A stretch of DNA of 32,000 nt from Candidatus Thalassarchaeaceae archaeon (GTDB taxonomy: Archaea; Thermoplasmatota; Poseidoniia; Poseidoniales; Thalassarchaeaceae). A model generated the notes under the pieces. It did no database searches. It was not told where the DNA came from and was given only the letters and a program-made list of their open reading frames with translations. How positions within the stretch are numbered: position 1 is the stretch's first letter; the number at the start of each line of letters is the position of its first letter. The DNA lies in the NCBI GenBank assembly GCA_045568075.1, contig JBJLBP010000001.1, forward strand, positions 30,001-62,000, in the 5' to 3' direction. Made by a program: the position numbers and the translations under genes. Of this stretch, positions 1 to 32,000 are shown in pieces.

Positions 1-138
1 GTAAAGCGAAGTGGTTTCACCTTCAGCGAGCATATCGTTCTCTGCGGCACAGCGGACACAGACCTGATAGCGAGGGCCATTCCCACTGACGAACTGAGAG
101 TTCGGGTAGTTCTGAGTGCACATGCGACAGACTGGCAT
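1..138 (-). CDS. hypothetical small zinc-ribbon protein, N-terminal part (gene runs off the window start)
   Basis: Not in the ORF track because it is truncated to 46 codons. ATG at 138-136, open to position 1: MPVCRMCTQNYPNSQFVSGNGPRYQVCVRCAAENDMLAEGETTSLY. Two CxxC pairs (C4/C7 and C27/C30). SD-like GAGTGA (145-150, minus strand) lies 6 nt upstream. It starts 33 nt downstream of the pabB-pabA stop on the same strand. Confidence 0.4.
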   Translation of the reverse strand, partial: MPVCRMCTQNYPNSQFVSGNGPRYQVCVRCAAENDMLAEGETTSLY

Positions 139-171
139 GGTCGTTCACTCACGCCACCCATCGTTGCTCCT

Positions 172-2487
172 TCAACGCTGCGGTTGCTCGGCTTGCTCGT
201 TCTTACTGGTTGCGCTGCCGGAGGTGCGGGGTATTGCTTGAGTCGCGAGGAATAATCGGAGGAGTCCTTGTCCATCTGGGCTGCCTACTGATTCCGGATG
301 GAACTGGACTCCGTCTATTGGCAGGCTCGTGTGAGTGATTCCCATGACGAGAGAGCCTGAGGCGTCCCAAGCATTCACCTTCAGCTGAGATTCATTTTCG
401 ATTTTAGTGGAGTCTGGCTGTTCGAGGACGAGGGAATTGTAGCGCATTAGAACGGCGTCCTCGGGTGTATTCTGGTAGAGAGCGGAGCCGTCGTGGCGGA
501 TTTTGGAGGGTGCGCCGTGGACGGCTCCGAGAGGAGATTCGATCAGATTCCATCCTGCTGCTCGGCCGAGAGCTTGGTGACCGAGGCACCAGCCGAGTAG
601 AGGAATCGGTGATTCAGGATTGTCTCCTTCGCTCGGATTTACTCGATTGAGTCGCTCGGCGAGGGCTCGGCGGGCCAGCTCCATGCTTCGCGGTGATGCT
701 TCAGGTCTAGACGGCCCTGGACCGAGAATGATGTGAGTCGGGCGATAGGTGGTGAGCCAATCATCGACCGCGGCTTCTGGATCTGTGTCTTGGGCAGGTC
801 GGCCTTCGACGATTGTTACTTTGGCGCCGAGGCGGTGTAGCGACTCGGCGATATTATTGGTGAATGAATCAAGATTGTCGACAAGTAGGACATGGGCTTG
901 GTTAGTCTCTTGCTCAGGTTTGAATTCGCTCGGACGAATTCTTCCGAGTACACCTTCTACCTCAGGCATAGGTAAGATTCCGACTTCGCGTTCCGGCAAT
1001 TCGCCGCTGCTGAATCCGGTTCGGAAGCCCCATGTTGCTTCTGTGACCGCCGCTGCCTTCCAACGAGCTTCCTCGACCTCGTCGGCGGGGTTGGAATCGA
1101 TGACCACTCCGCCGCCGGCCTGAACCGTCGCATGCCAATTATCCGGGCCACTGCGAGCCTCCATCGTGCGGATTAGAATGTTCCAATCAGCCTGACCCGC
1201 ACTTTGATTGAGGTGTCCTATCGAGCCGGTCCAAGCGCTTCGAGGGGCTTGTTCCAACTCGTCGATTGCTGACATTGTCACAACCTTTGGGCAGCCCGTG
1301 ATTGAGCCTCCTGGGAAAAGGGCTGAGAGTGCCTCACCTGCACTAGTCGACGAACTGAGTTGACCTTCTACGCCTGAGACGAGGTGCTGAACATTGGCTA
1401 GAGCCTCGATCCGGCAATCCGTCCAATGCACCGAGCCAGGCTCACAGACAGCGGACAAATCGTGGCGTTCAAGGTCGACTAGCATCAGATGCTCAGCCAT
1501 CTCCTTGGGTGAAGTAGCGAGTTCGGTACGCAGCGCAAGGTCAGCTGCATCATTGGCTCCTCGCGCGCGTGTTCCCTTGATTGGTCGCGTCGAAATAAGG
1601 CCCGAATCGAGTCTGAGCAATCTCTCAGGTGAGGCCGATGCTACCGCCCAGCCATGGTCAGCGACATTCATCCAAGAAGCGAAAGGAGCAGGATTCGAAC
1701 GAGTCATCCGCAGGAAAGCATCCCATGGCTGACCATGCATCTCTGATTGCCAGCGGCGGCCGTAATTCACCTGATACAGATGACCGCCGCGAATCGAGTC
1801 GCGAATCTGTTCGACCTTGCGAGCGTGTTCAGAATCACTCTCACTCTCAGGGACTCGCGGCTCGGGTCTACCTGGAATCTCAACAGGAGCAAACTCGGGT
1901 AACTCATCATCCAGCCAATCATGTCCTTCGAGCGCAATCAATCGCAATTCTCCGCTCTCGCGCTCTTCCACCCACCAAGCATCACAGCGCCATAGCACAC
2001 CCAGTAAGGTGCCGGGAGCGGGGGTGTGAGCAAGTCGGACCGAGTTCGACCAGCGACCGAGGTCATAGCCTAGCAATCCAGCGAATCCGCCAGGAGTAAC
2101 CGGCGTTGAATAAGCCCCGGAGTGCTGAACATTAACCTCATGTTCAGAAATTTCGCTCAGTGCCTCATCGAGGCTCGCTGGTCGAGTCTCCTCCTCACTT
2201 ATCCAGCGGCCATCAACCATCCGCTGGCGAATCATAACTAGTGGAGGAGGGGAACCCAAAATCACCTCTCCAGCAAGGGCCGAGCCGTCACTGTGCTCAA
2301 CCCCCCACGGCTCGAAAAACAGGAATCTCAGACTATCTAACGCGGGTAGCATCGAGTGCCCTGAGAGGTCGGTCACCGGCCCCCCAGAGTGCAGAAGAAG
2401 TTCGTCTTGGTTGCGAGGCCTGTGGGCCAAAATACGCAGAAGAGTATCGCTTTGTGGCGCCGTGAATTGACGAGTTACGACCTTCAA
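172..2487 (-). CDS. fused aminodeoxychorismate (or anthranilate) synthase: N-terminal chorismate-binding component I plus C-terminal class-I glutamine amidotransferase
   Basis: 771 aa. Chorismate-utilising core motifs: SPERLLRL, TRPIKGTRARG, KEMAEHLMLVDLERHDL, LFPGGSITGCPK, GGGVVIDSNPADEVEEARWKA. C-terminal triad GATase motifs: VLLVDNLDSFTNN, GWCLGHQALG (nucleophile Cys), VQFHPES. The PABA rather than Trp assignment rests only on the overlapping PabC-like gene upstream. The TTG start at 2487 overlaps the upstream TGA and is preceded by GAGGTG at 2493-2498. Confidence 0.85.
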   Translation of the reverse strand: MKVVTRQFTAPQSDTLLRILAHRPRNQDELLLHSGGPVTDLSGHSMLPALDSLRFLFFEPWGVEHSDGSALAGEVILGSPPPLVMIRQRMVDGRWISEEETRPASLDEALSEISEHEVNVQHSGAYSTPVTPGGFAGLLGYDLGRWSNSVRLAHTPAPGTLLGVLWRCDAWWVEERESGELRLIALEGHDWLDDELPEFAPVEIPGRPEPRVPESESDSEHARKVEQIRDSIRGGHLYQVNYGRRWQSEMHGQPWDAFLRMTRSNPAPFASWMNVADHGWAVASASPERLLRLDSGLISTRPIKGTRARGANDAADLALRTELATSPKEMAEHLMLVDLERHDLSAVCEPGSVHWTDCRIEALANVQHLVSGVEGQLSSSTSAGEALSALFPGGSITGCPKVVTMSAIDELEQAPRSAWTGSIGHLNQSAGQADWNILIRTMEARSGPDNWHATVQAGGGVVIDSNPADEVEEARWKAAAVTEATWGFRTGFSSGELPEREVGILPMPEVEGVLGRIRPSEFKPEQETNQAHVLLVDNLDSFTNNIAESLHRLGAKVTIVEGRPAQDTDPEAAVDDWLTTYRPTHIILGPGPSRPEASPRSMELARRALAERLNRVNPSEGDNPESPIPLLGWCLGHQALGRAAGWNLIESPLGAVHGAPSKIRHDGSALYQNTPEDAVLMRYNSLVLEQPDSTKIENESQLKVNAWDASGSLVMGITHTSLPIDGVQFHPESVGSPDGQGLLRLFLATQAIPRTSGSATSKNEQAEQPQR

Positions 2488-3263
2488 ACTCCCACCTCAT
2501 CACGGCTCAGCCAAGCATTTTCAACACGCTCAACCCAAGCCGTATTCGCAGCCTGAAAGAGTCTCCCTCTGGCCTTACCAATCACTCTTCCATCTATACT
2601 GGAGAGCGCTTGAACACCCATTCCACTCCCTAGCACTATCATCTCGGAGGCGCGTAGAATCAACTGCAGTGTTAGTCTCGCTTCTCGGACAGGGATTCCA
2701 GCCGCCTCGACTCCTTCCCTAATCTGAACGAGAGTGATCGAATCTAGAGCTCCTTGGCTTGGCTTAGGGTGGTAAGCGACGCCGTCAGCGTCGAGAAGAA
2801 CTGGCATACAGCGATCACCATCGACGAGGCAATCATCGTCGAAAAGCAGCGCCATGTCGGCTCCGTGTGCAACTGCAGCCTTGCGCGCGTCGATGTAAGG
2901 CTGCCAATCCCCGTGTTTAGTACCGCGAACCTCGTCGGACCATGTCGGTGCAGCGAGGCTGATAGCACTCATTCGTGCCGGCCAAGGCATGTTCAATCGA
3001 GGCACGATGTTGACCTCGCCACTCTGAGAAATTCCGATCATGACGAGGAAAGGAGGTTGATTGGAGCCAACCGTAGGCTCACCTGGAATTTCGGCCTCAG
3101 CCAGTGTATCGAATATTCTCCCCTCGATGCCTTCGGGCAGTGTGATACCCAGTCGGAGAGCGTGGCGGTGTAGGCGGGCGAAGTGTAGCTCTGGCGCCAT
3201 CAAACGCTCACCACCATCCCAACCTAGGGTGGTGAATACCTCAGAGGCTGGGTCGCCCGTCAT
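2484..3263 (-). CDS. aminotransferase class IV (fold-type IV PLP) family protein, probable aminodeoxychorismate lyase (PabC-like)
   Basis: 259 aa. GTKHGDW resembles the catalytic-Lys region of PabC (E. coli GIKHLNR, from memory). It is followed by ADMALLFDDDCLVDGDRCMPVLL..DGVAYHPKPSQGALDSITL..GIPVREARLTLQLILRASEMIVLGSGMGVQALSSIDG, which is collinear with the PabC/BCAT/DAAT pattern. The gene overlaps the ADC synthase fusion by 4 nt. Confidence 0.7.
   Translation of the reverse strand: MTGDPASEVFTTLGWDGGERLMAPELHFARLHRHALRLGITLPEGIEGRIFDTLAEAEIPGEPTVGSNQPPFLVMIGISQSGEVNIVPRLNMPWPARMSAISLAAPTWSDEVRGTKHGDWQPYIDARKAAVAHGADMALLFDDDCLVDGDRCMPVLLDADGVAYHPKPSQGALDSITLVQIREGVEAAGIPVREARLTLQLILRASEMIVLGSGMGVQALSSIDGRVIGKARGRLFQAANTAWVERVENAWLSRDEVGV
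2493..2498 (-). promoter_or_regulatory. Shine-Dalgarno GAGGTG for the pabB-pabA fusion (translational coupling to pabC-like gene)
   Basis: Minus-strand sequence GATGAGGTGGGAGTTTGA. GAGGTG lies 5 nt upstream of the TTG start, and that TTG overlaps the pabC-like TGA stop (TTGA, 2484-2487). Confidence 0.6.
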
Positions 3264-3307
3264 AGACCTCGATTGGCAAAGAGGGCTTCAATCCGATGCT
3301 GGTGGAA

Positions 3308-6300
3308 TCAGAGCATTTCATCGAGGAAAGATGTATCCAAATCTTCGTCATCATCGAGTTCATCAGCCATGTTTTCGAGATCATCGGCCAAATCGTCAAG
3401 ATCATCCAAATCTAGGTTTTCATCGTCGTCACCGAGTAATTCGTCCATCACTCCGGTGTCTGGTGCAGGCGCTGGGCCAAGATCCTCTTCGGTTGCTGCC
3501 CCAGCGCTAGCCGATGTAGCTGTGTAATCGCTTTCGTCGGAGTCGGATGTGGCTCCGTCCTTACGTCGAGCACCGGAGACCAAGCCCTCATCAATCTCCA
3601 AATCATCGAGTCCGAAGTCCTCATCTCCAGTGAGGCCAGCAGCCTCACGCTCGATTTGCTCTTCCAGCTCGACCTCAAGCGCACCCATCTCCCAAGGAGC
3701 TGGTGCGGAATCTTCTCGTGGCTTGATGAACAATAGAGCGCCAATCAGAAGCATGACGACAGAGAACGCTATGACGACTGCATTCATTTCGCCAGCGAGA
3801 ATCCTATCAATCCACGGCTCTCCAGCCGAATCATCGCCAGGTTGGGTTGTTCCGAATGATGATTCCTCCCAAGGCAAAACCTCAGTTGGATCTGCGTGAT
3901 AAGTGTGGACCTGCCCATTCCAAGTGACAATTTCAATCCAGTAAGTAGCCTCGCGGTCCACCGGTTCTCCGTCAAATTCGTTGAGAATTAGTATGGTGTC
4001 GCGCATTCCGGCCTTAACCAGGGTGGCATTGCGTGTATCGTCGAAGGATTCGGTGCTGACGTAAGCGTAGAAGCTGCCGTACATTGGATCTTCCGTATTA
4101 TCCCAATTCACTTCGATCAACGATCCCGCAGCATTCCAATTCGCTCGCATTCCGCTGACATCCGGGCACTCTGGGCATGGGTCAGCGGAGAGTTCGTCAG
4201 ACAACTCAATCCAAGCGCTTGCAAGGTTGTCTGTCCAGGCATTTCCAGATGAATCGACGGCTACGACTGTGACGTAAATTCTACGATTCGGTACAAGTGG
4301 CGTAGCCTGATCTTCTCCGTAGGCGGAGAACTCAGTTAGCAGTACGGGAAGGTATTGCTCTCTGTCGACTACTAAGGCTGGTTGGAGGTCATCGATTCTC
4401 TCGAGAAGTACTGGAGTATCAATTACCGCATAAATCCAGTATTCGGCGATGTCGGAGGCATCGCTTTCGATGAATTCTACGAACATCGCGTCGCCGGCGT
4501 CGCCGGGTCGATCACTGAGTACTGGTGGTTGCAAGCGATCGGGCGGAGAAATGTCTCCACGATTGTCTATCGGAGTGACGAGAACCATGTGATCCGAGAG
4601 CCCTGAAAGGTGCACGTTGCCGCTGACATCGTGGATGGTCACGGTGACATAGAGTGGAATCATCGATTCGATTTGACGGACTTCAAGAGTGTCGAGCGAG
4701 TTGCCGTAGAGCGCTCGCTCGGCGGTGAATTCGAGTTGGAAATTAGCGCCGAATTGGCGCTGATCGATGGTGATAAGTCCGCATGAATACGTCATTCCTT
4801 CACAGGAATCCCAAATCGCTGTAACATTCACCAGTGGATATTCTGAAACCCAGATTGTGTAGAATGAGAAATCCTCCGCTGCGGATCTATTCCAGCGAAT
4901 ATCGATGGCGGTTCCGTCATCGTCAGAATGGTCCCAAGCGTTGAGGCCTGTTACTCGATCTGGAGCTGAACCAGGACCTCCAAGATTCGCCATCGGCGTT
5001 GCGTCTACTATGTACACGTTGTCAACATCGGCATTGCCCCAATCATCGAAGGCTACCACACCTATCCAGTAAACCGTGTCATCGATGAGGCCACTCTCTC
5101 CCAACGAATCGATGATTATCGAAGTGGTCTCGCAATCAACGGTATAATCAGACACTGGCCAACCATCGACTGTCGAGGGTGGGCTCCATCCAGAAGCAGG
5201 GAGCGCGTAAATCGCGTAGTAGGTACAGTCCTCTTCGGTATTCGCATCCCAAGTGACATTGATCCTACCGCCCTCATCATTGGGCACATCTTCAGCGGTG
5301 GTTCCAGTGATTGGCGCAGGAGGAATACCGTCGTCGAGTCCGCCTGCGGTTACAACCGGTCCAATGATGGTGGCGTTATCGATTGAAGACTGTCCTGCCT
5401 CATCAACACAGACCGCTGCGAACCAGTAAGGCACTCCACCCTCTAGTTGCAGCACAGTAGTATTGCCTGTGCTCCAAGGGAAGTCCAAAGGATCTGTGAG
5501 ACCTATCGCAGTGGTAATTTCCTGTTGCACAGCCCATATTCGTGTTCGGTCAGGGTCAAGTTCGGTGCAAGCAGCCCATTCCAGTACCAAAGTTCCGGCA
5601 GCGCCTCCTGATACTGGCGTGGCGCTGAACCACTCGGGTGCTGCAGGAACTTCATCAGTCGGCGTGACATTCAGTGGATAGGTCATCGGAACGCCGAGGG
5701 AACCATCTGCGTATTCGATGACAATCGCTGCACGGTACTGACGATCATCACGCAACGCCTCGGTCACTCCGGCGTTATCCGCCTGTGTAACCGTCGCATT
5801 GGTGCGTGACCAGAAGTTGGAGCGAATGTAAGTTGAGAAATCCTGCAAATTTCGCTGCTCCGGCTCCCATAGAGGATCGGCCGTGGAATCCCAGACATAC
5901 AATCGATACGCATGCCAAGCTGCATCCTCGGCCGGTAGCCAAGAGGCCTCGATGACACCTCCGCCATCATTCGGTCTGTCCTCAAGACCGACGATTACAG
6001 TCGGAACCTCGACGCGCTCCCAATCATAGGTTATCCTAACTTGGATTGCACCGTCTTCGGGACTTTGTAATTGCAAATGCAGGTAAGCCGAGGAGGATCC
6101 TGGACCAACTGCTGAAATTGCTGATTGGAAGGCCTGCTGAATACCACCATTCGCGGCCGCCATATCCCAAGTTCCTGTGTAATTGAGTGCTGATGACCGC
6201 GCCCAGACCCACGACCCGCCTTGTGGCGCGGTCATCGTCATCGCGCCCACATGCATCGGTAAGCGACTCGGTGCGGCGATGTCAGAGGTCTGTGGAATCT

Positions 6301-9300
6301 CTATCGGATCATCAGGAGTGACAAGAATCGTCGACATTCCTGGATGAGTCGTGTCGGTGATATCCCACGTGCGCCCGCCGTAAAGAACCGTTAGCGGGTT
6401 AGCTCGTCGTTGATGTTCGCGTGACATTTCTTGCAAACTAACAACCGGAGAATAGACGTGTAGTCCGTCGCTACCAACCGCGTAAAAGCCGCTGAAGTCA
6501 ACGTATCCTCCCTGTAATCCAGTCGCGATTCGGCTAGTGACAACATTGTGGTTTCCATCAACATCGACAACGTCGAGGCCACGAGGACTCATCGCCACAA
6601 TATTCTGCCCATCGCTATGCAATTGGAATGGAGGCCACGAAAGCAGAGAGCCTTGGCCGACGCCGGTTTCCATCTTCATCTTAGAGCCATTCCAATGAAC
6701 GAGAGGCTCAACATCGGTAGCGATGTGAACGCCCCAATCATCGGTTGCAATTGCCCTAACGTCATTGCTTGGAATCATGTCGATATTGTAACTTCCATTC
6801 GCCATGTCGGTCATCAAATCCCAAGCTGCTACACCGGGGCGAGTAGGTCCCTGTCCATTGTGTGAGATGAAAATCGCCGCGTCGTGATAGAGGGTGGTAT
6901 TGGTGCCATCAGGATTCTGCACGACGCGAGAAACCGGTCCTGCATCTACGATCCCACTGACTGTATTACCCATCAGGCCGTTGTTGAATCCAAGCGTGTT
7001 GAGGACTGTCAGATTCGTCTGATGCAGGACCGTCAAGCCCGCAGCACCACCAGCGAGGAGCGAACCTCCACCCTGAATCGTCGTGTTTAGAGCGTGGAGG
7101 TGAGTGATAATCGGCGAAGGAAGACCGTCGATGGTGGTGATTGGGTCATCCCAGTCGTCACGAGTAGTGTTGTACATCCCGATTCCACCGTGCGTGGCAA
7201 TCATGATGTGATCACCGTATTCGATGAAATCACGCACGAGATTACTCGGCAGACCTGCGATTAGGCTGCCATGACCCCACTGATTGTTGCCGATATTGTA
7301 GGTCTGGAAGCCGGCAGCTGATCCCTGATTGCCCATCAGTCCGACGTAAATCGTGCCATTCTCGAGGATCATGCCATCCATCTGGGTATGCAGAGCAGGT
7401 GGAGTAGAAGTGATTCGGCGCTGTTGCAAATCAATCGCTTTGAGTCCTCGGCCGGCGGTTGTGACCCAGAGAGTCTCGCCGTCGAGCATCATATCGTTGA
7501 CAACATCATTTTGGAAATTATAACCAAATTCCCAGCGAACAGAGCCATTCGCAAGGATCTCGCCTTGGAGAATTGAAGAGCCGTAGTAGGAATTGACACT
7601 GAGAGCAGAAGTTACCCAGACGTGAGTGCTATTGGAGATTATTTCCAAAACCCGCCCACTGGATAGACCTGCGAGCTCGTCGTAGCCGCTGGCGATGAGT
7701 CCAGAGTTATCGAGACGGTCGACTCGGTTCATTCCCGTCGTCTGCCCCGAACGACCGATGGCGTAGACCGTTTGTCCTGAGTTGGATGGTGCGCGTTCTA
7801 TCGAACAACCATCCATTCCAGGATCGAGGACCTGCCCATTGGCTGTGGCGGTGCCGGATGTAACGATACGTGAGACACCACCTTCACCATCGTACTGATG
7901 CCCGGCGAGGAGCACGTTATTCTCGTGAAGCATTCCTCCTGGGAAGATTCTGTCCTCGCCGATACCGTCAGCGGCTGTGAGAGTTGAGAGATAGTTGTCA
8001 GTGTTGTAGTTGTAGCGATCGAAGCCTACACCTTCCGTATCGAAGCCTACGTACAATATGCGATTGGATTCGTCGCAAGCCATTGCTCGAGGATCATTAT
8101 CTGAGAGCCCCGAGGTACCCGATGTCATCGCGCTAATCCACTCATTGGTCAATTGGTCATTATCGTGGTCGGCCATGTCATAGCGCGCGATTCCGCCTTG
8201 ATTACCCCACCAAAATCGAGCTCCGATAGCAACATGGACGATGTCGTCGCAGAGTTTGATCTCAGCGGGGTATCCATCAGGAATGTCTCCGGTACCTAGA
8301 TCCCAAGAGGACCAGTTTCCGTTGGTACCATTCTTACGCATGATCTGAGAACCAGCATTCCAGCCGCCTGACTCCAGCGACCCAAGCCATAGGTCGTCGT
8401 CGATGATGGCCATTGTGTAGAACTCTTCCTCGGAGTCTGATGGTAGTCCATCACCAGGAGTCCAAGAGTCGAGCCAAGTCGCATTAACTGGATCCCAACG
8501 CAAGATTCCGTTCATGCTGGCGAAGAGATATTCTCCTTCGAATTCTTCCATTCCTCGAATCGGCCCCTCGATGTCAGTCCACTCATTTAGGAGAGTCATG
8601 GAGGCGGCATTGAATCGGCGGATGATGTAGTCGCCATATGCAACCCAGAGTTCACAGGATGTGGTATTCATCGGGAAGCATTCGCCAAGGAATCGAGCGT
8701 TGACACGGAGAACATTACCAATCGTAGGCAGATCCTCTTCCCATGTCTCATTGGTCATATTCCAACGGACGATGGTTCCATCTCCGTCATTCCAGTATTG
8801 TGTCGGTCGGACTCCAACCCAGAGTTGTTCTCCGACTGTCCCTATTCCGTAGACAACGCCAGCCCAGCCTGCTTGAGCGCCTGCATCAATTGTGCTCAGG
8901 CTAGAGTTAGATGAGATTTCGATACGGTAGATTTCATCACTCTGGGACCACCATCCATTCGCCCTCTGGAGCGAATAATGCAAAATTCCGTCGTGGATAA
9001 TAATGTCAGCTGGTGGAGAGTTTGAGAGGGTTGGACCATTGGCATTTGAACCACGATTCCAAGATATTAGGACATCGTCATTGACGACGTCGATTAGGGT
9101 CAGTCCGAAATCTCCACCGGCCCACATAGTACCTGATTCATTACCCGGAACCAATGCTGTGACATCGTCATCGTCGATGTATCCCTGAGTTCCGTCCCAA
9201 GTCGTCAACCACTCACTATTCGTCAAATCGTAGCGGGCGATTCCGGTATTCTCGAAGCCAAGATAGAGTATATCATCGATTTTTACCGTTCGCGAGCGTT

Positions 9301-11893
9301 GGGTGTCATCGCCGGCTGTCCAAGTCTCAATGACCGAGAAATTGTCCATGTTGACTATGCCTGCACCCGAATTGCCTCCTGTATAGGCGCGATCTGGAGC
9401 GAGCATCTCAATTGTGTATACGAAGCGACTTTCCAAACCATCCTGAGAGCTGACACAATCTTGGAATTGATACTGCCAATTCCACTTACAGGCTCCGCGA
9501 TTGGTTCCTGCGTACATTCCGTCACCATCGCTCGTGACGTCGTAGAAAACGGAAGGCCGATTCCACCAAGATCCACTACTAGTCATCGTCGTCCAAGAGT
9601 TACCGTCGTATCTTGAGAAAGCACCCTCTGTGCCAACTAGAAGGCCGCCGTAATCGTCCATCTCGAGAGATAGAACATCGTCATCAGGGAGAGTATTTGC
9701 ATCCTGAGTCCAATACTCAGAGATATCTCCAGTCAGCCTGTCAACAACGAGAATTCCAAATTCGTAGAGACCAATGTAGACGACCTCGCCGTCGACCGCC
9801 ACAGGGGTTGCATCGAGGTCATCGGCACCGAGTGATTGCCATGAGCCCATGATTGTCGAGGTCGAGAGTTCGACGCGCATCACGCCCGCGTCTGGAGTCG
9901 CGATGTATGCGATTCCATAGCGCGCCGCCACCGAGTTCACGAAGTCAGAATCGAGGCCATCAGAAGTCGTCAGAGTGTCGACTAGAGTCATCTGATTAGT
10001 ATCAATGATAGAGATTCCAGATTCGCTATGGCCAACCACGAGATAGCCAGTTGAGGTATCGAAAGCGAGTGAAGTGGCTTGGTTAGAACTCAGTCCTGAT
10101 ACCGTGCCGATGTAGGAGCCATCGGTATTGTCGAGGCGCAGCACCCCAGCATTCGTTGTTCCAACCCAAACCTTGTCGTTGCCATCCTGAATGATTGAGA
10201 TAATCTGCCCGGGGCTACCAACGTAATCCCTGATATCAATCGGTGACTTCCAAATCTGGTCCGATTCGTCAAAGCGATCGATGATCTTGTTACTAGCAAT
10301 CCAGATTTCTCCCATCTCTCCATCCTCGATGTGAGATACGACCGTCATCCCGTCTGTAGATGGGCTACTGACCAAAGTCAGGGTGCCGGCAGGCGTCTCG
10401 CCAACCAACATGCCAAGCGTACCCGAACCATCGCTGAATAATGCGGTCGGGGAGTTAGGGCCGCGACCGGCGTGCGCCGGCCATGGAATCGCCATCGCTC
10501 CATTTTCATACAGACCGAGATCTGTCAATTGATTCTGCGAGCGGAAGATGAGCGAATTCGTGTCGTAGGCGTGTACCACGGCACCAGCGAGAATGTGGAG
10601 CCAACCATCAGTGACCGACAGTCCGTGGACTTGGTTTGAAGAGAGCCAATTGCTCGTCGACCAAGTCACCATCCAAGATTGAGAGGCGAGATCGCGACGA
10701 TTGATTCCAGAGTCATAAGTAGCGATAAGGAGATGATTACCAACCACTGCTAAGTCGGTGATGAAGTTGGAAGAAAGGAAGTTCTGGGTATTCCACACCG
10801 TGTGTGAATCAATTGTTACAGAGACACTCCCTGAGGAAGAACTCGTAGTGAAATCGAGAAGGTGGACTCCAGCGGTGCTCGTGGCGAGATGGACTCTATC
10901 GCCGATGATTAGAATGTCAGAGGGTGTCTCGATATTCAGAGTCTGACAATAATCGTACTCTGTCCAATCATTGGCACTCATAGTCCTGTAATGCACAGTG
11001 CAGAATCCAGCAGCCCAGATGGTCCCATAATCATCGACGGCAATAGCGTGGATACCAGAATCATCTGAGTCATCGCCAATCAACAAATCAGGAAGCATCG
11101 ACGAATCTGAGAAGCTACGAGAAAGTACCGATCCATTTTCTGTGCCAATCAGCAACCTGCCGGCGTCTTCGTCGATTCCCAGCGATCTGCCCATAATTCC
11201 TACTTCGATATCGACGATTGGTTTCTGAGCCCGAGCGTCGAGATGGAGTAGATCATCATCAAGAAGAATGTACAATCGGCCGTCGACCGGATTTACGGCG
11301 CTGTCGTGGATCTCAACATCCTGCACCGAAAACGAAATCTTCGGGTCGGCAGGTCGCAACGCCTCGATCACCATGTCTGTCAAAGAAACGCCTGCAGGTA
11401 ATTCCCACGAGGCGTCAGAGATTGAATTGGGACGCAAATGAGTATCTAAAGTTCCATTGAGAACGGTCGGTGGATTATTTTCCATCTCGTCCTGCCTACC
11501 AAGATCACCGTATCCTCGCCAGTCGAGGATCGGTGTTTGAGTATCCATCAATGTCAGTTGAGGCTCATTCGCCCAATAGCCAGCTGAACCATTGACTGAA
11601 ATCTCGAATGTCAAATTAGAGATTTCTGCACCGGGAGCGAACGGCAGAAACAAATCGCTGTAAGCATAGGTTCCATTCGCCGGATCTGCTCCCGTCGCAA
11701 CAAGATCAATCCAACCTGTATCATTACTCCCCGAGGCGCCCCAAGCGGTCTGAACAACCTGCCTCGAATCCTGCTCAGAAACCAGCTCGTCAGCACCAGA
11801 ATAGGCTGACCAGGGCAGCATTACCATCAGCATGGCGAGTAGCAGAGCAGACCTCCGCTTCCTCTGCATCGGCTGACGAAAAGACATGGGCAC
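3308..11893 (-). CDS. giant (2861 aa) type-I membrane-anchored surface protein: signal peptide, multi-beta-propeller-like region, six FN3-like modules, one TM helix, acidic cytoplasmic tail
   Basis: A single uninterrupted 8.6-kb ORF. The track start is GTG at 11893, with an ATG two codons later at 11887. See the sub-features below. No catalytic motif was recognised. Confidence 0.9.
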   Translation of the reverse strand: MPMSFRQPMQRKRRSALLLAMLMVMLPWSAYSGADELVSEQDSRQVVQTAWGASGSNDTGWIDLVATGADPANGTYAYSDLFLPFAPGAEISNLTFEISVNGSAGYWANEPQLTLMDTQTPILDWRGYGDLGRQDEMENNPPTVLNGTLDTHLRPNSISDASWELPAGVSLTDMVIEALRPADPKISFSVQDVEIHDSAVNPVDGRLYILLDDDLLHLDARAQKPIVDIEVGIMGRSLGIDEDAGRLLIGTENGSVLSRSFSDSSMLPDLLIGDDSDDSGIHAIAVDDYGTIWAAGFCTVHYRTMSANDWTEYDYCQTLNIETPSDILIIGDRVHLATSTAGVHLLDFTTSSSSGSVSVTIDSHTVWNTQNFLSSNFITDLAVVGNHLLIATYDSGINRRDLASQSWMVTWSTSNWLSSNQVHGLSVTDGWLHILAGAVVHAYDTNSLIFRSQNQLTDLGLYENGAMAIPWPAHAGRGPNSPTALFSDGSGTLGMLVGETPAGTLTLVSSPSTDGMTVVSHIEDGEMGEIWIASNKIIDRFDESDQIWKSPIDIRDYVGSPGQIISIIQDGNDKVWVGTTNAGVLRLDNTDGSYIGTVSGLSSNQATSLAFDTSTGYLVVGHSESGISIIDTNQMTLVDTLTTSDGLDSDFVNSVAARYGIAYIATPDAGVMRVELSTSTIMGSWQSLGADDLDATPVAVDGEVVYIGLYEFGILVVDRLTGDISEYWTQDANTLPDDDVLSLEMDDYGGLLVGTEGAFSRYDGNSWTTMTSSGSWWNRPSVFYDVTSDGDGMYAGTNRGACKWNWQYQFQDCVSSQDGLESRFVYTIEMLAPDRAYTGGNSGAGIVNMDNFSVIETWTAGDDTQRSRTVKIDDILYLGFENTGIARYDLTNSEWLTTWDGTQGYIDDDDVTALVPGNESGTMWAGGDFGLTLIDVVNDDVLISWNRGSNANGPTLSNSPPADIIIHDGILHYSLQRANGWWSQSDEIYRIEISSNSSLSTIDAGAQAGWAGVVYGIGTVGEQLWVGVRPTQYWNDGDGTIVRWNMTNETWEEDLPTIGNVLRVNARFLGECFPMNTTSCELWVAYGDYIIRRFNAASMTLLNEWTDIEGPIRGMEEFEGEYLFASMNGILRWDPVNATWLDSWTPGDGLPSDSEEEFYTMAIIDDDLWLGSLESGGWNAGSQIMRKNGTNGNWSSWDLGTGDIPDGYPAEIKLCDDIVHVAIGARFWWGNQGGIARYDMADHDNDQLTNEWISAMTSGTSGLSDNDPRAMACDESNRILYVGFDTEGVGFDRYNYNTDNYLSTLTAADGIGEDRIFPGGMLHENNVLLAGHQYDGEGGVSRIVTSGTATANGQVLDPGMDGCSIERAPSNSGQTVYAIGRSGQTTGMNRVDRLDNSGLIASGYDELAGLSSGRVLEIISNSTHVWVTSALSVNSYYGSSILQGEILANGSVRWEFGYNFQNDVVNDMMLDGETLWVTTAGRGLKAIDLQQRRITSTPPALHTQMDGMILENGTIYVGLMGNQGSAAGFQTYNIGNNQWGHGSLIAGLPSNLVRDFIEYGDHIMIATHGGIGMYNTTRDDWDDPITTIDGLPSPIITHLHALNTTIQGGGSLLAGGAAGLTVLHQTNLTVLNTLGFNNGLMGNTVSGIVDAGPVSRVVQNPDGTNTTLYHDAAIFISHNGQGPTRPGVAAWDLMTDMANGSYNIDMIPSNDVRAIATDDWGVHIATDVEPLVHWNGSKMKMETGVGQGSLLSWPPFQLHSDGQNIVAMSPRGLDVVDVDGNHNVVTSRIATGLQGGYVDFSGFYAVGSDGLHVYSPVVSLQEMSREHQRRANPLTVLYGGRTWDITDTTHPGMSTILVTPDDPIEIPQTSDIAAPSRLPMHVGAMTMTAPQGGSWVWARSSALNYTGTWDMAAANGGIQQAFQSAISAVGPGSSSAYLHLQLQSPEDGAIQVRITYDWERVEVPTVIVGLEDRPNDGGGVIEASWLPAEDAAWHAYRLYVWDSTADPLWEPEQRNLQDFSTYIRSNFWSRTNATVTQADNAGVTEALRDDRQYRAAIVIEYADGSLGVPMTYPLNVTPTDEVPAAPEWFSATPVSGGAAGTLVLEWAACTELDPDRTRIWAVQQEITTAIGLTDPLDFPWSTGNTTVLQLEGGVPYWFAAVCVDEAGQSSIDNATIIGPVVTAGGLDDGIPPAPITGTTAEDVPNDEGGRINVTWDANTEEDCTYYAIYALPASGWSPPSTVDGWPVSDYTVDCETTSIIIDSLGESGLIDDTVYWIGVVAFDDWGNADVDNVYIVDATPMANLGGPGSAPDRVTGLNAWDHSDDDGTAIDIRWNRSAAEDFSFYTIWVSEYPLVNVTAIWDSCEGMTYSCGLITIDQRQFGANFQLEFTAERALYGNSLDTLEVRQIESMIPLYVTVTIHDVSGNVHLSGLSDHMVLVTPIDNRGDISPPDRLQPPVLSDRPGDAGDAMFVEFIESDASDIAEYWIYAVIDTPVLLERIDDLQPALVVDREQYLPVLLTEFSAYGEDQATPLVPNRRIYVTVVAVDSSGNAWTDNLASAWIELSDELSADPCPECPDVSGMRANWNAAGSLIEVNWDNTEDPMYGSFYAYVSTESFDDTRNATLVKAGMRDTILILNEFDGEPVDREATYWIEIVTWNGQVHTYHADPTEVLPWEESSFGTTQPGDDSAGEPWIDRILAGEMNAVVIAFSVVMLLIGALLFIKPREDSAPAPWEMGALEVELEEQIEREAAGLTGDEDFGLDDLEIDEGLVSGARRKDGATSDSDESDYTATSASAGAATEEDLGPAPAPDTGVMDELLGDDDENLDLDDLDDLADDLENMADELDDDEDLDTSFLDEML
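3311..3724 (-). other. 138-aa highly acidic, low-complexity predicted cytoplasmic tail
   Basis: Contains ..EVELEEQIEREAAGLTGDEDFGLDDLEIDEGL..DSDESDY..MDELLGDDDENLDLDDLDDLADDLENMADELDDDEDLDTSFLDEML. Rich in D/E/L with repeated D-D-L / D-E-L units. Confidence 0.7.
3725..3781 (-). other. single C-terminal transmembrane helix of the giant protein (aa 2705-2723)
   Basis: AVVIAFSVVMLLIGALLFI followed by KPRED. It is the only strongly hydrophobic segment after the signal peptide. Confidence 0.8.
3854..6016 (-). repeat. six tandem FN3-like modules (protein-level repeats, about 110-140 aa period)
   Basis: Strand-B/C signatures: IEASWLPAEDAAWHAYRLYVW, LVLEWAACTELDPDRTRIWAV, INVTWDANTEEDCTYYAIYA, IDIRWNRSAAEDFSFYTIWV, MFVEFIESDASDIAEYWIYAV, IEVNWDNTEDPMYGSFYAYV. 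Each is followed by a strand-F/G signature: YRAAIVIEYADGS, YWFAAVCVDEAGQSS, YWIGVVAFDDWGNAD, LYVTVTIHDVSGNVH, IYVTVVAVDSSGNAW, YWIEIVTWNGQVH. Confidence 0.6.
6040..11775 (-). repeat. about 1900-aa region of beta-propeller blade-like repeats (Reg_prop / two-component-regulator-propeller-like), protein level
   Basis: Recurring blade signatures: DDYGTIWAAG, DGNDKVWVGTTNAGVLRLD, DDYGGLLVGTEGAFSRYDG, DGDGMYAGTNRGACKW, GTMWAGGDFGLTLID, GEQLWVGV, DDDLWLGSLESGGW, GETLWVTTAGRGLKAIDL, NGTIYVGLMG, GDHIMIATHGGIGMYN. Boundaries are approximate and the fold assignment is by motif only. Confidence 0.5.
11795..11893 (-). other. predicted Sec signal peptide of the giant protein (aa 1-33)
   Basis: MPMSFRQPMQRKRRSALLLAMLMVMLPWSAYSGA has a basic n-region, a hydrophobic core and a small-residue A-Y-S/G-A cleavage-like site. 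Confidence 0.7.
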
Positions 11894-11953
11894 GAACCAT
11901 TGGCCTGCTTGTTCCCATTATGAAAGGCATGGGTTGGTGATTTTGTCTTGAGT

Positions 11954-11972
11954 CTCCCTCTATAGGAGGGAG
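11954..11972. promoter_or_regulatory. perfect 7-bp inverted repeat CTCCCTC-TATAG-GAGGGAG in the divergent intergenic region between the giant gene and maeB
   Basis: Read directly from the sequence and cross-checked against the frame of the overlapping track ORF 11790..12158. Function unknown; it could be a transcription-factor site or an RNA hairpin. Confidence 0.35.
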
Positions 11973-12004
11973 GGAAGAGATAGAGAAGCGCTGTCCTGCG
12001 GGCT

Positions 12005-12014
12005 GATAATTATC
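12005..12014 (+). promoter_or_regulatory. AT-rich 10-bp palindrome GATAATTATC, candidate TATA box for maeB
   Basis: It is the only AT-rich patch upstream of maeB, about 63 nt before the ATG at 12077. A GAGGG SD-like element lies about 7 nt before the ATG, so a leader of roughly 35 nt is plausible. Confidence 0.3.
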
Positions 12015-12076
12015 TCGAAGACAGGAGGATAGCATCAAAGAGGAGGGGGTGGCCCGAAAAACCTCGAGGGTTTGAC

Positions 12077-14359
12077 ATGACTGACGACCGTCTGCGCAAG
12101 GAAGCTCTCGATTACCATGCAGCTGCCCCTGCTGGGAAGATCCGCGTCGAACCGACAAAACCTCACGGAACCGCTCGAGAATTGTCCTTGGCTTACTCTC
12201 CGGGCGTTGCCTATCCTTGTGAGGAAATTGCGGCGAATCCCGATGACGCTTACAAGTACACTTCGAAGGGTAATTTGGTGGCCGTCATCAGCAATGGTAC
12301 CGCTGTTCTTGGCTTGGGTGATATCGGTGCCCTTGCTGGCAAACCTGTGATGGAAGGAAAGGGTCTGTTGTTCAAGGCATTCGCTGATATCGATGTGTTT
12401 GATATCGAGGTTGACCGAATTGATGTCGATGAATTCGTTGAGGCGGTCAAAGCAATTGCTCCGACCTTTGGTGGAATCAACCTCGAGGACATCAAGGCGC
12501 CTGAGTGCTTTGAGATCGAGCGCAGGCTGGTTTCTGAGCTCGATATTCCTGTGATGCACGATGATCAACACGGTACCGCAATTATCTCAGGTGCTGCGCT
12601 CCTCAATGCACTGGAGATTGTTGAGAAAGAAGCCTCAGCAGTCAAGGTAGTGATTTCTGGCGCTGGAGCGAGTGCGATATCGTGTGCTACGCATTATCTG
12701 CGTCTCGGTGTTGCTCCTGAGAATTTACTGATGTGTGATTCAAAGGGGATTCTGACTAAGACGCGTGAGGCTGCTGGCGAATTGAACGAGTACAAGGCAA
12801 ATTTCGCCCGAGATGTTCCTGACGGTGGTTTGGCTGAGGCTATGGTCGATGCTGATGTCTTCTTGGGATTGTCACGCGGCGGATTGGTATCTGGTGAGAT
12901 GGTTGCAAGCATGGCTGAGCGCCCACTGATCTTTGCTCTTGCAAATCCCGATCCAGAGATTCTTCCTTCTGAGGTTCTAGCGGTGCGAGATGATGCAATT
13001 ACTGCAACTGGACGTTCCGATTTCGCAAATCAGATCAACAATGTTCTCGGATTCCCATACATCTTCCGCGGCGCTCTCGATGTACGTGCTACTGAGATTA
13101 CTGAAGGCATGAAAATGGCAGCGACGAAGGCTCTCGCAGAATTGGCGAAGGAGCCGGTTCCTGATGACGTCGCTGCGGCTTACGGGGGCGAGCAGATGCA
13201 GTTCGGCCCAGAATATCTGATTCCAAAGCCATTCGATGCTCGCGTTCTCATCTGGGAGGCGAGTGCTGTTGCCGAGGCAGCAGTTAACGAAGGCGTTGCT
13301 CACATCGGAGCAGATGAATTCGACGTTGAGAATTACAAGGAGACGCTTGAGGCTCGACTAGGATTGACTCGCTCGATTATGCGTAACGTCATCAATCGAG
13401 CAAAGCGTGATAGAAAGCGAATCGTCTTCTCAGAAGGAGATGAGCCTACTATCATCAAGGCGGCGGCACAATGTATCGCTGAGGGAATCTGTGATCCAAT
13501 CCTACTTGGACACCCCGAGCGTATTGAGGCGGTGAAGGAAGAGCACGGACTGAACTTCGAATGCGAGACTATTGATGTTCGATACGACCCTCGTAGGCGT
13601 GGTGATTATGCCGATGAATTCCACAAGTTACGCGGACGCAAGGGCGTCACGCGGCGCGACGCTGTTAGCCTGCTCAAGTCGCCGAATTATTTTGGACCGA
13701 TGATGGTGCACTGCGGCGATGCTGACGGTTATCTCGGTGGCATCGCCCACCAATATCCAGACATCGTCAAGCCATGTCTGCAAACCATCGGACCCGACCC
13801 CTCTGCACATCGCATTGTTGGGCTCTACATGATGACCGTAAATGGTCAATTGATGTTCATCGCTGATGCGACGATCAATATCTATCCTGATTCGCGCACA
13901 CTCGCTGAAATCGCTGTACAGACCGCTCGCGTTGCACGCCGGTTCGGAGTAAAACCGAAGGTAGCGATGCTCTCCTTCTCTAATTTCGGCACCTCTGGAG
14001 AATTGCGCACCGACCGAATCGAAGAAGCAATCTCGATGGCCCGTGAGCTGGATAATGATTTGATCATCGACGGGCCGATGCAGGCGGATACTGCACTGGT
14101 TCCTGACCGCCAGAAGGAATTCCCATTCATGGAGTTCGAAGGCTCAGCAAATGTTCTCGTCTGTCCGAATCTCGCTTCCGCGAATATAGCATACAAATTG
14201 CTTCAGCGAATCGCTGGAGCTGAGATGACTGGACCAATTCTCGAAGGGCTTGCAAAGCCGGCACACGTGCTGCAGCGCGGTGACTCGGTACGCCAGGTGG
14301 TTCACATGGCTGCGATTACGGCCGTTGATGCGCAGCGACACGCTCAGCAGCGACTGTGA
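12077..14359 (+). CDS. maeB: NADP-dependent malic enzyme, MaeB type (malic enzyme domain plus C-terminal phosphate-acetyltransferase-like domain)
   Basis: 760 aa. Motifs: [61 protein letters not shown], Rossmann [11 protein letters not shown]. The C-terminal ~330 aa are PTA-like ([10 protein letters not shown].., [19 protein letters not shown]). Confidence 0.95.
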
Positions 14360-14430
14360 TCTCGCTTGACTGCAATCAGTAGAATCTCTGCGTCAATATA
14401 CAGAGTGAAATTTGAAAGTCACGTAGAAAT

Positions 14431-15384
14431 TTAATTTTTGTAAATTCGTTCTTTCAGGTCGTTGTGATAATGACGTCCAATCTCAGGCCCTCGACGCTCC
14501 ATCCATTCGCTGAAGCGAATGGTTCCGAGTGGCTCCTCATCTGAAGAAACAAGACCGCGCATCAACCCCTTGATTTCAGCGCGGGTGATCACCATATCGC
14601 GCACGAATACCCCCATGACCTGTCCCGCCATCCAGGCTAGAAGTGGAGGCATGGGTAGAATCAGGCGGCGAACCCCGATGCTTCTGGCAATGAGTCGAAC
14701 GAAATCTCGGTAGAGATAGGTCTCAGGTCCTGCCGCATCGCGCGTGATGTTTTCTTCACCCGCGCCTAAATCGATTGAAATCCGCGCTACATCACGAACA
14801 TGAACTGGTTGAATGGGATATTTTCCGAAGCCAAATACTCCGAATATCGGTATGTATCTTAGCATCCAAGCGATGTTGTTTACGAGCACGTTGCGCCCAC
14901 CTCCAAACAGGACTGTTGGGCGAACTATAGCGTAGGAGTGTCCCGATTCTCGCAGTATTCTTTCGCTCTCAACCTTGCCGCGAAAGTAGGACCATCCTGG
15001 TGCTTGGTCTGGGTTTGCTACGCTGAAATGGATGACCCGCCGAACACCAGCCTCTGCTGCAGCCTCAAACATCTTCGTACAATTCCTCACCGCGACGTCA
15101 TGATCGAATTTTCTTCCCTCGTCATTGTACCTTACCCAGTATGTATTGTACAACACATCTGCTCCGCGAAGCGACTCAACGAGCGAATCATGGTCATCGA
15201 AGTCTAGGGGATGAACCTCAACAGCACCATCGAATGGGTCGTCTCTGCCCACCGCATTAGTCAGGGTTCGAACGCGTTTACCTTCTGACAACAATTGGTG
15301 AGCAATCCATCTGCCAGTATAGCCGAATGCTCCAGTGACGACGTGTAATTCGTCTGCCGCTGGTATTGAGTCGTCGCTCATCAA
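14431..15384 (-). CDS. NAD(P)-binding atypical short-chain dehydrogenase / epimerase family protein (NmrA / NDUFA9-like)
   Basis: 317 aa. N-terminal Rossmann VVTGAFGYTGRWIAHQLL and a YxxxK-type motif SYFRGK. Substrate not inferable. Confidence 0.75.
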   Translation of the reverse strand: MMSDDSIPAADELHVVTGAFGYTGRWIAHQLLSEGKRVRTLTNAVGRDDPFDGAVEVHPLDFDDHDSLVESLRGADVLYNTYWVRYNDEGRKFDHDVAVRNCTKMFEAAAEAGVRRVIHFSVANPDQAPGWSYFRGKVESERILRESGHSYAIVRPTVLFGGGRNVLVNNIAWMLRYIPIFGVFGFGKYPIQPVHVRDVARISIDLGAGEENITRDAAGPETYLYRDFVRLIARSIGVRRLILPMPPLLAWMAGQVMGVFVRDMVITRAEIKGLMRGLVSSDEEPLGTIRFSEWMERRGPEIGRHYHNDLKERIYKN

Positions 15385-15464
15385 TCAGCGATTTTGCGCG
15401 TCTCTGAAATAGGCTTCGATAGCGGTGTATCTTACAGATTTGAATCCTGCAATCACCGCGATTC

Positions 15465-17081
15465 TCACTCAATGACTTGAGGGGCTGAGGAAAGGACCTC
15501 AGCAGAACACCCGGATTCGTATTGTTCAAAATTCTCGATGAACATTTGAGCCAGCAAATTCGCCACATTATCGTAACGAGTCTTGTCGGTCCAAGTATCG
15601 CGCGGCTGCATTATTTCGCTCGGAACACCCTCGCACTCAGTTGGAACGGAAAACCCGAAGCGCTCATCACGAACGAAGACGACATCGTCAAGATCGCCGC
15701 GCAATGCAGCATTCAGCAGCGCGCGCGTCCAGCGTATCTTGATTCGGCTGGATTCGCCGTAACCGCCGGCAATCCAGCCGGTGTTGATTAGCCAGCAGTT
15801 CGCATTCTGCTCGCTAATTTTGTTCGAAAGCAAGTCAGCGTACATGCTCGGATGACGCGGCATGAATGGCGCGCCGAAACATGTAGAGAAGGTCGCTTGA
15901 GGTTCTGTTACACCAATCTCAGTCCCAGCGACCTTCGCTGTATATCCTGACATGAAGTGGTAAGCTGCCTGTTCTGGCGTCAGACGAGAGAGCGGAGGTA
16001 GGACGCCGAAGGCATCGCAGGTCAGGAAAACAACATTCTTTGGATGACCTGCAGTAGAATCCTCAGTACGATTCTCAATCGCTTCAATAGGATACGAACC
16101 GCGTGTATTCTGAGTCAAGGTTCCATTATCGAAGTCGGGTACACCCGAGGCATCTAGAATGACATTCTCAAGGATAGTCCCTGGCATCCTTGTCGTAGCA
16201 AAAATCTCAGGCTCATCCACCTCAGACAATCCGATGAGCTTGGCATAGCACCCACCTTCGAAGTTGAATACTCCATCATCGGACCACCCATGCTCATCGT
16301 CACCAACCAAAGCCCTTTCAGGGTCTGCCGAGAGAGTTGTCTTTCCAGTCCCGGAGAGTCCGAAAAAGAGGGCTGCATCGGTGCCGTCAGTATTAGCTGA
16401 GCAGTGCATCGGCATGATTCCCTGTCCTGGAAGAATGTGATTCATAATTGTGAAAATCGCCTTCTTAATCTCGCCCGCGTAGTGGGTTCCACCGATGATT
16501 ACCAGGCCTCGGTCGAGAGCTAGAATGACGAAGACCTCCGAGTTTGTTCCATCGGTCTTCGGATCCGCGCGTAGCTCAGGCGCGTGTAGAATCGTGTATT
16601 GTGGAACGTGCTCGGTGAGATCGGCTGGATCGCTGCGAACGAACATATTGTGATAGAAAGCAGCGTGCCATGCCTTCTCGGTAACCAATCGCACAGGCAT
16701 GGCATAATTTGAATCTGCACCGCAGTGAGCATCCTTCACGAAAAGTTCGTCAGCCGCATCCAAGTGGGCTCTGACCTTCTCCAACAGCCCTTCGAAGACA
16801 TTGCGACTTGTCGGCTTGTTCACCTTACCCCACCAAACAAGGTCAGCTAGACCGGGTTCGTCGACGATGAATCGGTCGTTCGGCGAGCGTCCTGTGCGCT
16901 CGCCGGTAGTGGCGAGCAAGACATTGTGTGCGGTGAGTTGTGCTTCACCACGCTCTACGGCGCGCTCATGGAGCTCACTGGCATCGAGATTCCAATGTAC
17001 TGCGCCACTGGGATCGAGGCCATGAGACGCCAGCGTGGTCGCGAAGGAAGCCGGAGTGGACGAGCGGGAGGTGCTCTCCAT
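15465..17081 (-). CDS. pckA: phosphoenolpyruvate carboxykinase (ATP)
   Basis: Motifs: FFGLSGTGKTTLS, GDDEHGW, FNFEGGCYAK, VFLTCDAFGVLPP, HFMSGYTAK, NTGW. Collinear with E. coli PckA (from memory). The track ORF extends to 17165. I prefer the ATG at 17081 (MESTSRSS..), which gives 538 aa, because the 28-aa extension has no homologous counterpart. Confidence 0.95.
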   Translation of the reverse strand: MESTSRSSTPASFATTLASHGLDPSGAVHWNLDASELHERAVERGEAQLTAHNVLLATTGERTGRSPNDRFIVDEPGLADLVWWGKVNKPTSRNVFEGLLEKVRAHLDAADELFVKDAHCGADSNYAMPVRLVTEKAWHAAFYHNMFVRSDPADLTEHVPQYTILHAPELRADPKTDGTNSEVFVILALDRGLVIIGGTHYAGEIKKAIFTIMNHILPGQGIMPMHCSANTDGTDAALFFGLSGTGKTTLSADPERALVGDDEHGWSDDGVFNFEGGCYAKLIGLSEVDEPEIFATTRMPGTILENVILDASGVPDFDNGTLTQNTRGSYPIEAIENRTEDSTAGHPKNVVFLTCDAFGVLPPLSRLTPEQAAYHFMSGYTAKVAGTEIGVTEPQATFSTCFGAPFMPRHPSMYADLLSNKISEQNANCWLINTGWIAGGYGESSRIKIRWTRALLNAALRGDLDDVVFVRDERFGFSVPTECEGVPSEIMQPRDTWTDKTRYDNVANLLAQMFIENFEQYESGCSAEVLSSAPQVIE

Positions 17082-17191
17082 GATGACCGACGCTGACAAT
17101 TGGCTTTCAACTATTACGGATGCCTGCCAGTGCGAATCTCTCGCTAAACTCATGATCGCACGCATACATCGTTTGACTTGGCCCGACGGGG

Positions 17192-20100
17192 ATGCGGTTA
17201 TCGCCGGATGCCGTGCCTGTCGCGCGCGTGAGTGATGAGAAAGACGACCGCGTGATTCGCGAGCGTCGCTTCAAGATGGGCGGCAACATCGACATCGATG
17301 ATCTCGGATTGGAAGACATCCGCTCCAATGCATCCGAGCAGGAACCAACATCTCCTAACTCCGATTCAAAGCCCGAAATCGATGAAGCTCTCGGCGATGT
17401 TTTCGATCCATTCGCCGAAACATCGGGAACCGAAGCAGGAGCTATTCAGGCCGACGGAAGTGTACTATCGGCTCCCGAGGATGATATCGTTACCTCGATG
17501 GCGAAAGATGGTGAACGCCGAGTCAATTGGTCACTGATGGTAGCGATGATTTTCGTTTTCAGTGCACTGAGCGTAGTCGCTGGAACGGCTTTCACGCCTC
17601 TCGTCTCTCTGATTTTGCTCTTGGCGCTCGCCGTAACCGGCTTCACACTCGGCGAGCGCTGGGTGCCAAATCCAGACTTGCATCTACTGGGAGTTTCGTG
17701 GGTCATCATTTCGATGAAGGTCCTCTATGGGCTTGCAATTGAGTTGAATCGTTGGGAATTAGGTGGAATTTTCCCTATTTCTGTTGAAGCCCTCGCTATC
17801 CTATTGATTCTCCTCGTCGCTCTCAACGTCTTCGTCGCCTACCGCCACGATCACGATGCGATTGCGGCCCAAGCCACGTTGGTTCTCTTGGCGATTGGCT
17901 CAACGGCGGGCTCGATTGGAGGAGAGGTCGGAGTCGCTGTGATGATTCTCGTCGCAACGCTACTGCTCCACGGACTCGCCTTACACCGAGGCTCTGGTAA
18001 CTTGGCAGCCCTCGGTGTCGCAGCCTCTAACCTATGGATAGGAATGCACGCCGTCACCAATGGATTCACCGCTGGCTCTCTGGTGATAGAACCCCTCGAT
18101 ACACCACTGATTCTCTTCCTGCTCCTAATGGTAATCACTGGTCTAAACGCAGCCATGGCAGCGCGCTTCGCGCGTGAAGACAATTGGTTCTCTCAGGGAT
18201 TCAAGGCGGCTGGCTTGGGCCAGCCGGGACTCTGGGGCGTATCGATTTCTCTCGGAATGGTCGGAGCCCTCATGGCAGTCGCTTCCAGCCGAGAGGACTC
18301 CGGCTTCGCGCTCGGAATGGTGACATTCCTCGCCGGCGCCTTCGGCGGCTCTTATCTCGTCGTGCGAGGAGTAGAGAAGCTCAGGGTGGCCATTCCATTA
18401 TTGGCAGGTGGAATGTTATTCTCGCTGCTTCTCATCTTTGGGGATTTAACTGAATCCATCTCACTTTTCGACCGCTACGAAACTTTCACTATCTTTGCTA
18501 CGATTCTTACCGGATTCGTCATGCTGCGTGACCAAAACCGCGTGACTGACCGCGTTCTTTGGGTAGGTTCAGTCGGCGTTCTGGTGCTCGTAGTAATTCT
18601 GATTCCAGCCGAGTCTAAGGCCGCTGGCGGCGACGGTGGATTGGCTCTCCTAGCTTTGCTGACGACGCTGCACATCGGAACTGCCGTGCTCGCTGTGATA
18701 CGCAAGGCCCCCTCGCTCGCGGGCGCTACAGTTCTGCTGCCGTGGGCTTGGGTATTGTTGCAGGAAATTGTCATCGAGGCGATTCGAACTGTGATGATAA
18801 CGAATGGGTGGTCCGACCCAGGAAATTTGATTGAACTGGCTCCGATTCCATTCGCCGTCTATCTTGTAATCTCGGTCGGATTGATGCTCATAGTCAATCT
18901 GCAGATGGGGTCGACTGGGGTCAATCTGGCAGCAGGATTCCTCGGAATCACCGAAATCTCGGCTTCGATTCGTGATTCCGGCGCTCTGCAATTATGGTCG
19001 ATGGGACTCTGGCTGCCGATGATCACAATCATCGTCATGGCACATGCTGGAGGATTCACCGCCCTCACTTTACTCGTAGTCGTCGGGGCGGTGTCAGCGG
19101 CCCATCTTGGGGCTGAATTCGTTGGACAGAGGCTAGGAGGCGCAGTGGCGTTGCTGGCGATTATCGCTGTCAGCGCTGCGATGCTTGGGTGGAAACACGG
19201 GCTTGACGAAATGTGGGTTCTTCTGATTCTCGTTGCGACCGGATCAATTCTCTATCGCGGAGAGCCCGATGACGAGCCTCGATTCACCAATGGGATCGCT
19301 CTGATGTCATTGCCACTCCTAATCGCCATCTCAACAAATGAGCCGGCGAGAATACTCGAGGCGACCGACTCTCTTCCTGACCTCGATATTTCTCTCACAG
19401 CAGTTGCCAGCACTGGTGCGGTGATGGCGATTTATCTCCCGCGCGCGGAAAAGATGGAGAAATTGCTCAAGCCGGCCGCGGCGGCACTCTGGTTGTTGGT
19501 AATCACCATCGGCCTCTCAGTGCAATTGAACAACGATACAGCAACCATGGCCGGGCTAGGCCTTTTCGCACTCAGTTCGCTATGGTTAGTTGCGCGTGGA
19601 GAGATTCGCGCTGAGCTGAAATCGATTACCCAGCGCGACGAGCGCTTGGCGATGGTAGGCCGCGAGGCTGAAGTCATGCTAAGTGGAGGCGCGGGGGGAA
19701 TCGATGGATATGACCCGCGACGTGCAGAACTCGAAGCCAAGCGAAAGAAGCGACGCGACCTCACATCAGCAGACGATGATGCTGATCTCTACACAACCGA
19801 TGTCTCGCACCGACCGACGATTGTACTCCTAGTCCTCATTCTCATTCTCGGTGCGACAATCGTTTGGGGAATGCTGTTCGCTTCCTCCCCAATCGTCCTT
19901 CTAATCGCAGGAGTTTTCGCAACACTGCTCGTCACCATCGCTCGTCTAAGGACAAAACAACTCGAACTCGACTTACCGACTGTTCTCGGTATGGAGATGC
20001 CGATTGCATACGCGATTATTGGATTGACTTTAGCCCTCGTCGCCGGTCATATCGGCCCCGGTGGAAGTAATGCACAATTGCTCGATATGGCCGTCGTGAC

Positions 20101-20986
20101 AATTCTCATTCTCCAATTCGTCATTATCTCTCTTTACCGACAGGACAACCTTCTCGACCGAATCCCAATCGCTCTCGATTGGTTCGTCCTGCCTTTGGTT
20201 CTCGGAAGATTACTCGGGGCGGTGATGGTTGAGTCACTTCCTGCCCCGTTCACCGTCGATCCACTCGACGGTGATTTCATCGAATGGCAGATTCCATGGC
20301 TTCTACTCGAAACCCTCCTCATATTCACGATTGGCATTGATGCAATGATTGACGCTCGCAGGACGAGCGTCGGTCGAGATTCACACCAATCCAGCTCTGG
20401 TCGAGGAATGCGAACCCTCGCAATCGTCATGATTTCATGGGGACCAGCTGCAATCCTCGCAGTAGCCAACGCTGTTTTGTCGGGACGCAAACATCGTCAG
20501 GTCGAAGCAGTCGGATTAGCAATCCTCTGCGCCCCATTAGCCCTGTTTTCTCTCAGCAACATATTGCCAGCAATCGGAGATAATCTCGATTGGATCATCC
20601 TTGGAGGAGGGGTGATGATGTTGATTCTGGTCGGAGCGGCGGTACCGATGCGCGATGGTCACTGGACGATGATGGCGGCTGTCGATGGCCATATTCTGCT
20701 ATTCACTGGTCTTCTATCTGTCAACGAAGCAATGTTCTATCCAGTCGCACTCTTTGCCATGTCGACAACCCTGTGGGTCGTCGGAATCCTTCACTTACGC
20801 CGTATTCTGCGAGTTTGGGGGCTGGTCGATTTGGTGCTGGGAAGTGGAGTGGCCTTGCTGATGCTGGGGGCATCGGGCAGCATCAACGCCGGCGGCCTAT
20901 TCTTGCTGCTCGCGGTCATCGGCGCTGAACTCGCTCTCGTCACTTGGTTGGGACAACGCAACGAGGAAGCCATACTGAGAGACTGA
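17192..20986 (+). CDS. very large polytopic integral membrane protein (about 35-38 hydrophobic segments by eye), no recognised family
   Basis: 1264 aa. Layout: acidic N-terminal ~110 aa, about 25 TM segments, a charged 73-aa linker (aa 802-874, nt 19595-19813: ..RRAELEAKRKKRRDLTSADDDADLY..), then about 13 more TM segments. An alternative start is the ATG at 17276 (MGGNIDIDDLGLEDI..). Confidence 0.85.
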   Translation: MRLSPDAVPVARVSDEKDDRVIRERRFKMGGNIDIDDLGLEDIRSNASEQEPTSPNSDSKPEIDEALGDVFDPFAETSGTEAGAIQADGSVLSAPEDDIVTSMAKDGERRVNWSLMVAMIFVFSALSVVAGTAFTPLVSLILLLALAVTGFTLGERWVPNPDLHLLGVSWVIISMKVLYGLAIELNRWELGGIFPISVEALAILLILLVALNVFVAYRHDHDAIAAQATLVLLAIGSTAGSIGGEVGVAVMILVATLLLHGLALHRGSGNLAALGVAASNLWIGMHAVTNGFTAGSLVIEPLDTPLILFLLLMVITGLNAAMAARFAREDNWFSQGFKAAGLGQPGLWGVSISLGMVGALMAVASSREDSGFALGMVTFLAGAFGGSYLVVRGVEKLRVAIPLLAGGMLFSLLLIFGDLTESISLFDRYETFTIFATILTGFVMLRDQNRVTDRVLWVGSVGVLVLVVILIPAESKAAGGDGGLALLALLTTLHIGTAVLAVIRKAPSLAGATVLLPWAWVLLQEIVIEAIRTVMITNGWSDPGNLIELAPIPFAVYLVISVGLMLIVNLQMGSTGVNLAAGFLGITEISASIRDSGALQLWSMGLWLPMITIIVMAHAGGFTALTLLVVVGAVSAAHLGAEFVGQRLGGAVALLAIIAVSAAMLGWKHGLDEMWVLLILVATGSILYRGEPDDEPRFTNGIALMSLPLLIAISTNEPARILEATDSLPDLDISLTAVASTGAVMAIYLPRAEKMEKLLKPAAAALWLLVITIGLSVQLNNDTATMAGLGLFALSSLWLVARGEIRAELKSITQRDERLAMVGREAEVMLSGGAGGIDGYDPRRAELEAKRKKRRDLTSADDDADLYTTDVSHRPTIVLLVLILILGATIVWGMLFASSPIVLLIAGVFATLLVTIARLRTKQLELDLPTVLGMEMPIAYAIIGLTLALVAGHIGPGGSNAQLLDMAVVTILILQFVIISLYRQDNLLDRIPIALDWFVLPLVLGRLLGAVMVESLPAPFTVDPLDGDFIEWQIPWLLLETLLIFTIGIDAMIDARRTSVGRDSHQSSSGRGMRTLAIVMISWGPAAILAVANAVLSGRKHRQVEAVGLAILCAPLALFSLSNILPAIGDNLDWIILGGGVMMLILVGAAVPMRDGHWTMMAAVDGHILLFTGLLSVNEAMFYPVALFAMSTTLWVVGILHLRRILRVWGLVDLVLGSGVALLMLGASGSINAGGLFLLLAVIGAELALVTWLGQRNEEAILRD

Positions 20987-21088
20987 CGGCTTAGTGGCGA
21001 GTGTGCGTCTTCGTGCAATTGAATTGTTTAATCGACCTGCAGTGATACGTTTTCAGAGCGGATCGAGGAATAACGTCGCATACCAAGT

Positions 21089-22075
21089 TTGATGACGGGC
21101 GGGTGCGGGAACAACACCGTGTCAGGCAGTTGGATATCGGACACCCCTGATGAGGTGGAGCACCCAACCGTGCCACTCGGGATCAATGAAATGGCGATTC
21201 CACGCGCCGCGATTCTACTTTCTTTGGCCACCGCGGCGCTACTAATCATCTCAACAATCGTCGTTGGATACAGCGTCTATGACTTCGCCAAGAATAATGA
21301 AGATGCGTTCTCAGTGACCGATAAGGACCTACTGAAGGATGAAAATGAGCGATGGTACTGGGAAATCGATCTACTCTTCGATACCTGCGACTCACGTCTT
21401 GGAGAGTGGAACTGGCCAGATGTGCTTGCTGACCAAGATGATGTATTTCTCTATCCAGGAGAATTGCGTTGTGATTGGGAGCATCAGGGCGATGGGGACC
21501 GAGCCAGCGTTGTAATCTACAACCGAGGGGATCAGACGCTCGACCTCGTGCTTGAAATCGCAGGAGGCGAGGTCGTCTTCGCATCAGAGGGTGATAGCGA
21601 TATGACGCTCGATCCTATCGAACCTAATGGCACTGCAATCGTTGAGATTGAATTGGAAAGTGAGGTTACCGAGCACGACATCACCATCGAGGCCTCTCAC
21701 CTGCGAGTTCCTGAGGCCGAAGTCCTGCTCGACGTCCATATCTTCGAGGGAACCGAAGCACGTGAAATTCACGCCAGTGACGGAGATAGCCTCGCGGTCC
21801 ACTACAAGGTGTGGGACGCCGACACGAATGAGCTGCTGGATGAAGGTGACCTCGTCGTTACAGCGGGAGATGATTCGAATTACATCAAGGGATTCGGTTG
21901 GTCGGCGATTGGACTCGACATTGATGAAGATCGAGGACTGATTCCAGGCATCGATACCGGGACTACCCACACAACTTTGCTACCGCCACCAATTGCTTAC
22001 GGAAATAGCGACGGACACGAACTTCAAGAGTCGTGGTTGCGCTTTGAGTTGAAGGTCGATAGAGCGACCATTTGA
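21089..22075 (+). CDS. membrane-anchored protein with predicted extracytoplasmic Ig-like region and C-terminal FKBP-type peptidyl-prolyl isomerase-like domain
   Basis: N-terminal anchor AAILLSLATAALLIISTIVVGY (nt ~21200-21268), preceded by Arg. The C-terminal ~100 aa (nt ~21764-22060) follow the FKBP pattern: GDSLAVHYKVW..LLDEG..YIKGFGW..LLPPPIAYG..WLRFELKV, versus FKBP12 VVHYTG..FDSS..VIRGW..ISPDYAYG..LVFDVELL (from memory). The start is uncertain: TTG 21089, ATG 21092 or ATG 21191. Confidence 0.5.
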   Translation: MMTGGCGNNTVSGSWISDTPDEVEHPTVPLGINEMAIPRAAILLSLATAALLIISTIVVGYSVYDFAKNNEDAFSVTDKDLLKDENERWYWEIDLLFDTCDSRLGEWNWPDVLADQDDVFLYPGELRCDWEHQGDGDRASVVIYNRGDQTLDLVLEIAGGEVVFASEGDSDMTLDPIEPNGTAIVEIELESEVTEHDITIEASHLRVPEAEVLLDVHIFEGTEAREIHASDGDSLAVHYKVWDADTNELLDEGDLVVTAGDDSNYIKGFGWSAIGLDIDEDRGLIPGIDTGTTHTTLLPPPIAYGNSDGHELQESWLRFELKVDRATI

Positions 22076-22124
22076 GACCACTAGCGCGCGAAAAGGACTT
22101 GACCTCGACAAGGGAGCGGAAACC

Positions 22125-23429
22125 ATGAACGAGGAGCCAACCCACTTCGCTCTTCGACCCTCAGATGACCTTGTCAAGCGCGCTTCCAAGGTCGCCAAGG
22201 CCAACTCTGCCCGCAAGGGAGAGCCTGCCTTTCACATGACTGAGGACGTGCGCAGGCTCTCTACTCCATGGTCGGTCGCACAGGTGCGGGCGACGCAAAT
22301 TGAAGCGGCCGAGTTACCCGCCGGAGTGATTCTCGATGCGGCCGCAGGTAGCGGAGTGCAATTGGTAGCATTGACTGCCGGACTAAAGCGACCGGGATTG
22401 GCAATCGAACTCGATCCGAATATCGGCCTCTTATGTGCGGCAAATATGCACTCAGCCGGAGAGTCTGGAGACCTCCAGAGATCAATGGACCGCGTATTGG
22501 TCGGCGACGGAACCGACGCCGAGAATGCTATCATCGCCTATTGGAATAGTCTGCGAGAGTCTGGAACGAGGGCGCACCCACCAATCGGTATGCTACATCT
22601 GGACCCAGCTCGCCCTCGAGACGCACAAAGACATGAAATCGATGAGATGCAACCAGCGATTGGACCATTGATGAAAGCCTGGTCTAAACATCTCGAGATA
22701 GGGCCACGCGGACCCGCGGTTCTGCTAGATCTTTCACCAAGACTCAATGAAGACCAACGAGCCCTCGTCGATGCCACTATCGAGACCACCTTCCCCGGTA
22801 TCACACGAACTTGGGAATACCTCAGCCAAGGAGGTGGTAGAATCGATCGACTCTCAGTCTGGATAGGTTCTCTATCATCCAAATCCCCATCCCGATGTGT
22901 GAGAATGGGAAGGAAGAAAATCATGGCTACAATCGAGGGTAAGATTGCTGAATCAGAAGAGGTTTCAATGAGTAAACCTCCGCCATTCGGTGCCCACTTG
23001 ACAATCGTCGACCCAGCCCTCGTTCAATCAGGGCTGCAAGAGTCCTGGCTCGAGCGAGCCCTGCCTGAAGACGCCGGACACTCATGGCTGCGACTCGATG
23101 GTCGTCGCCCACTCCTCATCTCCACAGAGCGCCTAAACAAAGATGAGGAAATCGACGCCTTTGTTGTCGCCAGCGGAGAAATTGTCCAGCATAGACTCAC
23201 GCCTCCTGAATTGCACACCATCGAGCAGACGGCGGCGGCGGCAGCTCGCAACGGAGTTGGGAAAATCACCCTGCGCTGTAGCCTCGACCCCGACCTTCAC
23301 CCAACCCTCCAGCGCAGGCTCGATAAATCGATGAAGGAATTCGATGGAGCGAACGGATTCATGGTCGACCTCGATCTTGAGAGAGGCAGTGGTAGCCACA
23401 CGCTCTACATCGTCTGCAAACATGCTTGA
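22125..23429 (+). CDS. class I SAM-dependent methyltransferase, probably the PG_1098 / THUMP-like-domain family (substrate unknown)
   Basis: 434 aa. Motif I VILDAAAGSGVQLVAL, motif II AIELD, motif IV-like LHLDPARP. The C-terminal GKITLRCSLDPDLHPTLQRRLDKSMKEFDGANGF resembles the family's 'I.tRnFp.s..elrk.lk.kdGG' tail (from memory). Confidence 0.55.
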   Translation: MNEEPTHFALRPSDDLVKRASKVAKANSARKGEPAFHMTEDVRRLSTPWSVAQVRATQIEAAELPAGVILDAAAGSGVQLVALTAGLKRPGLAIELDPNIGLLCAANMHSAGESGDLQRSMDRVLVGDGTDAENAIIAYWNSLRESGTRAHPPIGMLHLDPARPRDAQRHEIDEMQPAIGPLMKAWSKHLEIGPRGPAVLLDLSPRLNEDQRALVDATIETTFPGITRTWEYLSQGGGRIDRLSVWIGSLSSKSPSRCVRMGRKKIMATIEGKIAESEEVSMSKPPPFGAHLTIVDPALVQSGLQESWLERALPEDAGHSWLRLDGRRPLLISTERLNKDEEIDAFVVASGEIVQHRLTPPELHTIEQTAAAAARNGVGKITLRCSLDPDLHPTLQRRLDKSMKEFDGANGFMVDLDLERGSGSHTLYIVCKHA

Positions 23430-23503
23430 AAAATAGCAAAAACACACCTGAAGAAGAAAAAATACCGGATTCTGGGCCAACCTGGTAAATTCTCACCTCT
23501 TCA

Positions 23504-23573
23504 CGCCCCGTAGGGGCGGCCGTCTCCTTCAAATATGGAGGGCAGGTCGGCGGGATGCCCTTTGAGGGCCATC
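23504..23573 (+). promoter_or_regulatory. GC-rich hairpin cluster in the leader / intergenic region upstream of rps13
   Basis: Three hairpins. First: CGCCCC-gta-GGGGCG (23504-23518). Second: CTCC-ttcaaatat-GGAG (23524-23540), whose AT-rich loop could alternatively be the TATA box. Third: GATGCCC-tttga-GGGC(c)ATC (23554-23573). GGGGGA lies about 8 nt before the ATG at 23605. Confidence 0.3.
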
Positions 23574-23604
23574 GGGCAACCGATGAACACGGGGGAACCG
23601 TACT

Positions 23605-24072
23605 ATGGCAAAAGTGAATGAAGCAGAACTAGGAGAGGATTTCTCCTACATCCTGAGGCTCGCCGACTCTGACATCGATGGTCTTCGACCGATTGCGCAA
23701 GGCCTGACTTCCATCCCGGGAGTCGGAAAGCGATCGGCCGGACAGATTTGCCGCATGGCAGATATCGAAGGCAGTAAACTCGGCGGACATCTGTCCGATG
23801 AGGAACAGAACAGGATTCGAACAACAATTGACGAATACGCGTTGAACGTGCCTTGGTGGCTCGTCAACAGACAGCGCGACCTGCAGTCCAATGAGGATGC
23901 ACACATCATCGGAACCGAGGTCAAATTGACTAAGAAAGACGATGTTGCACGCTTGGCTGCAATCAAGACTTACCGCGGAATACGCCACCGCAGCGGCCAC
24001 AAGGTCCGCGGACAGCGCCTGCGCAGTAACGGTCGCAGCGGCAGCACACTCGGTGTGCAGAGGAAGAAGTGA
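23605..24072 (+). CDS. rps13: 30S ribosomal protein S13 (uS13), archaeal type
   Basis: 155 aa. FSYILRLADSDIDG..LTSIPGVGKRSAGQICR..IKTYRGIRHRSGHKVRGQRLRSNGR. First gene of the archaeal S13-S4-S11-RpoD cluster. Confidence 0.95.
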   Translation: MAKVNEAELGEDFSYILRLADSDIDGLRPIAQGLTSIPGVGKRSAGQICRMADIEGSKLGGHLSDEEQNRIRTTIDEYALNVPWWLVNRQRDLQSNEDAHIIGTEVKLTKKDDVARLAAIKTYRGIRHRSGHKVRGQRLRSNGRSGSTLGVQRKK

Positions 24073-24078
24073 GGTGAT
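24070..24078 (+). promoter_or_regulatory. rps13 stop codon fused to the Shine-Dalgarno of rps4 (TGAGGTGAT)
   Basis: TGA (24070-24072) overlaps GAGGTGAT (24071-24078), and the rps4 ATG is at 24082. GAGGTGAT is complementary to the conserved 16S 3' end. Confidence 0.7.
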
Positions 24079-24081
24079 TAG

Positions 24082-24774
24082 ATGGGCCATCCTAAGTTTG
24101 CAAGACCAAAGACACAGACACCCGCGCACCCGTGGAAGGCTGCTCGAATTGAGGAAGAGCATGCTCTCAAGGAGCAATTCGGCCTCAAGCGAGTAGGTGG
24201 AATGCGTGAGATTTGGAGAGAGAAGTCCGCTCTTCGCCGTCACCGAAACCAAGCTATGAAGCTCATTGGGCGAGTCGACTCCTCTGAGGGGCACTTCGCT
24301 CGCGAGAAGACTGACCTCGTGACCGCTATGGTCCGCAAGGGTCTGCTCGCGGAAGGATCTAGCATCGATGATGTTCTACAGATTACTGTCGAGCACATGC
24401 TATCGCGTCGCCTCCAGTCGGTTGTTTACTACCGCGGCCTCGCACCATCCATGCGAGCTGCTCGAAACATGATTGTTCACGGTCACATCTCGATTGGTGA
24501 GCAGCGCATGACCGTTCCTGGCTACAAGATTCTACGCGATGAGGAAGATAACCTCCAGTACAGCGCTAATTCGCCTTATCTCAACGATAACCATCCATTC
24601 CGTGTGGAAATGGAGCAACTCCGCATTACACGTCAGAGTGAAGATGAGGAAATTGAGGAAGTCGGAGGCGTACGTGCCACGACCGATAACGACGAATTCG
24701 TCGAACAAATCAAGGCCGAGGCGGAGAAAGCTCCAACTGTCGAAGATACAATCCCAGAAGGAGGCGATGAATGA
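24082..24774 (+). CDS. rps4: 30S ribosomal protein S4 (uS4), archaeal type, with acidic C-terminal extension
   Basis: 230 aa. MGHPKFARPK..HPW..FGLKRVGGMREIWREKS..LSRRLQSVVYYRGLAPSMRAARNMIVHGHISIG. The last ~45 aa are acidic (QSEDEEIEEVGG..EDTIPEGGDE). Confidence 0.95.
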   Translation: MGHPKFARPKTQTPAHPWKAARIEEEHALKEQFGLKRVGGMREIWREKSALRRHRNQAMKLIGRVDSSEGHFAREKTDLVTAMVRKGLLAEGSSIDDVLQITVEHMLSRRLQSVVYYRGLAPSMRAARNMIVHGHISIGEQRMTVPGYKILRDEEDNLQYSANSPYLNDNHPFRVEMEQLRITRQSEDEEIEEVGGVRATTDNDEFVEQIKAEAEKAPTVEDTIPEGGDE

Positions 24775-25154
24775 TGGGTCACAAGGCGATTCTACATATT
24801 TTCAGCACTTACAACAATGTGCTGATCACCGCAACTGATCTCACCGGAGCCGAGACTTTGGCGAAGGTCTCCGGTGGACAGGTCACCAAGAAGGGCAGCG
24901 ATGCCGGTGGCCAATTCGCAGCAACCCGAGCCGCCGAGCGCATCGCTGAGATGCTCTCAGAGAAAGAATTCGACCAAGTCATCGTGAAGTATCGCGGTGC
25001 CGGTGGAAACCGCTCTCACAGTGCTCCAGGCGCCACCGCGGCAATCCGTGCTCTGACTCGTGCAGGCGTACAGATTACTCGCATCGAGGACGTCACTCCT
25101 ATCCCTACTGATGGGACCAAAAAGAAGGGCGGACGAAGGGGCCGTAGGGTCTGA
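24771..25154 (+). CDS. rps11: 30S ribosomal protein S11 (uS11)
   Basis: 127 aa. ILHIFSTYNNVLITATD..GGNRSHSAPGATAAIRALTRAGVQITRIEDVTPIPTDGTKKKGGRRGRRV. ATGA overlap with the rps4 stop, and AGGAGG at 24759-24764. Confidence 0.95.
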   Translation: MMGHKAILHIFSTYNNVLITATDLTGAETLAKVSGGQVTKKGSDAGGQFAATRAAERIAEMLSEKEFDQVIVKYRGAGGNRSHSAPGATAAIRALTRAGVQITRIEDVTPIPTDGTKKKGGRRGRRV

Positions 25155-25160
25155 GGTGAT
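25152..25160 (+). promoter_or_regulatory. rps11 stop codon fused to the Shine-Dalgarno of rpoD (TGAGGTGAT)
   Basis: The same 9-mer as at 24070-24078. The rpoD ATG is at 25166. Confidence 0.7.
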
Positions 25161-25165
25161 TTGAA

Positions 25166-26155
25166 ATGGTAAAGATGGAAGTAATCGAAGAAGGGCCGGA
25201 GAATATCAAAATCCTGCTCAAGGACAGCGACCGCGCTTATGCAAATGCTCTGCGTCGTACTCTCATGTCAGACACCCCAAAAATGGCCATCGAAGTCGTC
25301 CGATTTCAGATGGGATCATTCGACCTCTGCCTATCGTGCAGTCACCTGAATCCCGCAGCCGCAGCTCGTGAATCTGCGGGCGGAACTGGCTGTAATCAGT
25401 GTGAAAAGAAGTTGGAGAAGGAAGGAGTAGATTTCACCGTTTGGGAGACCAACGGCCCTCTGCCCGACGAGATGATTGCTCAGCGCCTAGCAATGGTGCC
25501 AATCCCAACCAACCACGAACAATTCCACTATCAGGAAACTTGTCCTAACTGCAAGGACCTCATTCCCGAAGACCGTGGTTGCCCTGCTTGCAATATGATC
25601 TACACTTGCAAGGCATTCGGCAGCCCTGAGGGAACTACCGTCACCGCAGGAGACATGATCTATCTCGGTGACGAGAGCCTTGAGATTCCGGAGCACTACC
25701 GATCGATTCCGATCACTAAGTTGTACAAGGGACAAATGCTCGAGTTCTACGCCACCGCAGTGATGGGGCGTGGCAGTCAGCATGCGAAGTGGTCACCAGT
25801 CTGCGGCGTCGGCTTCATTCCACGACATGTTGGAATTCTCAACAACAAGAGCAAGGCCAAGATTCTCTGGGGACTCAACCTCTCGATTACGGCCAAGGAT
25901 TTCGACAAAGAAGGACGCCTCGAAGATGTTTCCAAGGTTGAGACACTCATCAAGGAACTCTACCACGTTGGCGATGGAACCGAGAAGAAAGGCGATTTCA
26001 AGGAAGCTATCACCATCGAGGAAGTTCCTGGAGAGTACATCTTCAGCTTCGAGACAGATGGCTCGATGGATCCACAGACTGCGCTGAAGATGGCTTCTGC
26101 TTCTCTCTCAGCGACTTTCAATTCACTCGGCGAAGACCTCGCTGCGGTCCTCTGA
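25166..26155 (+). CDS. rpoD: DNA-directed RNA polymerase subunit D (Rpo3; Rpb3/AC40 homologue) with an extra Cys4 insertion
   Basis: 329 aa. YANALRRTLMSDTPKMAIEVVRF..PLPDEMIAQRLAMVPI, in the canonical position after rps11. CxxC..CxxC at aa 55-79 lies inside a ~45-aa insertion, and a second CxxC..CxxC is at aa 126-142. The C-terminal domain has no 4Fe-4S-type Cys cluster. Confidence 0.9.
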   Translation: MVKMEVIEEGPENIKILLKDSDRAYANALRRTLMSDTPKMAIEVVRFQMGSFDLCLSCSHLNPAAAARESAGGTGCNQCEKKLEKEGVDFTVWETNGPLPDEMIAQRLAMVPIPTNHEQFHYQETCPNCKDLIPEDRGCPACNMIYTCKAFGSPEGTTVTAGDMIYLGDESLEIPEHYRSIPITKLYKGQMLEFYATAVMGRGSQHAKWSPVCGVGFIPRHVGILNNKSKAKILWGLNLSITAKDFDKEGRLEDVSKVETLIKELYHVGDGTEKKGDFKEAITIEEVPGEYIFSFETDGSMDPQTALKMASASLSATFNSLGEDLAAVL

Positions 26156-26197
26156 AGCCGACGCAGGCTTCTTGCATCACCTCGGAGATGAGGTTGT

Positions 26198-27172
26198 ATG
26201 GCAACGGTGCTCGGTCGAGGGACCTGCGGCGGTCACGTGACCCTGCTATTCACAGTCGATGACCTCGATGATGACCCGATTCGACAGGGCAGCCTAGGAG
26301 CTGGCTTGTGTTTGTCCGATGGCTCAGAGGCTGTTGCTCGTGGTGAATCGGGAGACTATTCATTGCGCGTGAGATTTCTCGATGGCGACGGTGATACGCG
26401 GATGTTTCAGCAGGTTCTCGACCTGCTGAAGGACGAAATCGCAGAATTTGGCGAGATGAGTTGGGATATTTCCATTCGCAATCATTTGCCGTCCTCGCAG
26501 GGATTCGGTATGTCAGCTGCAGGTGCCGTGGCGGCTGCAGCTGCTTTTCAGAGAGCTTTGGGGTTGCCACATGAGGAGAGTTTGCGTCGTTCGTATATGA
26601 TCGCACACAGGATCGAGCGAACTAATTCAACTGGGCTTGGAGATGTCACTGCGCTCGCAGCCGGTGGTGTCGAGCGACGACTCGTGCCCGGTTCACCATA
26701 CTCTGGAGAAAAGCTGGATAATGGCCCTGGCCGAGCTGAAGGTTGGAGTGAAGGAACACCAGTGGTTCTCGCATGGCGCTCAAGCCCGGGCCGACATACG
26801 TCTGAATACATCAATAATCCAGATTGGAAACGATTGATTAGCGAGGCGGGTAAGACTCAGATGGATTTCCTTTCTGAGGGAGAATGGGACGTCTCGCGCT
26901 GGAAGGAATTACTAGATTCAGCAGAGGCATTCGCAAGTGATTCACGCCTCATCAATGATGCAGCTCGCGCAACCCTCCTCGAGTCCGGACAGAATGCCAG
27001 TGAGCGCGCCGGCCTAGCAACGCAGACAGCGGTTCTATTGTGCATGCTCGGCGAGAGTATTGCCATCGTACCTCGTGATATAACTGGCTCGCAGCAACTC
27101 GAATCGCTGCTCGCAGAGCTCGAAAAAGAAGGTCTCGAATCGACCCTCACTAGAATTGGTCAAACAGCCTGA
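26198..27172 (+). CDS. GHMP-family kinase, probable archaeal pantoate kinase (CoA biosynthesis)
   Basis: 324 aa. GHVTLLF, GSLGAGLCL, GHMP motif LPSSQGFGMSAAGAVAAAAAF (nt ~26486-26533), AHRIERTNSTGLGDVTALAAGGVERRLVPGSP. The pattern matches Thermococcus TK2141 pantoate kinase as I recall it (GSLGAG.., GYGFGNSAGGA.., AH..E...GGLGDV..GG.E.R..PG.P). GAGGT SD at 26190-26194. Confidence 0.6.
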   Translation: MATVLGRGTCGGHVTLLFTVDDLDDDPIRQGSLGAGLCLSDGSEAVARGESGDYSLRVRFLDGDGDTRMFQQVLDLLKDEIAEFGEMSWDISIRNHLPSSQGFGMSAAGAVAAAAAFQRALGLPHEESLRRSYMIAHRIERTNSTGLGDVTALAAGGVERRLVPGSPYSGEKLDNGPGRAEGWSEGTPVVLAWRSSPGRHTSEYINNPDWKRLISEAGKTQMDFLSEGEWDVSRWKELLDSAEAFASDSRLINDAARATLLESGQNASERAGLATQTAVLLCMLGESIAIVPRDITGSQQLESLLAELEKEGLESTLTRIGQTA

Positions 27173-27192
27173 TTACCAACAAGAGTTGGGAA

Positions 27193-28248
27193 TCAGGAGT
27201 GCCGTCCACCGGCCCGCTTCTCGTGAAACTCAGCTAGCGGGGTCAAATCCAACGGGCTAGCATCCAGCAAAATTGCACCATTCAATTTCAATGACTCAGT
27301 GAAGCCATGGCGGTAGACAATAGCCCCCTGTCCATACTCGTTGACATAACGGTCAACCTGTTTCTGAGTTTTCTTGCGCGGGAATCGTAAATCAGCACCA
27401 AAGAAATGCTTGGCATCAATCCAAGCGCAAGGCACACCATTGATTCGAAGATCGTCGAGCAGAAGAAGATCAGGAGTAACTATTGCTCGACCTTCTGATT
27501 GCTTTTGCTCCTTGAGCAATTCCTCTTGGCGGCGAAAGCGTATGTCGAGGAAGTCGAAGTGGGCGCAAAGAATGTCCTCAAACACCTCAGCAGCAGTCTG
27601 AGTTTCGCTTTGGTTCACTGAACTAACCTTGTCAGCCTCCTCAGCCTTGGCGAACTCCTGATGGTCTCGCTCGCTCATTCGAGTCGGATTCTTCAGCGTC
27701 TCCTTGATCCGATTTTTCGACCATCCTCGACCGGTCAAAATTGCACGGAACGTATTGACAGGAGGGGCATCAAAGCGCTTTGCCAAAGTGAGAACTCCCT
27801 CGCCGTTTTCGTAGCGGCGGCGGAGTTGATTTGCATTTCGCATAAGGCGTCCATGGGAATGAACTGATTTCTCCTGATTCAGCGCACCACGAAGCGATAG
27901 GGCTTGTTCAATAGTAATCGGGAAGTCCTCTATTTCACTTCTAATTTCATTCACCCGTTGCTCTGGAAGGAAGCCGAATTCACCCGGTCGGCACACGATT
28001 TCACCAACCTGTTTCTGGATTTTCTTCGGCACTGCGTTAGTCCGCCAACGGAGTGGTTTCTCTGCAGGAGGAGGGTCGATATTGGCAGGCATTCCCATTG
28101 GAGGTGGAGACTGTTTGAAGCGGGATAGCGCACGCTCGACCGCTTCGGGGTCTCCTTCTGACCACGGTCGCGGTTTCGCTCCGTTGGTCGACTTCTTTCG
28201 CGACCGACGTCTTCTACGGCGGCCGCCGCCTTCCTTATTCTCACTCAA
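27193..28248 (-). CDS. CDIN1 (C15orf41) / TPD-motif family PD-(D/E)XK nuclease-like protein with Arg-rich N-terminal extension
   Basis: 351 aa. The C-terminal core AEVFED..IVTPDLLLLD..CAWIDAKHFFG..YGQGAIVYRHGFTESL carries an E..(T)PD..DxK nuclease signature (TPD at nt 27469-27477, DAK at 27409-27417). The preceding HTH-like RRRYENGEGVLTLAKRFDAPPVNTFRAILTGRG parallels human CDIN1 (..YDKTPDFIL..WIESKASFG..GPGLVIYWYGF.., from memory). The N-terminus is MSENKEGGGRRRRRRSRKKS. Confidence 0.6.
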   Translation of the reverse strand: MSENKEGGGRRRRRRSRKKSTNGAKPRPWSEGDPEAVERALSRFKQSPPPMGMPANIDPPPAEKPLRWRTNAVPKKIQKQVGEIVCRPGEFGFLPEQRVNEIRSEIEDFPITIEQALSLRGALNQEKSVHSHGRLMRNANQLRRRYENGEGVLTLAKRFDAPPVNTFRAILTGRGWSKNRIKETLKNPTRMSERDHQEFAKAEEADKVSSVNQSETQTAAEVFEDILCAHFDFLDIRFRRQEELLKEQKQSEGRAIVTPDLLLLDDLRINGVPCAWIDAKHFFGADLRFPRKKTQKQVDRYVNEYGQGAIVYRHGFTESLKLNGAILLDASPLDLTPLAEFHEKRAGGRHS

Positions 28249-28351
28249 CGCGGTGAGCCACCGACCGGCCGCCCATGAACCCTCGCGCTGTAGGTGGAGG
28301 AATTGACTAGCCGAATGTATAGCGTGAAGAGACTAAGTTGGTTACTGAATA

Positions 28352-28717
28352 TCAAATCTGACGCTTACGATTGCGGGCGTAAATGTCGTAGACTGCATCG
28401 CGCAATGGGCGCGGAACCAACCAGATAATGGCGCCCAACCGGTATAGGAGTGGGAGTTGGAGAAGTATGTGGATGACTGCTGATGATCGGGCAAACCAGC
28501 GGCCGGATTCATCGATTAAGAAGACCGAATCAAGGTCGGCGAGAGCTGGTGGACGCTCGACTAAGAGAGCCTCTCCCTCGGGCGTCTCCTGCGCGACAAT
28601 GGAGATACGACCTGCCTTGTCGCGCTTGCCGATGAATGCCGCCCAGCCAGTGCAAACCGGACAGAATCCATCGATTAGAACGATTGATTGAGAGCTTGCT
28701 GTCATTAGAATCAACAC
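28352..28717 (-). CDS. thiol-disulfide oxidoreductase DCC family protein (DUF393)
   Basis: 121 aa. Diagnostic IVLIDGFCPVCTGWAAFIGKRD (D-G-x-C-x-x-C). The GTG start at 28717 is preceded by TGAGGT (28721-26), in which the leuS stop is fused to the SD. An alternative ATG is at 28705. Confidence 0.8.
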   Translation of the reverse strand: MLILMTASSQSIVLIDGFCPVCTGWAAFIGKRDKAGRISIVAQETPEGEALLVERPPALADLDSVFLIDESGRWFARSSAVIHILLQLPLLYRLGAIIWLVPRPLRDAVYDIYARNRKRQI

Positions 28718-28723
28718 CGAACC

Positions 28724-31612
28724 TCATACGAATGCGATACCAGGTTCGAGCGGGAAGGCGACCCTCGCCTTACCACCGACATCCTCGCCTTCCCCAACTG
28801 GGTAAGCAACGACCGATTCTACGTCTAGAGCAGCGGCGATGAAATCTGCAGCCGCATTGATTACGTCGTTCTCAGCCAAGCCGCTCATCACCAATTGCTT
28901 CTCGCCGTCGGACCAAGTGTGAATTCTGCCTCGACGCTTCTTCGAGCCCATCGATAGAGCCATCCAAGTCTGGAAAATCTCTCCTCGAAGAGCCTCTTGA
29001 GCAAATATCGGTAGAGATTTGAGATGGTCTTGGCCCTGACGCTTGAAATCAAATTCACTAGCAGCCAAGCCGACCGCTTCACGTGCCAACTCGCCCTTCC
29101 AAGCGGCAGCAGTCTGAATCACAACTCCAGTAATTGGTGCGTCCGAGTGACGTTCGGCCAACCCACGCAGATTACGTCCAGACTCGATCACTCCGCGCAA
29201 GTAAGCCTCTCGCGCGAGCACGGCAACATCAGAGGAAGAATCGCCAGCCAAATCAGCGGAAGCAGAATCGAATTCCATATCATAACTCGCGAGCATCTCA
29301 TCCATCCCAAGTTCAGCCCAGAATTCCTCTGCGATGTGAGGTGTGGCCGGAGCTAACATAGGAGCCCATCCAGCCAAAAAGCGCCGCGCAGTAGCCCGGT
29401 CAGCGCCTCCGCGTCGCAAATACCATTGCCAATCAGCAAGCATCTCGAAATGGCTCGCCATAACTCCCTCGCGTAGACTCACATCATCCATACAAGCGTG
29501 CCATCGTGTCTGATTCGCACGCAGGCGAGCCAGTAACCATTCATCCATAGGACCTGGTGCATCTTCCAGCGAATTGCCTGTATTGAAAGCGTCAATTATC
29601 GAACAGAGTTGTTTGTAGTTAGCCAAAACTGCATTGTCAGACCAGTCCATCCCAGCCTCCGGATTAGCTCCGAAGAGAATGAAAAGACGAACCGTATCAG
29701 CTCCGAATTTCCCTACCATTTCGCCCGGACTAACCGTATTTCCGAGACTCTTGCTCATCTTTGCCGAACGCGTACTCAAACCTGCTCCGCACGTCGGACA
29801 ATCGCCTCCGAAATTCTCGATATGGTACTCCGTATTGCAATCAGAACAGAACGGGGCGGGCGCGTTGAGCATGCCCTGGCAGACTAAGCGCCCGAAAGGC
29901 TCGCCGATCGAATTCATGCCGAGAGCGCGCGTCGCCTTGGTGAAGAAGCGGGCATACAAGAGATGCATAACGGCGTGTTCGATTCCTCCAATGTAGAGGT
30001 CCACGCCGCCATCCAGCCAGTAATCAACCGCTGAGCGGTCGAAAGCCTGCGAGTCATTTGCAGAATCTGCGAAGCGTAGGAAATACCAAGATGAATCGTA
30101 AAAAGTGTCCATAGTATCAGTCTCGCGACGAGCGGGACCGTTGCACTGCGGACATGTTGAGACAAGGAATGATTCGCTAGCCGCGAGGGGGTTGCCACTC
30201 TCCTCCCAACTGAAAGTAACATCGAGAGGCAATTCGACAGGGAGTTGATCGTAAGGCACTGGCACAACTCCACAAGCCTCGCAGTGAAGCATTGGAATCG
30301 GCGTGCCCCAGAAGCGCTGTCGGCTTAGCAGCCAATCCTTGAGCCGATACTGAACGGTGCCCTGTCCGGTTCCCTCAGCCTCCAGCGCAGAAATCACCGC
30401 AGCCTTCGCTTCGTCACCAAATAGCCCATCAAACTCAGCCCGTGTCGAATTAATCATCCAACCTAGACCATCGAAAACGGGATTCTCCTCAACGCCCTCA
30501 CCGCCCTCGCGTCGAGACAAAACTGGCTTCACTGGAATTCCGTATTTCTTGGCAAAGTCGTAATCGCGCTGATCGTGACCAGGCACGGCCATCACAGCTC
30601 CAGTTCCGTAACTGGCGACAACGAAGTTGCCAGCGTAGATTGGAATCTCTTCGCCGGTCAGTGGATTGATTGCAGAGCGACCGAGTGGAACACCCTTCTT
30701 TTCCTTCAGCATGTTGATTCGCTCGAACTCGGATAGCTTGGCGCACTCATCAGCAAGAGTTCGCCATCCAGCCTCATACTCAGTCCCGGCAACAAGAGGC
30801 TCGCAAAGCGGATGCTCGGGTGAGAGCGTCACGAAAGTCACGCCAAAAATAGTGTCAGGGCGTGTAGTGAACGCCCCGATAATGGCGCTCTCACCATCAA
30901 CTTCACCGGCAACAGGAAACTCGATTTGAGCGCCATGAGATCGTCCAATCCAGTTGCGTTGCATCGCTTTCACATTCTCAGGGAACTCGATGTGGTCCAA
31001 TTCATCGAGCAACTCATCGGCGTACTCAGTCATGCGGAGGAACCACTGAGCCATGTCCTTCTGAACGACCTCGAGACCACATCGCCAGCAGCGATTATTC
31101 TTCACCTGCTCATTGGCAAGCACAGTATCACAATCGTCGCACCAATTGACTGGAGCAAAGCGTCTCTCAACCAACCCAGCCTCATTGAAACGAAGGAAAA
31201 GTTCCTGATTCCAGCGATAATACTCAGGCGTCGACGTAGCGAACGTCCTTCGCCAATCGTACGAATATCCCATCCTTTCCTGATCAGCACGTATCATCAC
31301 GATGTTACGCTCCGTCACGGAGTGCGGATGTCCGCCTTCCTTCTTCGCAGCATTCTCGGCGGGCATCCCGAAGGAATCGTAGCCCATCGGATAGAGGACA
31401 TTCTTGCCCATCAAGCGTTGGAAGCGAGCCATAGCATCGCCAATGGAGTAGTTGCGTACATGACCCATGTGCATGGAGCCAGAGGGGTATGGGAACATTT
31501 CGAGGCAGTAGAACTTCGGACGTGAGTCATCGACTTCCGCTTCAAACAAGCGCGCCTCTTGCCAGCGTGACTGCCAGCGCGTCTCGATATCTTGTGAATC
31601 GTATGCCATCAT
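28724..31612 (-). CDS. leuS: leucine--tRNA ligase, bacterial-type architecture
   Basis: HIGH motif PYPSGSMHMGHVRNY and KMSKS at nt 29747-29761. The N-terminus is collinear with E. coli LeuRS (FYCLEMFPYPSG..GKNVLYPMGYDSFGMPAENAA..TPEYYRWNQ..VNWC..TVLANEQV, from memory). The track ORF starts at TTG 31744. I prefer ATG 31612 (MMAYDSQDIETRWQ) because homology starts there and GGGGTGA lies 2 nt upstream. Confidence 0.95.
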   Translation of the reverse strand: MMAYDSQDIETRWQSRWQEARLFEAEVDDSRPKFYCLEMFPYPSGSMHMGHVRNYSIGDAMARFQRLMGKNVLYPMGYDSFGMPAENAAKKEGGHPHSVTERNIVMIRADQERMGYSYDWRRTFATSTPEYYRWNQELFLRFNEAGLVERRFAPVNWCDDCDTVLANEQVKNNRCWRCGLEVVQKDMAQWFLRMTEYADELLDELDHIEFPENVKAMQRNWIGRSHGAQIEFPVAGEVDGESAIIGAFTTRPDTIFGVTFVTLSPEHPLCEPLVAGTEYEAGWRTLADECAKLSEFERINMLKEKKGVPLGRSAINPLTGEEIPIYAGNFVVASYGTGAVMAVPGHDQRDYDFAKKYGIPVKPVLSRREGGEGVEENPVFDGLGWMINSTRAEFDGLFGDEAKAAVISALEAEGTGQGTVQYRLKDWLLSRQRFWGTPIPMLHCEACGVVPVPYDQLPVELPLDVTFSWEESGNPLAASESFLVSTCPQCNGPARRETDTMDTFYDSSWYFLRFADSANDSQAFDRSAVDYWLDGGVDLYIGGIEHAVMHLLYARFFTKATRALGMNSIGEPFGRLVCQGMLNAPAPFCSDCNTEYHIENFGGDCPTCGAGLSTRSAKMSKSLGNTVSPGEMVGKFGADTVRLFILFGANPEAGMDWSDNAVLANYKQLCSIIDAFNTGNSLEDAPGPMDEWLLARLRANQTRWHACMDDVSLREGVMASHFEMLADWQWYLRRGGADRATARRFLAGWAPMLAPATPHIAEEFWAELGMDEMLASYDMEFDSASADLAGDSSSDVAVLAREAYLRGVIESGRNLRGLAERHSDAPITGVVIQTAAAWKGELAREAVGLAASEFDFKRQGQDHLKSLPIFAQEALRGEIFQTWMALSMGSKKRRGRIHTWSDGEKQLVMSGLAENDVINAAADFIAAALDVESVVAYPVGEGEDVGGKARVAFPLEPGIAFV

Positions 31613-31630
31613 CTTCACCCCAATCGAAAT

Positions 31631-31650
31631 GGGAGCCCTCTCAGGCTCCC
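31631..31650 (-). promoter_or_regulatory. perfect 7-bp stem hairpin in the leuS leader (GGGAGCC-n6-GGCTCCC)
   Basis: Read from the sequence and cross-checked with the frame of track ORF 31489..31755. It lies 19 nt upstream of the preferred leuS ATG. Confidence 0.4.
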
Positions 31651-31855
31651 AAGCTAAGCAGCAGGCCGAGCGAATCGCCCGCCGCGAAGGTTGGTGAAGC
31701 AGGCATTCGCGCCATGCGCCAGCGTCATGCCGTCTCGCTTTCAATGCACCCCTGAGAAAACGAGTTCGAAAGGAGATTATTCCTGAGAATGAAAGAGTCT
31801 AGTGTAAATCAATGGGTTTCTACTTAGATCGATAGTTTATACTCCCCCTTTCATG

Positions 31856-31861
31856 TTATAA
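31856..31861 (+). promoter_or_regulatory. candidate TATA box (TTATAA) for a leaderless transcript of the downstream small membrane protein gene
   Basis: Centred about 26-27 nt upstream of the ATG at 31885, which is the spacing expected between an archaeal TATA box and the start of a leaderless mRNA. A second TTTATA at 31836-31841 could serve either strand. Confidence 0.35.
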
Positions 31862-31884
31862 CTCGAACTTGTTCTAGTCCCCAC

Positions 31885-32000
31885 ATGAATTGGAAGTATA
31901 CGTTAGGTGCTGGTGCCGGAACTGGGGCAACTTTGGCAACATTGGTGGCGGTGCTAATGGTGATGATTGGACTAGAACCTCCAAACTTTTCAAGCGCTTT
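31885..32000 (+). CDS. hypothetical membrane / secreted protein, N-terminal part (runs off the window end)
   Basis: Not in the ORF track because it is truncated. MNWKYTLGAGAGTGATLATLVAVLMVMIGLEPPNFSSA.. has a hydrophobic N-terminal segment and stays open to the window end. Confidence 0.35.
   Translation, partial: MNWKYTLGAGAGTGATLATLVAVLMVMIGLEPPNFSSA

Follow-up and report, generated by a model that had tools for sequence, protein, structure and literature searches.

[quoted passage not shown] In a member of the Thalassarchaeaceae (MGIIb), one very large gene occupies 26.8% of the window (the whole stretch of 32,000 nucleotides analysed here), and we know of no earlier study of the function of the giant protein that it encodes. 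The reading frame, its upstream element and the two hydrophobic segments of the product lie as follows.

3308..11893, minus strand: complete open reading frame, 2861 amino acids plus stop, encoding a type I membrane protein
11917..11925, minus strand: TATA-like element TTTCATAAT, about 28 nt upstream of the GTG start, read from the sequence
11798..11893, minus strand: predicted signal peptide, aa 1-32, with an RKRR n-region, the core ALLLAMLMVMLPW and the site AYS/G
3719..3787, minus strand: single predicted transmembrane helix, aa about 2703-2725, from hydropathy

A preliminary description had announced one frame of 2861 aa over about 27% of the window, laid out as a multi-propeller head, an FN3 stalk, a single transmembrane helix and a tail, and both the frame (2861 codons) and the layout were confirmed. 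The protein is identical to the cluster representative P0001, and the position of the TATA-like element suggests a possibly leaderless transcript. At the N-terminus, the expected signal peptide was recovered: the basic n-region RKRR, a 13-residue hydrophobic core (ALLLAMLMVMLPW) and AYS/G fit a Sec signal peptide with a cleavage site predicted by the -3/-1 rule, and its LPWS region is kept in the family consensus. Hydropathy gave exactly one transmembrane-grade segment (aa about 2703-2724), as had been claimed. With a pI of 4.05 and 0.6% Lys, against 1.5-7% in the neighbouring proteins, the predicted composition is that of a surface protein. Moreover, 33 N-x-S/T sequons were counted where 21.6 +/- 4.2 were expected, and about nine of them are shared by at least 75% of 54 homologues; such enriched and conserved sequons are the sequence signature of a glycoprotein. 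It is common for archaeal S-layer proteins to be N-glycosylated type I proteins anchored at the C-terminus; the giant protein has the signal peptide, the large extracellular part and the C-terminal membrane anchor as well as the sequons, both enriched and conserved. The earlier statement that no enzymatic motif and no PGF-CTERM is present agreed with the Pfam and NCBIfam searches, which found no enzymatic family, no PGF-CTERM or archaeosortase signal and no NCBIfam family in the giant protein. A confident match to a characterised S-layer or enzyme family had been named as the result that would overturn the preliminary description; no characterised S-layer family was matched in Pfam, NCBIfam or a PDB profile search.

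Is such a long frame a genuine gene? Its homology far exceeds what chance would give: the searches yielded 126 homologous clusters and, among GTDB species genomes, 464 matching stretches, the best 80 of which are named as Poseidoniales, Thalassarchaeaceae or MGII or generically as archaeal MAGs. At a single orthologous locus (L049) the frame is broken, as would be expected if the giant were a pseudogene, a chimera of the assembly or a wrongly called frame. However, of 73 complete orthologues 72 are intact, measuring 2700-2934 aa from stop to stop with a median of 2876, the opposite of the consistent fragmentation that the preliminary description had set against itself. Fold predictions are confident (mean AlphaFold2 pLDDT 81-82), purifying selection is strong, and an identical protein is present in ENA, NCBI, JGI, Tara and Logan assemblies; an artefact is effectively refuted. 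Among the matches listed, full-length homologues measure 2740-3043 aa, nearly all at most 2906, four truncated entries excepted, and range from 100% to 32% identity. As judged from these sequences, the giant is a discrete Poseidoniales (MGII) family of fixed length, staying at about 2740-2930 aa even where identity falls to 32%. No viral homologues were found.

The genes stand in the fixed order malic enzyme, giant, pabC, pabB. Upstream of the giant, 77 of 84 loci have a divergently oriented malic enzyme gene; downstream, 56 of the 84 have pabC, in both families of Poseidoniales. All MAGs but one have one giant copy per locus, and the gene, itself present in both families, is widespread and probably near-universal in the order. 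Contig ends recur downstream of the giant gene, and no rRNA or tRNA genes were found there as a cause. The dN/dS of the giant was 0.073 and 0.059, against 0.036-0.147 for the neighbouring enzymes, meaning that it is conserved as strongly as housekeeping and metabolic enzymes. Every ectodomain segment, stalk included, fell between 0.02 and 0.16; the highest values belong to propeller 1 (0.13-0.16), and at domain resolution no diversifying selection on exposed domains was found. Purifying selection at a housekeeping level fits many fixed protein-protein contacts.

The head of the protein is composed of the following parts.

11312..11797, minus strand: orphan N-terminal domain, aa 33-194, from conservation (model pLDDT 29-72)
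10376..11311, minus strand: propeller 1, blades 1-7, aa about 195-506, the most variable propeller
9452..10342, minus strand: propeller 2, blades 8-14, aa about 518-814, where the Pfam Reg_prop and PorZ_N matches fall
8444..9421, minus strand: propeller 3, blades 15-21, aa about 825-1150
7406..8422, minus strand: propeller 4, blades 22-28, aa about 1158-1496
6452..7381, minus strand: propeller 5, blades 29-35, aa about 1505-1814
6014..6406, minus strand: orphan linker domain "X", aa about 1830-1960, partly helical, pLDDT 40-70

The AlphaFold2 models contain 35 four-stranded blades from aa about 195 to about 1815, with a mean length of 46.3 aa and a pLDDT mostly of 80-95, and five mutually homologous units of about 325 aa make up the same region. 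We infer that the 35 blades form five seven-bladed propellers. The preliminary description had counted at least ten repeats of the motif [DN]xxGx[ILMV]W[VA]G(T)xxG. Taken literally the pattern [DN]xxGx[ILMV]W[VA]G is too strict, matching once (aa 918), and it was replaced by the consensus of the 35 structure-defined blades, V..ia.DgG.LyVGt...GI.R.D..N.s.lssWt..DGL; a relaxed pattern gave 16 blades. The idea of many blades therefore stood, but their number had been underestimated. The orphan N-terminal domain is among the most conserved parts of the giant, with two near-invariant N-glycosylation sequons (N57 and N93), and its profile found nothing in PDB better than E 0.35. Neither this domain nor linker X had a significant Pfam match, and X showed no similarity to other segments of the protein and no PDB match in the whole-family profile search.

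The propellers had been assigned to the type of the Bacteroides HTCS glycan sensors, and this proved correct. Pfam Reg_prop (PF07494) scored 29.8 bits in the giant against a cut-off of 20.4 and matched 12 of 17 family members, while the family profile found 4a2l/BT4663 (E 1.1e-33), 3v9f (E 2.5e-26), 3va6/3ott (E ~8e-17) and PorZ 5m11 (E 3e-5) in PDB. The structure modelling and the Pfam and Foldseek searches proposed at the outset returned blades and Reg_prop, along with the beta-sandwiches described below. The HTCS sensors BT4663 (4a2l/4a2m), BT3049 (3v9f) and BT4673 (3ott/3va6) have homologous propellers of this type (profile E 1e-33 to 8e-17, Foldseek E ~1e-20) and share the order of parts, from propellers through Ig-like domain(s) and a transmembrane helix to a cytoplasmic part. 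In contrast, they have two propellers instead of five and one Y_Y_Y domain instead of six FN3 modules, whereas the giant adds two orphan domains, ends in a 136-aa tail in place of a kinase, receiver and AraC output, and belongs to an archaeal host without an outer-membrane-bounded periplasm. Y_Y_Y (PF07495) was absent from the giant at E<=1 and from 17 members at E<=0.01; no histidine kinase, receiver or AraC domain was found, and the 136-aa tail had no family match. Membership of the HTCS sensors was rejected on both counts. PorZ of the Porphyromonas type IX secretion system (T9SS; 5m11) is likewise surface-exposed, with tandem Reg_prop-like propellers, and is matched through PF21544 (PorZ_N_b_propeller, E 1.2e-8), the profile (E 3e-5) and Foldseek (E 7e-18). 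The giant is about four times larger and is anchored by its own transmembrane helix; the T9SS C-terminal domain is missing and the NCBIfam PorZ equivalog scored 17.9 bits against a cut-off of 260, and PorZ membership was also rejected.

These homologies raise the question of whether the giant could be a sparse adhesin or substrate-capture receptor binding polysaccharides or particles, its propellers holding algal glycans or particle surfaces with no structural coat being formed. In its favour are the relationship of the propellers to PorZ, whose annotated role is the delivery of anionic LPS, and to the HTCS glycan-sensing domains (4a2l E 1e-33, 3v9f E 2.5e-26), and the long FN3 stalk, a typical feature of giant adhesins. 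Presence, copy number and the number of repeats usually differ among niche adhesins, whose sequences evolve fast. The giant is widespread with a single copy at nearly every locus, its length and synteny are fixed, and dN/dS is about 0.06-0.07 along the whole gene. Since adhesins typically vary while the giant is fixed in copy, length and synteny, we consider this explanation somewhat less likely than the envelope coat proposed below. A structural identity of 9-14% is, in addition, too low to infer a ligand site by homology. As to lifestyle, MGII are thought to use high-molecular-weight organic matter, partly on particles (PMC6461757, PMC6336850), which would suit an adhesin; against it, the giant occurs in both families, whose members are reportedly unlike in attachment capability, and the order is reported to include mostly free-living coastal populations.

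Between the head and the membrane lies the part that would carry the propellers.

3824..6013, minus strand: stalk of six FN3-like modules, aa about 1961-2690 (F1 to F6 starting at approximately 1961, 2076, 2186, 2306, 2446 and 2566), from hhalign, models and Foldseek

Each module opens with an acidic D-x-P-x-D-x-G-G-like loop. In hhalign, F1-F6 form one homologous set, most pairs reaching 74-99% probability; F2 is weakly linked to F1 and F4 and strongly to F3. The three modules modelled are beta-sandwiches of pLDDT about 80-90, and the count of six given earlier was upheld by these models and the hhalign links. Foldseek matched the stalk to 7mro (CNTN4 FN1-FN3, E 2e-11) and phmmer matched P0143 (E 1e-50), whose repeats are Pfam fn3 (E 8e-92). 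Pfam fn3 (PF00041) was not found in the giant itself at E<=1; it was found in 2 of 17 homologues (best E 8e-7), and PF00041 is annotated for P0101, P0117 and P0118.

Such a head on a stalk had been called integrin-like. Integrin alpha, Sevenless/ROS1 and LRP2/LRP4 do rank at or near the top of the Foldseek matches, since they too put several propellers and FN3 or EGF modules on single-pass proteins. However, their propellers are of the YWTD or FG-GAP kind, at 9-11% identity, and the giant has no kinase and no apparent heterodimer partner: the likeness reflects convergence of architecture and does not make the giant a member. Integrin alpha itself was rejected, with no FG-GAP or integrin family match, no GFFKR in the tail and propellers of the Reg_prop type; the term can be kept as an analogy only, the HTCS ectodomain being the nearer analogue. 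An archaeal (Methanosarcina) surface protein reportedly described by Jing et al. in 2002, made of YVTN propeller and PKD modules, is said to have been likened in design to metazoan cell-surface receptors. It resembles the giant in placing a propeller head on Ig-like modules in an archaeal envelope, but the giant combines Reg_prop with fn3, is far larger, comes from a different phylum and has a transmembrane anchor and a conserved cytoplasmic peptide; no sequence relationship between the two was detected.

On the inner side of the membrane, two features were delimited.

3311..3718, minus strand: predicted cytoplasmic tail, aa 2726-2861, 37% D+E, with a semi-conserved juxtamembrane PWE[ML]G
3311..3340, minus strand: C-terminal short linear motif LDTSFLDEML, consensus [ILV]D[TS]SF[LI]DD[LM]L

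The acidic tail of 138 aa announced earlier was found here at 136-138 aa and 36-37% D+E, but its acidity is not a family trait, since D+E is 31-41% in closer relatives and drops to 8-22% in the majority of remoter relatives. Its composition suggests a disordered segment; length (73-156 aa) and composition vary among relatives. Contrarily, in an alignment of 54 sequences D2858 of the terminal peptide is invariant and D2853, F2856 and L2861 are at least 90% conserved, whereas the remainder of the tail shows 22-50% gaps. Neither the window nor 1.4 Mb of related loci contained another frame that ends in this peptide. A near-invariant terminal peptide on a variable tail fits the docking of a cytoplasmic partner, and the earlier proposal that the tail couples to the cell interior gains real support from this contrast.

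This opens the way to a transmembrane sensor or coupler, in which a ligand would shift the ectodomain as in HTCS and alter the engagement of a partner by the peptide, relaying outside information or else mechanically tying the envelope to an internal machine. The parallel with HTCS sensors in propellers, Ig-like domains, transmembrane helix and cytoplasmic part speaks for it, as do the near-invariant end and the semi-conserved PWE[ML]G of an otherwise variable tail. We nevertheless regard it as unlikely in either form: there is no kinase, receiver, DNA-binding or other recognisable output domain, the Y_Y_Y domain is missing, the neighbours are metabolic with no conserved gene hinting at a partner, and sorting or turnover would explain a conserved terminal peptide equally well. 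The archaeal FtsZ C-terminal peptide that binds SepF has an acidic LDDFI stretch followed by a nearly invariant GID (PMC8178401). The acidic-Phe-aliphatic-Asp core of the giant's peptide is loosely alike, but the GID is missing and mimicry of the FtsZ tail was rejected. More speculative, and in our view improbable, is an independently evolved archaeal "outside-inside" coupler, with a glycan-binding ectodomain, one transmembrane helix and a flexible tail whose C-terminal peptide would dock a cytoplasmic machine such as a division anchor of the SepF/FtsZ type or another cytoskeletal or membrane-remodelling protein. If true, envelope and cell interior would be linked mechanically or informationally, integrin-like in function.

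The reading that we tentatively favour, with a probability of roughly 0.4, is that the giant is a constitutive stalk-and-canopy core envelope glycoprotein of Poseidoniales, probably glycan-binding. It would be exported through its Sec signal peptide and held by its C-terminal helix, the six FN3 modules forming a rigid stalk of about 20-25 nm at typical FN3 dimensions, which would lift the five seven-bladed propellers and the orphan tip domain off the membrane. Many copies would then make an outer acidic, N-glycosylated coat, arranged as stalk and canopy like archaeal S-layers. As in the bacterial homologues, the ligands of the propellers would probably be glycans or other polymers, and the conserved terminal peptide may dock a putative cytoplasmic partner. 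This coat is preferred because wide distribution goes together with fixed length, domain number and synteny and a housekeeping-level dN/dS. The enriched and conserved sequons, the surface-protein composition and the lack of any match to an enzyme family also speak for it. On account of distribution, synteny, fixed length and a dN/dS of about 0.06-0.07, the earlier preference for a receptor or adhesin over an S-layer lattice protein was not followed.

Several points weigh against the coat. Known S-layer proteins rarely have a long cytoplasmic tail bearing a conserved peptide, and a coat of 305-kDa subunits would, by our estimate, be costly for a small cell. The lack of PGF-CTERM and of any match to a characterised S-layer family in Pfam, NCBIfam or the PDB profile search also counts against it, and the membrane helix leads into the 136-aa tail instead of a short basic end. 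Codon adaptation relative to the ribosomal genes in the window was 0.66 for the giant and 0.58-0.68 for ordinary genes; lying inside the ordinary range, it is uninformative on expression. The MGII genome and transcriptome literature examined makes no mention of the giant protein, which is also not named among the top transcripts; one MGII transcriptome study instead names disordered "collagen-like cell surface proteins" as the surface candidates with very high expression. This absence from the reported top transcripts counts against the coat.

As a conserved extracellular protein, the giant is a possible antigen for antibody capture or sorting of live MGII cells, and it offers a clear target when cryo-tomograms or metaproteomes are interpreted. 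Its invariant C-terminal peptide may serve as bait in the search for a cytoplasmic partner where the organism itself offers no genetic tools. Altogether, a gene that takes 8.6 kb of each small MGII genome, is widespread and is kept with the constancy of an enzyme likely defines how MGII cells meet polymers, particles, viruses and grazers.

The giant gene is a single open reading frame of 2861 codons covering 26.8% of the window, which agrees with the extent (27%) given in the preliminary description. It is listed here with the other features considered.

Features of the window
2484-2487: 4-nt overlap of pabC and the fused pabA-pabB
3264-3307: 44 nt only, from the giant gene's stop to the pabC-like start, no T-rich terminator
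3308-11893, minus strand: giant gene
11917-11925, minus strand: TATA-like TTTCATAAT, about 28 nt upstream of the giant gene's start codon
17192-20986, plus strand: 1264-aa protein, about 28 predicted transmembrane segments
21089-22075, plus strand: 328-aa protein, very acidic (pI 4.05), one N-terminal hydrophobic segment

The protein begins with a basic RKRR stretch, then a hydrophobic core of 13 residues and the site A-Y-S↓G, and by rule this segment fits a Sec signal peptide. A Kyte-Doolittle scan found exactly one segment of transmembrane grade (aa ~2703-2724), followed by a cytoplasmic tail of 136 aa with 36-37% Asp+Glu, so that the signal peptide, single helix and acidic tail described earlier were all recovered. 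The TATA-like element lies in the 183-nt divergent intergenic region common to the giant and malic enzyme genes, and its distance from the start codon suggests a leaderless transcript.

The query was aligned to 53 homologues, and two overlapping pieces were modelled with AlphaFold2. The first (residues 36-1200, mean pLDDT 81.2) was of low confidence over residues 36-185 and showed 22 four-stranded blades beyond them. The second (residues 1151-2310, mean pLDDT 82.4) contained 14 blades, the first common to both models, then a low-confidence, partly helical region (aa ~1850-1960) and beta-sandwich modules from aa ~1967. Together they give 35 blades from aa ~195 to ~1815, of mean length 46.3 aa and consensus V..ia.DgG.LyVGt...GI.R.D..N.s.lssWt..DGL. 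The models agree with the propellers proposed earlier, and the blade motif given for them, [DN]xxGx[ILMV]W[VA]G, needed revision: its literal form matched once (aa 918), while a relaxed form picked out 16 blades at intervals of 40-54 aa. When segments of ~325 aa were compared profile to profile, five mutually homologous units emerged (probability 95-98.6%), several aligning in register over 226-264 columns. The simplest reading is five 7-bladed propellers, a partition drawn from these comparisons rather than from coordinates.

The propellers are of the kind found in Bacteroidetes hybrid sensors (HTCS), as first proposed. Pfam matched Reg_prop (29.8 bits, cut-off 20.4) and PorZ_N_b_propeller (E 1.2e-8, aa 561-686) in the query, and these families in 12 and 9, respectively, of 17 diverse family members. 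The family profile matched solved HTCS sensor domains (4a2l, E 1.1e-33; 3v9f, E 2.5e-26; 3va6/3ott, E ~8e-17) and PorZ (5m11, E 3e-5). Foldseek recovered both again from the two models (E 1e-20 to 1e-15), along with the metazoan multi-propeller ectodomains of LRP2, LRP4, Sevenless and ROS1. Although its propellers are homologous to theirs, the giant protein is neither an HTCS sensor, since it has a predicted five propellers instead of two and lacks the Y_Y_Y domain and any kinase or receiver output, nor PorZ, for which it scores 17.9 bits against a cut-off of 260. Pfam and NCBIfam searches detected neither an enzyme family nor PGF-CTERM, in keeping with the preliminary description, nor did they detect a Y_Y_Y domain or any NCBIfam family.

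Neither the N-terminal domain (aa 33-194) nor linker X (aa ~1830-1960) resembled any other segment in profile-profile comparison, and profile searches gave neither of them a relative in PDB or Pfam. In the C-terminal third, hhalign joined six modules (F1-F6) into one homologous set, most pairs at 74-99% probability, with F2 weakly linked to F1 and F4 and strongly to F3; the six FN3-like modules proposed earlier, three of them modelled as beta-sandwiches, are therefore confirmed. The query itself gave no Pfam fn3 match. Since fn3 was matched in 2 of 17 homologues (E 8e-7), Foldseek aligned the model with contactin-4 FN1-FN3 (E 2e-11), and exhaustive phmmer with aa 1662-2861 reached, beyond the family, giant proteins with 15-18 matching stretches whose repeats are true fn3 domains (E 8e-92 for cluster representative P0143), the modules are assigned to bacterial-type FN3. 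Each opens with an acidic D-x-P-x-D-x-G-G-like loop that might, speculatively, bind cations. Other giant proteins (P0143-P0169; 2000-5960 aa) carry 5-18 copies of a module resembling F2-F4, some also PKD and rhamnogalacturonan-lyase domains, and one comes from a Nitrospirota bacterium; this module type is common to the giant protein and bacterial surface proteins.

The ectodomain contains 33 N-x-S/T sequons where its composition predicts 21.6 +/- 4.2, and about 9 are kept in 75% or more of the 54 homologues, two of them in the N-terminal domain. The pI is 4.05 and lysine makes up 0.6% of residues, against 1.5-7% in the window's other proteins. Several invariant cysteines fall into plausible pairs, such as C802/C813, C2109/C2162 and C2223/C2254. 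The protein is membrane-anchored, predicted to be exported and probably N-glycosylated.

The 126 clusters from a word-indexed search, almost all 2740-2906 aa long and ranging from 100% down to 32% identity, were named, where a source was given, Candidatus Thalassarchaeum, Poseidoniaceae, Poseidoniales or 'Euryarchaeota archaeon'. Scanning one genome per GTDB species yielded 464 stretches encoding a relative, the closest in Thalassarchaeaceae (94% identity), which places the window in an MGIIb genome; the best 80 bore the names Poseidoniales, Thalassarchaeaceae, MGII or a generic archaeal MAG. Against 1.84 billion cluster representatives, only 286 matched at E<=1e-3, about 17 being full-length family representatives, and among the matches in these searches no full-length member was named outside Poseidoniales. 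By these searches the family is discrete. NCBI labels its members only 'two-component regulator propeller domain-containing protein', 'fibronectin type III domain-containing protein' or 'hypothetical protein', and the MGII literature, as far as searchable, does not discuss it. Among the 73 loci with the gene wholly inside the contig, the frame was intact in 72 (2700-2934 aa stop-to-stop, median 2876), so the orthologues are not consistently fragmented. The exception (L049, 6001-14759; 94% identical) spans 8759 nt instead of the usual ~8590 and has a broken frame with a longest ORF of 1463 aa; it is a rare pseudogene or the product of misassembly. In MAG BH13 (JAERST01), two full-length copies lie on different contigs, L007 sharing 85% and L060 79% identity with the query; the bin is probably mixed, paralogy being the less likely cause.

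Gene order was kept in both families of Poseidoniales: of 84 loci, 77 have malic enzyme-PTA as the divergent upstream neighbour, 56 a pabC-like gene (aminotransferase-IV) downstream and 40 a fused pabA-pabB downstream. These neighbours are metabolic and indicate no partner; judging from the spacing, the giant gene may be co-transcribed with the pABA/folate genes. In about 20 species genomes the contig stops 1.2-1.5 kb past the giant gene and pabC/pabB are absent there.

Loci with a contig end ~1.2-1.5 kb downstream
L039, L040, L054, L055, L057-L059, L063, L065-L067, L069-L074, L076-L078, L082

In L055, a 120-aa zinc-ribbon/TM ORF takes the place of pabC/pabB. No rRNA or tRNA gene accounted for these ends, and the recurrent break may be a variable island or repeat. 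Elsewhere in the window, the 1264-aa protein, without Pfam or NCBIfam match, adjoins PEPCK in 46 of 84 loci, and more distant relatives (L001) have a Patched/MMPL-type transporter instead. The 328-aa protein, possibly a further exported orphan, had no family match in this analysis; a published MAG table gives its counterpart a weak FKBP-type isomerase match (PMC9723583 supplement).

The giant gene has dN/dS of 0.073 and 0.059 against orthologues at 94% and 85% identity, respectively, and the adjacent pabB, pabC, malic enzyme, epimerase and PEPCK genes have 0.036-0.147. All ectodomain segments, stalk included, lie at 0.02-0.16, propeller 1 being the most relaxed (0.13-0.16). Among more distant relatives its rate of divergence is about that of pabB and pabC and exceeds that of malic enzyme or PEPCK. 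Low values in every segment and this pabB/pabC-like divergence point to a constitutive role with whole-molecule constraint, unlike a hypervariable phage-receptor island or a fast-evolving, repeat-number-variable adhesin. A dedicated adhesin or capture receptor would be expected to evolve fast or vary in repeat number; it is the second most likely reading, somewhat behind the envelope coat.

We favour an envelope coat, at a probability of about 40%: the cell's outer protein coat would be built of many copies, the stalk (~6 x 3.5-4 nm) holding the head at least 20-25 nm from the membrane. Like their bacterial homologues, the propellers would bind polymers such as glycans. Against this, subunits of 305 kDa make a costly coat, and a Red Sea metatranscriptome singles out, among the top MGII transcripts, disordered 'collagen-like cell surface proteins', not the giant protein (PMC5069720). 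Codon adaptation does not discriminate.

Across the family the tail varies from 73 to 156 aa, its interior is poorly conserved (22-50% gaps), and it is probably disordered. Asp+Glu amount to 31-41% in closer relatives and 8-22% in most of the more distant ones, where the tail is Q/P-rich; the acidity is lineage-specific. P0062 and P0079 (e.g. L001 ~18400-18637) have 2-3 tandem acidic repeats, D-L-D-E-L-N-Q-M-A-D-G-L, before the terminal motif, and the query one degenerate copy (DDLADDLENMADEL). A juxtamembrane PWE[ML]G is semi-conserved. The last ten residues, [ILV]D[TS]SF[LI]DD[LM]L, are nearly invariant (D2858 invariant; D2853, F2856 and L2861 at least 90% conserved), with 2-4 acidic residues after them in some members. 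Searches of the window and of related loci totalling 1.4 Mb found this ending on no further ORF. A conserved terminal peptide on a variable tail is what marks a short linear docking motif; of all the findings it lends most support to the earlier proposal of a tail coupled to the cell interior, where the peptide would dock a cytoplasmic partner. It also favours a sensor or coupler, which we nevertheless regard as improbable. The acidic-Phe-aliphatic-Asp core loosely recalls the SepF-binding C-terminal peptide of archaeal FtsZ ('LDDFI', then a nearly invariant GID; PMC8178401), but the GID is absent from the giant protein, making this a lead and not a finding. The three readings overlap, since glycan binding and an internal tether are both compatible with a coat protein.

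The anatomy proposed in the preliminary description was upheld, whereas its integrin-like label was not: lacking an FG-GAP propeller, the giant protein is not an integrin, and it is in architecture that it resembles integrins, Sevenless/ROS1 and LRPs. The closest archaeal precedent is a class of Methanosarcina surface proteins, reportedly described by Jing and co-workers in 2002 as built of propellers and Ig-like domains, although its domain families differ and it lacks the TM-tail-peptide module. Altogether, an orphan tip domain and a predicted five propellers of Reg_prop type stand on a six-FN3 stalk with one TM helix and a tail ending in a conserved peptide, in a protein widely distributed in the order, fixed in form and strongly constrained. 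It assembles known kinds of domain in a new, order-specific arrangement of unusual evolutionary stability, with a conserved cytoplasmic peptide.

Follow-up and report, generated by a model that had tools for sequence, protein, structure and literature searches.

A lineage-restricted giant membrane protein of about 36 predicted helices, with a probable new fold, in Poseidoniales

The window, meaning the whole 32,000-nucleotide stretch of DNA analysed here, derives from a Marine Group II (MGII) archaeon of the order Poseidoniales, family Thalassarchaeaceae. Positions 17192–20986 on the forward strand hold an open reading frame with an ATG start that encodes a polytopic membrane protein of 1264 amino acids, hereafter bigTM, in agreement with the membrane-protein ORF put forward in a preliminary description of the same DNA. 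Many orthologues are annotated 12 residues shorter, with a 1252-residue form being common, and these calls would fit a putative alternative GTG start at position 17228. The reading frame is free of stop codons, and comparison with orthologues of about 95% identity yields a dN/dS ratio of approximately 0.12 (range 0.11–0.14). On account of this ratio, bigTM is a genuine gene under purifying selection and not a chance ORF.

Upstream of bigTM and divergent from it lies pckA, encoding the ATP-dependent PEP carboxykinase (positions 15465–17165, reverse strand; PF01293, E = 4.9e-206). Its orthologues are 533–549 residues long, versus 566 for the ORF in the window, and the true start is probably near position 17082. 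The divergent arrangement is seen in 82 of 89 loci, including those in which the bigTM proteins are 28–48% identical, and it holds across the order with the most distant lineages included. A gene for an NAD-dependent epimerase-family SDR is found beside pckA in the window. Downstream and co-directional with bigTM is a gene for a 328-residue protein (21089–22075, forward strand) that is anchored in the membrane by its N-terminus, has an acidic ectodomain and is weakly FKBP-like at its C-terminus; it occupies this place in 83 of the 89 loci. Both orientations are as the preliminary description gave them, and the neighbourhood conservation that it left to be checked is borne out; its label 'FKBP-like' finds some support in repeated matches to FKBP_C, but all of these fall under the Pfam cut-off (E 0.002–0.045), and a profile search against the PDB likewise returned only sub-threshold FKBP matches. 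The 328-residue protein is a possible candidate partner of bigTM.

The next co-directional gene (22125–23429, forward strand; 78 of 89 loci) encodes a 434-residue cytoplasmic protein that falls in no known family. There is no Pfam match to it, its profile returned only Trm14 from the PDB at E = 0.43, and an 'LDAAAGSG' motif, recognized by eye only, resembles that of SAM-methyltransferases. A malic enzyme gene is close to bigTM in 39 of the 89 loci. In deeper-branching lineages, bigTM adjoins genes of the PGM/PMM family and hexapeptide/GMPPB_C genes (sugar-1-phosphate nucleotidyltransferase-like); these sugar-activation genes are either convergent or located on the far side of pckA, and the Thalassarchaeaceae loci do not have them. 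An MscS-family gene is sporadically inserted directly downstream of bigTM in some genomes. Within the same loci, bigTM diverges faster than its neighbours, at 45–47% identity versus roughly 75% for pckA.

A protein search returned 498 homologues of bigTM, and at least 115 of the 120 matches listed are 1182–1281 residues in length, the other five being partial. When a genome collection was searched, a relative was present in at least 332 species genomes, and the matches run unsplit over query residues 1–1154 wherever the contig permits. The orthologues span both MGII families at identities as low as 28–33%, and the members from Poseidoniaceae, at about 33%, are full length too. The same collinear architecture recurs throughout, with an acidic tail, 24 helices, a basic linker, and 12 helices plus a hairpin, together with the signature motifs DAIAAQ(S/A)TL and GLGxPGLWG, and there is one gene per locus across the order. 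Since full-length, unbroken orthologues occur in at least 332 species genomes of both families, bigTM is not an assembly chimera; orthologues that are always split, which the preliminary description had named as grounds for abandoning a giant orphan protein, were sought and not found. The proposal that bigTM is an artefact, either such a chimera or several smaller membrane genes fused by read-through, draws on odd architectures in some short representatives (P0202 and P0197 have a C-terminal piece joined to unrelated sequence), but it is already effectively refuted by the recurrence of the gene, full length and collinear, in hundreds of independent assemblies, single-cell genomes and contigs of more than 1 Mb included, by the stop-free frame under purifying selection, by the retention of both membrane domains and linker together down to 28% identity, and by the derivation of the odd short proteins from short contigs, where they themselves look like chimeras or fragments. 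P0144, P0202, P0197 and P0164 were considered as shorter alternative architectures and rejected as fragments or chimeric calls on short contigs. Overall, a single intact gene encodes bigTM, an integral membrane protein whose distribution spans Poseidoniales and is restricted to that lineage.

A crude Kyte-Doolittle scan of bigTM gave 28–34 hydrophobic segments, depending on the threshold. AlphaFold2 models analysed with DSSP contain 24 membrane-length helices ahead of the charged linker and 13 helical elements behind it. The full-chain model has a pLDDT of 74.6 overall and mostly 80–92 in the C-terminal membrane domain, and the model of the N-terminal domain (mbadf3ba03922) has a pLDDT of 88.7 and a pTM of 0.82. 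Across 169 family members the positive-inside pattern is strict, with K/R counts of 30.9 on inside loops versus 4.6 outside. One of the 13 C-terminal elements, at residues 1069–1100 (20396–20491), is composed of helices of 13 and 16 residues, and because basic loops lie at both of its flanks (mean K/R 5.4 and 2.1 in the 169 sequences) it is best read as a putative re-entrant hairpin that enters from the cytoplasm. The predicted topology thus comprises about 36 membrane crossings and one re-entrant hairpin, with both termini cytoplasmic and the chain almost wholly embedded in the membrane. The earlier estimate of about 35–38 transmembrane segments (about 25 before and 13 after the linker) comes close to the 24 helices and 13 elements found here, but is better put as 36 spans and one hairpin. 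To our knowledge, few proteins anywhere have so many transmembrane helices. The loops are very short on both faces, the longest external one having 18 residues, and Gly, Ala and Ser abound in the helices.

The cytoplasmic N-terminal tail (residues 1–110; 17192–17521) is acidic, as had been described, with 27 D/E against 13 K/R, and alignments reveal the short motifs RxF, DEAxG, FDPF, DGxVxxAPExDxVT and GExR to be conserved order-wide. The N-terminal membrane domain with its 24 predicted helices follows at residues 111–802 (17522–19597), as delimited by the AlphaFold2 model and K/R alternation. Its most conserved core, TM3–TM10 (residues 161–392; 17672–18367), was defined from invariant columns and from per-helix conservation, which is 0.59–0.82 in these helices versus 0.40–0.55 elsewhere. 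Helices 5, 7 and 9 are near-invariant and contain buried polar residues. The core carries a polar ring on the cytoplasmic side, made up of N212, D220-x-D222, Q227, H260, R266, S268-G-N270, N319, N331-W332, S351, Y388 and R392, and these columns are invariant in a 22-sequence alignment that extends to 19% identity. D220-x-D222 is situated at the start of TM5, and its first Asp is Asn in some members. The conserved polar residues lie mostly 3–7 residues inward from the cytoplasmic surface and not mid-membrane; Lys176 is predicted to be buried mid-membrane within the core, and both it and Glu1040 of the C-terminal domain, also mid-membrane, are nearly invariant down to 19% identity.

The cytoplasmic loops of bigTM are better conserved than the external ones. 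The loop between TM16 and TM17 (residues 573–600; 18908–18991), with the consensus 'VNLAxxFLGITEISASIRDSGALQLW', forms two short helices in the model (DSSP 469–473 and 478–486, in trimmed numbering) and could lie at the membrane interface or be re-entrant; N578, E588, S596 and W602 are near-invariant there. The charged cytoplasmic linker (residues 803–875; 19598–19816) has 14 K/R and 16 D/E and agrees with the 73-residue charged segment noted earlier at 19595–19813. It carries a GExRxELK helix, a KRKKxR basic patch and then TDDxEELYTTDVSHRP. Its length differs among lineages, with expansions in P0122 (1339 residues) and P0134 (1486 residues), both of which are matched by the profile as separate N- and C-terminal stretches. 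The C-terminal membrane domain (residues 876–1256; 19817–20959), assigned from the full-chain model and K/R alternation, is predicted to have 12 transmembrane helices in addition to the hairpin. Conserved residues in this domain include the buried Glu1040, His1167 and two arginines of the cytoplasmic side, R1203 and R1207. The S-x-G-P-A sequence at the hairpin tip is conserved as well, with S1082, G1084 and A1086 near-invariant.

Searches for homologues outside the order support the earlier characterization of the protein as family-less. The window protein matched no Pfam or NCBIfam family, and there was no consistent Pfam match for 20 aligned members at E ≤ 10 or for six distant members at E ≤ 1. 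Neither the single protein nor the profile found a PDB sequence at E ≤ 10, and Foldseek returned no match at E ≤ 1e-3 for either the full-chain or the N-domain model against the PDB, nor for the N-domain model against BFVD. With both models the PDB comparison gave only helical-repeat noise; the matches listed for the N-domain model are helical repeats and large helical assemblies with TM-scores (query- or target-normalized) of at most 0.31, and those in BFVD are tape-measure proteins. An exhaustive search of 1.84 billion representative proteins, with a profile built from trimmed alignment rows (at most 1200 positions), produced only 201 matches at E ≤ 1e-3. Among those listed, each is a member or fragment of the bigTM family, apart from the orphan P0203 (19% identity), for which no relatives of its own were found. 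A motif scan confirmed the reported lack of WWDYG and P-loop signatures in bigTM and found no HExxH. The internal duplication that had been suggested for checking was not detected; block-versus-block hhalign comparisons reached best probabilities of 8% with a 20-sequence alignment and 32% with a 169-sequence alignment, not significant over 253 comparisons. A literature search returned nothing specific to bigTM and no experimental data. The confident match to a characterized family that would have ended its orphan status was sought and not found: bigTM falls outside all described families and has no counterpart among solved folds, and its fold is probably a new one among membrane proteins.

Our best guess for the function, with a probability of roughly 0.3, is a transporter- or channel-like membrane machine. 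Helices 3–10 of the N-terminal domain would form a polar pathway or a pocket accessible from the cytoplasm, including the buried Lys176, the DxD motif, Gln227, His260, Arg266 and several Asn residues, and the C-terminal domain would supply a second polar element through Glu1040, His1167 and the hairpin tip. The conserved motifs of the tail and linker could gate this machine or dock a partner. We count in favour of this proposal the short loops, the Gly/Ala/Ser-rich helices, the mid-membrane K176 and E1040, the hairpin, and the variable linker joining two domains. Buried conserved charges, a small-residue hairpin tip, short loops and cytoplasmic-face motifs are also shared with hairpin-containing secondary transporters of the glutamate-transporter and ClC types, although bigTM has no sequence or structural homology to them, shows no inverted repeat at the sequence-profile level and has roughly three times their number of helices. 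Co-expression with gluconeogenic C4/C3 metabolism is suggested by the divergent pairing with pckA throughout the order and by the malic enzyme gene often found nearby, and this would fit uptake or ion coupling in the service of heterotrophic growth. The gene neighbourhood is nevertheless weak evidence for function, as pckA is divergent and not co-transcribed. As further context, a published comparison (PMC9258230) reports that a module of widespread archaeal families is missing from Poseidoniales, among them the Mrp antiporter and many families of transporters.

Several observations count against a transporter. No homology to any transporter or channel class was found in sequence or structure; no Pfam or NCBIfam family of the MFS, APC, RND, ABC, MOP or Mrp/NuoLMN type was matched, and the sole transporter-type chains among the listed Foldseek matches are ABCB1, SUR1, SecDF and M-PPase, at E ≥ 0.25 and TM-scores of about 0.05–0.12. 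Most transporters contain an internal repeat, and neither a direct nor an inverted one is evident in bigTM at the sequence-profile level (best self-match 32%). We also know of no secondary transporter that needs anything near 36 helices.

The depth of the conserved polar residues, mostly close to the cytoplasmic surface and short of mid-membrane, also counts against a transporter; these residues (DxD, Arg, Asn) would suit an interfacial enzyme site equally well, and a membrane-embedded enzyme is a close rival to the transporter, itself tentative. Here, helices 3–10 would constitute a cytoplasm-facing, inner-leaflet active site whose substrate would be phosphorylated, nucleotide-activated or linked to a lipid. 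Such an enzyme might conceivably be a transferase or synthase that works in the manner of MraY/WecA or of CDP-alcohol-type enzymes without kinship to them, the other helices holding or translocating the product. This proposal gains from the invariant polar cluster at the cytoplasmic interface, in which R504 joins D220-x-D222, R266, R392, N212, N270, N319, N331, H260 and Q227, and from the greater conservation of the cytoplasmic loops; the sugar-activation genes of the deeper-branching lineages and the SDR gene beside pckA point the same way. MraY, WecA, AglH and other all-membrane transferases offer a functional analogy only: they too have conserved cytoplasmic Asp, Arg, Asn and His residues and no soluble catalytic domain, but bigTM differs from them in helix number and motifs and has no Pfam or Foldseek match to them. 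The lack of a soluble catalytic domain speaks against an enzyme, as do the replacement of the first DxD Asp by Asn in some members and the placement of the sugar-activation genes, with their absence from Thalassarchaeaceae. No solved membrane-enzyme fold is among the listed Foldseek matches and none was found at E ≤ 1e-3, and such an active site has no need of 36 helices.

A structural or sensory role is unlikely. The protein would in that case be a scaffold that organizes or curves the membrane, or that uses its tail and linker motifs to tether cytoplasmic partners, or else a tension sensor akin to Piezo, the eukaryotic mechanosensitive channels with 38 helices built of four-helix repeat units. 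The helix count is comparable, the bulk of the mass of both proteins lies within the membrane, and the long cytoplasmic tail and linker with their conserved short motifs, the faster divergence relative to pckA, and the MscS-family gene directly downstream in some genomes all speak in favour of such a role. However, bigTM is half the length of Piezo, has no cap or pore module, shows no detectable four-helix repeat (self-comparison at most 32% probability), and no Piezo chain is among the listed Foldseek PDB matches. The MscS insertion is moreover sporadic, and near-invariant helices 5, 7 and 9 with buried polar residues represent more constraint than a scaffold requires.

It is improbable that bigTM belongs to a described family but has diverged beyond the reach of HMMER, candidates being DUF2339, the GT-C glycosyltransferases and the Mrp/NuoL antiporter-like proteins, which it resembles in the general sense of many helices and few loops; no such family was matched at E ≤ 10 by 20 members or at E ≤ 1 by six distant ones, and Foldseek with the N-domain model (pLDDT 88.7) found no membrane-protein fold at E ≤ 1e-3, with listed TM-scores no higher than 0.31. 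DUF2339 (PF10101) comprises bacterial predicted membrane proteins of unassigned function that, like bigTM, have very many helices and almost no soluble domain. The preliminary description pointed to this likeness, which is unsupported, as PF10101 was not matched by any of these 26 members; bigTM differs further in being archaeal, confined to Poseidoniales, and divided into 24- and 12-helix domains with a charged linker. GT-C enzymes (AglB/STT3, ArnT, PMT) are similarly large and polytopic and likewise have an acidic motif close to the end of a helix, but in bigTM the DxD at residues 220–222 is predicted from K/R alternation to face the cytoplasm and not the outside, the large external loop or domain typical of GT-C enzymes is missing, as is the WWDYG motif of AglB/STT3, no Pfam family of this kind was matched, and the PDB matches that Foldseek listed include no GT-C chain.

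The novelty of bigTM rests on family and fold, not on function. It is a signature gene of its lineage with a probable new fold because it is conserved order-wide as one gene per locus, has about 36 helices and matches no family or solved fold. According to the literature, Poseidoniales have approximately 199 lineage-specific families, and membrane proteins are over-represented among hypothetical families of this lineage-specific kind throughout the archaea. It is possible, if speculative, that bigTM founds a new class of giant membrane machines with a new fold, invented in MGII and essential to it, for example a new kind of translocator for solutes or ions, or an enzyme that builds the envelope, with a 24+12-helix architecture that has no counterpart in bacteria or eukaryotes. 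MGII are among the most abundant archaea of the surface ocean, they have never been cultivated, and almost nothing is known about the biology of their envelope and transport. The role of bigTM could explain substrate uptake or surface building in MGII cells, and the structural biology of membrane proteins would gain a new architecture.

The gene for the 1264-aa membrane protein (window positions 17192–20986, forward strand) is an uninterrupted ORF of 1264 codons in the window sequence, with a dN/dS of 0.11–0.14 against three orthologues that are each approximately 95% identical. A word-indexed search returned 498 homologues; among the 120 matches listed, identity to the window protein is 46–100% and length 1182–1281 aa, barring a few contig-end fragments. 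The preliminary description had allowed for an assembly chimera, in which case the orthologues would always be split. They are unsplit and full-length, which therefore removes that objection; the gene is real and not a chimera. Scanning one genome per GTDB species located 332 loci encoding a relative, and in the 80 loci kept from these the match spans query residues 1–1154 where the contig permits. Judging by named homologues, the window belongs to Candidatus Thalassarchaeaceae (Marine Group IIb, order Poseidoniales); the names on the 80 loci are Poseidoniales, MGII or euryarchaeote. The single exception is a MAG labelled Chloroflexota, in which the flanks of the gene are typical of MGII. This locus (L070, PBEM01000001.1) carries pckA (77%), the big membrane gene (54%), the genes for the 328-aa anchored protein and the 434-aa protein, and S13; the contig is probably mis-binned or mislabelled. 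Exhaustive profile searching of 1.84 billion cluster representatives found just 201 proteins at E ≤ 1e-3, among them full-length members with 28–43% identity, some of which are named Candidatus Poseidoniaceae (MGIIa) or Poseidoniales in their sources. One further protein, P0203 (1207 aa, 19% identity), is an orphan for which no family of its own was found. Odd short profile matches were considered as alternative architectures and rejected as short-contig fragments or chimeric calls.

The window protein has no family match in Pfam or NCBIfam, and no consistent match was obtained for its family from 20 aligned members at E ≤ 10 or 6 distant members at E ≤ 1. Sequence and profile searches of the PDB gave nothing at E ≤ 10. 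Foldseek comparison of both structural models with the PDB gave no match at E ≤ 1e-3; every match listed is to a helical repeat or a large helical assembly, whether designed or natural, and its TM-score, normalised by query or target length, does not exceed 0.31. A viral structure library likewise gave no match to the N-terminal-domain model. The protein had been described as family-less, and this stands across Pfam, NCBIfam, PDB and Foldseek; the overall observation is confirmed and its interpretation supported. Internal duplication, which the preliminary description had proposed looking for, was not detected by profile–profile self-comparison (best probabilities 8% and 32%). The protein did not qualify in any membership test run for DUF2339, for GT-C enzymes, for Piezo or for the standard transporter superfamilies. 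On this evidence it represents a new family with a fold unmatched in the PDB, where coverage of membrane folds is uneven, and its novelty is high at both family and fold level.

The first 110 residues are acidic (27 D/E versus 13 K/R), and a charged linker is present at residues 803–875 (nt 19598–19816), as had been claimed. A motif check agreed with the earlier reading that WWDYG and P-loop motifs are lacking, and HExxH is also absent. A crude hydropathy scan yields 28–34 hydrophobic segments. The AlphaFold2 model of the chain without its tail (residues 111–1264, alignment of 20 sequences) has a mean pLDDT of 74.6 and pTM of 0.59, with pLDDT mostly 80–92 in the C-terminal domain; that of the N-terminal domain (residues 111–813, alignment of 70 sequences down to 19% identity) reaches 88.7 and 0.82. 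By DSSP, the part preceding the linker contains 24 helices of membrane length and the part following it 13 helical elements. Lys and Arg counts per loop in 169 full-length family members alternate strictly along the chain: 'inside' loops average 0.9–5.4 each (30.9 in total, linker excluded) and 'outside' loops 0–1.3 (4.6 in total), with the inside total the larger in 169/169 sequences. Residues 1069–1100 form a pair of short helices, 13 and 16 residues long, and are best read as a hairpin entering from the cytoplasm because the loops on either side are both basic. The predicted topology thus has a cytoplasmic N-terminus, 24 spans, a cytoplasmic linker, 12 spans plus one hairpin, and a cytoplasmic C-terminus. 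Linker length differs among lineages: in two profile-search proteins, P0122 (1339 aa) and P0134 (1486 aa), the linker is expanded, and the profile aligns to the N and C parts separately. This favours a pair of membrane domains that fold independently and are joined by a flexible tether.

In a 22-sequence alignment covering the whole family, conservation peaks in helices 3–10 (residues 161–392), above all in helices 5, 7 and 9, and cytoplasmic loops are more conserved than external ones. Among the polar residues that are invariant or nearly so, Lys176 lies midway along helix 3, and D220-x-D222 and Gln227 lie where helix 5 begins on the cytoplasmic side; others are Asn212, His260, Arg266, Ser268-Gly-Asn270, Trp282, His286, Asn319, Asn331-Trp332, Ser351, Tyr388, Arg392, Asp453 and Arg504. 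In the C-terminal domain such residues are Arg920, Arg990, the buried Glu1040, Arg1057, His1167, Arg1203, Arg1207 and the hairpin tip S1082-x-G1084-P-A1086. Motifs in the 'disordered' tail and in the linker are conserved order-wide. The protein has diverged more rapidly than its neighbours, with 45–47% identity versus approximately 75% for pckA at the same loci.

Over 89 loci, the gene is flanked upstream by divergent pckA (82/89) and a malic enzyme gene (39/89), and downstream by the genes for the 328-aa anchored protein (83/89) and the 434-aa protein (78/89) and by the uS13 operon (73/89), of which archaeal-type uS13 and uS4 genes lie at 23605–24774 in the window and mark its source as archaeal. 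Even the lineages furthest removed (L085, L087, L089) keep the pckA pairing, with different downstream genes. The window pckA ORF (15465–17165, reverse strand) is listed at 566 aa, its orthologues are called at 533–549 aa, and its Pfam match begins at residue 55; it is probably over-extended, and a start near 17082 would give a divergent intergenic region (17082–17192) of approximately 110 nt versus 26 nt. In deeper-branching lineages (L085, L086, L087, L089) a PGM/PMM-family gene (530–650 aa) adjoins the pair, usually beside a hexapeptide/GMPPB_C gene, none being seen in L087; in L086 both follow pckA on the same strand in an operon-like arrangement.

Inserts directly after the big membrane gene are sporadic. 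An MscS-family channel gene (PF00924, E=3e-7) lies between it and the 328-aa gene in L009 (9510–10577, forward strand); four further Thalassarchaeaceae genomes (L006, L011, L014, L015) show a gap of similar size there and may carry the same insert. In L086 a rhomboid-family protease gene (12017–12832, forward strand; 27 bits against a Pfam cut-off of 22.6) shares 4 nt with the end of the big membrane gene, including its stop codon, which suggests translational coupling. It precedes the gene for the single-pass 328-aa homologue, and that anchored protein could be a substrate of the protease. Elsewhere in the window, a giant ORF of 2861 aa (3308–11893, reverse strand) contains beta-propeller repeats (PorZ_N_b_propeller, Reg_prop) and probably encodes a large surface protein, and a homologue of approximately 2860 aa occupies the same place in locus L001. 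At 172–3263 (reverse strand), a 771-aa fusion of chorismate-binding and glutamine-amidotransferase parts, with a class IV aminotransferase next in order, looks like a pabAB–pabC type para-aminobenzoate module.

Readings of function are inferred from anatomy; they are not strictly exclusive, and their probabilities need not add up to 1. A transporter- or channel-like machine is tentatively proposed, at a probability of roughly 0.3. Typical of such a machine would be the all-membrane build with very short loops, the small-residue-rich helices, the membrane-buried conserved charges Lys176 and Glu1040, the putative re-entrant hairpin with its conserved small-residue tip, and the conserved motifs of the cytoplasmic tail and linker. 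An interfacial membrane-embedded enzyme, an alternative only slightly less probable, would fit equally well with two features: the Asp, Arg, Asn and His residues that ring the cytoplasmic interface of helices 4–10 and include a DxD motif, and the presence of sugar-activation genes close by in the deep lineages. A scaffold or sensor is unlikely, a divergent member of a described family more unlikely still, and an artefact so improbable that it may be set aside.

Of the downstream neighbours, the conserved 434-aa protein (22125–23429, forward strand) belongs to no Pfam family, and its gene immediately precedes the uS13-uS4-uS11-RpoD operon. Its glycine motif, VILDAAAGSGVQ, resembles that of SAM methyltransferases, and the protein may be an RNA methyltransferase that has gone unrecognised. 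The acidic 328-aa protein (21089–22075, forward strand) keeps its linkage to pckA and the big membrane gene as far out as locus L089, a distant one. Repeated sub-threshold FKBP_C matches (E 0.002–0.045) cover its last approximately 95 residues in the window protein and 2/4 orthologues scanned. If true, this match would make the C-terminus of the 328-aa protein a PPIase-like domain facing the outside of the cell.
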